A stretch of 64,000 nt of DNA from an uncultured Phycisphaerales bacterium (lineage in GTDB: Bacteria > Planctomycetota > Phycisphaerae > Sedimentisphaerales > Anaerobacaceae), in the NCBI GenBank assembly GCA_963718665.1, contig OY970359.1:2176001-2240000 (forward strand), written 5' to 3'. The position numbers were made by a program, and so were the translations under genes. Every line of letters begins with the position of its first letter. Positions within the stretch are counted from its first letter, which is position 1. The notes beneath the pieces are model-generated. The model was not told the origin of the DNA. It saw only the letters and a list, made by a program, of their open reading frames with translations, and ran no database searches. Shown piece after piece: positions 1 to 64,000 of this stretch.

Positions 1-1088
1 GTGACTATCATATTATTTTCGAGAGACGCAGTTTCCTGCGGTTTTATCCCGCCATTAACTATCGCGGCCAGATAAGTCAATGAATCACTGTAAGGAGATT
101 CGATAGGTTTTGCGGCGATTTTCTGCTCGGGTTTTCCATCGATGCGCAAAATAGCGTTCCTGCCGTCGATAGTTTGAATTGAGCCAGCTGTACCGTAGAT
201 TTCAATGCTGTCCTTGCCATAGGGCCAGCTCCAGGAGGCCATTATGATGACCTGCGCTTTGGGATATGTGACTATGACGGTCGCGTCGTCATCCACTTTT
301 GTGTAAATATCCGGTTTTGTCTGCCGGGTAATAGCAGTTACGGATAACGGCTTTTGATTATTCAAGAACCATGTTGCGAGGTCGGTGCCATAGCAGCCGA
401 AATCAAAAAGAGCACCGCCGCCGTTTAAGTTCGGGTCGGTCAGCCAATTCAGAAATTCAGGCGAACAGCCGATTTCCTTCGGGCCTGAATGGCCTTTGTA
501 GAAGATAATTTTGCGAATCTCGCCGATTGCCTTCTGCTCGATTACTGTATCGCGGAGCAATGTATTCACGGGTTCCCAGGTTGACTGGTAATTGACGAGG
601 ACGTGTATATTGCCTTTTTTAGCGGCTTCAGAGATAGCGGCTGCGTGCTCGATACTGACAGCCAGCGGTTTTTCCATCATTGCGTCTATATGATGCGCGG
701 CGCAGGCCTGGACAACTTGTAAATGGTCGAAGGTGGAGGTATAGATAACCACGGCCTGTGGTTTGGTTTCGTCGAGCATTTTATCGAGGTCTGTGTAAAT
801 TATCGATTGTGGAAGATGGTATTTCGCGGCGTAACTAGCGGCAAGTTTGGCGTTTGGTTCGGCGATGCCGACAAGGGTGATGTCCTTGCGATGGGGAAGC
901 TCCCTCAGCAGGCCGGTAACGTGGTCGTGGGTGAGGCCGGCAATCGCGAGTCGAAATGGCGGTTTGACATTAGCGTCCGCTTGCTGGTTTGAGTCGGATG
1001 GCGAGGCGGCAATCGCATCTGTATTAACAAAACCAATTGTTGTTATTGTTGCGACAACGAGCAGGATTATTATGGTTCTTGCGGACAT
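1..1088 (-). CDS. Gfo/Idh/MocA family oxidoreductase with N-terminal signal peptide; runs off the window start
   Basis: Not in the ORF track because it is truncated. Manual translation gives MSARTIIILLVVATITTIG...RLAIAGLTHDHV...AMMEKPLA (Rossmann fold plus EKP motif). RBS AGGAG lies upstream of the ATG at 1088. Confidence 0.85.
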   Translation of the reverse strand, partial: MSARTIIILLVVATITTIGFVNTDAIAASPSDSNQQADANVKPPFRLAIAGLTHDHVTGLLRELPHRKDITLVGIAEPNAKLAASYAAKYHLPQSIIYTDLDKMLDETKPQAVVIYTSTFDHLQVVQACAAHHIDAMMEKPLAVSIEHAAAISEAAKKGNIHVLVNYQSTWEPVNTLLRDTVIEQKAIGEIRKIIFYKGHSGPKEIGCSPEFLNWLTDPNLNGGGALFDFGCYGTDLATWFLNNQKPLSVTAITRQTKPDIYTKVDDDATVIVTYPKAQVIIMASWSWPYGKDSIEIYGTAGSIQTIDGRNAILRIDGKPEQKIAAKPIESPYSDSLTYLAAIVNGGIKPQETASLENNMIV

Positions 1089-1297
1089 AATTTCGACTCC
1101 TAAATTTTGAAGGTTTCTAATACGGCGTTTTCCACTCAACACTTTTTGGCCTTTCAGACCCGATATGATACCACACCTTCTCCAAATCGCAACTATCTGA
1201 AGTGCCGAAAGATTGATTCCGGAACCTGTTGCTTTGTTACTTTTAGGTCTTTATGCGGTAATTACTGCCGGAAGGTGGTAAAACGCCTCCTTTTTCC

Positions 1298-1327
1298 TTG
1301 ACCGTCACCGGTATATAAGGGTATAAT
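1298..1327 (+). promoter_or_regulatory. sigma70-type promoter for the MacA/MacB-like genes
   Basis: TTGACC-N18-TATAAT. Confidence 0.6.
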
Positions 1328-1398
1328 AATCATCTATTGCAGGCCAAAGCCCTATGGGATATGGGCATAATCAGGTGTGATGTCAGGAAGCTCTACAA

Positions 1399-3234
1399 AT
1401 GAGCGGGAGCGGGCCAAACATTCTTCAGACGAAAATATATCATCTGACTGCCGGACGGCGAAAGTGGCTTATCACCGGTGGTTTGGCTATTGCGCTGGTT
1501 TTGCTGGCAATGATGCTTATGGCAAATAAAAACACCGTGCCGACTCCTGAAAAAGCAGCAAACACGTTCAAGGTGTGCAAAGATAACCTCATTATCACCG
1601 TTACTGAGAACGGCAGTATCAAAGCCCGCAACGCAATTCACATCAAGTCCGACGTCGAAGGCCAGGTAAGAATAACCAGCATCGTCCCCGAAGGGAATTA
1701 CATAACCCCGGAGGACGTCAACAACAAAGTGCTGGTGGAACTCGACTCCTCAACCCTGACCGAGAATCTTTCGCAAAGACAAATCGATTTTGCCGGGGCA
1801 GAGTCGAGTTTCGCAGAGGCAAATGAGGCCTATTTTATCCAGCTCAAGCAAAATGAAAGCGATATCACGGCTGCGGAGCTAAAGGTCAAATTCGCCCTGA
1901 TGGATTTCAAAAAATACCTTGGGGATGCTGTTGCCGAAAAACTAATCTTTGCCGTGGAGAATGACCCTAACGCAAAGCGTAACCTGGAATCGTTTCTCGA
2001 TGACCCGAACAAGCTTGGCCGGTCTCAGGCCTCGCAGAAACTTACGGACCTGCAGGACCAGATAGAGATGGCCGGTTCAAAGCTCGCAAAAGCACAGTAT
2101 AAACTTGAGGGTACAAAGCAGCTTTACGATGCGAATTACGTTGCGGAAATTGAACTGCAGGGAGACGAGCTGGACAAGAGAAGCTGCGAAATACAAAACA
2201 AACAGGCGAGCATTAACCTGGACCTGTTCAAGCTTTATGATTTTCCTAAAGATTCGGAGAAGTTCCTGAGCGACTATTATGAAGCCAGACGTGAGCTGGA
2301 CAGGACTCACGCTCGCTGCCGCTCAAAACTGGCGCAGACAATAGCTCAGTTGAAAAGCGCCGAGGCCAAATTCGAGCTGGGAAAAGAACGTCTTGAAAAG
2401 CTTAAAAAGCAGATTGACGCGTGCGTAATCAAAGCGCCCGGGCCGGGCCTTGTGGTTTACGCGTCGTCAGGCTCCGGTTACTGGTATCACGACAGACCCA
2501 TAGAGGTTGGGTACACGATTCAACAGAACGAAGAAATTATGTCTCTGCCCGACACCTCTGAAATGATAGTCGAGATTACCGTTCATGAGTCCTCCATAAC
2601 CAAGATTAAGCCGGGCCAAATCGCAAAGATAACTATCGACGCTTTTCCCGACAGGACATTCACGGGCAAAGTTCTGAAAATTGCCCCTTTGCCCGACCAG
2701 CAGCGAAGCTGGTTAAATCCTGACCTTAAGGTTTATGCGACCCAGGTCACAATTGATGGTTCGTATAATTTTCTTAAGCCGGGAATGTCAGCCAAGGTTG
2801 AAACCACCGTTGAAGAGCTGAATGACGTGACAATAATTCCGATTCAGGCGGTGGCAAACAGGGGGGGCAAAAAAGTGTGCTATTATGTAAGCGCAAAGGG
2901 CCCCCAGCCGCGAGAGGTTCAAACCGGTTCCTTTAACGAAAAATTTGTCCAGATTACGGATGGATTGCAGGTTGGAGAAGATGTTCTGATGAATCCTCCG
3001 CTAATTGCTGAGCCAGCCATTGCACAAACAGACACGTCAAAACAGCAAAAAATACCGCTTGCAAACGAAACAAGTCAGAAAAAAGCCGGAACGCAACAGG
3101 CCCCGCCTTTATCCGCAAGCGACGCAAACGACCCCAACGGGCAGCAGCGAAAACTTCCAGAGGAAAAGACAAGTAAAAACAAGGGCGATTTACAGAGTGC
3201 AGACCACAATGACGGGTCTGCAAGGAATTCCTGA
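1399..3234 (+). CDS. Efflux periplasmic adaptor subunit (HlyD/MacA-like membrane fusion protein)
   Basis: N-terminal TM anchor, long coiled coil, IKAPGPGLVV lipoyl motif, LKPGMSAKV beta-barrel motif and GLQVGE C-terminal domain. Confidence 0.85.
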   Translation: MSGSGPNILQTKIYHLTAGRRKWLITGGLAIALVLLAMMLMANKNTVPTPEKAANTFKVCKDNLIITVTENGSIKARNAIHIKSDVEGQVRITSIVPEGNYITPEDVNNKVLVELDSSTLTENLSQRQIDFAGAESSFAEANEAYFIQLKQNESDITAAELKVKFALMDFKKYLGDAVAEKLIFAVENDPNAKRNLESFLDDPNKLGRSQASQKLTDLQDQIEMAGSKLAKAQYKLEGTKQLYDANYVAEIELQGDELDKRSCEIQNKQASINLDLFKLYDFPKDSEKFLSDYYEARRELDRTHARCRSKLAQTIAQLKSAEAKFELGKERLEKLKKQIDACVIKAPGPGLVVYASSGSGYWYHDRPIEVGYTIQQNEEIMSLPDTSEMIVEITVHESSITKIKPGQIAKITIDAFPDRTFTGKVLKIAPLPDQQRSWLNPDLKVYATQVTIDGSYNFLKPGMSAKVETTVEELNDVTIIPIQAVANRGGKKVCYYVSAKGPQPREVQTGSFNEKFVQITDGLQVGEDVLMNPPLIAEPAIAQTDTSKQQKIPLANETSQKKAGTQQAPPLSASDANDPNGQQRKLPEEKTSKNKGDLQSADHNDGSARNS

Positions 3235-3247
3235 CTCTATTAACGTT

Positions 3248-4548
3248 ATGGTTTTGTATCGCATCAGGCGCGTTCTTAAACTGGGCATCAAGAGCTTATG
3301 GCTCCATCGTCTTCGCGCCATACTCACTGTCCTGGGCATAATCTTTGGTGTCGCATCCGTTATCGCAATGCTGGCCATCGGCGAAGGCGCCAGCAGGGCT
3401 GCTCAGGAGCAAATCGCCCGCCTCGGCTCGCTTAACATAATCATAAAAACTGCTCAGCCGCCCGAAGAACAGAAAGCCACGGGTCAGCAGCAGATTCTTC
3501 ACGAATACGGCCTGACGTACGCTGATGCCGAGCGTTTTCACAACAGCATACCGGATGTCCGGGTCATAGTGCCGGTTCGCCGTCTTTCTCAACAGGCCTG
3601 GTATCGTAATCGCAAGATACCAATCGAGATAATCGGAACTGTCCCGTGGCATCTCGAAACTTCACCTATACGTTTGATTAGAGGGCGGTTCCTCACGTCT
3701 TTTGATTTGGATTACAAGCAGGATATTTGCGTCATCGACGAATCGGCTGCCAAAGAATTGTTCATGTTTGACGACCCGATGGACCAGGACGTTAAAATAG
3801 GAAGAGATTATTACAGGATTGTCGGTATTGTCACCGCACAAGGGAGCGATTCGACAGCAAGCGTCCCTGAGGAAAAGGCCCCCTCGACAAACGGTCAGGG
3901 TGGAGCAAATGCCGGAAACATATATATTCCATTGTCGGCGGTTAAAGAGCGTTTCGGCGAAACGTCATTGCAGCTAAGCAGTGGTTCTCGCAAAATAGAA
4001 AAAGTGGAATTACAGGAAGTCATCATAAAAGTCAGCGAGATAGGCAAGGTTCAATCGTCACGCGATATCCTTATCAATCTCCTGGGCCAGTTTCATAAAA
4101 AAAACGATTATCAGGTAGTAGTGCCGCTTGAGCTTCTGCGCGAAGCCGAACGCACCAAACGCATCTTCAGTGTCGTTCTTGGTTCAATCGCAGCTATTTC
4201 TCTATTGGTTGGCGGTATTGGCATTATGAATATTATGCTCGCTACAGTCAGCGAACGAACCCGCGAAATAGGTATCCGCAGGGCTCTCGGCGCAAAAGAA
4301 AAGATATTATCTTTCAGTTCCTTTCCGAAACTCTTTTCCTTACGTTTGCAGGCGGCATACTTGGCATCTTCCTTGGTTGTATTATACCATTTTTTGTAAC
4401 TCGATTCGGAAATATGCCGACTGTAATCACCTGGATATCTCTGCTGCTTTCATTCGGCATATCTGGTATTGTTGGAATCGCCTTCGGCATGTATCCTGCC
4501 TATCGTGCCGCGAATATGGACCCAATTGAATCCCTCCGCCACGAGTAA
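3248..4548 (+). CDS. MacB/FtsX-like ABC permease with an apparent 1-nt frameshift near 4293-4297
   Basis: LTVLGIIFGVASVIAM and GGIGIMNIMLATVSERTREIGIRRALGA motifs. The canonical tail (RKDIIFQFLSE...YPAYRAANMDPIESLRHE*) continues in another frame to TAA at 4548. The start may be 3209 or 3248. Confidence 0.85.
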
Positions 4549-4577
4549 ACCCTGAAACGCCCATTCCTTTTCTAAGT

Positions 4578-4606
4578 TTGACAAATGTAGAGGCGGGGGG
4601 TATAAT
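4578..4606 (+). promoter_or_regulatory. consensus sigma70 promoter
   Basis: TTGACA-N17-TATAAT. Confidence 0.8.
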
Positions 4607-4644
4607 AACCACCTGTTTTTAGGGGCAATCCCGATAAAAGCGGG

Positions 4645-5631
4645 ATGCGGAAATTTATGCAGCTACTTTCCGGTCGTGCGAGAACATTTGAAACTGTCGT
4701 TGGCGTGCTGATTTTGCTTATTATGGTTGCCACAGCGGTCGGCATCTATTTTCTTCAGCGCGATTTTAATATGGCGAGGTTCGGTATTGCGTCGTGGCAG
4801 GAGAGCGGTGGCGATTTTCCGCCTGTCGGCAAAGCCGAGACATATAACAACGATAATCTTTACGAGAAAATCGACGGCAAGGCCCCTATGTATCAGGAAG
4901 CCGGTTTTGTCAAGCTGACCGCCCAGCGGTTCGCGGCCAAAAATGATTCCGAACTGGGATTCGAGCTTTACATTTACGATATGAACAACGCAAAGAACGC
5001 CTTTTCTGTTTACAGCAGGCAAAAAAGGGCGGATGTTACTGACCTGAACGATTTGGGGGCGTCGGCGTTTGGTTATGTGGCGGGTAACGAGATTTGCCTG
5101 TCGCTTGGTAAAAATTATATCGAGATGATTGGCTCAGCCGAATCGAACGAGCTTGTTGACGGGATGAAAGGTATAGCTAAAGACCTGTCCGCCAAATTTA
5201 AGCCGACCGACAACGACAAGATAGCCGAGCTGGGATATTTTCCGACCGAAGGCACGGTGGCAGGAAGCTGGAAATTGCAGATTGATAATGCTTTTGGCTT
5301 TGATGGTCTTACCAATGCTTACTCCGCACAATACAAATCGGGCGATAAAGCGATTACGATGTTTTTCAGCAGACGCAAAAACGCTGATGAGGCGAAGGAA
5401 GTCGCGAAGAATTATTATGATTTTCTCATAACCAACGGTGCCAAAGCAATCACGGTTGACAGCGAAATTCTCAAATCCACCGGCGCATCAGTCGTGGATT
5501 TTTACGGGAGTTTCGAGATTGTCTTCCCAGCGGGCATATTTGTCGGGGGTGTTCACGAGGCGAATGACAAACAGGCGGCGGAAAAGGCGGCGGAAGTTTT
5601 AATCGGCCGATTGAAGGAAATCAATGACTGA
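4645..5631 (+). CDS. Membrane-anchored DUF6599-like protein
   Basis: N-terminal TM and NLYEKIDGKAP...IYDM...NAFSVYS motif, in the usual context upstream of DUF362 and Fe-S genes. Confidence 0.6.
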   Translation: MRKFMQLLSGRARTFETVVGVLILLIMVATAVGIYFLQRDFNMARFGIASWQESGGDFPPVGKAETYNNDNLYEKIDGKAPMYQEAGFVKLTAQRFAAKNDSELGFELYIYDMNNAKNAFSVYSRQKRADVTDLNDLGASAFGYVAGNEICLSLGKNYIEMIGSAESNELVDGMKGIAKDLSAKFKPTDNDKIAELGYFPTEGTVAGSWKLQIDNAFGFDGLTNAYSAQYKSGDKAITMFFSRRKNADEAKEVAKNYYDFLITNGAKAITVDSEILKSTGASVVDFYGSFEIVFPAGIFVGGVHEANDKQAAEKAAEVLIGRLKEIND

Positions 5632-6634
5632 ACCAAACCAGATAAATTCCGCTCGAAGGCAACTGCTTATCCGCGGGGCGAAAGCGGCGGCTTCGATTGC
5701 CGCTGCCGTTGGCGTCGCACGCTGGCTTTATGACCCTAAAGGGCCGGGGGCGAAAAACGAGGAAGTCGGATTTTTGGGGACTACCGTGAAGGGACTGCCT
5801 GATTTTTCGGTCCCGCGTAAAGACGGGCAGGTGATAAGTATCGTCAAAGGCGAGAACAGGGCAAGAACTGTAAACAAAGCGATTGAGCTTCTCGGCGGTA
5901 TCGAAAGGTTTATAAAGCCGGGCGACGTCGTCATAATAAAACCAAACGTCGGTTTCGCGACGCCGCCGATTCTCGGCGCGACTACGCATCCGGATGTCAT
6001 TGCCGCTGTTGTGAAATTATGCTATGAGAAAAAAGCGAGCAGGGTACTCGTCGCCGACAACCCGATAAATGACCCGGCGAGTTGTTTTACGATAAGCGGC
6101 ATCAGCAAAGCCGCATCAGCGGCAGGCGCACAGGTCGTGATGCCAAAGAATTCGTATTTCAGCCCGCTCACTTTGACGGGTGGGGTGCTGATTAAGGACT
6201 GGCCTGTGTATTGTGCTCCGTTTGCCAAAGCCAACAAGCTCATCGGCATAGCTCCTCTGAAAAACCATCACAGAAGCGCGGCTTCGATGACTATGAAAAA
6301 CTGGTATGGCCTTCTCGGCGGAAGGCGAAACGTGTTCCATCAGGATATCAATAACATAATCGCCGAGCTTGCCATGTTGGTAAAACCGACACTGGTCATA
6401 CTCGACGGCACGGTTACGATGATGACCAACGGGCCTACGGGCGGGTCGGTGTCGGACCTGAAAAAAACAAATACGATGATTGCAAGCTGCGATATGGTCG
6501 CGGCGGACGCCTTCGGATGTTCGCTGCTGAATCTCAAGCCGGCGGATTTGCCCTATCTGGCAATCGCCGAGAAAGCAGGCGTCGGGACAGTCGATTACGA
6601 ATCGTTAAAACCATTGAGGGCCGAAGTAACCTGA
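5624..6634 (+). CDS. DUF362 domain protein with twin-arginine-like N-terminus
   Basis: VIIKPNV, ATTHPDV, LKNH and MKNWYG motifs; ARRQLL signal. Confidence 0.85.
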   Translation: MTEPNQINSARRQLLIRGAKAAASIAAAVGVARWLYDPKGPGAKNEEVGFLGTTVKGLPDFSVPRKDGQVISIVKGENRARTVNKAIELLGGIERFIKPGDVVIIKPNVGFATPPILGATTHPDVIAAVVKLCYEKKASRVLVADNPINDPASCFTISGISKAASAAGAQVVMPKNSYFSPLTLTGGVLIKDWPVYCAPFAKANKLIGIAPLKNHHRSAASMTMKNWYGLLGGRRNVFHQDINNIIAELAMLVKPTLVILDGTVTMMTNGPTGGSVSDLKKTNTMIASCDMVAADAFGCSLLNLKPADLPYLAIAEKAGVGTVDYESLKPLRAEVT

Positions 6635-6641
6635 AAATAAT

Positions 6642-8363
6642 ATGAAAATCACGACGGTTCGAAGAATAAACCAGTTGTTCTTTTTTGCCCTGTTTGTGTG
6701 GTTTTGCATCGTTACCACGGTAGGGGACAAGTTCTGGCAAATCAGGAACTGGCCTATTAACTGGATTTTGCAATTAGACCCGCTTGTCGCGCTGGGCACT
6801 ATACTCTCAACCGGCAAATTTTACTGGCATTTGCACTGTGCGCTGGGGATGGTAATCATAACAATAATCTTCGGGCGGTTTTTCTGCGGCTGGATTTGCC
6901 CGTTTGGTGCGATACATCAATTCGTTGGCTATCTGGGTAATCGAAGCAAAAAAGTCGCCGAGAAAATCCGGCTGAACATATATCGCAAAGCCCAGTGTAT
7001 AAAATACTTCGTCCTGATTTTCTTCCTCGGGATGGCAGCGTTTCCACCGCTGGCAAGCACTCTGCAAACGGGATTGCTCGACCCCATTCCTTTGGTAACC
7101 CGCTCGTTTCAGCTTGTGCTGCTTCCCATTTTTGATAGGGGCACGTATTTAACCTCGGTCAATGCGCGTTACTATGAGTTTGGCTGGCTGATATTCGCCG
7201 TATTTGCAACAGCGGTCCTGCTGAATCTTGTTATACCAAGATTTTACTGCCGGTTCATTTGTCCTACCGGCGCGTTTTTGGCAATCTTGAGCAGGTTCTC
7301 GATTTGGCGCATCGGCAAGACCAAAAGCGAATGTATCAACTGCAAGATGTGCGAAAAGGCCTGCGAGGGCGGCTGCGAGCCGAGCGGCAATATCAAAATC
7401 GCAGAGTGTGTGCTTTGCTTTAACTGCCGGGATGACTGCAAGCACGACCTCATCGCTTATCAGACCGTTCCCTCGCTTGCTGGTGAAACGCAGGTCGATG
7501 TTTCCAGAAGGGGAGTTGTGTTATCGTTAGTTAGCGGCGTATTAGCTGCGCCAGCGATTCGACTAAGCGGCAAAGTCGCTTCGAATTGGTACACCGGTGT
7601 TGTTCGCCCGCCCGGCGCTCTGGCGGAGCCGGAGTTTTTGAAACGATGCCTCAAGTGCGGCCAGTGTATGCGGGTTTGCCCGACGAATGTTATTCAGCCG
7701 GCCGGTCTGGAAGGGGGTCTCGAAGGATTATGGTCGCCAATACTGAATAACCACATTGGCTCAAGCGGCTGCCAGTTGAATTGTGTCGCCTGCGGACAGG
7801 TCTGCCCGACTTCTGCAATCAGGCCCATTACTCTCGATGAAAAAAGAGGCCTTGGCGATTTTGCCTCCGCCGGCCCAATCAAACTTGGAACGGCATTCGT
7901 TGACCGGGGCAGGTGTCTTCCCTGGGCAATGGATAAACCCTGTATTGTCTGCCAGGAGAATTGTCCCGTCAGCCCCAAGGCGATTTTCACAAAGGATGTT
8001 TTTACGACTGTCAGAGACGGCGTAGTTTTGATTAAGCAGGTAACAGAAAATGCAATCGAAATTGACGGCGGCATCCCCGCTGATAAATTCGGCACGGGCG
8101 ATTATTATGTTCTTTTTGAGGACGGCAGCCGGCGTAAAATCTCCTCAAATACCGCTACTTCAGTAGGAATTTCCGAAGGCAAATTGCCTGCCTCGGCCGG
8201 TAAAGTCAAAATCCAGGTGCGATTACAGAAGCCCTGTGTGGATATCGAAAAGTGCATCGGCTGCGGCGTATGTGAGCATGAATGCCCCGTCAGCGGCAAA
8301 AGGGCGATAAGAATTACTGCTGAAGGTGAAAGCAGAAGCACTGACCGAAGATTGCTGTTATAA
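6642..8363 (+). CDS. Membrane polyferredoxin (NapH/MauN plus NapG/MauM-like fusion)
   Basis: GRFFCGWICPFG, RFYCRFICPTG, RPPGALAE and several CxxCxxCxxxCP motifs. Confidence 0.85.
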   Translation: MKITTVRRINQLFFFALFVWFCIVTTVGDKFWQIRNWPINWILQLDPLVALGTILSTGKFYWHLHCALGMVIITIIFGRFFCGWICPFGAIHQFVGYLGNRSKKVAEKIRLNIYRKAQCIKYFVLIFFLGMAAFPPLASTLQTGLLDPIPLVTRSFQLVLLPIFDRGTYLTSVNARYYEFGWLIFAVFATAVLLNLVIPRFYCRFICPTGAFLAILSRFSIWRIGKTKSECINCKMCEKACEGGCEPSGNIKIAECVLCFNCRDDCKHDLIAYQTVPSLAGETQVDVSRRGVVLSLVSGVLAAPAIRLSGKVASNWYTGVVRPPGALAEPEFLKRCLKCGQCMRVCPTNVIQPAGLEGGLEGLWSPILNNHIGSSGCQLNCVACGQVCPTSAIRPITLDEKRGLGDFASAGPIKLGTAFVDRGRCLPWAMDKPCIVCQENCPVSPKAIFTKDVFTTVRDGVVLIKQVTENAIEIDGGIPADKFGTGDYYVLFEDGSRRKISSNTATSVGISEGKLPASAGKVKIQVRLQKPCVDIEKCIGCGVCEHECPVSGKRAIRITAEGESRSTDRRLLL

Positions 8364-8465
8364 TAGCAGAACAAGGTGAACAGAATAGTGTTACCGAAAG
8401 TAGATAATAGTTGAACCTGTATTTATAACCTGAGCTAAAGAACAGTTTATTATGGAGAGTTACCG

Positions 8466-9686
8466 ATGAGCAGTGAATTTAACAGAAGGAATTTCTTGAA
8501 AACAATCGGAGTGGCGGGTTTAGGTTCTGTTTTGGTATCTAAGGTAAAGGCCGATTCGAATGAACCAAATGCCGCGGGCGAAAAACAGCAGGGCGAAACC
8601 CCACAGGTCCCCACTCGCAAGTTCGGTAAGTCGGGACCTGATGTGTCGGCGTTGTCTCTCGGAGCAATACAACTCATCGATAACCAGGTTATTCTCACAA
8701 GTTCACTGAAATGGGGCGTTACTTACTGGGATACCGCTTATGGCTATACCAACGGCAACAGCGAGCTGTGTATTGGCAAGTTACTGGCTACCAGACCTGA
8801 AATGCGAAAGAAACTGTTTATCGCTACCAAGGCCTCTCACGCCCAAGGTGCGGAGCAGGTTGAAGGCCGACTACAGGAATCGCTCAAAAGAATGAATACC
8901 GATTACGTCGATGTCTTATACGGCGTTCATGGTTTGAATGATATTTCGCAGCTTACCGAAGACCTCAAGCCCTGGGTGGAAAACGCAAAGAAAAAGGGTC
9001 TGATAAAATACTTCGGCTTCAGCACGCACACCAATATGGCGAGAAATTTGTTCGAGGCGTCAAAACTCGGCTGGGTTGATGCCATTTTGACGACGTATAA
9101 CTTCCGTCTTACTAAAGACCCAATGATGCAAAAGGCAATCGATGCCTGTCACAAAGCGGGAATAGCGCTTACTGCAATGAAGACCCAGAAGGGCGTAAAC
9201 GTCGAGACCGACGAGGACAAGAAATTGATTGAGCATTTCTCATCGAAGGGTTTCACCGAGGGCCAGGCGAAAATAAAGGCTGTTATGGAAGATGAGAGAA
9301 TTGCCGCTGTTACAGTCGGTATGAACAGCGTTGCCCTCATCAATGAAAACGTCGCGGCGATGCTCGACAAGACAAAACTGGCGCAGGACGACAAAGATGC
9401 TCTTGCCGAATACGCAAGCGCAACCTGCAGCGGTTATTGTGCCGGCTGTGCCAATATCTGCGACGCTGCCATTGCCGGCGTGTCAAATATCAATGACGTC
9501 ATGCGGTCGCTTATGTATCACAACAGTTATGGTGACACACAACTGGCGAAACAAACGTTCGCCGCTATACCAGCCGATGTGAGGTCGAGGTTGGTTACGG
9601 CCGATTATCGGCTCGCGGAACAGCGTTGCCCGCAGCGTATGCCGATTGCCCGGCTTGTCCGGCAGGCAGTCGAAAAACTTGCCTGA
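8466..9686 (+). CDS. Aldo/keto reductase with Tat-like signal and C-terminal Fe-S motif
   Basis: NRRNFL, WDTAYGY, FIATK, YCAGCANIC...RCP. Confidence 0.85.
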   Translation: MSSEFNRRNFLKTIGVAGLGSVLVSKVKADSNEPNAAGEKQQGETPQVPTRKFGKSGPDVSALSLGAIQLIDNQVILTSSLKWGVTYWDTAYGYTNGNSELCIGKLLATRPEMRKKLFIATKASHAQGAEQVEGRLQESLKRMNTDYVDVLYGVHGLNDISQLTEDLKPWVENAKKKGLIKYFGFSTHTNMARNLFEASKLGWVDAILTTYNFRLTKDPMMQKAIDACHKAGIALTAMKTQKGVNVETDEDKKLIEHFSSKGFTEGQAKIKAVMEDERIAAVTVGMNSVALINENVAAMLDKTKLAQDDKDALAEYASATCSGYCAGCANICDAAIAGVSNINDVMRSLMYHNSYGDTQLAKQTFAAIPADVRSRLVTADYRLAEQRCPQRMPIARLVRQAVEKLA

Positions 9687-9712
9687 TTAGCTACTTACGC
9701 GAGGAAAATTGA

Positions 9713-9837
9713 ATGAGTGAAGTCAGCAGACGCGCGACAAAATACTCACGGTTGATTACGCCGCGGCTGAGTCGCGGTACCCGCAGCGATTACCTGTCGC
9801 TATGCTTATGAATCAGGCGGTCCGCACGCTTGCCTGA
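9713..9837 (+). pseudogene. Remnant of a tandem aldo/keto reductase paralog with its interior deleted
   Basis: RBS and MSEVSRR are joined out of frame to RDKILTVDYAAAESRYPQRLPVAMLMNQAVRTLA*, which matches the C-terminus of the upstream gene. Confidence 0.75.
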
Positions 9838-9957
9838 TTAGTAAAAACGCTGATTTTGGGCTGTTTAGTACCCACGGGTATCTGAAAAAATCTTGCCACT
9901 CGTCAAGCCGTAACCCCCTTTTAATACAGCACTTACGACTGGTCATCCATTTTTTAT

Positions 9958-9986
9958 TTGGTTCTGATTGTCCCTTGGGTTACAAT
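9958..9986 (+). promoter_or_regulatory. putative sigma70 promoter for the small ORF
   Basis: TTGGTT-N17-TACAAT. Confidence 0.5.
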
Positions 9987-10040
9987 ACAACAGTAGAGAG
10001 GTAGTGGTGTTAAAGTTTTGGCTTCGGCGAAGTTGGTGTG

Positions 10041-10136
10041 ATGAGAAGGTTTTATTACAACGTATGGTATCCTTTCACGGTTAATAAGAGAAGGATACTT
10101 ATTCTTACAATCGCGACGTATATTGCTTTGTGTTAA
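10041..10136 (+). CDS. Putative 31-aa basic/hydrophobic microprotein
   Basis: MRRFYYNVWYPFTVNKRRILILTIATYIALC*, located between a promoter and a terminator. Confidence 0.5.
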   Translation: MRRFYYNVWYPFTVNKRRILILTIATYIALC

Positions 10137-10166
10137 AAAAGTTAAAACCTTTTCGGCTTTTCTCCG

Positions 10167-10191
10167 ACCGCTCTTGTTGGGCGGTTTTTTT
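10167..10191 (+). terminator. intrinsic terminator
   Basis: ACCGCTC-ttgtt-GGGCGGT followed by a T-tract. Confidence 0.65.
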
Positions 10192-10219
10192 ATGTGCTCA
10201 TTTCTCCATTTCTCAAAGA

Positions 10220-10248
10220 TTGACACTTCGCGGCTCCCGATTTAAGCT
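10220..10248 (+). promoter_or_regulatory. sigma70 promoter for hldD
   Basis: TTGACA-N17-TAAGCT. Confidence 0.6.
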
Positions 10249-10291
10249 TATCTGCCTGAGAACCATTAGTTAAACTGGAAAGGGATTGCCA

Positions 10292-11269
10292 ATGATAATC
10301 GTAACCGGCGGGGCGGGCTTTATCGGTTCAGCGTTAATCGCGGCTTTGAATAAACGCGGCATCGACGACATCCTCGTTGTTGACCGGCTCGGTAGCGACC
10401 AGCGGTGGAAGAACCTCGTCAACCTGCGCTTTGCCGACTACTTGGATAAAGACGAATTCTTCGAAATGGTAACCGAGGACGTTGTCAGCTTCTCCGCGGA
10501 CGCTGTTTTTCACCTCGGCGCCTGCTCATCGACCACCGAGACAGACGCATCATTCTTTATGGAGAACAATTTCGAATACACCAAGCAACTTGCCCAGTGG
10601 ACTACCGAAGAGGGAATTCGATTCATTTACGCCTCCAGCGCCGCCACATACGGCGACGGCGAAAACGGTTTTGCCGACGACGAAGATAAAATCGAAACGC
10701 TTAAACCCCTCAACCCTTATGGCTATTCGAAGCAGTTATTTGACCTCTGGGCAAAGAGGAACGGGCTGCTTGGAAGAATCGTGGGGCTAAAATACTTCAA
10801 CGTCTTCGGGCCAAACGAATATCACAAGGCCGATATGCGTAGTTTTGTTCTAAAGGCCTTCGAGCAGATAAACGCTACCGGCAAAGTGCGTCTCTTCAAA
10901 TCTCACAGGCCCGATTACAAGGACGGCGAGCAGAAACGCGACTTCCTCTACGTCAAAGACGCGGTTGATATGACGCTTTTCTTTTATGATAACCCTGACA
11001 CATTCGGCATATACAATCTTGGCGCAGGTGTCGCTCGTTCCTGGAATGATTTGGCAAAGGCAGTGTTTGCTGCAATGGGCAAATCGCCGAATATCGAATA
11101 TATCGATATGCCCGACTCGGTCCGCAATCAGTACCAGTATTTCACAGAAGCCGACATTACAAAGCTCCGCAACATCGGCTACGAAAAAGAAATCACCTCT
11201 TTTGAAGAATCCGTTAGGGATTATGTTACACAATATCTTGCGCAGGGCGCATACCTGAGCGGGACGTAA
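10292..11269 (+). CDS. hldD: ADP-L-glycero-D-manno-heptose 6-epimerase
   Basis: MIIVTGGAGFIGS, GACSSTTE, YASSAATYG, YGYSK, YFNVFGPNEYHK. Confidence 0.93.
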   Translation: MIIVTGGAGFIGSALIAALNKRGIDDILVVDRLGSDQRWKNLVNLRFADYLDKDEFFEMVTEDVVSFSADAVFHLGACSSTTETDASFFMENNFEYTKQLAQWTTEEGIRFIYASSAATYGDGENGFADDEDKIETLKPLNPYGYSKQLFDLWAKRNGLLGRIVGLKYFNVFGPNEYHKADMRSFVLKAFEQINATGKVRLFKSHRPDYKDGEQKRDFLYVKDAVDMTLFFYDNPDTFGIYNLGAGVARSWNDLAKAVFAAMGKSPNIEYIDMPDSVRNQYQYFTEADITKLRNIGYEKEITSFEESVRDYVTQYLAQGAYLSGT

Positions 11270-11421
11270 ATTATATGCCGTTTACGCCGTATTATTTTTT
11301 AAGTTAGTTCGGGCATTGTGAGTCGGCTGGCGTTGTGATTTAGAACAGATTCTGGTAGAATATAAGAGATAATTGGCAGTCATATTAATATTCAAAGGCC
11401 AATAATAAATTGGAAATAGTT

Positions 11422-12414
11422 ATGGCTTTTCCCAATAACAGGATGCGTCGGCTGAGAACAATGGATTCAATGCGTCGGCTGGTTCGCGAAACAACCGTCG
11501 CCGTCGATAATCTCGTTTATCCGCTTTTTGTCCGCAAAGGCAATCGTCTCAAAGAGCCAATCGAGTCAATGGCCGATTGTTTTCACTTCTCGCCCGATAC
11601 TATTGTCAAAGAAGCCGAAGGAGTCGCCAAGCTCTGCATCCCTGCGATTTTGCTTTTCGGCTTGCCTGATAAAAAAGACAAAACCGGCTCCGAGGCCTGG
11701 TCGGAAGATGGCGCGGTGCAGTCGGCTATTCGCCAAATCAAAAAAGCCGTCCCCCAACTCGTTGTCATTACCGATGTCTGCCTGTGTGCCTACACAAACA
11801 CCGGCCATTGCGGCGTTATAAAAGATGGTAAGGTCGATAACGATTCGACAATAGAATTGCTCGCCAAAGTTGCGTTATCACATGCGCAGGCCGGAGCGGA
11901 TATGGTTGCCCCTTCGGATATGATGGATGGCCGGGTCAGGGCGATTCGCGATTGTCTCGAAAAAAACGGCTTTCCCGATGTCGCGATTATGTCTTACGCC
12001 GCAAAATTCGCCTCCGCTTTTTACGGCCCGTTCAGGGATGCCGCCGAATCCGCCCCCGATGTTTCAACAGGTCTTACTGATAGAAAGACCTACCAGATGG
12101 ACCCCGCAAATGCCCGCCAGGCCCTTGCCGAGATTGCTCTCGATATCGAAGAAGGCGCAGACATTGTTATGGTCAAGCCCGCCTTGCCGTATCTCGATAT
12201 AATTTACCGTGCCCGTCAGCGTTTCGATTGCCCAATCGCCGCCTACAACGTTTCAGGCGAATACATGATGATTCACGCCTCCGCTTCCGCCGGCCACATC
12301 GATAAAGGTGCCGCGATAATAGAATCCCTGACGAGCATCAAACGTGCCGGCGCGGACATCATTATTACCTATTTTGCCAAACAGGCCGCGAAAATTTTAT
12401 CACTCCCACACTGA
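11422..12414 (+). CDS. hemB: Porphobilinogen synthase (Zn-type)
   Basis: [41 protein letters not shown]. Confidence 0.96.
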
Positions 12415-12422
12415 TAAATCGT

Positions 12423-14576
12423 TCAGCCCGCCTTTTTGCCCGTAACCACCTGAGAACCCCTTGGGTTCTTCAACTCTCCGGTAAGTTTCGAGCCGTCCAG
12501 TTTGCCTTCGAAGTCCATCTCGAATCTCATCCTGCCGAATTCAGGCGCAATCTTGAAAGTAACTTTATCACCTTCGAGAGTAATCTTATCGATAGACGTA
12601 ACGCCGTACATGCCGCTCATATCCGGGTTGACCTTCAGTCGTTGCTTGGAATTACCCCACGGGGCGGTGACGTCGATAATCCAGGTGCCGATAAGTTCCT
12701 CGCCGATTCGTTTACCTACAGCCGGCATTTCGTTGCCTTCCGCCTTACACACGCCCACAAGCGTATCCGTATTCGGCTCGACAGTTCCCTCAAAGCTGCA
12801 TACATTCTCGGCGTCCTGAACTTTGGTGGTGCTCTTGAAGGTCAGCTTATTTGCTTCGCATTTTACGTCCGTAATCTTACGGTCACCCTCTATTTTTTGC
12901 CATTCAGCGGATAACGAGCCGTCTTTGGCTGCGTTAATATCGAGTATCGCGGAGGTTTCACCGCCTGTTGTCTTGAACTTCATATCCCACATTCCGACTG
13001 CTAAAGGCATCATTGGCCTGCGGGCGCCTTCCATTTTGGATTTCATTCCGCCGTGGGTCAGTGTGCCCGTAAGCTTGTTGCCTTCAATTGTGCCGGTAAA
13101 ATATCCCTTGAAGGTCTCTTTGGGGAATTGGACGGTTTGTGTGAAAGTAACCGCATTGTCCTTAAATCTTACATCTTCCAGTTCGGTGAAACCTCTGGAA
13201 TTTATCCACTGCCCGATTAACTTACCTTCACTGTTTCCGGCAAAAGATATGATTGAGCTGCTGCCCATCCGGTCGCACGGGTCGGCCTTAATAAGCCAGT
13301 CGCCGTATAATTCCTTTCCGCCAATACGTGCCGATTCCGGCAGCGTAGAAGCCAATGCCTGAGCAAGTTTGGTGAGGTCTGGCGGCGTATATTTGGGCAA
13401 TTTGCCGGTAACAAGCAGTTCCTTCACATAAACGCCAAAATCCGGCGTCGGCATATAATTCCAGTCCGATATCAATGTCGGCCCCGCCGTTGTATGTAAG
13501 TCCCATGCCGTGAACGACCAGTTATGGTCTTGGACTGCCTGAAGCAGGTGGAGCAGCCAGTCATCACCCATAGCGGTCGAAGGACTTTGTCCCCACCATC
13601 CCGCTCTTCTGTTCGGGCCGCCGGAGCCGCCGAATTCGGAGATGATAACGGGGAATTTGGCGGTGGCCTCTTCCATGTTGGTTATCCAGGTAAATATGCT
13701 CTGGCTCTTGTTGTCGTAAACGTGATTGGCGTAGATAACACCGTTTCCTTTCGGGTCCTTAAGCTGTTTGCCCGCGAGGATGCCGTTGAAATCGAATGCC
13801 CAATCCAGGCCGCCCGCGACAATGACATTTTTAGCACCGGCAGCTCGTATGGTATCCAGCATTTCCTGCATTCCCACGGCTTCGTATTTTTTGGCCTGCA
13901 TTCCGGGTCTGTTAGGTCGGCTCGTAACCGTTCCGCCGTTTAGCCAGACATCCCAGGTAACATCATGCGGCTCATTGTAAAGGTCAAAAAGAACCGAAGG
14001 ATTATTCGCATAGAGGGAAGCAATATCTTTCCAGAATATTAAGCTGTTGCGGTCCGGCATCGATTGCTGGCCGATATTCTTGCCCCATTCGTTGGCGTCC
14101 GACCAGTGCAAATCCAGAAGGATATAGCAGCCCTTAGAATTGCAGAGGTCAACCGCTTCCTTGACCAGGGCACGATATGGTTTGTAGTCGTCATTCTGGT
14201 CTGGAGCTTTGCCGAACCAGCGGTCTTGCGACAACGGCAGGCGAATGATATTGACGTGCCAGTCATCGATTGCCACTCGTATTGTCTCAATGATATGGCC
14301 ATCGCCATCGCTGGTGAATTCGAGGCCGGACGTGTTTACGCCTCGAAGTGTAACGGGCTGGTCTTTGCCGTTGAGGATTTGATTTCCTTTTATCTTCAGA
14401 GGCAATGGCATTCCCGCTTTGGTCTGGGAGGATGAGGATTTGGCCTGCCCTGAGCTTGCCGAAGTGGCCTTGCTATCAGTGCTGTTTTCTTTACTTGCAC
14501 CGTCAGCGGCAGCTACAGCTAAAAACAGTACGGCCAAAGCTAACACCATTGATTTGAACACTATCCTCAATCGCAT
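12423..14576 (-). CDS. Secreted GH5 (cellulase-family) glycoside hydrolase with repeated C-terminal beta-domains
   Basis: Signal peptide; LRGVN, IIRLP, LDLH, LYNEP (acid/base) and IISEFG (nucleophile) motifs. Confidence 0.88.
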   Translation of the reverse strand: MRLRIVFKSMVLALAVLFLAVAAADGASKENSTDSKATSASSGQAKSSSSQTKAGMPLPLKIKGNQILNGKDQPVTLRGVNTSGLEFTSDGDGHIIETIRVAIDDWHVNIIRLPLSQDRWFGKAPDQNDDYKPYRALVKEAVDLCNSKGCYILLDLHWSDANEWGKNIGQQSMPDRNSLIFWKDIASLYANNPSVLFDLYNEPHDVTWDVWLNGGTVTSRPNRPGMQAKKYEAVGMQEMLDTIRAAGAKNVIVAGGLDWAFDFNGILAGKQLKDPKGNGVIYANHVYDNKSQSIFTWITNMEEATAKFPVIISEFGGSGGPNRRAGWWGQSPSTAMGDDWLLHLLQAVQDHNWSFTAWDLHTTAGPTLISDWNYMPTPDFGVYVKELLVTGKLPKYTPPDLTKLAQALASTLPESARIGGKELYGDWLIKADPCDRMGSSSIISFAGNSEGKLIGQWINSRGFTELEDVRFKDNAVTFTQTVQFPKETFKGYFTGTIEGNKLTGTLTHGGMKSKMEGARRPMMPLAVGMWDMKFKTTGGETSAILDINAAKDGSLSAEWQKIEGDRKITDVKCEANKLTFKSTTKVQDAENVCSFEGTVEPNTDTLVGVCKAEGNEMPAVGKRIGEELIGTWIIDVTAPWGNSKQRLKVNPDMSGMYGVTSIDKITLEGDKVTFKIAPEFGRMRFEMDFEGKLDGSKLTGELKNPRGSQVVTGKKAG

Positions 14577-14845
14577 TTTGGGTCTCCTTATTTTAGTGTC
14601 TTTTGCCCTGCGTCTTGTGTTTTTTGTCTTATATCCTAAACTTCGACGTAATCATACCGTCTTTTATTGCGGCTGTCTCTATAATTGTAGCGTACAACAT
14701 ACAACGTGTAAGCCCTGTCTCGCGGAGGTCTGTTTCGTCCGCGAGGCGAGTGGGGGTGAGTTTGAGGAGTCAGGCGAGGAGACGCTGATTAATTTTGATA
14801 TTCTTCTGCGGCCGGTTGATAGTTGAGCAGTGGAAAGTTGACCGC

Positions 14846-14880
14846 CCCCGTTGCTGTCTTGCGACAGCAAGGCACGGGGG
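14846..14880. repeat. REP-like palindrome downstream of the tRNA
   Basis: CCCCG-TTGCTGTC-ttgc-GACAGCAA-ggca-CGGGG. Confidence 0.55.
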
Positions 14881-14902
14881 ATCTGTTTTGCCAAAGGCAA
14901 AA

Positions 14903-14992
14903 CGGAGAGGCCGGGATTCGAACCCGGGGAACGGGTTTACCCCGTTCGACGGTTTAGCAAACCGTTACCTTCAGCCACTCGGTCACCTCTCC
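14903..14992 (-). tRNA. tRNA-Ser(GCT)
   Basis: GGAGAGG acceptor stem, anticodon arm ACGGT-TTGCTAA-ACCGT, long variable arm, GGTTCGAATCC T-loop; CCA is not encoded. Confidence 0.96.
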
Positions 14993-15005
14993 GAGACAGC
15001 AAATT

Positions 15006-15034
15006 AGTTTAGTGATTGAACCGATTTAATGCAA
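15006..15034 (-). promoter_or_regulatory. sigma70 promoter of tRNA-Ser
   Basis: TTGCAT-N17-TAAACT on the minus strand. Confidence 0.6.
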
Positions 15035-15414
15035 GCACATAAAAAGAACCGGCCGGCGACAAAATTGCCGGCTGTTTTGTTTGTGAGCTTGTGTATCTGG
15101 GCCGGTTGTTCTGTTAAGAACCTTGTAATGATGGATAAAACTCATTGGCAATAATCACACTTGCTGTAATTTCAAGACGGTTGCGGGCAGCCGATTTGGT
15201 GTAAACCGGGAATAGTCGTCGTACCTGTTTTTTCATCGGATCGGAAATGCAGGATACAAAAGTGTTGCTAATTCTATAAACATAAGTTATACTCATAGCG
15301 CATTATTGTAGAAAAATAGTTCAAAAACCGCTTAATAGCGTTATAAGGGGTTGTGGAAAAGCAAAAACCGGGAAAAATGTGGTATAAGAAAAGCTAATAC
15401 ACAAGAAAAGCGTT

Positions 15415-15831
15415 ATGAATAATCGAACCTTAAAAATGTATGTTTTTTATTGCTCAAACAGTATCGAGCCGGAACAAATGGCCGGGGGCATCAGCAAACT
15501 GGATGGGGTTACAGTCAAGACGATAAGTTTGCCGTGTTCCGGGAAAATTGACATCCCATATTTGGTAAAAGCGTTTGAAACCGGCGCGGATGGTGCTGTA
15601 ATCGTTACCTGCAAACAAAATGAGTGTCAGCACCTGGAAGGGAATTTACGGGCCAATAAACGAGCCGAGGCCGTCGAGTCGCTGCTGGAAGAGATTGGAA
15701 TGGGTAAAGGGCGAATGGCGGTAATTGTGTTGAAGGAAGGCGGCGTCGAACAGGCCCTTGGCGAAATCAGGGATTTTATTGACAGGGTAAGAAATTTACC
15801 TCAGCCCCAAAAGAGCGCTACGCACGTATAA
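15415..15831 (+). CDS. mvhD: MvhD/FlpD-like [2Fe-2S] subunit (divergent copy)
   Basis: LPCSGKID, AFETGADG, CKQNECQHLEGN. Confidence 0.8.
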   Translation: MNNRTLKMYVFYCSNSIEPEQMAGGISKLDGVTVKTISLPCSGKIDIPYLVKAFETGADGAVIVTCKQNECQHLEGNLRANKRAEAVESLLEEIGMGKGRMAVIVLKEGGVEQALGEIRDFIDRVRNLPQPQKSATHV

Positions 15832-15850
15832 GAAGGAGAAGATAAGTTGT

Positions 15851-16756
15851 ATGAAAATCGACAGTAAACTCGCGAATACAATAGCGAAGGGGAATTTTAT
15901 AGTCACCGCGGAGATTTTGCCCGGTGCAGGCGGAGACGGTTCAGCAGCCGAAGCAGCATTGAAGGCGCTGGGCAAGGGGCTTGTGGCGATAAACGTGGCG
16001 GACAACTGCCATAATATAGGTATGTCTTCCATTGCGGCATCGGTCGCGGTGCTCAAATCAGGCGCCGAGCCGATTTGCCAGATTGTTACGCGAGACAGGA
16101 ATCGTATTGCGTTGCAATCCGATTTGTTAGGGGCGGCGTATTTAGGAATAAAGAACGTGCTTTGCCTGTCCGGTTATCATCAGACGCTGTCGGCGTGTCC
16201 GGAATCGGCAAACGTTTACGATATCGATTCCACCCAGTTCATAGAAATGGCGACGGATATGTCCGAGAAGGGCGTTCTTGCCGACGGCTCAAAGATTGAA
16301 GGGCAATTTTCAATGCTCATCGGGGCGGTTGCCAACCCGTTCCTGAAGCCGGTGGAATTAAATATGCTAAGGATGCAAAAGAAAGTCGAAGCCGGCGCAA
16401 GATTTATTCAGACCAGCGCCGTATTCGATATTGAGACATTTAGCCAGTGGTTAAACGCGGCGATAAGCGATGGAATCACCGCCAAGGCCGCAATTTTAGG
16501 CGGTGTTTTGCCTTTGGATTGTGCTGCTGAAGCGGAAAGATTACGGAATACATATACGGATTATTCAATTCCGGACAGTGTGATTGAGCGGCTCAAAAAA
16601 GCCGGCAACGAAGCGGCACAGAAGAAAGAAGGATTGAATATCTGCATCGAGACAATCGGGAAGCTTAAAAAAATGAAAGGCCTCAGAGGTATCCATATAT
16701 ATTGCGGCTGCAAAGGAAAAGTGTCGCCGGAAGTTGTCGCAGCGGCCTTGTCATAA
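15851..16756 (+). CDS. metF: MetF-family (methylene-THF reductase-like) flavoprotein with substituted active-site residues
   Basis: VTAE, TRDRNRIALQSDLLGA, NVYDIDS and KKVEAGA are present, but SGYH replaces SGDH and QTS replaces QTQ. Confidence 0.8.
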   Translation: MKIDSKLANTIAKGNFIVTAEILPGAGGDGSAAEAALKALGKGLVAINVADNCHNIGMSSIAASVAVLKSGAEPICQIVTRDRNRIALQSDLLGAAYLGIKNVLCLSGYHQTLSACPESANVYDIDSTQFIEMATDMSEKGVLADGSKIEGQFSMLIGAVANPFLKPVELNMLRMQKKVEAGARFIQTSAVFDIETFSQWLNAAISDGITAKAAILGGVLPLDCAAEAERLRNTYTDYSIPDSVIERLKKAGNEAAQKKEGLNICIETIGKLKKMKGLRGIHIYCGCKGKVSPEVVAAALS

Positions 16757-16768
16757 CGGGAATCGAAT

Positions 16769-18187
16769 ATGCCTGAAAAATATCACATTAAAACACAACC
16801 TGTGCCGCCCATAAGCCCGCGAATCGGCAAATACGGAATGGTCGATTGGCGGGAAGATTGCGCACGATGTCATAACTGCGTCAAAAAGGCCTGCGTTTAC
16901 GACCGTTACAGGCAGGAAGCGGATTATATTCGCAATCTCAGTGACGTGAACGCCCTGTTCTTCGATTGTATGGGATGTTTTTCGTGCGTCCAGGACTGCA
17001 CAAAGGGCCTTTTGTGTATGTCCATCAATCCCGAATACCAGAAAATGGGAAACAGCTACTGGACTCCCGATATTATCAAAACTACCTGGCTTCAGGCGGA
17101 GACGGCGAAGATTCCGGTTTCCGGCGCGGGTTATCGCGGGCCGTTTTCGGGCAAAGGATTCGATTCGATGTGGACGGACATGTCCGAAATCGTTCGCCCC
17201 ACACGCGACGGGATACACGGACGTGAATACATCAGCACCTCGGTCGATATCGGAAGGAAACTGCCTTATCTCGCTTTCGGTTCGACAAAGCTCACCGCAG
17301 GTAACGGTAACAAGACCGGCGCAAACGCTTCGCCGTTAGTTTCGATTCCGATGCCGATGATAATAGATATGACCTCGCCTGTGCATACTTTGCCGCAGCT
17401 TAATTCGGTTATTGCTCAGACGGCTGTAAACACCGACATAATAGCGATTATTGATTTGCGTCAGTGGCAGGGAAATGACAAACAGCTCAAGAACATAGCT
17501 TTTTATCTTGCTGATGGTCAGGATATCCCGAAAGACACCCTTAAGAAAACCCGGCTGGTGGAAATAGCCGACAGCGGCAAGGTGATAGAACGCATCAAAG
17601 AAATAAAAAAGATACATCCGGGGATAGTCATTGCAATAAGAGTTGAGTTGACGGCGGCAGGAGTCGAGCGTGCGATAAAGCTCGCTGAATCCAAAGAAGT
17701 TGAAGTAATACATATCGTGGCGGACGCGAATGGCAATGAGATTGGCGCAAGCAAGCCGCGATTCATAAAGGATATGACTCGCCAGATTCACACGACCCTG
17801 ATAGAAAAAGGATGCAGGGATGAGATTACGCTTATGGCCGGGGGCGGGATAGCGCTGCCGGAGCATATGGCGAAAGAGATTATATGCGGCGCGGACCTGA
17901 TAACCATCAATCTGCCGCTTCTTATATCGCTTGAATGTCATCTGTGTAATAGCTGTAAGCCGGGGATGATATGTCCGGCCAAGCTGGAAAAAATTGATAT
18001 TAATTACGGCGTCGGCCGAATGACCAATCTTATCGCTGCCTGGCATGACCAGTTGGTAGAGGTTATGGGCGCGATGGGAATGCGTGAGGTTCGTCGTCTT
18101 AGGGGCGACGTCGGCCGCGCGATGTTCTTCGAGAATCTTGAGGAGGAAACCTTTGGCAAGTTTTTCGGTTCCAGAAAAAACAATTAA
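16769..18187 (+). CDS. Glutamate synthase FMN-barrel-related subunit with N-terminal 2[4Fe-4S]; active site degenerate
   Basis: CARCHNC and CMGCFSC; GFDSMWTDMSEIVRPTRDGIHGRE; GGGI...GAD; CHLCNSC; no QGAKPG motif. Confidence 0.75.
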   Translation: MPEKYHIKTQPVPPISPRIGKYGMVDWREDCARCHNCVKKACVYDRYRQEADYIRNLSDVNALFFDCMGCFSCVQDCTKGLLCMSINPEYQKMGNSYWTPDIIKTTWLQAETAKIPVSGAGYRGPFSGKGFDSMWTDMSEIVRPTRDGIHGREYISTSVDIGRKLPYLAFGSTKLTAGNGNKTGANASPLVSIPMPMIIDMTSPVHTLPQLNSVIAQTAVNTDIIAIIDLRQWQGNDKQLKNIAFYLADGQDIPKDTLKKTRLVEIADSGKVIERIKEIKKIHPGIVIAIRVELTAAGVERAIKLAESKEVEVIHIVADANGNEIGASKPRFIKDMTRQIHTTLIEKGCRDEITLMAGGGIALPEHMAKEIICGADLITINLPLLISLECHLCNSCKPGMICPAKLEKIDINYGVGRMTNLIAAWHDQLVEVMGAMGMREVRRLRGDVGRAMFFENLEEETFGKFFGSRKNN

Positions 18188-19733
18188 AGATATCCTTCCT
18201 GAGAATACGCTCAAGACGCTTGTGCCGCAGGAAGAGGTGACGCGTGTCGTTAAGACGGCGCCGTCGCGCTATCGCAACGAGATTGCGAAGTTCATTGTCC
18301 ATCGCAACCTGAATTGCAAACGATGCGGTAAATGTGCCGAGGTCTGCCAGTACGGAGTTCACGTTTTAAAACCCGGCTACAAGTATTTTGCTGAGCCGAA
18401 GAACCATTTGTGTATTGGCCCATCCTGTGAAAAGACCGGCAATTTCTGCGTAGCGAAGTGTCCGCAGAAGGCATTACAACTCAAAGAAAACCCGCTGTTT
18501 AAGGCGCTGGGCGATTATCGCTGGCCCGGAGATTTAATTTTAGCGACGTGGAAAATGGCTGAAACAGGCGACGTCCCGCCTGCGGAATATGGTTACGAAT
18601 ACGAGTGCGGCAATTCAGGCGGCGGATTTGACCGACTCAGGTTCAAATTTCCCGATAAACCCCCGGTAAGAATCGACGCCGACAAGATAGACACAAGCAT
18701 ATCGCTCAATAAACGCGGCGATGGTAGGCCCGAAATCAAAATTGACGTCCCTTGGTACGGCGGCGGTATGTCATTCGGATCGGTCAGTAACGTAACCCAG
18801 TTATCAAAAGCCAGGGCCGCAAAGGCCTGGAACACCTTCACCTGCACGGGCGAAGGCGGATATATGGAGCGGATGAGGCCTTATGACGACCACGTGATTA
18901 CGCAGGTCGCAACGGGGCTTTTCGGCGTGCGTGAGGAGACGATTCAGCGTGTGCCGATAGTGGAATTCAAATATGCCCAGGGCGCAAAACCGGGTCTGGG
19001 CGGCCACCTGTTAGGCGACAAGAACACCCCGGCTGTGGCAAAGATGCGTGAGGCGGTTGTTGGTATATCGTTGTTTTCGCCTTTCCCGTTCCACAGCGTT
19101 TATTCCATCGAAGACCATCAAAAGCACCTTGACTGGATAAAGCATGTTAACAAGAGGGCTTTAATATCAACGAAGGTATCGACGCCGACGGATGTCGATA
19201 TGGTCGCGGTCGGAAGCTACTCGGCAGGGACCCATATCGTCCACATAGACGGCGGCTACGGCGGAACCGGCGCAGCGCCTGATATAGCGAAAAAGAATAT
19301 CGCGATGCCTATCGAATACGCTATCGGAAGGGTCCACAAGTTCCTGGCCGACGAGGGCGTTCGTGACAAAGTAACGCTTATCGCCAGCGGCGGAATACGC
19401 TCGGCGCACGACGTGGCCAAGGCCATTGCCCTCGGTGCTGACGGGGTCGTAATAGGGACAGTTGAATTAGTGGCTCTTGGATGTGTCCGGTGCAGCAGAT
19501 GCGAAAGCGGAAGGGGCTGTCCGCGCGGTATCGCTACAACCGACCCTGAGCTGGCGGCGAAAATGAATATCGATTGGGGTACACAGCGGATTATCAATCT
19601 CTATAACGCCTGGCGAAAAGTGCTTGTCGGAATACTTCAGCGTTTTGGTATGAAAAGCGTGACTGAATTACGCGGACGTACCGACTTGTTAATGCATCTT
19701 GATTACACCAATGATATGGGAGTCGAGAAATGA
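18153..19733 (+). CDS. Glutamate synthase FMN-binding catalytic subunit (GltB2/GlxD-like) with ferredoxin domain
   Basis: GMSFGS, CTGEGG, QVATGLFG, AQGAKPGLGGHL, DGGYGGTG, SGGIR, CVRCSRC...CP. Likely TTG start at 18153 after GAGGAGG. Confidence 0.88.
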   Translation: MASFSVPEKTIKDILPENTLKTLVPQEEVTRVVKTAPSRYRNEIAKFIVHRNLNCKRCGKCAEVCQYGVHVLKPGYKYFAEPKNHLCIGPSCEKTGNFCVAKCPQKALQLKENPLFKALGDYRWPGDLILATWKMAETGDVPPAEYGYEYECGNSGGGFDRLRFKFPDKPPVRIDADKIDTSISLNKRGDGRPEIKIDVPWYGGGMSFGSVSNVTQLSKARAAKAWNTFTCTGEGGYMERMRPYDDHVITQVATGLFGVREETIQRVPIVEFKYAQGAKPGLGGHLLGDKNTPAVAKMREAVVGISLFSPFPFHSVYSIEDHQKHLDWIKHVNKRALISTKVSTPTDVDMVAVGSYSAGTHIVHIDGGYGGTGAAPDIAKKNIAMPIEYAIGRVHKFLADEGVRDKVTLIASGGIRSAHDVAKAIALGADGVVIGTVELVALGCVRCSRCESGRGCPRGIATTDPELAAKMNIDWGTQRIINLYNAWRKVLVGILQRFGMKSVTELRGRTDLLMHLDYTNDMGVEK

Positions 19734-22390
19734 ACAATGAAATCATAAAACAACTTGCATATTCGAGAAAGCAATTAGCCAAAAAGCTTAACTACTCCTC
19801 GCAAATAAGGAAAGAAGCCGAAGAGGGCGGCTGTGGCGTCGTCGGTTTTTGCTGCAGTGAGCCGGTGCCGGGCAAGCATATTTATGAGCCATCCAGGCAG
19901 ATGCACAATCGCGGAAACGGCAAAGGCGGCGGCATTGCCGCGGTAGGATTTGTGCCGGAACAGCTTGGCGTCAGCCGGGAGGTTTTAGACAACCATTATA
20001 TGCTTCACGTCGCTTTCCTCGATGATAAGGCCCAGCCGGAAATAGAAAAACAGTTTATCATGCCTAATTTCGATATTGCAAAATCGACCCAGCTCGATAA
20101 GGTCGATGACTGGAAGACAGTGCCCGGGCTGGAAGTTAAGCCGCCTGATGTTTGCCGATATTTTGTTCGGGTAAAACCGAAGGTGCTTGATGCCTTCATC
20201 GCTAAAAATAACCTGCAAGCTCTTGACCGCAGCGAAGCGGAAGACGAATTTATCAATCAGAATAGCTTCAGCTTGAATCAGAAGTACTACGCGTCCTTAG
20301 GTGAGAAGAGGGCCTTTGTGCTCTCGCACGGCCACGATATTATGATTCTCAAGGTCGTGGGTTTCGCCGAAGCGATTGTAAAGTATTATAAAATCGAAGA
20401 CCTTTGTGCCCACGAGTGGATTGCCCATCAGCGTTTCCCCACCAAGGGCCGCGTCTGGCATCCGGGCGGGGCGCATCCTTTCGCCGCTATCGATATGGCG
20501 CTGGTGCACAACGGCGACTTTGCCAATTACCATTCCGTAACCGAATATCTCAAGCAGCGGAATATCTATCCGCAGTTCCTTACCGATACGGAGGTATCCG
20601 CGCTTTTATTCGATTTGCTCAGCAGGACGTATCACTATCCGCTCGAATATATTATTGAGGCGCTTGCCCCGACCACCGAGCTGGATTTTGACCGGCTTGA
20701 CGCAGAAAAACAAAAAATTTACCGCGACATTCAGGCGACCCATATTCACGGCTCACCTGACGGCCCGTGGTTTTTCATTATCGCACGCAACATCGCCCGC
20801 GAGAAAAAATTTCAGCTTATGGGCATAACCGATACCGCGATGCTTCGGCCTCAGGTGTTCGCGTTCTGCGACGGCGAGGTCCAGGTAGGTCTGATTTGCT
20901 CGGAAAAACAGGCCATCGACGCCACGCTGCATAGTTTGTCCAAAGACGACAAAAGGATATGCCCGGTGGCGGATAAATACTGGAATGCCCGCGGAGGCAG
21001 TTACACCGACGGCGGGTCGTTCATATTTAACCTGTCTAAAAACACCCAGGGCAAAATGCGGATAACCTGCCAGGACAAATTCGGCAGGACCGTGCCTATG
21101 CCCAAACAAACAGAAAGTTGCGATTTCTCACAGGAGCCGTCTCTTGTATCTGAGGATGAAGAAAAAATACAGACGCTCATCAGCGAGCGGTTCGTGTCCG
21201 GCAATAGTATGGCGATTTTCGAGACGATTCGAGACGTTGTGCATGAATGGACGTTCGATGAGTTTCGTTTTGCCTGCCGGCAGATTGTAAACCAGACCAA
21301 AGACCCTCATAAAGCAAATCTCGCGATTGAGGTCCTGACGCTGCTTAATGACCGCAGGTATTCAACCAGCTCGAAGAAGCGAAGCCATATCCTTCACATT
21401 GTCCGCAGCGAATTGAACGAGCTGTTCTGGAATATTCCCAATATAGGCGTGAAGGATTCTTATGATGGGAATCATCGCCTCATTGATTTTGGGACGCGAG
21501 GCAATCTCAGGGGACCACAGGCCAATGAAACAACCCTTGTAATCGATGCCGCTAATTTTGCTCCCGAAGGAGACGATTGTGACGCGGCGCTTTTAGTTGA
21601 CGCGTATATTAAGGGCTGGCGGCATTTCATCAGCTTCAATTGTATAGGTCAGCGATTCATTGGATGCGGCCTCGGCCCGGATACCGACGATGTTACGATA
21701 GATGTTTACGGAAGCAGCGGCGATTATCTTGCCTCAGGCATCGACGGGCTGACCATCAGCGTGCACGGCAATGCCCAAGACCAGGTGGGTCAAATCACAA
21801 AAAGAGGTAAACTTGTAATCCACGGCGACGTGGGCCAGACCTTTATGTATGGCGCAAAAGGCGCAAGCGTTTATGTGCTTGGTAACGCCGCTGGAAGACC
21901 ACTTATCAACTCCGTCGGCAGACCCAAGGTGGTAATAAACGGAACCTGCCTTGACTTTTTAGCCGAGTCGTTTATGGCGGGCGACCCGCATAACGGCGGC
22001 GGCTTTGTTATCTTAAACGGCGTCAAATTCGATGATGACGGCAAATTAGTAGCGCTCCAGCAGCCGTATCCAGGCAGCAACATATTCTCCCTTGCTTCGG
22101 GCGGGGCGATTTTTGTCCGCGACCCGAACAGGACACTGGTTGACCAGCAGTTAAACGGCGGCTTCTTCGCCAAAGTAACCGACGAGGACTGGGAGCTGAT
22201 ACTGCCTTACCTGAAAGAAAACGAACAGCTTTTCGGAATAACAATAGAGCAGCTTTTGACCGTGAACAACGAGCGGCGCGAGCCAACAGAGGTTTACCGC
22301 AAGGTTGTTCCCGCCAACGCCGCGAAAGTTGCCTCGGAAGATACGGATGACGTTGAAGAGGCCTCCGAAGAGGAATTAGCCGCTAAATAG
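19730..22390 (+). CDS. Glutamate synthase class-II glutamine amidotransferase plus GXGXG domain subunit (GltB1+GltB3-like)
   Basis: Propeptide followed by CGVVG (Ntn nucleophile), HNRG, AHQRFPT, AHPF, HNGD, TDTE; C-terminal GXGXG repeats. Confidence 0.88.
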   Translation: MNNEIIKQLAYSRKQLAKKLNYSSQIRKEAEEGGCGVVGFCCSEPVPGKHIYEPSRQMHNRGNGKGGGIAAVGFVPEQLGVSREVLDNHYMLHVAFLDDKAQPEIEKQFIMPNFDIAKSTQLDKVDDWKTVPGLEVKPPDVCRYFVRVKPKVLDAFIAKNNLQALDRSEAEDEFINQNSFSLNQKYYASLGEKRAFVLSHGHDIMILKVVGFAEAIVKYYKIEDLCAHEWIAHQRFPTKGRVWHPGGAHPFAAIDMALVHNGDFANYHSVTEYLKQRNIYPQFLTDTEVSALLFDLLSRTYHYPLEYIIEALAPTTELDFDRLDAEKQKIYRDIQATHIHGSPDGPWFFIIARNIAREKKFQLMGITDTAMLRPQVFAFCDGEVQVGLICSEKQAIDATLHSLSKDDKRICPVADKYWNARGGSYTDGGSFIFNLSKNTQGKMRITCQDKFGRTVPMPKQTESCDFSQEPSLVSEDEEKIQTLISERFVSGNSMAIFETIRDVVHEWTFDEFRFACRQIVNQTKDPHKANLAIEVLTLLNDRRYSTSSKKRSHILHIVRSELNELFWNIPNIGVKDSYDGNHRLIDFGTRGNLRGPQANETTLVIDAANFAPEGDDCDAALLVDAYIKGWRHFISFNCIGQRFIGCGLGPDTDDVTIDVYGSSGDYLASGIDGLTISVHGNAQDQVGQITKRGKLVIHGDVGQTFMYGAKGASVYVLGNAAGRPLINSVGRPKVVINGTCLDFLAESFMAGDPHNGGGFVILNGVKFDDDGKLVALQQPYPGSNIFSLASGGAIFVRDPNRTLVDQQLNGGFFAKVTDEDWELILPYLKENEQLFGITIEQLLTVNNERREPTEVYRKVVPANAAKVASEDTDDVEEASEEELAAK

Positions 22391-22405
22391 CGAAAGGTAA
22401 TTACG

Positions 22406-22972
22406 GTGATAACAATCAAAAAAACCAAAGCAGGCGAAGCATTGAAAGACGCCGTCGAGAAAATTTCCGGCGTTGACCTGAGCGTTTGTCTTCAATGCAG
22501 GAAATGCTCCAGCGGATGCCCCGTCGGCAAACTTACAAAGTCCCGGCCCTCGGAGATTATGCGCCGGCTGCATTTGAACGCGGGCAACGAGCTGCTGGAA
22601 AGCGACATTCTCTGGATGTGCGTTTCCTGCGAGACGTGTTCGACCCGATGCCCGATGGGTATTGATGTCGCCGGGGTGATGGACGCTTTGCGAAAGCTGG
22701 CATTATCGAGGGGAGCATCGAAACAGGAAGGTAACGTGCCTTTGTTTAACAAGGCATTTTTGAAAACGGTCGAGGTATTCGGCCGGACTTATGAAATGGC
22801 GATGATAGCCGCTTACAAGTTAGGCAGCGGCAAATTGATGAACGATACGGAAAAGTTCCCGACGATGCTCAAAAAAGGCAAAATCTCGCTGTTGCCTTCG
22901 TTTGGCGGGGACAGGAAAACGGTGAAACGCATATTCAAAAAAACAAAGCAAAATAAAGGGGCCGGAATATGA
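22406..22972 (+). CDS. hdrC: Heterodisulfide reductase subunit C-like
   Basis: CLQCRKCSSGCP and WMCVSCETCSTRCP. Confidence 0.9.
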   Translation: MITIKKTKAGEALKDAVEKISGVDLSVCLQCRKCSSGCPVGKLTKSRPSEIMRRLHLNAGNELLESDILWMCVSCETCSTRCPMGIDVAGVMDALRKLALSRGASKQEGNVPLFNKAFLKTVEVFGRTYEMAMIAAYKLGSGKLMNDTEKFPTMLKKGKISLLPSFGGDRKTVKRIFKKTKQNKGAGI

Positions 22973-23847
22973 GATACGCCTACTACCCCGGATGTTCCGC
23001 TGAATCAACGGCCCGCGATATGCACCAGTCAACTTTGGCAGTAGCTGCAGCACTGGGAATCGAAATGATTGAGCCGAAGGGCTGGACTTGCTGCGGCGCT
23101 ACCGCCGGCCACCAGACCGACCGCATGTTGGCAGCGGCATTACCTGCCGCCAATCTGGTCAAGATTAAGGATATGGGGCTTGACTGCGTCGTGAATTGCG
23201 CGGCCTGTTATAACAGGATGAAAGTAGCGAATCACGAAATCGTGACCGAATCTAAAATCCGAAGTGACGTCAGCGACGCGATTGGCCGGGATTACGACGG
23301 CTCAGTTAAAATCAGGCATTTTATTGAGGTCCTGCTCGAAGACGTCGGCTTGGAAAAAATCAGTAGCGCAATCAAACATCCGCTCAAAGGCCTGAAGGTC
23401 GCTTGTTATTATGGGTGTTTGCTTGTTCGTCCGCCTAAGGTCGTTAATTTTGACGACCCGGAGAATCCGAAGTCACTCGATAAGCTGGTTAAAGCAGCAG
23501 GCGGCGAAGCAATCGAGTGGCCATACAAGGTCGAATGCTGCGGCGGGGGATTGTCGCTTTCGAGGACAGACGTGGTGGTTAATCTGACGGATTCGATTCT
23601 TGGAATGGCCAAGAGTTCCGGCGCGGATTGTATTGCGGTAAGCTGCCCGATGTGCCAGGTGAATCTCGATTTGCGGCAGCAGGACATTAAAAAAGAAACC
23701 GGCAGGGACTATCAAATACCTGTCGTGTATATTACGCAGCTTCTGGGGCTTGGTCTTGGCATCAGCTCAAAGAAACTCGGATTCAATAAGCTAATGGTTC
23801 CTGCTTCAAATGTTCTGGAGAAGGTGGAAGTGAGCGGCAATGGGTAA
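22969..23847 (+). CDS. hdrB: Heterodisulfide reductase subunit B-like (two CCG domains)
   Basis: YYPGC, WTCCGA, CAAC, YYGC, ECCGG, CPMC. Confidence 0.92.
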   Translation: MRYAYYPGCSAESTARDMHQSTLAVAAALGIEMIEPKGWTCCGATAGHQTDRMLAAALPAANLVKIKDMGLDCVVNCAACYNRMKVANHEIVTESKIRSDVSDAIGRDYDGSVKIRHFIEVLLEDVGLEKISSAIKHPLKGLKVACYYGCLLVRPPKVVNFDDPENPKSLDKLVKAAGGEAIEWPYKVECCGGGLSLSRTDVVVNLTDSILGMAKSSGADCIAVSCPMCQVNLDLRQQDIKKETGRDYQIPVVYITQLLGLGLGISSKKLGFNKLMVPASNVLEKVEVSGNG

Positions 23848-26800
23848 ATACGACGATAAAAAAATTGGCGCGGTACTTGTGCAGGGCGGCGGTATTGCCG
23901 GCGTTCAGGCGTCGCTCGATTTGGCCAACAGCGGCTTTAAGGTTTACTTAGTCGAGCGCGACGCCGCGATAGGCGGTATGATGGCCCATCTGGACAAGAC
24001 ATTCCCGACGGGCGATTGCGCGACGTGCATTGTTTCGCCAAAGCTCGTTGAATGCGCACGAAATTTGAATATCAAGATAATGACGCTCTCGGAGCTGGTT
24101 GACCTTGAAGGCGAACCGGGTAATTTCAAGGCAACCGTCAAACGCCATCCGCGATACGTTGATGAAGACAAATGCACCGGCTGCAGCGAATGCACGCAGG
24201 TTTGCCCGGTGGATGTGCCGGACGAATTTAACAGGTGTCTGGGGACAAGAAAGGGCATCGCGAAACTTTACGCACAGGCGACCCCCAATATATTCGGCAT
24301 TTTGAAAAACGGCCACTCGCCCTGCAAGATGGCGTGCCCGGCGAAGGTAAACGTCCAGGGTTACGTCCAGCTCATAAAGAAGAAAGAATACGTCAAGGCG
24401 GTCAATCTTATCCGCCAGAGAAACCCGCTTTCAGCAATATGCGGAAGGGTTTGCACGCATCCCTGTGAAGCCGAATGTACGCGAGGTAAGGCCGATGACC
24501 CAATCGCCATACGGCTGCTGAAAAGGTTCGCGTCGGATAAAGAAATGGAAATGCTCGAAGCGGGCCAGATTGCCCTACCCGAAGAAAAGAAACCTTCTGC
24601 TGACGCGAAAAAAGTCGCCATAATCGGCGCAGGTCCTGCCGGACTTACCGCTGCAAGCGACCTTGCCGACGCGGGCTTCGCGGTTACGGTATATGAATCG
24701 CAAAGCAAGGCGGGCGGTATGCTTCGATGGGGCATCCCCGAATATCGGCTGCCCAAGAAGGTGCTCGACCACGAAATAGAAATTATTCGCCGAAAGGGCG
24801 TTACTTTTGTTTATAACTGTGTTGTCGGAAAAGACATTACTATCCAGAAACTGCGCAACGATAATGAGGCGGTTTTCATCGCCGCCGGTGCACATAAGAG
24901 CCGCAAGCTCGGTATTCCGGGCGAGCAAATCAACGGCGTTATCCACGGCGTCGAATTTCTCAGGGACGCCGGCTCGGTCAATAAGCCCAAGGTGAAAAAT
25001 AAAGTCATAGTCATCGGCGGCGGCAACGTCGCGGTTGACGTCGCGCGGACCGCGCTTCGCCTCGGCGCAAAACAGGTCGAAATGGTTTGCCTTGAAGGCG
25101 CAAATGAAATGCCCGCCTACAAGGAGGAAATCGAAGCGACTCTCGCCGAGGGTATCAGAATTCGCAATGGCTGGGGACCCAAACGCATCACGGGCAACGG
25201 TTCGATTACAGGAATAGAATTCAAGCGCTGCACAAGGGTCTTCGATGACCAGAAGCGTTTCAGACCCCAATTTAACGAAAACGAACTTATAACGGTTGAC
25301 GCGGACCAGATTATTATTGCCATAGGCCAGATGACCGATGAGCAGTTTGTCGGTCACATTGGAGTGGCAAGTGAACGAGGACTTTTCAAGGTTGACCCGA
25401 TAACCGGTCAAACTTCAGTAGAAGGCGTTTTTGCCGGCGGCGATAATGCCTCAGGCCCAGCGGCTGTTATCGATGCTGTCGCGGCGGGCAAACGGGTCGC
25501 CGAATCCATCGAGCGATTCCTGACCGGCAAGGAAATGCTTGTTAATCGTTTCGAGGAAAATCTCAAACCCCTTTCCGAAGATTTGCTTCCCGACACGGAG
25601 GACGTGGAGAAAAAAGCCCGCGTTCATCCCAAAGAATTAGCGCCGGCGAAACGGCTGCTGAACTTCGAAGAGGTCGAAAAAGGTCTCACCGAGGCCCAGG
25701 CCATCGCGGAAGCCGAAAGATGCCTGAATTGCGCCCTGTGTTCCGAATGCAATCAGTGCGTCGAGGTCTGTGAGCAGCACGCTATCGACCACGCTATGAA
25801 AGAGCAGATAGTCAAACTGGAAGTCGGCTCGGTCCTGCTTACCCCCGGCTTTGAGGAGTTCGACGCGACCCGAAAAGGCGAATATGGCTACGGGCGATAT
25901 TCAAACGTCGTTACAAGCGTTCAATTCGAGCGAATGCTTTCAGCGGCAGGCCCGTTCGAGGGACATCTGATTCGTCTTTCGGACGGCAAGCCCGCCAGAC
26001 GTATCGCGTGGATTCAATGCGTCGGCTCACGCGATTCAGAATGCGGCAACGATTACTGCTCCTCAATTTGCTGTATGATGGCAACCAAACAGGCACTTGT
26101 TTCGGGTGACCACGTCGATGGTTTAGACGCGACCATCTTTTATATGGATATCCGCGCGTTCGGCAAGGATTTCGACCAGTATTACGAGCGTGCCAAAGCG
26201 CAGAAAAACATACACTACATCAAGAGCATTCCGTCGCGTGTAATTCAATTACCCGGCAGCAACGACCTTCGCTTGAATTACTACGACCAGAGCAATGATA
26301 TTCAGCACAAGGACTTTGACTTGGTTGTGCTTTCTGTGGGAATGGAGCCGCCCGCTTCTATGGCGGAATTTGCTTCCCGTCTTGATATAAAGCTCAATGA
26401 TTTTGGCTTCTGCAAGACCGACCGATTGTCCCCGTTGTCAACCTCCATACCGGGCGTCTTCGTCGGCGGGGCGTTCCAGGAACCCAAAGACATCCCGGAA
26501 ACCGTTACGCAGGCCAGTGCCGCCGCCTCTATGGCAATGGAATTGCTTGCGCCGGTGCGCAATACCCTTATTACCAAAAAGAGCTATCCCAGTGAGCACG
26601 ATGTTACCGACGAAGACCCGCGTATAGGTGTGTTTGTATGTCACTGCGGTATGAATATCGCTTCGGTGGTGGACGTAGAACAGGTTGTTAAGAATATCGA
26701 GAATATGCCCGACGTGATTTACGCTTCTCATACGATGTTTACCTGCTCCGATACGAGCTTGTCGAACATCAAGGATATGATACGCGAGCATCGGCTCAAT

Positions 26801-28336
26801 CGAATAGTGGTTGCCTCCTGCACGCCGCGAACGCACGAGCCGTTGTTCCGCGAGACGCTGCGTGAAGCGGGCCTCAATCCGTATTTGTTCGAGATGGCCA
26901 ACATTCGTGACCAGTGTTCCTGGGTACATTCGGCTGTACCTCAATCGGCTACCGAAAAAGCCACCGACCTGGTGAAAATGGCAATCAGCAGGTCGCGTTT
27001 TCTTTCGCCTCTCGAAGGCGGCACGCTGGCCGTTGACCAGACGGGCCTTGTCATTGGCGGCGGACTCAGCGGTATGACTGCCGCACTGTCGCTGGCTAAC
27101 CAGGGATTCAAGGTGCACCTGATAGAAAAGGCCGAGCGTCTTGGCGGAACACTTCAGGATATTTATCACACATTCGAGCACGATGATATCGCGGGCTTTA
27201 CCAGCGCCCTAATAAAGCAGGTTGAAAAGCATCCTAACATAAAACTTTACCTGGGCACAGAAATCACAAGTATTGCGGGTCATATTGGCAAATTCAAAAT
27301 CACTCTTGCCAAAAACGGTTCGGAATCCGAAGTCACGGGCGGCACGATAATCGTCGCCACCGGCGCACGAAAGGCCCAGACAACCGAATATATGTATGGG
27401 ACAAAAGGCGTCCTGACGCAGGTCGAATTGGAAAAACAACTGCACGATAAGGCGTATCCTGCAAAGGGCCAGAACGTCGTGATGATTCAGTGTGTCGGCT
27501 CACGCAACGAAACGCGTCCCTATTGTAGCCGAATCTGCTGCTCGATGGCAATCAAAAACGCGATTGAAATCAAAAAGCGAGACCCGAACGCGAATGTCTA
27601 TGTCCTTTACAGGGACGTCAGGACTTATGGCTTCAGGGAAACGTATTTCAAGCAGGCACGCGAAGCAGGCGTCGTATTTATCCGCTATACGCCTGAAGCG
27701 GCGCCGGTAGTAAGTCAGAACAATGGTCTTGTAGTAACTGTTAACAGTCCCGACCTGCCTGAGCCAATCAGTATCGAGGCGGATAATGTTGTGCTCAGCA
27801 CTGGTGTTGAGACCGACAGGGAAAACAACAAGCGTATCTCGGATATGCTCAAGGTGCCGCTTAACGCCGACGGGTTCTATGTCGAGGCACATATGAAACT
27901 GCGCCCCGTGGATTTCACCACCGAAGGCATCTTCCTCTGCGGGCTTGCGCATTCGCCGAAATTTATCGATGAGAATATCTCACAGGCCCGTGCTGCTGCG
28001 GCAAGGGCTGCAACGGTTCTTTCCAAAACTCTGCTCGACGTCAGCGCTCAGGTTTCGTATGTTGACCAGCAGAAGTGTATATCCTGTATGACTTGTGTTA
28101 CCGTCTGCCCGTATTCAGCTCCTTTCTGCAACAAGGACGGCAAAGGGCAAATCGAGGCCGCGAAATGTATGGGCTGCGGAATATGCGTTTCGGAATGTCC
28201 CGCCAGAGCCATACAACTGCACCATTTCGAGACAGACCAGTTCAACGTAATGATTAAGCAGTTGTTCGCCGGCGGCAACGGTGAAATATTCGCGGGAACA
28301 TCATCAAAGGCAAAAGAGTTAACGGAAAAAGTGTAA
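23840..28336 (+). CDS. hdrA: Large HdrA-like (HdrL-type) flavoprotein with an inserted GltD-like NAD(P)H oxidoreductase module
   Basis: GGGIAG...LDKTFPTGDCATC; inserted CKMACP, CGRVCTHPCE, GAGPAG and GGGNVA motifs; two QCVGSR...YCSxICC HdrA cores; C-terminal ferredoxin. Confidence 0.9.
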   Translation: MGKYDDKKIGAVLVQGGGIAGVQASLDLANSGFKVYLVERDAAIGGMMAHLDKTFPTGDCATCIVSPKLVECARNLNIKIMTLSELVDLEGEPGNFKATVKRHPRYVDEDKCTGCSECTQVCPVDVPDEFNRCLGTRKGIAKLYAQATPNIFGILKNGHSPCKMACPAKVNVQGYVQLIKKKEYVKAVNLIRQRNPLSAICGRVCTHPCEAECTRGKADDPIAIRLLKRFASDKEMEMLEAGQIALPEEKKPSADAKKVAIIGAGPAGLTAASDLADAGFAVTVYESQSKAGGMLRWGIPEYRLPKKVLDHEIEIIRRKGVTFVYNCVVGKDITIQKLRNDNEAVFIAAGAHKSRKLGIPGEQINGVIHGVEFLRDAGSVNKPKVKNKVIVIGGGNVAVDVARTALRLGAKQVEMVCLEGANEMPAYKEEIEATLAEGIRIRNGWGPKRITGNGSITGIEFKRCTRVFDDQKRFRPQFNENELITVDADQIIIAIGQMTDEQFVGHIGVASERGLFKVDPITGQTSVEGVFAGGDNASGPAAVIDAVAAGKRVAESIERFLTGKEMLVNRFEENLKPLSEDLLPDTEDVEKKARVHPKELAPAKRLLNFEEVEKGLTEAQAIAEAERCLNCALCSECNQCVEVCEQHAIDHAMKEQIVKLEVGSVLLTPGFEEFDATRKGEYGYGRYSNVVTSVQFERMLSAAGPFEGHLIRLSDGKPARRIAWIQCVGSRDSECGNDYCSSICCMMATKQALVSGDHVDGLDATIFYMDIRAFGKDFDQYYERAKAQKNIHYIKSIPSRVIQLPGSNDLRLNYYDQSNDIQHKDFDLVVLSVGMEPPASMAEFASRLDIKLNDFGFCKTDRLSPLSTSIPGVFVGGAFQEPKDIPETVTQASAAASMAMELLAPVRNTLITKKSYPSEHDVTDEDPRIGVFVCHCGMNIASVVDVEQVVKNIENMPDVIYASHTMFTCSDTSLSNIKDMIREHRLNRIVVASCTPRTHEPLFRETLREAGLNPYLFEMANIRDQCSWVHSAVPQSATEKATDLVKMAISRSRFLSPLEGGTLAVDQTGLVIGGGLSGMTAALSLANQGFKVHLIEKAERLGGTLQDIYHTFEHDDIAGFTSALIKQVEKHPNIKLYLGTEITSIAGHIGKFKITLAKNGSESEVTGGTIIVATGARKAQTTEYMYGTKGVLTQVELEKQLHDKAYPAKGQNVVMIQCVGSRNETRPYCSRICCSMAIKNAIEIKKRDPNANVYVLYRDVRTYGFRETYFKQAREAGVVFIRYTPEAAPVVSQNNGLVVTVNSPDLPEPISIEADNVVLSTGVETDRENNKRISDMLKVPLNADGFYVEAHMKLRPVDFTTEGIFLCGLAHSPKFIDENISQARAAAARAATVLSKTLLDVSAQVSYVDQQKCISCMTCVTVCPYSAPFCNKDGKGQIEAAKCMGCGICVSECPARAIQLHHFETDQFNVMIKQLFAGGNGEIFAGTSSKAKELTEKV

Positions 28337-28339
28337 CCT

Positions 28340-28801
28340 ATGAAACAGGAAAATTTTGAACCTAAAATACTCGCCTTCTGCTGCCACTATTGTGCGTATT
28401 CGTCGGCGGATTTGGCGGGGTCTATGCGTATCCAGTATCCGCCCAACGTGCGAATAATCCGCACGCCCTGCACGGGCCGGCTCGAAACCGAATACTTTAT
28501 GAAAGCCCTCGAAAACGGCGCCGACGGCGTGCTTATCGCCGGTTGTCTCGAAGGCGGCTGCCATTTCGTCGAGGGAAACCTCTACGCGAAACGCCGGGTA
28601 AATTACATAAGAGAAATGCTGGAAGAAATAGGCATCGAAAAAGAACGTCTTTGTATGGTAAACGTGTCCGCCGCGATGGGAAGACCTTTGGCGGAAAATA
28701 TTACGGATATGGTTGAAACCGTTCGCAAACTGGGTCCAAGCCCTATAAAACAATCTTCCTTCGCTAAAGCTACGGAGGATAAAATTGGTTCATCTAAATA
28801 G
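28340..28801 (+). CDS. mvhD: MvhD [2Fe-2S] subunit
   Basis: FCCHYCAYSSAD, PCTGR, GCLEGGCHF. Confidence 0.93.
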   Translation: MKQENFEPKILAFCCHYCAYSSADLAGSMRIQYPPNVRIIRTPCTGRLETEYFMKALENGADGVLIAGCLEGGCHFVEGNLYAKRRVNYIREMLEEIGIEKERLCMVNVSAAMGRPLAENITDMVETVRKLGPSPIKQSSFAKATEDKIGSSK

Positions 28802-28813
28802 GAGTGTCGCTTA

Positions 28814-29482
28814 ATGATAGTTGCTCAAAGAAAAAATATACCTGACCTGCTGGCAATCGTAAAAAGCCATAAAAAGCTCCTCGTGCTGGGCTGTGGCACC
28901 TGTGTTACCGTGTGCCTTGCCGGCGGACAGCGTGAGGTAAGCATCATCGCCTCTGCGTTACGAATGTCGGCGAAATTAAAAGGGCTTCCACTTGAAGTCG
29001 AGGAATTGACCATAGAGCGTCAGTGCGACAACGTCTTCCTCGAACAGGCGGCCGACGCCATAAAACGAAATGACGCTGTTCTTTCGCTCGGATGCGGTGC
29101 CGGCGTTCAGGCCCTCGCCGAACGTTATACCGATAAGCCCGTTTACGCGGGGCTCGATACGGCGTTCATCGGCATACTTGAGGAAAGAGGCGTCTGGACG
29201 GAAAAATGCGCTGCCTGCGGCGCATGCGTCCTTCACGAATACGGCGGCATCTGCCCCGTTACCCGCTGTGCCAAACACATGCTCAACGGCCCGTGCAGCG
29301 GCTCACGCGAAGACCGCTGTGAAGTCAATCCCGAACGCCAATGTGCCTGGCAGCTTATATACAAGCGTCTAAAGGACATCGGCCAGCTCGACCGGCTCAA
29401 AAAAATCAAGCCGCCCAAAAACTGGAACACAAGTCAATCCGGCGGTTACCGTACCATAATTCGTGAAGACCACAGAGTTTGA
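28814..29482 (+). CDS. metV: MetV (MTHFR C-terminal-domain Fe-S/Zn subunit)
   Basis: GCGTCVTVC, ERQCD, CAACGAC, CPVTRCAKHMLNGPC, CAW. Confidence 0.9.
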   Translation: MIVAQRKNIPDLLAIVKSHKKLLVLGCGTCVTVCLAGGQREVSIIASALRMSAKLKGLPLEVEELTIERQCDNVFLEQAADAIKRNDAVLSLGCGAGVQALAERYTDKPVYAGLDTAFIGILEERGVWTEKCAACGACVLHEYGGICPVTRCAKHMLNGPCSGSREDRCEVNPERQCAWQLIYKRLKDIGQLDRLKKIKPPKNWNTSQSGGYRTIIREDHRV

Positions 29483-29546
29483 TAATGTATGCTGCTTTCC
29501 GTAGCTGTTAGAGTCCCAGGTTGGTCCCTCGAAGTTGTAACTCGAA

Positions 29547-31445
29547 TCAGAATAGACCTGCTGTAGTAGCACCGCCCCCGGGCGCAATATAGTCCATTAG
29601 CCAGTTATCGGCGAGGACATACAGGTCTTTTTCGTCGATTACGCCGTCGCCCGGTGTCGATGAGATATCGCAATTGGCGTCCCAGTTGGTATCGCCTGAA
29701 TGGCTGCGCCAGGCCTTTGCCAGTATGGCGAAGTCCTTGAAATCGACAAACCCGTCATAATTGAGGTCTGCCCAGCCAGGCGCGCTTGTAGTAAGCTCAA
29801 TTCCATTTCCCGTGCCGAGATTGCGTGTGTACTGCTTGTCGGTTGCGTTATTCCAGTGCTCGTGAACGCCCAAACTTGCGGTCAAACCCCCGTTGTGGTT
29901 TGGGTCATAGGTAGTCCCCGACGGGGGATTGGGAATTAAAGCGGCTTCGTGCAGATAGTCATGAGCACCGGATTTGTGCGGGTATCCGTTCATATTTGGG
30001 TCGTCAGGATTTGCGGCATTCCATTCATTGTACATAAAATCATAAGCGACCGAATCGGCTGCTATCTGGTCCATAGAAAGAAAAATGCTGGATGGCCAGT
30101 TACCGTTGAACGGGGTCATATTCCATTTGATCGGGTGGGAATCCCAGCTTCGGCCGGCATATAGGCCGTCGATAAGCGCAAGCAGCGTTTTGCCGCCTAA
30201 ACGGGGATGACCCATCAAATCGACAATCGCCCTGTAGTGTCCCATCCCAGGCGTTTCTGTCGCTCTCGTCCAGTGTGTGCTGTAATAGCCGCTGTCGGTG
30301 GGGTTTCGGATCAGAGAGCCATAGTGATTTTTACCGCAGACGGTGATACCGCCGTCGTTGTGGCTTTTGAGTGTAGGAAAGTCTATAAAATAGGCCGCCT
30401 GAGAAAAGTGTGTTGGGATGTAGTCCTGATTTGTGACTCCGCTAAAGTGGGAAGAAGTTGGGTCGCTCCAGTAGAATGGAGAGTTTGTGTCGTATGCGAC
30501 ATTGGTTCTTCCGGTAAAAGAATATCCGGGCATTGTGAGGTAAACGACACCCGGGCAATTGGGGCCGACCATATTATACCAGTAGTTGGGCATTTCTTTA
30601 CCGGGGTCACCTATGCTTATATTGTTTGGACTGACTCCGGCGACATTAGTCAGTTGTTTTAAAAGGGCTATTGTGAGCTGAGGCGATTCGTCTATTTCGC
30701 TGAGGAGAGACGCTGGTTTATTCCCATCAGTAGGATTGGAATACATCAACGTAAAGTTAATTTTTATAGCGATTTTTTCGCCCTGCGTATAGCCAACATT
30801 TCCCTTGCCGATTTGCTGGTTGAAGTTTCTGAATATTGCATCCCATGCGGCAGAGTCGGTACTTTTGCCAGTCAGTGAGCGAAGCGCCTTTGAGAGCATA
30901 TCATTGACAACTTGCTGATTGGTGCAGGTATTTGAATACCAGTAAGGTGGATTATTATTGCCGTCTGAGCCGGGCCAACTTGCGGCATTGGGGTCGTAAA
31001 TCCAGGCCACCCGGCCTGGGTGAACGCCCTTGCCGACTCCAATTGGGGCATTTGCGGGGTGCGGATCGTCAGCTCCATATGATATTTTCTGATCTGTGCT
31101 GCTCATTGCGGCCCAGATGAAGCCGACGCTGGCGACGATGCAGATTGCCGCCAGGACATAGCGTGCCCGCACAAGATGACGTTTTGCCTTATGAAATGCG
31201 ATGGTTGAGGCAGCCAGACCAACAAGCCAGACGATGAAGCCCGACGCGAGCGGAAACGCTACCCGCTGACAGGGATACGCCGCCCGCGATGGCTTGGGTA
31301 TCACGCGGATTAAAAACCAGATTAATGCAGCCAGACCCGTGAACGGGAACAGCCACCACGCCCACTTTTTGTTGTGAACCGGGTTGATTATTTTACCTGT
31401 TTTGGGACAAACACGCGGCTGGGCTTCTTTTTTTAAAAACGACAT
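29547..31445 (-). CDS. Membrane-anchored DUF362 protein with C-terminal dockerin/EF-hand-like domain
   Basis: VIPKPSRAAYPCQR, GVHPGRV, IAIKIN, LKSH, KNHYG, GVHEHWNN; DLNYDGFVDFKD repeat. Confidence 0.8.
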   Translation of the reverse strand: MSFLKKEAQPRVCPKTGKIINPVHNKKWAWWLFPFTGLAALIWFLIRVIPKPSRAAYPCQRVAFPLASGFIVWLVGLAASTIAFHKAKRHLVRARYVLAAICIVASVGFIWAAMSSTDQKISYGADDPHPANAPIGVGKGVHPGRVAWIYDPNAASWPGSDGNNNPPYWYSNTCTNQQVVNDMLSKALRSLTGKSTDSAAWDAIFRNFNQQIGKGNVGYTQGEKIAIKINFTLMYSNPTDGNKPASLLSEIDESPQLTIALLKQLTNVAGVSPNNISIGDPGKEMPNYWYNMVGPNCPGVVYLTMPGYSFTGRTNVAYDTNSPFYWSDPTSSHFSGVTNQDYIPTHFSQAAYFIDFPTLKSHNDGGITVCGKNHYGSLIRNPTDSGYYSTHWTRATETPGMGHYRAIVDLMGHPRLGGKTLLALIDGLYAGRSWDSHPIKWNMTPFNGNWPSSIFLSMDQIAADSVAYDFMYNEWNAANPDDPNMNGYPHKSGAHDYLHEAALIPNPPSGTTYDPNHNGGLTASLGVHEHWNNATDKQYTRNLGTGNGIELTTSAPGWADLNYDGFVDFKDFAILAKAWRSHSGDTNWDANCDISSTPGDGVIDEKDLYVLADNWLMDYIAPGGGATTAGLF

Positions 31446-31587
31446 CACCGACTCTCCTTTTTAGGGTGCAGATTTAAGAATGGTTGTATCAATTAGTTTA
31501 CCAAGAATAAGGGGCTGAATCAATGGATTTATGGCCTTTCTATGTTGGGTGTTGGAAATTGGACATTATTCCGTCCTCTGTTCTCCG

Positions 31588-32592
<1,005 letters not shown>

Positions 32593-32609
32593 TCATCGCT
32601 TCTTTACAT

Positions 32610-32637
32610 AAAAAAAGGATGGCACAAAGACCATCCT
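32610..32637 (-). terminator. intrinsic terminator between rpmA and obgE
   Basis: AGGATGG-tctttgtg-CCATCCT followed by a T-tract on the minus strand. Confidence 0.65.
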
Positions 32638-32662
32638 CTCATCGGTAATCCTTTTGTTTTAT

Positions 32663-32896
32663 TTATACGACGTTTACTTTTCGGCCCGCAATCTGGACTT
32701 TGCCTTCGCTGACTGCGAAAAGCGTATAATCCCTGCCCATCTGGACGTTCTTGCCTGCGAAAAACTTCGTGCCGCACTGCCTGACGATGATACTGCCTGC
32801 CTTGGCTATTTCGCCCGCATATAGCTTGACGCCCCGATATTTCGGGTTGCTGTCTCTGCCGTTTCTTGTTGACCCTTGTCCCTTTTTATGTGCCAT
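32663..32896 (-). CDS. rpmA: 50S ribosomal protein L27
   Basis: [16 protein letters not shown]...GRDYTLFA. Confidence 0.98.
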
Positions 32897-33008
32897 AATT
32901 TTACCTCGTTGTTTCTATTGTCATAACAGCTTCTATTTTAGCCAAAACCAGCATTCTAACGATTGCTGGACCGGTTGTCCAATAGATTTTTCGCAAAAAA
33001 TGGTGGTT

Positions 33009-33686
33009 TCAGCGTTCTGCTTCTACGATTGCCTTCATTTGTGGTAGGGGAATCATACCTTCGGTCGCCAGCTTTATTTTGCCGTCGGGAGCGATAAAGA
33101 AGCTGCATGGTATGCCGTCTATAAGATTGTAGGGTCTGGGCATAATTGCCTGGTTGGTCGCGGTAACGGGATAGTTGATAGCCGGGTTTGTCGCGACGAA
33201 CTTTCTGACGCGTTCAGGGGTGTTCCTCTGGTCGGTGTAGGATATGCCCAGAATCACGAGTTTGTCTTCGCCGATTTGCTTTCTCAGCTCAATGATATAC
33301 GGTATTTCCGCGACGCAGGGCCCGCACCATGTCGCCCAGAACGTCAGCATCACAGTTTTGCCTTTATATTCGCCCAGCGTATGCTTTTTATCGTTGATAT
33401 CCATAACGGTGAAATCCGGCGCGTTTTTCCCGTACCATTCGGTAAAAGTGGGTTCCCAGCTTGTGGCCCGGCGGATTATTTCGTTTAAGGTGGGCTTCTG
33501 TATAGTGGATTTAGATGTCGGCTGACTGTTGCTATCTGTCTTCACGCCGTTACTATCCGTTTTCTGTTCTATGTTGTCTGTATTCTGTCCTCCGATTGCC
33601 GGCTGTTTTTTATTGTAGAGAATCAACCCAGTTACCAGAATAACTGCGACAACCCAGATTCCGTATTTTATTCTGCTCTGTGCCAT
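33009..33686 (-). CDS. TlpA/ResA-like thiol-disulfide oxidoreductase
   Basis: N-terminal [18 protein letters not shown] cis-Pro motif. Confidence 0.9.
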
Positions 33687-33692
33687 ATCGGA

Positions 33693-33721
33693 ATTATACA
33701 GGCCAATGCCCTGATTTACAA
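33693..33721 (-). promoter_or_regulatory. sigma70 promoter, probably producing leaderless mRNA
   Basis: TTGTAA-N17-TATAAT, then 6 nt to the ATG at 33686; no Shine-Dalgarno. Confidence 0.65.
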
Positions 33722-33737
33722 AAAAATTATGCCTCAT

Positions 33738-33812
33738 GTCTGTGGTCTTCCGTCCTCAGTCCTCTGTCCTCCGTCTTCTGCCTTCTTCCTTGCGTCTTTC
33801 GTCTTTGGTCTA
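33738..33812. repeat. 7-bp periodic degenerate repeat
   Basis: gtctgtg gtcttcc gtcctca gtcctct gtcctcc gtcttct gccttct. Confidence 0.7.
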
Positions 33813-33824
33813 TAGTATGAAGAT

Positions 33825-34061
33825 ATGGACGACGGAACTGAACTCGACCTTGGCCCGCAGCCGATTGCTGCAATCTTGGCGAAGCTGAATTTGAAGTCGC
33901 ACGACCTTGTCGCTGCCTCAACGCACCAGCTTACGCACAAAATGGTCTCGCGTGCCGCAAAAGGCAGACGACTGACTCTTAATACCCAGACCAAAGTCCT
34001 CAATGCCCTCAATACTGCCGCAGGCAAAAATTATTCACTTCGCGATTTGTTCAACTATTGA
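33825..34061 (+). CDS. Small hypothetical protein, possibly HTH-like
   Basis: 78-aa ORF with plausible composition, preceded by TTGCGT-N17-TAGTAT-N6-ATG. Confidence 0.65.
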   Translation: MDDGTELDLGPQPIAAILAKLNLKSHDLVAASTHQLTHKMVSRAAKGRRLTLNTQTKVLNALNTAAGKNYSLRDLFNY

Positions 34062-34168
34062 CGCTTCCGGCGGATTGGACATTGAACATTTAATATTGGA
34101 TATTTAACATTTCTTAACGCTTCCCCTTGTTTCCACCCAAATTAAGGGTAGAATTTATCCTATGAGAT

Positions 34169-34293
34169 GTTTACCCGGTGGGATGCATTTTCTGCTATCC
34201 CATAGTGTGGTTTACCATGTGGGATGCGTCTTCTGCTATCCCACAGTGTGGTTTACCCGGTGGGATGCATCTTTTGCTATCCCCCCGGGGCAG
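34169..34293 (+). repeat. Three tandem ~41-bp palindromic repeats
   Basis: Units start at 34169, 34210 and 34251: GTTTACC-ng-GTGGGATGC-n5/6-TGCTATCCC. Confidence 0.9.
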
Positions 34294-34378
34294 GTTGAAA
34301 AATAAGGGTGGCCTTGGTTTTGTTTGGGTAGACGAATGAACAGTAGTTATAGAACATTAGTTTTTCGGAGGGTTTTAT

Positions 34379-37087
34379 ATGAGCAATGAGACGACTATCA
34401 CCAAAGGGGCGAGATTCTACAAATCAGATCTCCATCTTCACACACCTGCATCGAAGTGTTGGAAAGGAGAAAGAAACGAACAAGAATTGGAGAAGATTTT
34501 TACAAAATTAGCGAGTGAACATATTGAAGTTGTTGCTATTACAGACCATAACAGCGTTGAGAACATAGAGGCATGCAAAAAACTTGGGAAAACAAATGAA
34601 ATCATTATATATCCTGGAACTGAAGTCAGTACGAAAGAAGGGCACGTCCTTGCAATATTTGATCCGAATAAGAGCACAGAAGATATAAAAAATTGGCTAG
34701 TAAGGATAGGAATAAAGGAATCTGAACAAGGAAATGCAGAAGTCATCGCAAAAGACCATGAAGGGGGTCAGCTTTCAATTGAGAAGGTTTTTAAATCTAT
34801 TGAACAAGAAGGTGGCGTTGCGATTGCGCCACATCCCAATTCAAGAGGAACGGGTTTTTTTGAAATTCTAAAACAAAAAGGCCAAGCTCGGATTGATGCT
34901 TATAACTCACCCTATCTTAGAGGGCTGGAATTGGGCTCAAATAATATGCAGCTACTCAAATTGGCAAGAGGCGAAATAGCCGGATATGAGAAACGATATG
35001 GATGCGTAGCAGGTTCCGATGCGCATAGCATAGAAGAAATTGGGCGAGAATATACATACATTAAATTAGGTGATTTCGGTATAGGCGCGCTTAAACAAGT
35101 ATTTTATGACCCTGACATGAGAATACGATTCAAAGACGAATATCCCGTTAAAACCCATGCGTGGATTGAATGTTTGGGAGTAAGTCAGGGTTTTTTTGAT
35201 GGGACCCTATTTAACTTTCATCCTGATATGAATTCAATCGTAGGGGGAAAGGCAGTCGGCAAATCTCTTCTTATTGAGCTAATTAAATTTGCGCTTGGAA
35301 TCAAATCGCCACTCGAAAAAATAAATCAACAATCTTTAGATATGATGCAAGCTCGCACATGTCTCGGAGACGGCGGGACTGTGATAGTTTATATACAAAC
35401 ATCTAATGGTGAAAAATATAGAGTACAACGCACACTAAGTGATTTAGATCGCGGCCCCGAAGTTTTCTATGGTGATACAGAAACTAAAGCGGGTTATCAA
35501 GTAAATGATATTTTCCCATGTCACGTATATAGTCAGAATGAAATCGCACAATTGGGTAACAATCTTCCAGCTTTATTAGATTGGCTTGATGCGTTTTTAG
35601 ATCTTAATCCTGAACGTACAGAAATTGCAAGAATACGATTAGAAGCTAAAGGTTTACTGAAAAAACTTGATGGAAAATATATAACCGCACTGAAAATCGA
35701 GCCACTTGAAAAAAGCATAAAAGAGCTTGTAGAAAAGAAAAAGTTATTAGATAGCAAAGTGAAAGAGCCAATTCTTCAGACATTTCCACAATGGCAACAA
35801 GAAGAACGACAACTCCGTGAGATGCAAACAGGATTAAATAAATTGGTGCAAGAGGTGATTCAGCCATTGGAGGAAATTAATGTTGAAGAATATTTGCCAA
35901 ATAAGCAGGAAAAAACTCCTAATGCCTCAACGATAAACAAAGAAAGAGAAGAGTTGCTTAAATTGAGCACAGATTTTGCATCTGCAGGAGAAACTCTTAA
36001 AAAAGCCGTTCATACTAAACAAAAATCGCTGGAAAATTATATCATTGGATGGCGACAAAAATATGATAAAGCAAAACAAGAATACACAAATGTAATTCAA
36101 TCCGCAGGAGTGAAAAATGCGTCTGCATTGACTTCTGAATTGAATAAATGTATCCAAGCTATCGAAGGCACAGAAAAAGAGTTAAATAATGCAAAGGTTG
36201 CAAGACGAGAAGAGATTGCACTTGAACAAACATTTTTAAATACATTTATTCCTGCTTATACAGGGTGTTTTGGTAAAATCTTTGAGAAGCGTCTAGGAAA
36301 AGCAAATCAAATCAGCGAGTCATTGGAATCTTTTGTGAAAATTGGCGTACAACAAATGAATGATAGAACAGAATTCGTAAATTTAGTTCATGATATTGCA
36401 AAAGGAAGTGGATTACGTAAAGAGCAATGTGATCAAATTGCATTAAAGATGACACCGGTTAAATTAGGTGAATTAATTATAGCAAAAAATGCGAAGCAGT
36501 TTGAACAAATGTCGGGAATAGCTGAGAATAAGGCGGCTATTTTCATTGAAAATGCATGGTCGAGATCTATGGATGAAGAGGAATTGGCCCGCCCGTCAAA
36601 AATATATCAGATTATGCTTACGGAATTGAAAGATACAGTTACAGTTGAACTCAAGGTAGATGAGGGAACATATAAGCCAATGAAAGACCTTTCAGGTGGA
36701 TCGAAGTGTACAGCTATTCTTTCGGTTGCTCTGGTCGAAGGAGAATATCCATTAATTGTAGACCAACCAGAAGATGCACTAGATAATCCATTTGTATTCG
36801 AGCGGATTGTAAAAACAGTCAGAAAAACTAAATCTAATAGACAATATATTTTTGCAACGCATAACCCAAATGTAGCAGTCGCAAGTGATGCAGATTTGAT
36901 ATATTGTTTAAAAGCAACTGCGAGCCAAGGAAGCATCGACAAACACGGTTCAATTGACGACATAACAACAAGAGATAGAGTTGTAGCAAACTTGGAAGGA
37001 GGCGAAAGTGCTTTCAGGCTGCGCAGCCAGAAGTATAACATTATAATAGAGGATCCCAATGCAATTGTAATTGGTATGGGAAAATGA
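34379..37087 (+). CDS. PHP phosphoesterase plus coiled-coil ABC/SMC-type ATPase (Ppl/TrlF-like, putative anti-phage)
   Basis: DLHLHTPAS, TDHN, GH, APHP, GSDAH; Walker A GGKAVGKS, LSGG, IVDQPED, ATHN; visibly AT-rich. Confidence 0.85.
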   Translation: MSNETTITKGARFYKSDLHLHTPASKCWKGERNEQELEKIFTKLASEHIEVVAITDHNSVENIEACKKLGKTNEIIIYPGTEVSTKEGHVLAIFDPNKSTEDIKNWLVRIGIKESEQGNAEVIAKDHEGGQLSIEKVFKSIEQEGGVAIAPHPNSRGTGFFEILKQKGQARIDAYNSPYLRGLELGSNNMQLLKLARGEIAGYEKRYGCVAGSDAHSIEEIGREYTYIKLGDFGIGALKQVFYDPDMRIRFKDEYPVKTHAWIECLGVSQGFFDGTLFNFHPDMNSIVGGKAVGKSLLIELIKFALGIKSPLEKINQQSLDMMQARTCLGDGGTVIVYIQTSNGEKYRVQRTLSDLDRGPEVFYGDTETKAGYQVNDIFPCHVYSQNEIAQLGNNLPALLDWLDAFLDLNPERTEIARIRLEAKGLLKKLDGKYITALKIEPLEKSIKELVEKKKLLDSKVKEPILQTFPQWQQEERQLREMQTGLNKLVQEVIQPLEEINVEEYLPNKQEKTPNASTINKEREELLKLSTDFASAGETLKKAVHTKQKSLENYIIGWRQKYDKAKQEYTNVIQSAGVKNASALTSELNKCIQAIEGTEKELNNAKVARREEIALEQTFLNTFIPAYTGCFGKIFEKRLGKANQISESLESFVKIGVQQMNDRTEFVNLVHDIAKGSGLRKEQCDQIALKMTPVKLGELIIAKNAKQFEQMSGIAENKAAIFIENAWSRSMDEEELARPSKIYQIMLTELKDTVTVELKVDEGTYKPMKDLSGGSKCTAILSVALVEGEYPLIVDQPEDALDNPFVFERIVKTVRKTKSNRQYIFATHNPNVAVASDADLIYCLKATASQGSIDKHGSIDDITTRDRVVANLEGGESAFRLRSQKYNIIIEDPNAIVIGMGK

Positions 37088-37460
37088 GTTCAGTCATTTT
37101 CCCGACCTTTTGGAAAACATAGGGATAGCCAAATATTTCCACAAATAATTGATATTGATGGTACTTGCTCACCACCAATACCGTGATCGTCTATGAGTAT
37201 CTTTGATCATCTTGTGTCTTCACGCTTTCCGGTTTTTAATTGAAAATCCCCCTAAAAGCACGAAACTATTTTTTGTAGCGTAAGCTTCCTCATCCTCCCG
37301 CCAGTCCTCGACTTAAGCTTCGTTAGGAACCGCAATCGGGGATCCAGCTTTTTGCCTTTTGCATTTTGCTTTTTGCATTGAAAAAACCCATCAAAGCACT
37401 AAACTGTCTGGTTCCATAAACATGCGCTATTATAACCGGACTAATGATGAAAGGATGTAT

Positions 37461-38915
37461 ATGGCTGGCAAACAAATTCAGTTCTACTATAAGAATGTAA
37501 TGGCTGACGTAATCGGCCCCGAACACGGCATAACCGCTCAGCAGTTAGATGAATTAGCGAGAGAAACTTCGCCTCTCATTCCCAAAATCAAAGACGAAAT
37601 CCTCACAGGCAACTCCCGCTATGGCCTCCTCCCTGGCGACCCGCAAATCGCCAAAAGCGTCAAAGCGTTAGTCAAGCACTTCAAGCCCAAATGCGAAAAC
37701 CTCGTCGTCTTCGGCATAGGCGGCTCCGCACTCGGCAATATCGCCCTGCAAAACGCACTCAATCCATTTACCTATAATTTAGACAACAACAAGCGCAAAG
37801 GTCGGAGATCTCGCCAACAGGCGGACCCGCGTCTTTTCGTCTTTGATAACGTTGACCCCGCGCAATTCGGCTCATTTCTCGACTTCATCACGCCTCGCTT
37901 AGGCAAAACCGTCTTCAATGTCATCAGCAAATCGGGCCAGACCGCCGAAACCGCCTCGCAGTTTATGATTGTCCAGAAAATGTTAGAAACCCGCTTCGGC
38001 AAAGAAAAACTCAAGGACCGCGTCGTCGCGACCACCGACCTCGAAAAAGGCACGCTCCGCAAAATCGCTACCGACGCCGGCCTGCACACGCTCGTCGTTC
38101 CCGATGGGGTAGGGGGGCGATTCAGCGTTCTCTCAGCCGTAGGCCTTTTCAGCGCAGCCATGACGGGCATAAATATCGACCAGCTTCTCGCCGGCGCAAA
38201 AGATATGCACACCCGCGTAACGGAACCCGACTTCTTCAAAAACCCCGCCGCAATCAACGCCGCGATTCAAATCCACTATTACAACCGCAACAAAAGAATA
38301 TCCGTGATGATGCCCTACAGTTCCGCACTTTACAGTTTCGCCGACTGGTATCGCCAGCTTTGGGCAGAGTCGCTCGGCAAGAAATACTTCCTCGATGGCG
38401 GCGAGGCACACGTCGGCCCGACTCCTGTAAAGGCCCTCGGCGCAACCGACCAGCACAGCCAGGTTCAGTTGTATCGCGAAGGCCCAAATGACAAGATTTT
38501 TACGCTGCTCGAAATCCAGGATTTTGGCAGAAAAGTCAGGATTCCCGCTCCGCCCAAATCCGCTCCTGAGCTTGCCTATCTTGCCAAAAAAGATATGGGC
38601 GAATTGCTCAACGCCGAGAAAAAGGCCACCGAATACGCCTTATGTGCGAGCAATCGTCCCTGCGTAACGGTGCTTTTCCCCAAAATCGACGCCTATACCG
38701 TTGGCCAGTTCATATTCCTGTTCGAGGCGACGACCTCATTTGCCGGCGCCCTTTTGGACGTCAATACTTATGACCAGCCCGCGGTTGAGTTGGGCAAGCA
38801 GGCGACTTTCGCGCTTATGGGCAAAGCAGGCCAATACACCTCGGACAGGTCTTACGCTGATTTTGCCGCCGAGATTCGCGCCAAGACCGAATTTGACGCC
38901 AACTTCGTTATTTGA
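37461..38915 (+). CDS. pgi: Glucose-6-phosphate isomerase
   Basis: GIGGSALG, SKSGQTAET, GGRFSV, QLWAESLGK, DQHS, DQPAVELGK. Confidence 0.95.
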   Translation: MAGKQIQFYYKNVMADVIGPEHGITAQQLDELARETSPLIPKIKDEILTGNSRYGLLPGDPQIAKSVKALVKHFKPKCENLVVFGIGGSALGNIALQNALNPFTYNLDNNKRKGRRSRQQADPRLFVFDNVDPAQFGSFLDFITPRLGKTVFNVISKSGQTAETASQFMIVQKMLETRFGKEKLKDRVVATTDLEKGTLRKIATDAGLHTLVVPDGVGGRFSVLSAVGLFSAAMTGINIDQLLAGAKDMHTRVTEPDFFKNPAAINAAIQIHYYNRNKRISVMMPYSSALYSFADWYRQLWAESLGKKYFLDGGEAHVGPTPVKALGATDQHSQVQLYREGPNDKIFTLLEIQDFGRKVRIPAPPKSAPELAYLAKKDMGELLNAEKKATEYALCASNRPCVTVLFPKIDAYTVGQFIFLFEATTSFAGALLDVNTYDQPAVELGKQATFALMGKAGQYTSDRSYADFAAEIRAKTEFDANFVI

Positions 38916-39108
38916 TAACGAATTGACATCAAATTCATCCCCCTTGCCCTCGACGGATGCTCCTTTGGTTTGGCTATCGGGGGGCCTGCTGCTTCTTTGG
39001 TCCTGCAACAGGGGACCCAGTATTGGTTTAAACTTTGTGATTTAACGCAAGGTTACTATTGTTTTTTGGCGTCGCCGTGTTAAAATCCAGCCAGTATCCT
39101 TACGCTTA

Positions 39109-39186
39109 TGTCTTGTGTCTGTGGTCTTAGGTCTTATGTCTGGTGTCTTTTGTCTTGTGTTTGTGGTCTGGCGTCTTAGGTCTGTT
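39109..39186. repeat. 7-bp periodic degenerate repeat (~11 units)
   Basis: gtcttgt gtctgtg gtcttag gtcttat gtctggt gtctttt gtcttgt gtttgtg gtctggc gtcttag. Confidence 0.75.
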
Positions 39187-39224
39187 TCGAGGGTCGAAAT
39201 ACCTGTAGTGAGCGAGGTCGAACT

Positions 39225-40313
39225 ATGAATTACGCAGTGATTATGGCGGGCGGCACTGGCAAACGCCTCTGGCCCCTCAGTCGCAAATCCAGGCCGAAAC
39301 AAGTACTGAAACTTTTCCAGGGCCAGAACCTCCTGCGTTTGTGTTTCAATCGGCTTTCGCCGCTTTTCGACGCCCGCAACATCATCGTTCTGACGAATTC
39401 CGGCTATTCTGATACGGTCCGCGAATCAGTTACGGGCCTGCCGTATAATAATGTAATCTCTGAACCAGTCGTCCGCGATACCACCGGCGCGATAGGGCTC
39501 GCCGCATCGATACTCGCCAAAGTTGACCCCGACGCCTCAATGGCCGTCGTAACCGCGGACCAGATTATCGAGCCGGCTGAGGTTTTCCAGCAGGCCGTCA
39601 AAGACGCTCTCGCCTTCATCAACGCTAATCCCGACCGGCTGCTGACCTTTGGCATTAACCCTACATCTCCCAGTACGCAACTGGGTTATATTAAATGCTC
39701 AGCACCGAAAAAATACCCCAACTGTAAAAACGAAATCTTCACCGTCGATAGCTTCAAGGAAAAACCCAGCGAAGAGACCGCCCGGCGATATCTGGCAGAA
39801 GGCAAATACTTCTGGAATTCGGGCATCTTCGTCTGGAAGGCCAAAACCATCCTCGCCCTTATCAATAAATACCTGCCCGACGCTATTGACCCGCTCCGCA
39901 AGATTGCTACCGCTTGGGATGGGCCGAACCAGGAGCAGGCACTCAATGATTTCTTCCCGAAGCTGCCCAAAATAAGTATCGATTTCGCGGTGATGGAAAA
40001 AGCGCCTGGCGTCCACGCCATCAAACTCGACTGCCGCTGGCTCGACCTCGGCTCGTTTGCCGCTCTTGCCGATATTATCCAGTCCGACAAAAATAATAAT
40101 ATCGTCGTCGCAGCACAATCCGAATTGCTCGATTGCGAATCCAGCGTCTTTGTAACCGAGGACGCAGGCCACCTCATCGCGGGTATAGGACTTGAAAATA
40201 TGGTTGTCGCTCACAGCCCCGACGCGACGCTTGTCTGCCCCGTCGATAAGGCCTATCGGCTTAAAGAGCTTCTTGAGCTTATTGAGAAACGCACCGGGGA
40301 TAAATTCTTATAG
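39225..40313 (+). CDS. manC: Mannose-1-phosphate guanylyltransferase
   Basis: IMAGGTGKRLWPLSR, PKQ, FKEKP, WNSGIF, SIDFAVMEK, WLDLGS. Confidence 0.93.
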   Translation: MNYAVIMAGGTGKRLWPLSRKSRPKQVLKLFQGQNLLRLCFNRLSPLFDARNIIVLTNSGYSDTVRESVTGLPYNNVISEPVVRDTTGAIGLAASILAKVDPDASMAVVTADQIIEPAEVFQQAVKDALAFINANPDRLLTFGINPTSPSTQLGYIKCSAPKKYPNCKNEIFTVDSFKEKPSEETARRYLAEGKYFWNSGIFVWKAKTILALINKYLPDAIDPLRKIATAWDGPNQEQALNDFFPKLPKISIDFAVMEKAPGVHAIKLDCRWLDLGSFAALADIIQSDKNNNIVVAAQSELLDCESSVFVTEDAGHLIAGIGLENMVVAHSPDATLVCPVDKAYRLKELLELIEKRTGDKFL

Positions 40314-40405
40314 TTCTCACTGCGAAGAACACGAAGATTTTTAGACACGGATTTACACGGATTAACACTGTTTTTTGTTTTTAGCTTTTGCTTTTTTTAC
40401 TATGC

Positions 40406-40439
40406 AATCTCTGTGTCCTCTGTGCTCTCTGTGGCTAAA
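40406..40439. repeat. 34-bp repeat, left arm of an inverted pair around ruvX
   Basis: 32/34 identical to the reverse complement of 40966-40999. Confidence 0.8.
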
Positions 40440-40457
40440 TAGCTCTGTGGCAAAAAA

Positions 40458-40916
40458 ATGCGATACCTTTCAATCGATTACGGAAACAAGATTACAGGCC
40501 TTGCGATTTGCGACCAGACCGAGACATTCGTTTCGCCTCTTATGGCGATTCCCACCTCCGATTGCCTCATCGATAAAATCATCGAAGTCGCCAAGGCAGA
40601 AAACGTTGGTGCTCTCGTCCTGGGCCTGCCTTTGAATATGGATGATTCGGTCGGCCCGCAGGCGAAAAAAGTCCAGGCGTTCGCCGAGCAGATTAAAAAG
40701 CAGATTGACACTCCCGTTTTCTTTCAGGATGAGCGGCTGAGCACCTTCGCCGCCGAGGGAAAACTTGCCGACTGGTCTTTAAATCAAAAGCGGGGCAGAC
40801 CCGTCCGCCGAAGCGACAGCGAAGGCGGATTGACCCGCAAAGGGAAAAAACGCCGAATAGATGCTCTGGCCGCTGCGGAGATTTTGCAGGCGTTTCTCGA
40901 TTCAAACCGCCACTAA
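40458..40916 (+). CDS. ruvX: YqgF/RuvX nuclease with an in-frame palindromic insertion
   Basis: LSIDYG, GLPLNMD, QDERLST, IDALAAAEIL. Confidence 0.93.
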   Translation: MRYLSIDYGNKITGLAICDQTETFVSPLMAIPTSDCLIDKIIEVAKAENVGALVLGLPLNMDDSVGPQAKKVQAFAEQIKKQIDTPVFFQDERLSTFAAEGKLADWSLNQKRGRPVRRSDSEGGLTRKGKKRRIDALAAAEILQAFLDSNRH

Positions 40917-40965
40917 GACACAAAGTTTTTTAGCTACGGATTGGCACAGATTTTCACGGATTATT

Positions 40966-40999
40966 TTTAGCCACAGAGGGCACAGGGGACACAGAGATT
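40966..40999. repeat. 34-bp repeat, right arm of an inverted pair around ruvX
   Basis: TTTAGCCACAGAGGGCACAGGGGACACAGAGATT. Confidence 0.8.
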
Positions 41000-41071
41000 T
41001 TCATTTCCGACTCACTATTTACAATTTATTTGCGGATTTCAGAAGAAATAAGTATTATGGTCTGATAATTC

Positions 41072-42640
41072 CTAATGACTATGCTCAGGAGAAGCATTTA
41101 GGTCGGCCTCATTTCTGTCGGGACATTTCTTACCAACCACATCAAGCTGTCCACCTTGGACAGAAGCGTTTTTGTTATTTACTACTGTATTCTCTGAACC
41201 AGAAGCAGGGATTTTCGGTGTGTCCGTGTGCACATGATAGATTGCAACGGCTGCGACTAATAGAAGGACAAAAACCGGACCATAAAACCACCAAAACTTG
41301 CCGTTGCTGTGAACTTTTTTTCTCAACAAAGGGATAGTGACAGGACTTTCTTCGCCAATCCGCTGCGTGAGTCCAATTTGTGGTATCATTTTATCTATGA
41401 ATTTCTCCACAGCAGTCCCATGCTTGACAGCCCCATATAGAAGAACGTGATACCACCATCTATCCATAAGCCAAAATGCAACCCAAGCAACAGCACCTAA
41501 GAGCATCAATATGCTGGCCAATGGGATTACCGCTTTCCCAATAGTAACAGTATAACCTTCTTTTAATGATAAAGCAGATGCTCCGAGGATTGCGGTAAGA
41601 ACCGTTATCGCATAATTGCGAATCTGCAGGCACAGGCCATTAAAGTGCTGTTGGACATCGATGGTTTTTTCCCATACACTTACTACATGCCCTATAAGCT
41701 CATTTTTCGAATATCCCATTGATTCCCATAAACGTGCGGTCGATTCAAAGCCATCAACATGCTCGACGAAATTAAATAAATTAAGCAATTCCTTAAAAGA
41801 ACTTTCTATAACAAAGTTTGCAGTAATATCCGCATCGGTTAGCTGTTTCTCTTTTTCCACATCTGCCTTTTTCCAATGTGTAACTTTACGCAACAAATTA
41901 TATCGAGGATCATTAGTTGACACGCCGTACTTTGCCCATACATCGGTAACAGAAGCCCTCTGGGCCATTGCCACATCTTTCATTAGACTATCGCCGACAT
42001 AGATTACCTGTTCTGGGGCAGCACCAATTTCTTTGATAATTCTATTTAGCAGTTCCGGATTAGGTTTTATTTCGCCTTTTGGTGTATGTCGATGAATGGT
42101 ATGCTGAAATTTATATCTTTCTGGCCCATATGCTCGTGTTTTCTCTAGATCAATATTCTTGGGAATATCATGGTCAGCAGTAGAATAAAGATAATCGAGA
42201 ACGCCATCAAGTCCTAGTTTTTTAATCCTATATTTGGAGTAATATCCCATTGACTCTGTATATCCAACAAGCAGGCAGCCCATTGATCGTAGCACACATA
42301 ACGTTTGAAGTACGTCTGGATATAGCTTTAAGGCGGTTTGTCTTGCTTGGCGATATGCTTGGATGCATTCACTATAAATAATAGGGATATTACCATCAGG
42401 GTGCTTTTTTTGGAGAGACGGGAGCTCTTCCAGAGAAAACGCGTATTCCGAAGTGCCATGTTTCTGGTGGACACTCATGAACTCTTCTTCGAGTTTATCT
42501 TGTGGTATGCCGCTTTTATTCACTAACAAGGACAGCATCGCATTGAATGATTTATACCATATGTCAAACCAATCGAATAAAGTATTGTCCAAGTCAGTTA
42601 TTATAACAGACACATTTTTCTTCATAACTGCTCTTTTCAT
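41072..42640 (-). CDS. HAD-superfamily hydrolase fused to a C-terminal multi-TM domain
   Basis: DLDNT, YTES, KPNP and GDSLMKD motifs; three hydrophobic helices after about aa 340; AT-rich. Confidence 0.8.
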   Translation of the reverse strand: MKRAVMKKNVSVIITDLDNTLFDWFDIWYKSFNAMLSLLVNKSGIPQDKLEEEFMSVHQKHGTSEYAFSLEELPSLQKKHPDGNIPIIYSECIQAYRQARQTALKLYPDVLQTLCVLRSMGCLLVGYTESMGYYSKYRIKKLGLDGVLDYLYSTADHDIPKNIDLEKTRAYGPERYKFQHTIHRHTPKGEIKPNPELLNRIIKEIGAAPEQVIYVGDSLMKDVAMAQRASVTDVWAKYGVSTNDPRYNLLRKVTHWKKADVEKEKQLTDADITANFVIESSFKELLNLFNFVEHVDGFESTARLWESMGYSKNELIGHVVSVWEKTIDVQQHFNGLCLQIRNYAITVLTAILGASALSLKEGYTVTIGKAVIPLASILMLLGAVAWVAFWLMDRWWYHVLLYGAVKHGTAVEKFIDKMIPQIGLTQRIGEESPVTIPLLRKKVHSNGKFWWFYGPVFVLLLVAAVAIYHVHTDTPKIPASGSENTVVNNKNASVQGGQLDVVGKKCPDRNEADLNASPEHSH

Positions 42641-42812
42641 TTTCAGTATTAGATTAGTTCGCCAGCGGATTTATTATCCTCGGAATTTTTGCCGAAGGCA
42701 AGCTGAAAATTTCCTATTGATACTAGGTGTAAATCCGCCAAATGAACGGCGAGCGACGGGGTTCAAGTATTTTCCGGAAAATTCAACTTCTCCCTTCTGC
42801 CTTAACTGAACG

Positions 42813-43406
42813 CTACACGTTGCCCGCTGCTTTTGGGAAGTTCAACCTTGCAAACTCCCCATGGTATTTCCTCGCTGCCTCATCATACGCCTTTGCGGCG
42901 TCTTCCTCGTTATCGAATCTGCCCAAGCAAATCCTTTTCTTGTGGTAGTCGATGTTGGCAACCCATCTTTTTCGTCCATTAGTTAAAGAAACACCCATAA
43001 AATGGGAGGTGGTGTTCTTTCTTTTTGGAACGTTAATGTTATTCTCCGAACGTGTCGCAAGACGAAGATTAGACCTTTGATTATCAAGGCCATCGAGGTT
43101 TCTATGGTCAACAAGAAGGCCTTTAGGCGGCTTCAAAATCTCCCTGTGCATTGCAATTATTGTCGGCCCATCGGCGCATTCATTATCGAATCGAACCGCA
43201 TAGAAAGATTTGGTTCCTCTTTTGCTAACCCAGTCGAAATCGTTGAGCCAGTAGAAATCGCCCGGGTCAACAAGGGCGTATTTGCCTTCTGTGAGGCGGA
43301 TTTTGCGGTAGGGGTGGGCAAATTTGCGTTTGCGATAGAAAAGCACAGGCCAGGCGAAAATACGGTCAAGCCAATTCGGAATACTGATTGTTAAGCGAAG
43401 TTTCAT
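42813..43406 (-). CDS. HNH endonuclease plus AP2 DNA-binding domain protein
   Basis: [28 protein letters not shown]...WVA...[15 protein letters not shown]...ARLNFP; RBS AGGAGAGG before the ATG at 43406. Confidence 0.88.
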
Positions 43407-43675
43407 AGTTCCTCTCCTCGGAGCGCAGCGCAGATCCCCGAGAACCCGCCCCATTGGTTCCGCAGCAGGGAATCCATATTTTCATTCTGGTTTAATTGAA
43501 ATCCGAAATGGAACTTCTGTCCCTGCTCCCTTGCCCTCCTGGGGCGAAATGCCCGCCAAATTGACCGGCGGGGCGGGTAAACCTTGCGCTTCTGCGCTAC
43601 TACGCCGACCCGCCTAACTGACTGGCGGGTAAACCTCCTGACCCCTTCGACTCCGCTCAGGGCAGGTCAGCGGGT
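43407..43675 (-). other. Long GC-rich structured 5' leader or REP cluster upstream of HNH-AP2
   Basis: Several hairpins: CTGACC..GGTCAG, ACCCGCC..GGCGGGT, CCCGCC..GGCGGG, GCAGGGA..TCCCTGC, CTCGG..CCGAG. Confidence 0.55.
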
Positions 43676-43679
43676 TAGA

Positions 43680-43707
43680 ATTTTATCAAACAACGCCTGT
43701 AAGTCAA
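43680..43707 (-). promoter_or_regulatory. sigma70 promoter
   Basis: TTGACT-N16-TAAAAT on the minus strand. Confidence 0.65.
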
Positions 43708-43825
43708 GATAAAACTAACATTTTTTAAAAGATTTATGCAAAACGACATAAGTCCTTGTTTGTAAATTGGTTACAACAAAGGATTTTTAAGTCGCTACTC
43801 CCGAAAGGGACGCCTGACAGCGGGC

Positions 43826-43869
43826 GGATAAATCCCGTGAGATAGAAAAACTTATCTCACGGGATAAAT
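43826..43869. repeat. Palindromic element with 8-bp direct repeat, overlapping a stop codon
   Basis: Perfect 13-bp arms ATCCCGTGAGATA/TATCTCACGGGAT; GGATAAAT is duplicated 36 nt apart. Confidence 0.8.
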
Positions 43870-44610
43870 ATCTACGTAGCGGTTGCCGCCTGTGCGGTTC
43901 CATTCGTCAATCGCGGATTTGCCTTCGCCCAAATAGATATCAATGCGTTTTCCCTTTACTGATTGGCCTGAGTCCTGGACTATGAAGTTTGCGGAGGCGA
44001 GGCCTGCGGGGGTGGTTGCGCCGTTTTTGAAGACAAGGGTAACGGTTTGGCCGGGCGGGATGAGTAATGAATCGGCGGAGATAGATGACCAGGGAGTAAG
44101 GGGTTGGCCCGTTGAGCCGGTGAGTGATGAAACGATTGAATAGGTTGCTGAGTCGGGATGCAAAAGAGCCAGATTGCCGAAGCCGGTAAAGTCGGTGATG
44201 CCCAGCCGGGCGTAGCGATTGCGGAGGGTTTGCGGATTGATAACCCATTTGCCTTCGGGGTTTCTGCCTGCGTTTGGTCCTGTGAGGCGGGCGAAACAGC
44301 CGGCGCCCCCTGTGTATTTGATATAATCGCCATCAAGGGCGGTTTTGCCCGTGCCCTGCATAGCGACTCCCATGCCGCCGAATAAAAAGGATGCTTTCAA
44401 GGTATAAGTTTTGTTTGAAATGGTCGTGGTGATGGTTTGTGTGCCGGGGAGTTCGGAATTGTAAACACAGTGGTAGGCGGTCGCGTAAACATCGGTGATA
44501 AGAGGCGGCTGTTTATAAAAGTCATCCGAAGCGGCTGCGCTATCCCCAGCGACGGATAGCAGCGCCATTGTTACGACCCACAACAGATATGACTTTTTCC
44601 CGTGTTCCAT
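43852..44610 (-). CDS. Secreted 3D-domain protein (MltA/Sps-like)
   Basis: Signal peptide; ATAY, SISADS, VQDSG and RIDIYLG motifs. Confidence 0.75.
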   Translation of the reverse strand: MEHGKKSYLLWVVTMALLSVAGDSAAASDDFYKQPPLITDVYATAYHCVYNSELPGTQTITTTISNKTYTLKASFLFGGMGVAMQGTGKTALDGDYIKYTGGAGCFARLTGPNAGRNPEGKWVINPQTLRNRYARLGITDFTGFGNLALLHPDSATYSIVSSLTGSTGQPLTPWSSISADSLLIPPGQTVTLVFKNGATTPAGLASANFIVQDSGQSVKGKRIDIYLGEGKSAIDEWNRTGGNRYVDIYPVR

Positions 44611-44806
44611 CACCTATTAATACGATTTTGTTTTAGCCGGAGTGATAAGGGTTATGCTTAAATGTGCCCTCTTTGTTGCTCAAATAAACGCGGGCGACTA
44701 AGCAATTTCCTGATAAGCACAATTTTGCGCCAATCGTATAAATGAACAGAACAAGAAGCAGATTTGAAACCTTTCGCAATGGGCACAAATTTGAAAGGAG
44801 CTGACA

Positions 44807-45172
44807 ATGATTACGCTAACGGACACAAGAAAAGCGGTGGAGTTTTTCGAGGCGAAGCTCGAATTTACGACCGGACCTGTCGAGCTGAACTCAATGATTG
44901 AAAGCGGCGAGTATGTGAACATCATTGACGTTCGAGGCAAAGAGGATTTCAGCAAAGGCCATATCCCCGGAGCGGTAAATCTTCCGAAGGAACGGTGGAA
45001 CTCGTTTAGGGGATTGAGCAGAGAGAGGGCCAACGTTGTGTATTGCTATTCACAGCAATGCCATCTGGCGGCGAGGGCGTGCAAACTCTTTGCGGAAAAC
45101 GGGCATCCTGTGATGGAGCTCGAAGGCGGCTTTGATGCCTGGCAGAAACATTCGCTGCCGATTGGGAGGTGA
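44807..45172 (+). CDS. Rhodanese-like domain protein
   Basis: IIDVR, GHIPGA, VVYCY, LEGGF. Confidence 0.9.
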   Translation: MITLTDTRKAVEFFEAKLEFTTGPVELNSMIESGEYVNIIDVRGKEDFSKGHIPGAVNLPKERWNSFRGLSRERANVVYCYSQQCHLAARACKLFAENGHPVMELEGGFDAWQKHSLPIGR

Positions 45173-45207
45173 ATGAGTATCGCAGCGAAATACACATTAG
45201 TGATTTG

Positions 45208-45240
45208 AGAATAGCCGGTTTTTTAGCCGGCTTTTTTCTT
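45208..45240. terminator. terminator between convergent genes
   Basis: AGCCGGT-tttt-TAGCCGGCT followed by a T-tract. Confidence 0.6.
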
Positions 45241-45249
45241 TGGAGGTTG

Positions 45250-46245
45250 TCAGCCGAGGATGAGATTTGCGGTGGAAAAGTAAAAGAGGAGGGTGGCGAT
45301 GTCTGCTGCGGCGAGGACGATGGGGCCTGCGGCGACTTTGGGGTCGATGCGGAATTTTCGTATGAGGGTGGGGACAATGACGCCGAGGAGGCAGGCGGTG
45401 ATGACAGAAAGCCAGATGCTGAGACCGATGGCGAGACCCTGCCATAAGACGCCTTTCCAGGAGTAAGCGGTAAGTCCGACGACGAAGCCGGAGCCGGCGC
45501 CGAGGAGGACGGAGGTTAGCAATTCGCTGCGGACACCTATCAATATGCGCCGCCAGGAGGCGTTTCGCTGGAGGAGGACCTGGAGGGTAAGGGCCATTGA
45601 CTGGATGCTGACGCTTTCGGAGATTGCCAGGACGACGGTGATGAACATCGCGAGGATGGCCAGTTCGCTGATGAGCAGTTCGTATCGGCTGGCGATGAAG
45701 GCGCAGATTATGCCGCTGGTGATATTGCAGAAAAGCCAGGGGAACCGGCCTTTGAAGTCCGACCACGGAGAAACCTTTTTTTTGCCGATGGAGACGTGGA
45801 CACCAATCATCTGGAAGACGTTTTCGAGCTGACGCTGGTGGTTGAGCGAGACGACATCGTCGGTGAAGAGATTGATATCGACGATGCCGAGGATTTTGTT
45901 GTCGTCATCAACTACGGGCAGAGCAAGAAAGCGATATTCCGTGAAAAGCTCGCAGGCGTGCAAAACCGACTGTGAATACAGGACCGAGACAGGGGAACGG
46001 ACCATAATCGACGAGATTTTCGTTTGGGGGTCGCTGGTGATTACGTTTCTTATGGGAACGACGCCTGTGAGGCGATTATGCTCGTCGGTAACGTAGAGAT
46101 AAAGGATATCTTTAGGGGAGGCGTTATCCCTGATGGATTTTATGGCATGAGCTACGGTTTCGTCGTATTTAAGCGTGACGAAATCGGTCCGCATATAGGC
46201 GGAGACAGGTTCCCGCAGATTATGGTCGCTCAATTTAGCCGGCAT
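45250..46245 (-). CDS. mgtE: Magnesium transporter MgtE (CBS pair plus TM domain; no N domain)
   Basis: LYVTD, ALPVVD, RFPWL, IDPKVAAGP...AD. Confidence 0.85.
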   Translation of the reverse strand: MPAKLSDHNLREPVSAYMRTDFVTLKYDETVAHAIKSIRDNASPKDILYLYVTDEHNRLTGVVPIRNVITSDPQTKISSIMVRSPVSVLYSQSVLHACELFTEYRFLALPVVDDDNKILGIVDINLFTDDVVSLNHQRQLENVFQMIGVHVSIGKKKVSPWSDFKGRFPWLFCNITSGIICAFIASRYELLISELAILAMFITVVLAISESVSIQSMALTLQVLLQRNASWRRILIGVRSELLTSVLLGAGSGFVVGLTAYSWKGVLWQGLAIGLSIWLSVITACLLGVIVPTLIRKFRIDPKVAAGPIVLAAADIATLLFYFSTANLILG

Positions 46246-46322
46246 TACACACCTTTCGGCGGCAACTATACCATAAAGGCAGGCAGAAATTCAATAATGC
46301 TGACCATCTTAAATTTATGCGG

Positions 46323-46383
46323 ATTTGTCTTTTCTGCTAAAATTGAGGCTTAAAGAACTTCGAGATAAAGTTAAAAATTTTGA
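46323..46383. repeat. ~60-bp imperfect inverted repeat, left arm
   Basis: The first 27 nt are 25/27 identical to the reverse complement of 47580-47606; the block AAGTTAAAAATTTTGA also matches. Confidence 0.7.
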
Positions 46384-46476
46384 ATTTTCGCGACAAATTT
46401 GATATTCTATCGAAAATGAGTCTCAGCAGTGTAGTTGAGCAGAAATATACAAGGTTATATGGGAAATCCCAGTTAA

Positions 46477-47496
<1,020 letters not shown>

Positions 47497-47546
47497 AAAG
47501 CTCTCTGCCGTTCTATCGAACGCGCATACATACCTCCATAGAGGAA

Positions 47547-47606
47547 TCAAAATTTTTAGCTTCTTGTCTTGGGTTTTCGGCCTCAATTTTAGCAGCAAAG
47601 ATAAAT
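47547..47606. repeat. ~60-bp imperfect inverted repeat, right arm
   Basis: Reverse complement matches 46323-46383. Confidence 0.7.
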
Positions 47607-47697
47607 TTGGCGCGGATTTATCTTTGACAGCGGACTAAAAAACAATATGATTCATTCCTTTACACATGTAAATAATAGCTCGAATGGAGATGATGGT

Positions 47698-49596
47698 ATG
47701 CGTAAGGCAATTGCAGTGTTAGCAGTGGGGGTATTAATTCTTATGTGTTCGACTTTTTCGACTTCGGCTAAGGGGTATCAGAACTTCAAAGTGGCAATTT
47801 ATGCTACGGCTCGGGACGTGAACCAGATGAGCGACGCCAACTGGCTGGCGACACGCTGGGATGAGATATCGAGGCAGGTTAAAGTCGACAAGATTTATTT
47901 AGAGACGAGCCGCAACAATATCCTGGTGGATGTGAATACGGTATTGGCGGCGAAGAAATTTTTCAAGGATAAAGGCGTCGAGGTAGCGGGCGGCATTACC
48001 TATACGGTGATGGAAAGCAATCGCTTCCAGACGTTTTGCTATACCAAGCCCGAATCGCGCAAACGGGTGAAAGAAATAGCGGAATATACGGCGAAATTAT
48101 TCGATGAGATTATTCTCGACGACTTTTTCTTTACCAACTGCAAATGCGAATCGTGCATCAAGGCCAAGGGCAACCAGAGCTGGTCGGAATTTCGACTTGA
48201 CTTGATGAAGGGGGCCGCGAGAAACCTGGTGGTGGGGCCTGCCAAGGCGGTAAATCCGAAGGTAAAAATGGTAATCAAGTACCCGAACTGGTACGAGCAT
48301 TTCCAGGGCTGTGGGTTTAACCTTGAGGCGCAGCCGAAGATTTTCGATGGGATATATACGGGGACAGAAACGAGAGACCCGGTTTATACGGACCAGCACC
48401 TTCAGCAATATGAGAGTTATGAGATATACCGGTATTTCGAGAACATAAAGCCGGGCGGTAACGGCGGCGGGTGGGTCGATACGTTCGGGATTCGATATAT
48501 GGACCGTTACGCGGAGCAGTTGTGGCTGACGCTGTTCGCAAAGGCGCCGGAGATTACGCTTTTTAACTTCAGCGCGATGCTGAGGCCCATACCGCAGGAA
48601 TACCGTGCTGACTGGCAAGGGGGGCAGACGTGCTTCGATTTTAATGAGATGATGAAGCCGATAAAATTGAGTAACGGCACGACAGTTGCGCCAAGCTCAA
48701 TGGCAAGACCCGCCGGCTATAGTTTAGAGTTGGTTGATAAATTTTTAGGCAAGCTGGGCAACCCAATCGGGGTCAAAAGCTACAAGCCATATAATTCGGT
48801 CGGTGAGGATTTCCTGCACAACTATATTGGTATGTGCGGGATACCGATGGATTTGATGCCTGAGTTCCCGGCGGAGGCCAATGTGATATTCCTGACCGAG
48901 TCGGCGAAGTTCGACGATGGAATAGTAGCTAAAATCAAAAAGCAGTTGGTTGACGGCAAGACGGTCATAATCACGTCCGGGTTGTATAAGGCGCTGCAAG
49001 GCAAAGGTATCGAGGACATCGTCGAATTGAGAATAGGCGACGAAAAGGCGCTCGCTAAAAAATTCCAGTTCCAGCGCAGATTGGGCCAGGTATGTGAGTC
49101 CAAACAGGAGATTATGATTCCGCAGATTAAATACCTTACTAATGATTCGTGGGAGGAGATTTTCTGCCTGGCCAGCGGCAATGGCTATCCGATTTTACAT
49201 TCGGCGGATTATGCCAACAGCCGATTGTATATCCTGACGATTCCCGATAACTACGGGGATTTATACAACCTGCCCGCGGAAGTCCTGACTCAAATCAGGG
49301 CCGTGGTGGCGAAAGATATGTATGTTCGATTAGACGGCCCCAGCCAGGTAGCGATGTTCGTTTATGACAACGATACGTTTATCGTGGAGTCATTCCGTGA
49401 TGAGCCGGTTGACGTGAAGATTGTGGCGGACAAGCGAATAAATAAATTGAAGGACATTCTCACCGGCGAAGAACTCACAGGCGAGGCGATAGTGACCCAG
49501 CCGAGGCGATTGGGACAAGCGGCGCCAGCACCCGATAAGATGGCCTTCAAAATGACAATCAAACCGCATTCTTTCCGGGTCTTCAAATGCGAGTAG
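47698..49596 (+). CDS. Secreted hypothetical protein, possibly a TIM-barrel glycoside hydrolase-like fold
   Basis: Signal peptide; IILDDFFFTNCKCESC motif; promoter TTGACA-N16-TATGAT upstream. Confidence 0.6.
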   Translation: MRKAIAVLAVGVLILMCSTFSTSAKGYQNFKVAIYATARDVNQMSDANWLATRWDEISRQVKVDKIYLETSRNNILVDVNTVLAAKKFFKDKGVEVAGGITYTVMESNRFQTFCYTKPESRKRVKEIAEYTAKLFDEIILDDFFFTNCKCESCIKAKGNQSWSEFRLDLMKGAARNLVVGPAKAVNPKVKMVIKYPNWYEHFQGCGFNLEAQPKIFDGIYTGTETRDPVYTDQHLQQYESYEIYRYFENIKPGGNGGGWVDTFGIRYMDRYAEQLWLTLFAKAPEITLFNFSAMLRPIPQEYRADWQGGQTCFDFNEMMKPIKLSNGTTVAPSSMARPAGYSLELVDKFLGKLGNPIGVKSYKPYNSVGEDFLHNYIGMCGIPMDLMPEFPAEANVIFLTESAKFDDGIVAKIKKQLVDGKTVIITSGLYKALQGKGIEDIVELRIGDEKALAKKFQFQRRLGQVCESKQEIMIPQIKYLTNDSWEEIFCLASGNGYPILHSADYANSRLYILTIPDNYGDLYNLPAEVLTQIRAVVAKDMYVRLDGPSQVAMFVYDNDTFIVESFRDEPVDVKIVADKRINKLKDILTGEELTGEAIVTQPRRLGQAAPAPDKMAFKMTIKPHSFRVFKCE

Positions 49597-49641
49597 CATT
49601 AGAAGCAATAAGAACGAGTTACCTGCTTTTTATGATATCGC

Positions 49642-50235
49642 CTATTTTGGCACAATAGGGATATAGATATAGACAGGGCGGTTCATCCATTCCCGTGGGG
49701 CATACTGCTCGAAACAGCAGGCGTTTTTGTCTATTTTGTAACGTGAGGCGGGCAGCCATTCGCTGTATATATATTGATAGGTCTTGCCCATATCCTGGCT
49801 TGTGCATTTGAAAACGGCGTATTTGGCGGCGGGGATATTGCGGGTCACGAGGGCTTTATCGGGCGGGGTCGCATCGCTGTGAACAGGCGTTCCGGCGAGG
49901 TAATCGAAGGCGTCCTTTTTGTCTGTCGCGAAGGTGACACCATAATACCGCCATTCAACGCTGATGGGTCTGAGCTGTGTTCTGTATTGGTCGAAGGCGT
50001 CCCAGATTTTGGTATATGTATCCGGATTCTTTTCGTCAGCCGATGTAATGCGGGTTTGAGTGCCCATTATGGTGAAGGCGTCTCTGTCTTTTAAATCGTA
50101 GTTCATCACGACTGTTTTTTCGGCTTTGGCGGATGTTTTCGGGGCAGTCGAGGCCTGCTGGCTTTCATTGCATCCCTGTGTCATAATGGAGGCCACTGCT
50201 ATTATTGCAACGGTGAGATTTCTTATGGTTCGCAT
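49642..50235 (-). CDS. Lipoprotein with GyrI-like small-molecule-binding domain
   Basis: Lipobox MTQGC; IPAAKYAVF, YIYSEWLP, FEQY, IYIPI. Confidence 0.85.
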   Translation of the reverse strand: MRTIRNLTVAIIAVASIMTQGCNESQQASTAPKTSAKAEKTVVMNYDLKDRDAFTIMGTQTRITSADEKNPDTYTKIWDAFDQYRTQLRPISVEWRYYGVTFATDKKDAFDYLAGTPVHSDATPPDKALVTRNIPAAKYAVFKCTSQDMGKTYQYIYSEWLPASRYKIDKNACCFEQYAPREWMNRPVYIYIPIVPK

Positions 50236-50349
50236 GCTATTGTCCTTTCAGCAAAATGAAATAAACTGTTTTTTGTCAGTGGGGTAATTATAATTACTGT
50301 CAGCCGGTTTTAGCAAGAGTGAACAATATGTTTTTGAAAGGTAAGGACA

Positions 50350-51393
50350 ATGCGAAGACGGGACGTTTTGGCGTTGCCGATTCTGGCGGCGGCTGGGGGA
50401 TATAGCTCGAAGATGGCTTGGGCGGAGTCAGGAAAACCAGTGAAAAACGATTTGGTTGAGAAAGCCAAAATCGCGATGCTTTGTATGCAGCGGGCAAGCT
50501 GGGAGCAGGGTGTGGCATCGCATGCGATGATAGAGCAGGGGGAAAAGGACATCGTTGTGCTGATGGGTAAAGAGGCCGTTACCCGCAGGAAAGAAGACGG
50601 GCGGGTGGCGATGCTTGGAACGGAAAGCGCGGTAACCGACCCCGGCTCGAATGGGGCCGCGATTTTGTATGCTTACAAAGTTACCGGTGACTCGAAACTA
50701 AAAGACGCGGCGGACGCGTTATATACATATCTCAAAAAGAGGGCGCCGAGAACTGAAAACGGGGCGATATGTCACGTTACGCCCGGCAAAGAAATCTGGA
50801 GCGACGCGATGTTTATGACGCCGCCGTTTTTGGCTCTTATGGGCGATTTCGAGGAGACAATGCGGCAGGTTGATTGTTACCGGGGATTTTTGTGGAACAA
50901 GGAAAAGAAGCTGTTTTCACATATATGGGATGACAAGAAAAAGGTTTTCAAGCATGAAGCGTGCTGGGGCGGGGGCAACGGCTGGTGCGCGGCGGGAATG
51001 GCGCAGATAATCGATACGCTGCCGAAGGATAAGCAAGATGACCGCAAAAAGCTGATTGGCTATACGGAGGAATTATTGGACGGCTGTATTTCTTTTATGC
51101 GGCCTGACGGGCTGTTTCACGACGTGGTTGACGATACGAATACGTTTGTCGAGACCAATTTGTCGCAGATGCTGGCGTATTCGATTTACAAGGGGGTAAA
51201 GTCCGGCTGGCTGAAAGATAGTTACCTCAAATCGGCGGACAAGATGCGGACGGGCGCACACAGCAAAGTTGACGAGTATGGCGTTGTGCAGGGGGCGTGC
51301 GGCTCGCCGTTGTTTGACCGGTCAGGAACCAGCACCGAGGCGCAGGCATTTTTGCTGATGATGGAAGCGGCATATTCGCGTCTGGCCGGCTGA
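50350..51393 (+). CDS. GH88/GH105 unsaturated glycuronyl hydrolase-like protein with Tat-like signal
   Basis: RRRDVL; IWSDAMFMTPPFL, LFSH, WGGGNGW, ETN. Confidence 0.85.
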   Translation: MRRRDVLALPILAAAGGYSSKMAWAESGKPVKNDLVEKAKIAMLCMQRASWEQGVASHAMIEQGEKDIVVLMGKEAVTRRKEDGRVAMLGTESAVTDPGSNGAAILYAYKVTGDSKLKDAADALYTYLKKRAPRTENGAICHVTPGKEIWSDAMFMTPPFLALMGDFEETMRQVDCYRGFLWNKEKKLFSHIWDDKKKVFKHEACWGGGNGWCAAGMAQIIDTLPKDKQDDRKKLIGYTEELLDGCISFMRPDGLFHDVVDDTNTFVETNLSQMLAYSIYKGVKSGWLKDSYLKSADKMRTGAHSKVDEYGVVQGACGSPLFDRSGTSTEAQAFLLMMEAAYSRLAG

Positions 51394-51663
51394 TATTTTG
51401 CAATAGCCACTCGATGATATTTTTTGTAAAATTTTTCTATCGTAACCACTGCCCCTGTAAGGGCTTACGAATAACAGGCGCAAAATCATTCGTTTTTTTT
51501 CATCAACATTAGCATTGGTCAGTCGCCTTCTGATATAGAAGCAGGAGAACTATGTTTATGACACTACCCAAAGTTCCAGAAATAGTCGCAATTCGGCAAG
51601 TTCAAGTAAACGCCGGTCAACACCCCACAAATGTATACGCAGGATTTATCGGAGGAAACCCCA

Positions 51664-53436
51664 ATGGCTAAAAGAATCATTCTAATCTCATCATTTCCCA
51701 TTTGCGTCGTTCTTGTGATTATTGCCCTTATTTTGGCAGGCGTCGGACACGGACAACCGGCAAGTACCCCTGCAAACATTGAACAGGCAAAATCACAGAC
51801 TATCTCATCGGTTAATTTGGGCAAATTAGATGACGCTAATACAGCGATTGATAAGCTTATCGCCGGCTATGCCAATAATGCGAATTCGGCCTCGACCCTT
51901 GCGGATGCCGCAAACCAGTGCGCCTGGGACAGAAATTACGATGGCGCCAATAGGTTATACCGTGCAGTTGTTGATAAAGAGCCGAATAATCCAATGTCGG
52001 TTAAGGCCCGTTTAGGTTTGGCCCGGCTGAATGCCCTTACGCTTATTGAAGAAAAGAACTATCCTCCTGCTCAGCAGCAGGCCGATTCTATGGCCGTTGA
52101 TTTCAACAGCGAATCGGACCTCCCGGTGGCATTATTTCATATCGGCAAGGAATTTACCTGGCAGCACAGATATAGCGAGGCAAAAGACGCTCTTGCCCAC
52201 ATAGATAATAACTCCCTGTCTGATTCATTTTCAAAAGAGGTTCAATTGTGGACGGCAAGGGCGAATGTCTGCTCGCTTATCAACAAGACAACCGATACAG
52301 AGGTCGTTGCCGCAATAGATAAGCTGATGACTGATTTTGCGGGCGATTCGGGCTTGGCGGAGGCGGTTTACTGGATAAGCAAGGAATATGAGTGGAAAAA
52401 AGGCACATCGATTAACAGGGCGGGCTGGTACGACACGCCCAACAGCGTATATCAGAAAATAATGCAGGAGTTCAGCGATACGCCTTATGGTCAGGAGGCG
52501 GAATGGGACCAGAAGCGATTGGCATACCGGATGAAAATCTTCAAATTGATACAGGAGCCGAATCAGGCCGCAACGGATGCCGCGATTGAAACTATGATAA
52601 CTGACCTTAAAGGCAGACCTGAGCTTGCGGGTGAACTTTACTGGATTGCCTGCGGCTACGAAGAGCGGCCGGATAAAGGTTCACAGGCAGAGCAGATGTA
52701 CGCCCGGATAGTAAATGATTGCCCGGGAACGGACGAGGCGGACAGGGCCGTTCTCGATGTCCGGCGAAGGATTTTTAGCGACGTTCTCGATTCAGGCGAC
52801 GTAAATTCGGCTTATACACTGCTGGACAATTTTATCGCTGACTTCAAACAGAATCTCTACGCCGGCGACTGCCTGGGCCGGGTTACTATGGGTTGTTATA
52901 AGAAGGCAGAGGAGCTTAGGGACCAGAATCAGCCGGATAAGGCAATGCTGTATCACCAGGTATGCGCGAATGTATGGGAGCGGATACAAAACAACAGTCT
53001 GCCGATTACCAGCGACCTCGTGTATTTGTACTTCTACGTTGCCATTAATTATCACGAAATGCACAGGTGGACGGATGCTATCAATAATTATCAAAAAGTC
53101 CTCGACAACTGGCCTGATTTTGAACACGCCTGCGGGATACAGGCGGCAATCGGCGGCTGTTACGAAAAGCTTAGAGATAAGGAAGGAGTTCCGAAAGAAG
53201 GGGTAAATCCTTTAATAGAGGATGCCTACATAGCAATTTTGACTAATTACCCCAACTGTTATGCAATTAAAAATGCGGCATATAAACTTGCCGGGATCAT
53301 GCTGGAAAAAGGTGATAAGGCCTCTGCTGCGAAGTATTATAAGAAGTTCCTTGAAACAGCCAGACCTAATGATGACCGTCTTGCACCTGTTAAAGCCAAA
53401 CTTGCCGAATTGACCGCCGAAGGAGGGAACAACTAA
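51664..53436 (+). CDS. Exported TPR-repeat protein
   Basis: Signal or TM segment, repeated helical units (AIDKL..DF, Y.K....P); RBS GGAGG. Confidence 0.8.
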   Translation: MAKRIILISSFPICVVLVIIALILAGVGHGQPASTPANIEQAKSQTISSVNLGKLDDANTAIDKLIAGYANNANSASTLADAANQCAWDRNYDGANRLYRAVVDKEPNNPMSVKARLGLARLNALTLIEEKNYPPAQQQADSMAVDFNSESDLPVALFHIGKEFTWQHRYSEAKDALAHIDNNSLSDSFSKEVQLWTARANVCSLINKTTDTEVVAAIDKLMTDFAGDSGLAEAVYWISKEYEWKKGTSINRAGWYDTPNSVYQKIMQEFSDTPYGQEAEWDQKRLAYRMKIFKLIQEPNQAATDAAIETMITDLKGRPELAGELYWIACGYEERPDKGSQAEQMYARIVNDCPGTDEADRAVLDVRRRIFSDVLDSGDVNSAYTLLDNFIADFKQNLYAGDCLGRVTMGCYKKAEELRDQNQPDKAMLYHQVCANVWERIQNNSLPITSDLVYLYFYVAINYHEMHRWTDAINNYQKVLDNWPDFEHACGIQAAIGGCYEKLRDKEGVPKEGVNPLIEDAYIAILTNYPNCYAIKNAAYKLAGIMLEKGDKASAAKYYKKFLETARPNDDRLAPVKAKLAELTAEGGNN

Positions 53437-54398
53437 TGATAATGCTGCTTACAAAAAAGACCTTATGGACGTATATTATTACAAGCATGGTTTTATTTAT
53501 AACAATACTTGTTAATGATGCCTTCGGTGTTGGTGGTGGTGGTGGCCATCCGCCTTGCCCGGTATGCTATAGCTGGGGTTATGATGATGTCTTGGATGAG
53601 TGGGGATGTTATATTTGGACCTGCGGTAATCAACAGTGTTGCAACGGAACATGTTTTGACCCTAGTACCACGGGATGCTGTAACGGCGTAACCTATGACC
53701 TTAGTTCCCAGGCATGTTGCGGCGGGGCGATTCAGACTAAAGGCGGCTGTATGGGTTGCGTAAATGATAACTGGGTGTATACCTGTGGCGCATGCCAAAC
53801 CTGCGTAGATGGTAACTGCAAATCTTGCAATGAAGCAGATCCGAATAAAGATTGCTGTAACGGCGCATGCTATGACCCCGCAACCCAGGGATGCTGTAAC
53901 GGTGAAATCTATGACAAAAGTACTCAGCAGTGCTGTTACGATACTCCAGATGGCTCTGGCTATATATGTGATAATATCATAATCAACGGAACCTGCTGCG
54001 CGGGAACGTGCTGCCCCCCAGACCAATGTTGCGATAGACCTGCAGTCGGCCCCCCTGGCTGCACACAAAGGTGCACTAATAGTGGACAGTGCGATTACGG
54101 AACACTACCGGAAAATCCGGGCTTTAGTTGTGGGAACGAGGACCCCAAAAGCGGTGGACTTTGCGCAAAGGGCGTAGCGGGAGCTGTTTGTGCTTACAAT
54201 TCATTTATAGCAACTAACTGCGATGCACAGTGTGCCAGTTGTTCGCCGGGATGTCCTTCAAACTATGTCTGTGCCTGTAGAGTAACAACTCCATTTTATT
54301 GCACACAACATTGTTATATTCTTGTATGCCAATGCACGTGCGATCCATGTGAAGGAGATATACAGAGAATAGGTCTCCATTATGAGTGTGCACCATAA
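53436..54398 (+). CDS. Secreted cysteine-rich protein with CCNG (galaxin-like) repeats
   Basis: Signal peptide; about 50 Cys in 320 aa; duplicated CCNGxCxDPxTxGCCNG unit; TAATG stop/start overlap. Confidence 0.8.
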   Translation: MIMLLTKKTLWTYIITSMVLFITILVNDAFGVGGGGGHPPCPVCYSWGYDDVLDEWGCYIWTCGNQQCCNGTCFDPSTTGCCNGVTYDLSSQACCGGAIQTKGGCMGCVNDNWVYTCGACQTCVDGNCKSCNEADPNKDCCNGACYDPATQGCCNGEIYDKSTQQCCYDTPDGSGYICDNIIINGTCCAGTCCPPDQCCDRPAVGPPGCTQRCTNSGQCDYGTLPENPGFSCGNEDPKSGGLCAKGVAGAVCAYNSFIATNCDAQCASCSPGCPSNYVCACRVTTPFYCTQHCYILVCQCTCDPCEGDIQRIGLHYECAP

Positions 54399-54454
54399 AG
54401 TTCACCTTTTTTTGGCAGAAAAATGAAAATTTTAATTTAAGGAGCGTATGAATT

Positions 54455-55549
54455 ATGAATAATCTAAGGTTTTGGTTTTTTCTTTTGACTTTTCTATACC
54501 TAATCAGAATGGTTAGTGCCGAAGAAACAGCTTCTGAATTATCGATAGAGGAGTTGAAGTTTGTGGCGCAATCGATGAAAGCAGAGGAGAATTCTCTACT
54601 CAATGTTCGTATCGATTCAAACGCATGGGTGGAACAAGGACCGACCTCGTCAGGACCTTGGGAACAAACACCTCTCTGTTTCTCAACAACCGCATTCTTT
54701 GGAGATATCTCAAGTGGGAAAGCAAGGATTGATTTCCATAAAGAAATTGCGCAATGGGAGAACGGTGCTGCACCATACATCGAGGAAAGATACTCCGTTA
54801 GTTATGATGGTGTCCAGGCCAGACGTAAAGAAATTTCAACCTCTTACGATGGGAATACTTTTGAGAGAAATAGCGGGGAGATTTCATTGGAAGCACCGGT
54901 ACAATTAATAGGTTGTGGTCGTATAACGGGCATAGAAGCTTCTTTATTTTTTTATTACCGCAATATGCCTGCGCCATTTCCAAAAAGATTTTCATCTAAT
55001 TTTGATGCCGCTGCCGATCCAAATTCTTTTATGTCTGCTCTTGCTGCCTCCAACCCTAAATATTTAAACGTTGAGCCCCTCAAGCATGAAATAGTTTTTG
55101 AGAAATTTGGAGATATCCAGTGTATCAAGGCAACTTGTATGGGAAATGGATTAACACAAAGATGGTGGCTTGACCCAAATCGAGGTTTCGCCTTGTTGAA
55201 GTTTGAAGATTTGCGGATGGGCAAGGATGGAAATGAGCAGATATCTTCTTCGATAAATGTGACAAAACTCAAAGAAGTGGCTAAAGATATATGGTGGCCA
55301 ATGGAGGCCTATTTTATAGATCCCTCTCACAATACAGATAAACCTTGGAAACGTATCGTCTATCAAGCTTCAGATGTCATTGTAAATGACCCAAATTTTG
55401 ATAGCAAGGTTTTCGCTCTTACTTTCCCCAAGGGTTACAGGGTCGACGACAAAGTAGCAGAAAAGACCTATGTAGTTGATGCAAATCTTGCGATGATCGC
55501 AGAGCCAAACTATAAACCAAAGTTCAAAACAATCCGCATAGGTGAGTGA
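54455..55549 (+). CDS. Exported hypothetical protein, possibly a LolA-like beta-fold
   Basis: Signal peptide; beta-rich with WLDPNRGF, IWWP and VND...F..TFPKGYRVDD patterns. Confidence 0.6.
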   Translation: MNNLRFWFFLLTFLYLIRMVSAEETASELSIEELKFVAQSMKAEENSLLNVRIDSNAWVEQGPTSSGPWEQTPLCFSTTAFFGDISSGKARIDFHKEIAQWENGAAPYIEERYSVSYDGVQARRKEISTSYDGNTFERNSGEISLEAPVQLIGCGRITGIEASLFFYYRNMPAPFPKRFSSNFDAAADPNSFMSALAASNPKYLNVEPLKHEIVFEKFGDIQCIKATCMGNGLTQRWWLDPNRGFALLKFEDLRMGKDGNEQISSSINVTKLKEVAKDIWWPMEAYFIDPSHNTDKPWKRIVYQASDVIVNDPNFDSKVFALTFPKGYRVDDKVAEKTYVVDANLAMIAEPNYKPKFKTIRIGE

Positions 55550-55582
55550 CACACAAAAATGACGGCGGATAAAATAACTTAA

Positions 55583-55608
55583 CTCCAACTGGCCGGATTT
55601 GAACCCGC
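55583..55608 (-). other. tRNA 3'-end-like fragment (possible att remnant)
   Basis: GGTTCAAATCCGGCCAGTTGGAG: T-loop plus acceptor-like 3' strand, with no upstream tRNA body. Confidence 0.4.
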
Positions 55609-55905
55609 CTCCGGTGTACGGGGGGATATTTCTGCAATTATTTAAGAGTTGCGTTCTTTTTTGCGACGGTTCCGGTTTGTCTGTCGATTTTAAGCCCCTA
55701 ATTTTCCCCGGGGGGTAAACGATATTTTTCCGGTGTTCGAAAAAAAGCCCCAAAGTCATACCAAAAGAGCAGCACAAAATAGTTGACAAGGGACGGCGGC
55801 GGTGATAGTTTTGTAAACGGTAAAAATTTGTGGCCCCATTCTGTGAAGGATTATGTGGGGTGGTTGGCGTTTATGGAGAAAAACCTTTTGTTAGGAGGTC
55901 GAAGA

Positions 55906-57168
55906 ATGGAATCTTATTTGAGATTTTCAATTATTGTTCTTGTGGCAGCGATTTGTCTGCCTGCTATTGCGGCACAGCCGGGTAATACCGCCCAAGTTGG
56001 TGTGGCTCCGGCGGCAGAAGCCAATGCCCTGAATCTGCCTGCGTTTCCGTTCCTGGCGGGGATAACGAGCGACGACGTGTATATTCGGTCAGGCCCGGGC
56101 ACCCAGTATTATAATTGCGGCAAGGTCAGGAAAGACGACAAGGTCAAGGTCGTCGGCAACAAGTTCAGCTGGCTTCAAATAGTTCCGCCGGCGGGCAGTT
56201 ATTCCTGGATTTCAAAGCAATACGTCCAGATTGACCCGCAGAATAATACGAGCGGAACGGTGATTGGGGAAGCGGTTCGCGTTTACGCCGGGTCGGACGA
56301 GGTTCAGCCGATGCACTCTACGTCTATGCAGGTTAAGCTCAACAAGGGCGATAAAATAACCATAGTAGGCGAGGAAAAAGACGGTTACTGCAAGATAGCC
56401 CCTCCTGAGGGAGCATATTTGTGGGTTAGCAGCCAGAATGCCAAACCTCTTGGAACGCTGATGGCTCCGACTCCTGCAGCGACGACGACCTCGGCGGCAA
56501 TGCCGACCACGGCGCATCCTATGCCGGCGTCGCCTTTCCCGACGAATCCGGGAGAATTAAAAGCGCCGGTTTCTTCACCAAATGAGCCGAATACGCCTTC
56601 GCCGACTCCTGTTGTTACAATAGAAGAGCAGAGAATGGGTGAGGTGCAGGCCCTCAAGGAAAAAGTTGAAGCAGAGCGTGCAAAACCGGCAGCAGACCAG
56701 AACTTCGCTGAGCTGAAGAAGGCGATTGCCGTTATTGCAGACGACAAGCAAAGCCCCAGGGCGGCACGCAGCGCGGCTGGATTATTGAAGACGATTGAGA
56801 AGTGCGAACTTTCGCTGGAGGTCGCCAATGCGATAAAGGTTCAGGAAGACCAGTTCACCAAGACCCAGCAAAAAATAGAAGGCGCAAAGAACGAAGGGCT
56901 TTCGAAGATTGAGGACAAGGGCATCTTCGCGGCTATAGGCACGCTTAAGGAATCGCCCCTGTTTGCAGAGACGCCCGGCGCGAAGTATTACAAAGTTATT
57001 GACGGGAATGGCAAGACGTTGTGTTATGCCAGACCTGCCGGCTCGGCTGCGGATACGGATTTGAGCAAATTTATCGATAAAAAAGTCGGGCTTGTCGGGA
57101 CAATTGAAGCGAATGCCGACCTCGGCGAAGCGGTAGTTCTCTTCACGAATATACTGGAAATCCAGTAA
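55906..57168 (+). CDS. Exported SH3-domain protein with Pro/Thr linker
   Basis: VYIRSGPG, WLQIVPP..SWIS, second SH3 IAPPEGAYLWVS; RBS AGGAGG; promoter TTGACA-N17-TAGTTT at 55783. Confidence 0.85.
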   Translation: MESYLRFSIIVLVAAICLPAIAAQPGNTAQVGVAPAAEANALNLPAFPFLAGITSDDVYIRSGPGTQYYNCGKVRKDDKVKVVGNKFSWLQIVPPAGSYSWISKQYVQIDPQNNTSGTVIGEAVRVYAGSDEVQPMHSTSMQVKLNKGDKITIVGEEKDGYCKIAPPEGAYLWVSSQNAKPLGTLMAPTPAATTTSAAMPTTAHPMPASPFPTNPGELKAPVSSPNEPNTPSPTPVVTIEEQRMGEVQALKEKVEAERAKPAADQNFAELKKAIAVIADDKQSPRAARSAAGLLKTIEKCELSLEVANAIKVQEDQFTKTQQKIEGAKNEGLSKIEDKGIFAAIGTLKESPLFAETPGAKYYKVIDGNGKTLCYARPAGSAADTDLSKFIDKKVGLVGTIEANADLGEAVVLFTNILEIQ

Positions 57169-57429
57169 AAAGCCGGAATAAAAAAGGGAGACACGGCGAT
57201 TTATAATCGTTTTTGTCACCCGTCTCCCTGCTGCATCGTGTCTGTTTTTCCCGTTTTAACGGGGTCGGCGGATAACGCCTGTTTGCACGTGCAACAAAAT
57301 TATAGTAGCAAAAATGCCCTGCCAAGTCAAGCAAAACCTGCGTCAAAAGGTGTTGTTTTTGCGGAGGAGAAGGTTTTAGAGGGGGAAATAATATCTAAAA
57401 GAAGCGAATTAATGCCGGGCTGTTTTTGG

Positions 57430-57458
57430 TTGTAAAAAACAAGACCATTCTTTATACT
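57430..57458 (+). promoter_or_regulatory. sigma70 promoter
   Basis: TTGTAA-N17-TATACT. Confidence 0.6.
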
Positions 57459-57505
57459 TGTGCAACTTTGAAAAAACCGTTGGTTAGCATTTTCGGAGCA
57501 ACAAA

Positions 57506-59785
57506 ATGACTTTGATGGTATGGTTTCGCAAGCACAACCGCAAAATAATGGCCTTTGTAGTCATTGCGCTGATGATTGTTTTTACAATTGAGCCGCTGAT
57601 GAATTACTTCAGCTCGGCAACGACGGGCCAGGGAAAGGTAATCGCCTATTACGGCAACGGCAAGAAGATAACCAGGCAGGACGTGGCTTTGGCTAATCAG
57701 CAGATAGAGGCGTTAAAGGCACTGGGCCTGGAATCGGTGCTTAGGCCTGTGGATCCGCGTCAAATGTCTTCGCAGGATATGAGGTCAATTTTACTTGGGG
57801 AATTGATTTTCCCTGAGCGTTCCGCCGCCGTCGAATCAATCGGCCGGATAAAGCAAATTGCCACTCTGGACGACTACGGAGTGTCGGATAATCAGATAAA
57901 TGAAATCTACACCAAGCAATATCCTCCCAGCATATACTGGGTTTTACTGACAAAGGAAGCCGAGGAGGCCGGGATAAAGACATCAACTGAGCGAGCGAAA
58001 GAGCAGCTCGAAGTGGTTATACCGCGGATATTCCAGGGAAGGAGCTATGGCCAGATTATCAGCGCGATAGAAAAACAATACCGGCTTTCCGAAGAGCAGG
58101 TACTCGAGGCGTTTGCTGATATGAGTTCGATTGTCAATTACTGTGGTGTGGTATGCTTGATGGAGAGTACAACCATACCGCAGATTCTCCACCAGACAAA
58201 CCTTCACCGGGAAACGCTCGACGTCAATTACGTTGTGTTTGAGGCAGGCACGTTCAAGGATGAGTCGTTCAAGCCGGAAGCGAATAAGGTTGCGGAACAG
58301 TTCGCCAAATATAAAGGGTATTTCGCAGGCGAGCCGGACAAGGATAATCCGTACGGTTTTGGCTATAAGCTTCCCGAGCGGGTTTGTCTTGAGTATATAG
58401 CCGTTCGGCTGGATGATATTGCCGCGACAATCAAGCCATTGACGCAGCAGGAAACTGAAGATTATTACCAGCAGCATTCATCACAGCCGCCTATTGCATA
58501 CAGGGATTATTCGGATCCGAACGACCCCAATTCCGGCGTAGTGGTGAAAACCCACAGCTATGTGGAAGTGGCGTCGCAGATATCGAAACGGCTTTACCAG
58601 GAGAGGGTTGATTCAAAAGCTGAAAAGATATTAGCCGACGCCAAGTCGCTTACTGAAATCAATTTGTCCGGGATGGATGCTGAACAGGGGAAGCTGACAG
58701 ACGAGCAGTTCAAGAAGGCGGCTGTTGATTATACGAAAGTGGCGGCGGAATTGACTGAAAAACACAAAGTCCGGGTTTACGCCGGCAGGACGGGCTTTTT
58801 GAGCGTGTCTGATATTCAGAGCGACAAGAATTTCAGCTCGCTTTACGCTGGCGGCGCCGGCGTGGCGGAGGCCTCACTTGTGCGAGTGCTGTTCGCGATA
58901 GACCAGTTGAAGGTCAGCGAGCTTGGCCCGATGGATATTAAGGCGCCGCGACTTTATGAAAATATTGGCCCGTTGAAGGACGCACAGGAGATGAGCACGG
59001 AGGGCTACAAAGGCAAAAATATGATGCTGGTGCGGGTTGTCGCGGCTGAAAAGGCCGCCGAGCCGAAAAGTATAGATGAAAGGATTGACAGACACGGCAT
59101 ACAATTTGAACAGGATGGCTCGGCACGTGCGGATTCGAACACTATAAGAGAAATTATAACCAATGACCTTAAACTGCTTGCGGCGATGGATAAGACCAAA
59201 ACCAGGGCGCAAGAGTTTGTTACATTGACGACAACGGCCGGGTGGAAGGTAGCAGTCCAACGGTTTAATACGCTTTACGGCAAAAACGCGGGCGATTCCA
59301 ATACGACACCAGTTAAAGACCGGCCTTTCGTATTGAACAAACGAAGCGGGCTTCACAGGATAGATACACAGGAGATTGAAAAGGTAAAGGCCCGTGCGCA
59401 GGGCAATCCGCTGGCCAGAATGATTCTCGACAGGACAATACGGGAAGGGTCGCTTATGGACAAGGTATTCGCCCTTATACCCCAGGATAGTAATACGCTG
59501 GCCAAACAGGGGGAAATAATGGAGTTCAAACCGGGAATGTGCTATTACTGCATCGAGAGCGCGACTATTCACCGGCTTTATCAGGAGGTATTTGATGTTA
59601 CCAAGGCGTCGGAGGTTGTCAGGGACGAATACGCTGATTCTCAGGCGTTGGCTGTATCGCATTACAGCCCCAAAAACATAGTCAATCGTATGAAGTATGT
59701 TCAAATAAAAGAGCAGCAGGATGTGAATACGCCGAAGGCCGAGCCGAATGCGGTTCCTGCTGATATTAATCGAGCGGGTAAATAA
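57506..59785 (+). CDS. Membrane-anchored periplasmic protein, PpiD/SurA-like chaperone candidate
   Basis: WFRKHNRKIM plus TM start; PERVCLEYI and EDYYQQH motifs resemble PpiD. Confidence 0.55.
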   Translation: MTLMVWFRKHNRKIMAFVVIALMIVFTIEPLMNYFSSATTGQGKVIAYYGNGKKITRQDVALANQQIEALKALGLESVLRPVDPRQMSSQDMRSILLGELIFPERSAAVESIGRIKQIATLDDYGVSDNQINEIYTKQYPPSIYWVLLTKEAEEAGIKTSTERAKEQLEVVIPRIFQGRSYGQIISAIEKQYRLSEEQVLEAFADMSSIVNYCGVVCLMESTTIPQILHQTNLHRETLDVNYVVFEAGTFKDESFKPEANKVAEQFAKYKGYFAGEPDKDNPYGFGYKLPERVCLEYIAVRLDDIAATIKPLTQQETEDYYQQHSSQPPIAYRDYSDPNDPNSGVVVKTHSYVEVASQISKRLYQERVDSKAEKILADAKSLTEINLSGMDAEQGKLTDEQFKKAAVDYTKVAAELTEKHKVRVYAGRTGFLSVSDIQSDKNFSSLYAGGAGVAEASLVRVLFAIDQLKVSELGPMDIKAPRLYENIGPLKDAQEMSTEGYKGKNMMLVRVVAAEKAAEPKSIDERIDRHGIQFEQDGSARADSNTIREIITNDLKLLAAMDKTKTRAQEFVTLTTTAGWKVAVQRFNTLYGKNAGDSNTTPVKDRPFVLNKRSGLHRIDTQEIEKVKARAQGNPLARMILDRTIREGSLMDKVFALIPQDSNTLAKQGEIMEFKPGMCYYCIESATIHRLYQEVFDVTKASEVVRDEYADSQALAVSHYSPKNIVNRMKYVQIKEQQDVNTPKAEPNAVPADINRAGK

Positions 59786-59787
59786 CG

Positions 59788-60192
59788 GTGTCGTACCATA
59801 AAACAGAGGGAAATCCTTGGCCGCTGATGTTTCTGGTGGCGCTGGCGGGATGGTTTTTGCCGGGCGGCGGATACCTCGTGCTTAAAGAGACGAGCCGCGC
59901 ACTGATAATATTTGTAACGATAGTCGCAATTTTTGCGGCAGGTCTTTATATCGGCTCGATAGGCGTAGTTGACCCATTCGGAGCCAGGTTGTGGTATATA
60001 GTGCAGATGGCCAATTCACCGCTGGTGGCGATTATCGGGTCTTATACCAGGGGCGGCGGCTTCCCAGTTTTTGGCAGGCCTAATGAAATGGGCCAGATAT
60101 ATACCAGCACTTCAGGCCTGCTTAACCTGCTCTGTATAGTCAACGCGGTATATATGGCATATCTCCGCAAGACGCAGGATGAGGAGCAATAA
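59788..60192 (+). CDS. DUF6677-like membrane protein
   Basis: WFLPGGGY and EMGQIYTSTSGLLNLLCIV motifs. Confidence 0.7.
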   Translation: MSYHKTEGNPWPLMFLVALAGWFLPGGGYLVLKETSRALIIFVTIVAIFAAGLYIGSIGVVDPFGARLWYIVQMANSPLVAIIGSYTRGGGFPVFGRPNEMGQIYTSTSGLLNLLCIVNAVYMAYLRKTQDEEQ

Positions 60193-60194
60193 AT

Positions 60195-60446
60195 ATGCTG
60201 GCTCTTGCGGCTGATATTATGGCGCAGTTCAGGGTCCCCGAGGAGATTGGGACTAATCCGCGGTCATTGTTGCTGGTGTTGCCCCTCTTGGCGGCAATAG
60301 CGGTGGTATATAAGGCAACAAAGGTGCCAAAAGTTACAGTGGGCAACTTTCTTAAAGAAACCATACTGTTGTTCGGCTCGATATTTGTCTTTATGGTGGT
60401 AACGGCGCTGGTGTTGGCGGCTGTCGCCTGGCTGATTATTGGGTAA
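60195..60446 (+). CDS. Small two-TM membrane protein
   Basis: LPLLAAIAVVYKATK motif; RBS GAGGAG. Confidence 0.7.
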   Translation: MLALAADIMAQFRVPEEIGTNPRSLLLVLPLLAAIAVVYKATKVPKVTVGNFLKETILLFGSIFVFMVVTALVLAAVAWLIIG

Positions 60447-60459
60447 TATAAACACAGTT

Positions 60460-61172
60460 TTATTCCGGTTGCGGTTCTTCGCAGTAATCCTTGATTACCC
60501 CCAGCTCGATCAGGGCATTGAGAGCGGCTTTCTGCTCGGCCTCTTTTTTGTTGTTGCCCCGGCGCTGGGAAAATGCCTCTGGTTAATCACAACCTGGATT
60601 TCGAAGCATTTATTATGGTCAGGCCCTTTTTCGTCCAAAAGCTCATAGGCGGGTGTCGTATTGAAGTGCTGCTGAGCAAATTGCTGTAAAATGGATTTGA
60701 AATTGCCCTGTGCCTGTTCAACACTGGCTTTTTGAATGATGTAGTCGAAGTTTTTAAGGATGAAAGTTTCTGCCGGCTCGAAGCCGCCGTCGAGATAAAT
60801 AGCCGCTATAAGGGCTTCGAGAAGGCCCGCGGCAAGCGAATGTGTGAGCGATTGGCTGCCCGCCATACCTTTCCCGACCTTGAGGAATTTGTGCAGGTTT
60901 AGATTCCGGGCGACTTGGGCGCAAGTCCCTCGCGAGACGAGCATGCTTTTCATTTTCGTCAGGTCGCCTTCAAGGTTGTCGGGGGAGCGTTCGAAAATGG
61001 TTTTACAGATTACCAGGGCAAGAACGGAATCGCCGAGGAATTCGAGACGCTCGTTGCTTAGCGTCCGTTTATCGACCGCTGAGGCGTGCATAAAGGCCTC
61101 CGCCAGAAGTTTGCGGCTGGAAAATCGGTAGCCGATAACCTGCTCGATTTGGTCCAGAATTTCCTGTTCCAT
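60460..61172 (-). CDS. rnc: Ribonuclease III with an apparent 1-nt frameshift near 60557-60562
   Basis: NERLEFLGDSVL, EALIAAIYLDGG, GPDHNK. The dsRBD tail GNNKKEAEQKAALNAL...PE* lies in another frame. Confidence 0.93.
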
Positions 61173-61266
61173 CAAATTGCCTTGTTTTAGAGTATCATCC
61201 CGAGCAGATTACGAACGCCGCTGGTGTAGGCGACCTTTGTAGCCGGCTCAATGATGTTATACAAAT

Positions 61267-61295
61267 ATATTACACAAAATATTTTCCTTTGTCAA
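61267..61295 (-). promoter_or_regulatory. sigma70 promoter of rnc
   Basis: TTGACA-N17-TAATAT on the minus strand. Confidence 0.7.
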
Positions 61296-61360
61296 GTATT
61301 TTATCCTCAAGATTGTTGCCCGGGGGATTGCGAAATAATTTTCGGATTGTATGAATCCCG

Positions 61361-63223
61361 TTATTGCTCACGATATGGCTGCCCCGCCTCGTAAAGTTTT
61401 ATCCGCTGCCGAATCTTACCGGCCAAATCCTCTCTGCCGGATGATTTGGCGATATTCAACGCTTTTTCCGCAATCCTCACTGCATCGTCAAATTTCCCAG
61501 CCGCCGCAAGGCCGTTTGCCAGTGCATCCAGACATTCAGCGTCCCTGTCCCCCGTCAGCTCACAGGCGCGTTTTGCATACCCGATTGCTTCGTTTGTTTT
61601 TCCTGCTGCCAATAGTGCAATCCCCATTCTCTTGTTGGCAGCCGGGTCTTCGGGATTCATTTCCAGTGATTTGGCGTAATATTTTATTGCCTCGTCGTAT
61701 TTCTTTTGCATTTCCAGCGCCGCGGCAAGATTGTAGTATATGTCCGCTGTCGCCTCATTGCGCCTTATAATTTCATTAAAGCAGGCGATTGCCTCGTTGA
61801 GCATCCCCTTCTTAAGATAAACACTCGCTAAATTGTTACGGGCCTCGGAATATGCGGGGCTTATCCGCACCGCGTTTTGCAAATGTTTCTCCGCCTCATC
61901 AAGCAACCCCAGTTCGGACAAAGCGCATCCGTAGCCGTTTTCCGCCAGAACATTGTCTTTTGTTACCTCGATGTCGTGTCCGAACAGCGTAAGGGAATTC
62001 TCCCAGTACTTTACCTGCATTCGGGTCAGTATAAGCAGCGACAACAACACTAATACTCCCATTACTGCTGCTGCCGTTTTTGCTCGCGGCCGGCTGGCTG
62101 TAAAATCCCTGACCGCCCAGCCGATAATTATCAGCAGGCCCAGCATCGGGATATACATATAACGATTTGCCATTCCCTGTGCGCCGGCCTGAACCAGCCC
62201 TATCACGGGAACAAGCGTCCCCACGTACCACAGCCACCCGACCGCTGCGTATTTTCTTCGCTGGCCCGCGTAAATGCTGGCAGCCGTCAGCAGTATAAAC
62301 AGTATTATGCATATCACTACGGGAGCATCTGAAAGTATCGCGCGGGGGTGCGGATAACATATTGCCAGACCGCTTGGCCATATCATTTTGACAATGTATT
62401 TTATGTAGGAAAGAAACATATTCGCAACTCGATATTCCAGCGGCAATCTCTCCAGCGTCGGGACTATTTCTCCTCCTCGTTGCGCAATGAAAGTCACTCC
62501 GCTCAATATGGCCGACATCGCCAGCAGCGGGGTTTTTTCCGCTATCAGCCATACAGGCGACCTATGATTCGTTTTACCATTCTTTGCTTCTACCTGATGT
62601 CCCCATTGAAACCGTTCTAACGGCCAGTAATCCAGCAATAGCAGCGCGAAAGGCAGCGTTACAACCACCGGCTTGGTCAAAATACAAAGACCGAATATCG
62701 CTAACACTAACAGATACCGGTTTAATCGAGGCACTTTTGCGTAGCGAATATACGCCGCCATTGTCAGCAGCCAGAACAGCCCGCTCAAAACCGTTTTCCG
62801 TTCCGCCGCCCACGCCACCGACTCTACCTGTATAGGATGTAGCGCGAATACCCCGGCGATAAATGCGCTTAACCATATTGCCCCGCCCAAACTCCTGAAA
62901 ATACCGAAGACAAGCAGGGCGTTGGCAATATGAATCGCAACACTGACTAAGTGATGACCTGTTGGGTTCAGCCCGAAAAGCTGACAGTCCGCCATATGGC
63001 TGAGCCATGTCAACGGATGCCAGTTTACCGCGTACGACTTTGTTAATGCCCATTTAATCGACTGCAGCGATATCCCGCCCGTTACGTTGGGATTTTCTGT
63101 TATATAGGAAGCATCATCATAGCTCACAAATCCGTTGTGCCGTATCGGCTCATAAGCGACAAGCGTCGTTATCACAATCGCTGAGCTTATAAGTAAGACA
63201 ATTTGTTTTTGGGTTAATCTCAT
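61361..63223 (-). CDS. TMTC-like GT-C membrane protein with C-terminal TPRs
   Basis: FVSYDD, NWHPLTWLSH, HPIQVESVAW..ERK, MANRYMY, then TPRs. Confidence 0.85.
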   Translation of the reverse strand: MRLTQKQIVLLISSAIVITTLVAYEPIRHNGFVSYDDASYITENPNVTGGISLQSIKWALTKSYAVNWHPLTWLSHMADCQLFGLNPTGHHLVSVAIHIANALLVFGIFRSLGGAIWLSAFIAGVFALHPIQVESVAWAAERKTVLSGLFWLLTMAAYIRYAKVPRLNRYLLVLAIFGLCILTKPVVVTLPFALLLLDYWPLERFQWGHQVEAKNGKTNHRSPVWLIAEKTPLLAMSAILSGVTFIAQRGGEIVPTLERLPLEYRVANMFLSYIKYIVKMIWPSGLAICYPHPRAILSDAPVVICIILFILLTAASIYAGQRRKYAAVGWLWYVGTLVPVIGLVQAGAQGMANRYMYIPMLGLLIIIGWAVRDFTASRPRAKTAAAVMGVLVLLSLLILTRMQVKYWENSLTLFGHDIEVTKDNVLAENGYGCALSELGLLDEAEKHLQNAVRISPAYSEARNNLASVYLKKGMLNEAIACFNEIIRRNEATADIYYNLAAALEMQKKYDEAIKYYAKSLEMNPEDPAANKRMGIALLAAGKTNEAIGYAKRACELTGDRDAECLDALANGLAAAGKFDDAVRIAEKALNIAKSSGREDLAGKIRQRIKLYEAGQPYREQ

Positions 63224-64000
63224 TTATTTCCGCTGGTACGCATGCCTGCCTGATAAAGTTCCATCCGTTTATGTATTTCGACGAACAAATTCTCTTGCCC
63301 TGAAATCCTCGCAGCGTTTAACGCTTTTTCGGCAATCCTCACTGCTTCGTCAAATTTTCCAGCTGCCGCAAAGCCGCTTGCCAGTGCATCCAGACATTCA
63401 GCGTCTTTGTCCGCTGTCAGCTCACAGGCGCGTTTTGCATACCCGATTGCTTTTTGGGCGTCCCGCACACTTGGTACGTCGGCTGTAGCAAGTATCCAGG
63501 CCAGGTTGTTGAGAATTTCAATACTGTTGGGTGACAGCTCCAGCGCCTTGGTCCAGTTTTTTATTGCATTTTCATACTGGCCCAACTGCTCGTATGCCAT
63601 GCCGAGATTTGCGTAAGCTTCCATTTCGTCGGGATTTATCCGCACAGCTTCTTTAAGATATCCGATGGCCTCTTCCGATTTGCCGGTCACGGTCAATATG
63701 GCTCCGATTCTGTTTTGGGCATCAGGATACATCGGGTCAAGTTTTATGGCCTTGGCAAGATGCTTTACGGCGTCGTCAAATTGTCCTTGTTCGCTCATCG
63801 CCACACCAAGCTGGTAGTGTATTTTCGCTGAATCACCAGCTTGTTGTAAAACACTGTTAAAGCACTCTATGGCCTCCTTAAATTTGCCCTGTAGCATAAA
63901 AGCATTGCCCAGGTTGTTGCGGGCGTTGGTATATAAAGGATTTAGGAGCAGAGAGTTGTTAAAATGCAGCACAGCTTCATTGAGGCGTTTTTCGGCGAGA
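63220..64000 (-). CDS. TPR-rich C-terminus of a probable second TMTC-like paralog; runs off the window end
   Basis: Tandem TPRs and LNNLAWILAT motif; shares a near-identical segment with the downstream gene. Confidence 0.8.
   Translation of the reverse strand, partial: LAEKRLNEAVLHFNNSLLLNPLYTNARNNLGNAFMLQGKFKEAIECFNSVLQQAGDSAKIHYQLGVAMSEQGQFDDAVKHLAKAIKLDPMYPDAQNRIGAILTVTGKSEEAIGYLKEAVRINPDEMEAYANLGMAYEQLGQYENAIKNWTKALELSPNSIEILNNLAWILATADVPSVRDAQKAIGYAKRACELTADKDAECLDALASGFAAAGKFDEAVRIAEKALNAARISGQENLFVEIHKRMELYQAGMRTSGNK

Follow-up and report, generated by a model that had tools for sequence, protein, structure and literature searches.

A ten-gene operon suggests that glutamate synthesis may have been joined to a Moorella-type Hdr module in an uncultured Phycisphaerales bacterium

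The electron donors described for glutamate synthases are NAD(P)H (through GltD), ferredoxin and F420. In the canonical GltB, according to the accessible text of PMC8097209, a dead barrel lies next to the live one, a likeness to the locus reported here. The MetFV-HdrABC-MvhD complex of Moorella thermoacetica has a second redox partner that is listed as unknown in the available portion of PMC5861303. HdrL or type III HdrA proteins adjoin dsr, fdh or mvhAG, not glutamate synthase, in the parts of PMC2702500 and PMC12054007 at hand. A literature search gave no description of an Hdr-linked glutamate synthase of the kind found in the window (the whole 64,000-nucleotide stretch of DNA analysed), in agreement with the preliminary description, which knew of no characterised complex with this layout. 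The glutamate synthase architecture is apparently undescribed.

The window contains ten co-oriented genes in the order originally proposed, which was borne out by the open reading frames, the order of Pfam matches and purifying selection. The other boundary of the block, opposite the tRNA gene listed first, is a convergent DUF362 gene.

14902..14993, minus strand: tRNA-Ser(GCT), upstream boundary of the block, outside the operon
15415..15831, plus strand: MvhD' (gene 1), divergent MvhD-fold [2Fe-2S] protein; Pfam FlpD
15851..16756, plus strand: MetF' (gene 2), MTHFR-fold protein; Pfam MTHFR
16769..18187, plus strand: GltB2a (gene 3), dead full-length synthase-subunit paralogue; Pfam weak Glu_synthase and Fe-S
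18153..19733, plus strand: GltB2b (gene 4), FMN synthase subunit; Pfam Glu_synthase (6e-90) and Fe-S
19730..22390, plus strand: GltB1+3 (gene 5), class II glutamine amidotransferase fused to a GXGXG β-helix; Pfam GATase_6 and GXGXG
22406..22972, plus strand: HdrC (gene 6), 2x[4Fe-4S]; Pfam 4Fe-4S dicluster
22969..23847, plus strand: HdrB (gene 7), two CCG domains with ten conserved Cys; Pfam CCG
23840..28336, plus strand: HdrA (gene 8), Moorella/HdrL type; Pfam HdrA and a GltD-like insert
28340..28801, plus strand: MvhD (gene 9), canonical HdrA-associated [2Fe-2S] subunit; Pfam FlpD
28814..29482, plus strand: MetV (gene 10), Cys-rich Fe-S subunit; Pfam DUF5981/MetV

Junctions within the block have gaps of -8 to +19 nt, with the exception of gene 3/4. 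Two starts, 18084 and 18153, are candidates for GltB2b, and the one initially listed (18084) was revised: the most likely start, judged from the sequence, is the TTG at 18153, which lies within gene 3 with a GAGGAGG ribosome site upstream and gives a 35-nt overlap and a product of 526 aa. An in-frame TTG or ATG is found inside the last 11–38 nt of gene 3 in all 26 close homologues examined. All ten genes are under purifying selection (dN/dS 0.03–0.16 against six same-genus loci). Given these ratios and the conservation across phyla, the gene arrangement is far beyond chance.

The proposed linkage of glt with hdr and met genes recurs in the genomes of other anaerobic bacteria, where circular permutation, genus-level co-presence and correlated divergence support it. 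The complete ten-gene set is present in 25 of 80 best-hit loci from seven phyla, and six further loci are circularly permuted; these 80 named loci are the best 80 of at least 584 matches and are skewed to the window's own clade. An hdr gene immediately follows GltB1+3 in 38 of the 66 informative loci. The interleaving of the genes, with metF' between mvhD' and gltB2a and metV at the far end, is kept over the seven phyla and through the permutation. Among 23 genomes of the genus, GltB1+3 and HdrB occur together in the same 14 and are both absent from the other nine, a concordance of glt and hdr (23/23) that is partly forced by physical linkage and comes from relatives that are not independent. 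The divergence of glt, hdr and met is correlated (rho 0.88–0.95, 36 loci) and their trees broadly agree. The Hdr-linked form appears to have moved between phyla as a unit.

Hdr linkage is a minority form of the core family. Of the 301 Desulfobacterota genomes sampled, 86 carry the family, and when loci were drawn evenly from this phylum, long hdrA was found in 9 of 80, the window layout in three, and MvhD' with the core alone in 19, which does not fit the initial view of Hdr as the scaffold of the operon. The constant unit is the three-gene glutamate synthase together with an MvhD-like [2Fe-2S] protein, not Hdr; Hdr, intact MetVF and an LctD-like FAD enzyme are exchangeable partners of this core. 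A gltD-type gene is not part of the core, and exchangeable modules occupy its place.

Judged by its motifs, the core is a real glutamine-dependent glutamate synthase: an Ntn amidotransferase with class II motifs, an FMN barrel and a GXGXG β-helix were all found. The nucleophile Cys35 of GltB1+3, behind a cleavable propeptide, is present in 148 of 151 homologues and HNGD in all 151. The Pfam GATase_6 match of GltB1+3 (26.4 bits) is slightly below the cut-off of 27, and its GXGXG match (54 bits) is above the cut-off. The gating Glu343 and the glutaminase site are invariant across homologues. GltB2b, aligned to the solved GltB structures 7mfm and 2vdc, has an intact GltB-type active site, a ferredoxin domain and a 4-Cys cluster motif; GEGG, Q-V-A-[ST]-G, GAKPG, the Arg preceding the HxxYSIED loop and GGTGA are invariant in 141 homologues. 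GltB2a (24% identity to GltB2b across 484 aa) consists of a TIM barrel (model pLDDT 78.7), two N-terminal ferredoxin motifs and a C-terminal 4-Cys motif. None of its 135 homologues has GAKPG or GEGG, and the Cys motifs are kept in 119–122 of them. Among the long homologues listed, GltB2a is fused to GltB2b in 120 of 120, and an FAD oxidase module is fused to the entire core in P0145, P0163, P0195 and P0244. Because MvhD' and the FAD enzyme are both missing from five loci that carry the core, the core can probably use another donor such as ferredoxin.

In Desulfobacterota the core family mostly replaces canonical GltB, with near mutual exclusion (canonical GltB in 5 of 86 genomes with the core family versus 58 of 215 without it). 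Genes of the set glnA/amt/glnE/nrpR are present in 40 of 71 sampled Desulfobacterota loci without long hdrA, and nitrogen-assimilation neighbours in 6 of 35 named loci with it. Hdr modules are reversible, and the fewer such neighbours at long-hdrA loci would suit a catabolic direction, in which glutamate is oxidised to 2-oxoglutarate and ammonia and electrons pass to a disulfide via HdrB. Window-type hosts also often hold a separate anabolic gltBD: canonical glnA-gltBD lies elsewhere in the host genome, as in 15 of 24 window-type genomes. The invariant glutaminase site and Glu343, however, fit glutamine-driven synthesis only, the core family substitutes for canonical GltB, and a candidate glutamate dehydrogenase (motif match only) is already in the genome, which makes the catabolic direction very unlikely.

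The preliminary description also offered an N-methylglutamate synthase-like C1 enzyme (GlxBCD/MgsABC type) that would pass methylamine carbon to folate via MetVF. Three domain types in common with the Paracoccus aminophilus glx/mgs-type cluster and the MetVF-like neighbour are consistent with such an enzyme; active-site motifs and tree position disfavour it, in a comparison with one reference annotated by context, not assay. At TGEGG, QVATG and the HSVYSIED loop, the window agrees with canonical/archaeal-type GltB and the Paracoccus FMN subunit does not; this subunit also falls outside the GltB2b clade (SH-aLRT 99 in a quick tree with one long-branched reference). Trees of the GltB-like subunits, first suggested against the archaeal and GlxBCD/MgsABC families, placed GltB2b with neither, in its own clade apart from the archaeal-type and Paracoccus FMN subunits. 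Sarcosine-oxidase-like mgd genes were absent among the neighbours scanned, and MetF' no longer has its folate site (see below). Such a C1 enzyme is extremely improbable.

Of the 140 informative loci, 127 have an MvhD' gene preceding the core. The protein has the MvhD fold (model pLDDT 89.6; top matches, the MvhD chains of 5odc, 8rvu and 7bkb) and the four [2Fe-2S] cysteines, Cys13/41/66/71, which are kept in 125–130 of 130 upstream copies; the N-terminal motif that HdrA-adjacent MvhD conserves is missing. An MvhD'-GltB2a complex is weakly supported by a prediction of 0.56 versus 0.00 for the best control (contacts agree between runs to 56% or more; partner pLDDT 77 or higher), in a range (up to 0.60) that holds 18 of 157 solved complexes and also both of the two passing mismatches among 215. 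Credible MvhD'-GltB2a or MetV/MetF-Glt fusions were looked for and none was found.

The remaining genes include a Moorella-type hdrCBA-mvhD-metV set with a GltD-inserted double HdrA. All ten Cys of HdrB are present and conserved in 35–36 of 36 loci. HdrA has two HdrA halves, and a GltD-like NAD(P)H module (about 157–625) interrupts its ferredoxin domain, an architecture that matches Moorella HdrA (PMC9430772, section 5). Bifurcation signatures equivalent to E356/K409 are found in both halves, E697/K750 and E1198/K1239 (E696/K750 and E1204/K1246 in Moorella; PMC9430772). The suggested electron bifurcation thus gains from both E/K pairs, but ferredoxin reduction by HdrA looks doubtful because the GltD-like module splits the ferredoxin domain. 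No free inserted ferredoxin domain was found, half 1 being split and half 2 having none, and a GltD module at this site may block ferredoxin access, as stated in the accessible part of PMC12054007. This, the low-potential acceptor of the Moorella complex, listed as unknown (available portion of PMC5861303), and S. ovata, which showed no ferredoxin co-reduction, speak against a bifurcation in which NADH electrons reaching HdrA would go partly to glutamate synthesis at high potential and partly to low-potential ferredoxin, which a membrane hydrogenase would then use to conserve energy. The calculated energetics would favour glutamate synthesis as acceptor (-14 to -33 kJ for 2 NADH, taking ferredoxin at -500 to -400 mV) over methylene-THF (+12 to -8 kJ). 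A group-4-like membrane hydrogenase operon lies at C1:12646-22690, NfnAB-like genes are also present in the genome, and retention of the ten-gene operon alongside canonical gltBD suggests an added benefit. On balance, ferredoxin-reducing bifurcation is quite unlikely. No DsrC was found in the genome (94.6% complete), and no dithiol partner for HdrB was identified.

MetF' keeps the catalytic Glu21 and has Tyr109 at the position of the folate-anchoring Asp (mapped via the LRGD loop of human MTHFR, whose Asp we take to be equivalent to E. coli Asp120) and Ser189 at that of the Gln (Gln183, mapped directly on E. coli MetF). The complete set of Glu28, Asp120 and Gln183 equivalents, with roles taken from the accessible text of PMC9900621, is not present. 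Because both folate anchors are lost, MetF' is probably no longer a methylene-THF reductase, and the operon departs from the standard methylene-THF reductase complex with which it was first compared; a role as relay or scaffold may be envisaged. Asp and Gln are kept in 59 of 62 metF copies after metV, and Asp in 4 of 40 after mvhD' (counts with two duplicate genomes). L061, L071, L079 and L092 are window-type loci that retain the Asp, and L089, which carries both cassettes complete, is a plausible intermediate. MetV is the most conserved gene of the block (dN/dS 0.028), with its Cys present in 105–106 of 106 homologues.

Retention of Glu21 and purifying selection on MetF' (dN/dS 0.093) may also reflect separate machines that share one transcript, in which MvhD'-GltB2a-GltB2b-GltB1+3 would be a self-contained synthase that takes its electrons from ferredoxin or some other soluble carrier, and HdrCBA-MvhD-MetV-MetF' would act as an oxidoreductase in its own right, perhaps on an altered pterin or on a substrate other than folate. 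The four window-type loci with Asp, the ferredoxin domain of GltB2b, the prevalence of the core without hdr among sampled loci and the weakness of the MvhD'-GltB2a prediction would all agree with this division. Against it, the interleaving survives across seven phyla and permutation, the loss of the folate anchors in MetF tracks the window layout, and tblastn found no further HdrA or HdrB copies in the genome. We consider separate machines rather unlikely.

The reading we favour, at a probability of roughly 55%, is that a Moorella-type Hdr module, which would receive electrons from NAD(P)H and probably from a dithiol, has exchanged methylene-THF reduction for glutamate synthesis as its terminal acceptor. 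The potential of 2-oxoglutarate plus glutamine is about -70 mV and that of methylene-THF -200 mV. The repurposed HdrCBA-MvhD-MetV(F) module would supply electrons to the synthase, glutamate synthesis taking the place of methylene-THF at the MvhD port. The GltD-like insert of HdrA would oxidise NAD(P)H, and HdrB probably a dithiol. Electrons would leave through MvhD, MetV and possibly the MetF' flavin, pass to MvhD' and then across the clusters of GltB2a and GltB2b, and finally reach FMN for the reduction of 2-iminoglutarate. The relay order is the least certain step, and it is from the genes that we infer both complex formation and the electron routes. GltB2a would probably also fill the role of the canonical GltB central domain, itself a dead barrel of independent origin. 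Compared with Hdr complexes whose wiring has been solved, the layout would be of the confurcation type, with NAD(P)H and dithiol feeding one acceptor and ferredoxin not needed. The original idea of an Hdr-wired glutamate synthase is thereby retained in its linkage, its intact synthase and amidotransferase sites, the HdrA E/K pairs and the HdrB Cys, and altered as to the Hdr scaffold, MetF and ferredoxin. A wider proposal, which we hold only tentatively, is that the core family, widespread and so far overlooked, exploits the unusually positive glutamine/2-oxoglutarate potential as an electron sink via an MvhD-type port. Here it would form the terminal arm of an HdrA that performs flavin-based bifurcation or confurcation; the sister operons would instead draw on donors unable to reduce NAD+, namely methyl-THF where MetVF is intact or a 2-hydroxy acid where the LctD-like enzyme is present.

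If the wiring is true, nitrogen assimilation would join the reactions served by HdrA-MvhD modules and be tied directly to anaerobic electron flow; if the electron-sink proposal is true, it would have a direct link to the Wood-Ljungdahl methyl branch and to Hdr electron bifurcation. The sister layout with intact MetVF suggests an outlet for methyl-THF electrons in acetyl-CoA-oxidising anaerobes. The scaffold is that of Moorella with an easily assayed terminal reaction, which may offer a handle on the second partner of the Moorella complex. GltB2a adds an independent case of a dead barrel adjoining a live one, comparable to the GltB central domain.

The operon shares with canonical GltB-GltD the Ntn amidotransferase, the FMN barrel synthase motifs, the GXGXG helix and the presence of a GltD-like module for NAD(P)H. 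It differs in that the synthase is split into three genes of different order, with an added 4-Cys motif and ferredoxin domains, and in having the GltD-like module buried in HdrA. Its dead barrel arose by a duplication of its own, retains Fe-S motifs and lies away from the central domain in the tree. The canonical arrangement of a single GltB of about 1500 aa with a separate gltD was not found (three genes; NF008730 200 bits versus a cut-off of 1047). Like the archaeal-type GltB1/GltB2/GltB3 (Monoglobus example), the synthase of the operon has split subunits, a GltB2 ferredoxin domain, the 4-Cys motif and GGHL replacing GGQL; in contrast, it fuses GltB1 and GltB3, adds the dead barrel and MvhD', and forms a separate clade at about 35% identity. 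It was not assigned to that type, represented by three reference rows, none from a named archaeon; L152 carries both synthases side by side. GlxBCD/MgsABC has three domain families in common with the synthase and differs in active-site motifs and tree position; MgsC-type FMN motifs and gmaS/mgd neighbours were not found. HdrL and type III HdrA (HdrA-GltD fusions) have, as here, a GltD module within HdrA followed by mvhD, according to the parts of PMC2702500 and PMC12054007 at hand. The MetFV-HdrABC-MvhD locus of Moorella thermoacetica (and Sporomusa ovata) has the hdrC-hdrB-hdrA-mvhD-metV order in common with the window, and the Moorella HdrA is likewise about 1500 aa with two TrxR-like halves, the GltD insert and both E/K pairs. 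Unlike in Moorella, the window metF precedes gltB2a rather than following metV and is without the folate-anchoring Asp and Gln, no acetyl-CoA synthase was found in the host, and the operon has gained a second MvhD-like gene and three glutamate synthase genes.

The ten co-oriented open reading frames of the preliminary description are all present on the + strand, in the order mvhD', metF', gltB2a, gltB2b, gltB1+3, hdrC, hdrB, hdrA, mvhD, metV. Their domain identities were confirmed by Pfam and NCBIfam, and the junctions are tight. The start of gltB2b is more plausibly placed at TTG 18153, which is preceded by GAGGAGG and lies within the 3' end of gltB2a; given an in-frame TTG or ATG at this junction in 26/26 close homologues, a programmed frameshift or a non-standard start was rejected. 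The GC content of the block matches that of its flanks, its close homologues carry the label Sedimentisphaerales, and dN/dS against six same-genus loci is 0.03–0.16 for all ten genes. Two genes flank the block:

12423–14576, - strand, GH5 cellulase-family protein
29547–31448, - strand, DUF362 protein

A low-GC stretch (39–41%) holds a 902-aa open reading frame at 34379–37087, PHP-domain-like and ATPase-like by eye; the surroundings are possibly a defence or mobile island.

The core consists of GltB2a (a dead Fe-S barrel), GltB2b (a live FMN barrel), and GltB1+3 (amidotransferase-GXGXG), and by every sequence test it is a real glutamate synthase with predicted activity. Across 141 homologues no variation was seen in the synthase motifs, Arg322 and the gating Glu343 among them, and 148/151 amidotransferase homologues carry Cys35. 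GltB2b forms a clade separate from canonical GltB, archaeal-type GltB2, and the glx/mgs-type reference, whose active-site motifs differ from its own. The N-methylglutamate reaction (GlxBCD/MgsABC) earlier raised as an alternative is disfavoured by both tree and motifs, and an Mgs-like enzyme is scarcely credible.

GltB2a is a full-length paralogue of GltB2b with a modelled barrel fold, and the two are very often fused. Its 135 homologues contain no synthase motifs and keep the Fe-S motifs. A fold search returned nothing more specific than generic barrels (IMPDH and lactate oxidase, for example), and descent from or orthology to the GltB central domain is unsupported, the two showing no grouping in a quick tree. 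Canonical GltB likewise has a dead barrel, which lines the ammonia tunnel according to PMC8097209; that of GltB2a arose separately. A 20-residue stretch of GltB2a (residues 135–155; window 17171–17233) is almost invariant in 56 homologues, against a subunit mean of 54% identity, and is likely an interface, a tunnel element or an unknown ligand site.

Species genomes were scanned for the amidotransferase-GXGXG protein, giving at least 584 relatives; loci were taken for the best 80, a set skewed to the window's clade and containing non-independent kin. The claimed linkage of glt with hdr and met genes recurs there: all ten genes lie together in 25 of these best 80 loci (of at least 584 relatives), from Planctomycetota, Verrucomicrobiota, Spirochaetota, Bacteroidota/Ignavibacteria, deltaproteobacterial lineages, Chloroflexota, and Acidobacteriota. 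Six further loci are circularly permuted (gltB1+3-hdrCBA-mvhD-metV-mvhD'-metF'-gltB2a); their gltB2b falls past the end of the fetched flank and is seen next in loci L114 and L115. An hdr gene lies immediately 3' of gltB1+3 in 38/66 informative loci, 14 of the best 80 being too short. Within the host genus, the 14/23 genomes with GltB1+3 are also those with HdrB; the other 9, several >90% complete, lack both. Pairwise distances among glt, hdr, and met proteins are correlated (rho 0.88–0.95, 36 loci) and the Verrucomicrobiota copies are ~80% identical to the window proteins, which points to transfer of the block between lineages as a unit. The reading favoured here, with a probability of roughly 0.55, is that Glt and Hdr would be functionally wired together; that they are separate machines, not functionally joined, is unlikely, and a complex working in the catabolic direction is very improbable. 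Two glutamate synthase systems adjoin in loci L152 (genome G584), L013 (genome G128), and L088, namely the core and an archaeal-type five-gene cluster or canonical gltBD.

GltB2a was found in 8/301 Planctomycetota genomes and in 86/301 genomes of Desulfobacterota, the phylum of a Desulfobacteraceae genome. Layouts were sampled for 80 of 85 new Desulfobacterota matches. Upstream of the core lie mvhD'-metV-metF (36 loci), mvhD' alone (26, 7 with hdrA in the locus), mvhD'-metV (5), an FAD oxidase (4), the window-type arrangement (3) or none of these (1), with 5 loci truncated. Over all loci (n = 140, with three duplicates removed and 7 uninformative loci left out), the gene immediately upstream of gltB2a is MvhD-like in 127, an FAD oxidase in 8, and neither in 5. 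Hdr, first taken as the scaffold of the enzyme, is not the constant unit, as hdrA >800 aa occurs in only 9/80 sampled Desulfobacterota loci. The FAD enzyme is nearest to LctD/GlcD-type 2-hydroxy-acid dehydrogenases; four giant proteins (P0145, P0163, P0195, and P0244; 2500–3150 aa) join it to the entire core in a single chain. Because the layouts vary upstream of the core and the FAD enzyme adjoins or is fused to it, the family is, judged from gene order and domains, a glutamate synthase in three parts whose electron-input modules are exchangeable.

The giant fusions comprise the LctD/GlcD-like enzyme, Fe-S domains, the dead and live barrels, amidotransferase, and GXGXG; not all of them share one domain order. 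Two apparent MvhD'-core fusions (P0279 and P0284) join MvhD', a truncated GltB2a, and an unrelated tail; they look like sequence errors and were excluded from the counts. Locus L089 has a complete hdrCBA-mvhD-metV-metF in tandem with mvhD'-metV-metF-core; if one metV and one metF were lost from an arrangement of this kind, the window order would result. In loci L143, L145, L146, L150, and L160, mvhD'-metV directly precedes the core and metF is missing, which suggests that MetV is able to serve the synthase without MetF. In L121, L128, L130, and L136 the core is followed by a 1020-aa double HdrA, lacking the GltD insert and with its second E/K site not conserved, then by mvhD-metV-metF and an HdrC-like gene.

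Canonical GltB occurs in 5/86 genomes with the family vs 58/215 without. The genes glnA, amt, glnE or nrpR neighbour 40/71 sampled loci without long hdrA and 0/9 with it, a contrast to be read with the Hdr operon leaving less flank visible; carAB, purF, and nadE are also common neighbours. A Wood-Ljungdahl link was rejected: acetyl-CoA synthase is commoner with the family (72/86 genomes vs 127/215 without), but the genomes include non-independent kin and the enzyme was not found in the host.

In architecture, HdrA of the window agrees with the published description of Moorella HdrA, and it carries both E/K pairs; HdrB keeps ten Cys and MetV all of its Cys. The nucleotide-binding loop of the GltD-like insert in HdrA is either acidic or of YRR form among homologues, and acidic in the window; the acidic form is NADH-like and YRR NADPH-like. 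MetF' keeps Glu21 and has Tyr109 and Ser189 at the positions of the MTHFR Asp and Gln, residues that anchor the pterin according to PMC9900621. Both residues are intact in 59/62 metF copies behind metV, and the Asp is kept in 4/40 behind mvhD'. The proposed Moorella-type scaffold stands for HdrA, HdrB, and MetV and fails at MetF', and the window enzyme is predicted to be a glutamate synthase variant joined to an Hdr module of Moorella type with a degenerate MetF. Two further host proteins have a MetF domain that retains the Asp, and the genome yielded no acetyl-CoA synthase, so the host has no need of MetF' for folate chemistry. An 819-aa host protein (contig C1:1271427–1273886) combines a MetF domain, a MetV-like Cys cluster, and a C-terminal domain that is pterin-binding-like by eye.

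MvhD' retains the MvhD fold and four cluster Cys and has lost an N-terminal motif conserved in HdrA-adjacent MvhDs. Loci L033 and L036 and the proteins P0271–P0277 carry MvhD' with a 150–180 aa N-terminal extension of no known family. Complex prediction for MvhD'-GltB2a scored 0.56, the highest-scoring of three controls reaching 0.00 (≥56% contact agreement, partner pLDDT ≥77), a level at which passes are, by calibration, more often wrong than right unless likely beforehand; it hints that MvhD' may dock on GltB2a.

On textbook potentials the glutamine/2-oxoglutarate reaction lies near -70 mV. With glutamate synthesis as acceptor, these potentials give -49 kJ for NADH, -26 kJ for methyl-THF, and -24 kJ for lactate. 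Such a positive potential would account for a trait common to the three partner modules, each of which deals with donors or arms that are too positive to reduce NAD+. At the MvhD port, glutamate synthesis would have taken over the acceptor role of methylene-THF. Solved Hdr complexes have their low-potential port at the ferredoxin domain and their high-potential one at HdrCB. The GltD insert of window HdrA occupies the low-potential (ferredoxin) port, and the wiring is therefore best read as a confurcation type, in which NAD(P)H and a dithiol would converge on glutamate synthesis. Both E/K pairs in HdrA speak for the bifurcation first proposed, and one that reduces ferredoxin is thermodynamically possible on textbook potentials, with a host membrane hydrogenase that could use the product; however, the structural port is missing, the GltD insert taking its place, and we consider this rather doubtful. 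Such an insert may block ferredoxin, according to PMC12054007.

Canonical gltB is kept alongside the operon in 15/24 window-type hosts tested and in the host itself. Window-type hosts outside the deltaproteobacteria usually retain it and eight carriers tested from the deltaproteobacterial group lack it, so the operon would supply the principal enzyme of some hosts and serve others as a supplement under anoxia. In the host (G000), canonical glnA-gltB-gltD lies with amt and three PII-motif genes at C1:2022972–2035300 (locus L196), apart from the window operon. The same contig carries a group-4-like membrane NiFe hydrogenase operon (12646–22690) and an operon for a soluble NiFe hydrogenase (365051–370268) that follows a Rex-like regulator, both subtyped by eye; FeFe hydrogenase, RnfC, and DsrC were not found in the host genome.

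Scans for promoters and terminators gave 10 and 23 sites, about what shuffled sequence yields (13.9 and 19.2). Sigma-54-like boxes lie upstream in 8/122 loci and NrpR-like boxes in 2/122, and the window has neither. Metatranscriptome contigs of relatives, placed at 80%, together cover all ten genes and bridge gltB2a/gltB2b, gltB2b/gltB1+3, hdrC/hdrB, and hdrA/mvhD, though without a DNA control they are not proof of a transcript; the gltB1+3/hdrC junction is bridged by none of the contigs listed. The two such contig sets matched only 0.05 of the words. D. vulgaris DVU1823-1821 are putative members of this glutamate synthase family. These genes fall within a predicted nitrogen regulon in PMC4641369.

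Full-text searches of mainly open literature, and passages from PMC2702500, PMC5736913, PMC12054007, PMC4641369, PMC9430772, PMC9900621, PMC8097209, PMC6046458, PMC9012536, PMC7325909, and PMC5861303, turned up no account of a glutamate synthase with a link to MvhD, to MetVF or to Hdr. The window enzyme is real and conserved, a glutamate synthase variant that has an MvhD-type port and is apparently undescribed. PMC9012536 proposes a confurcation similar to that suggested here for archaeal HdrA/NfnB fusions, and PMC9430772 does so for S. ovata.
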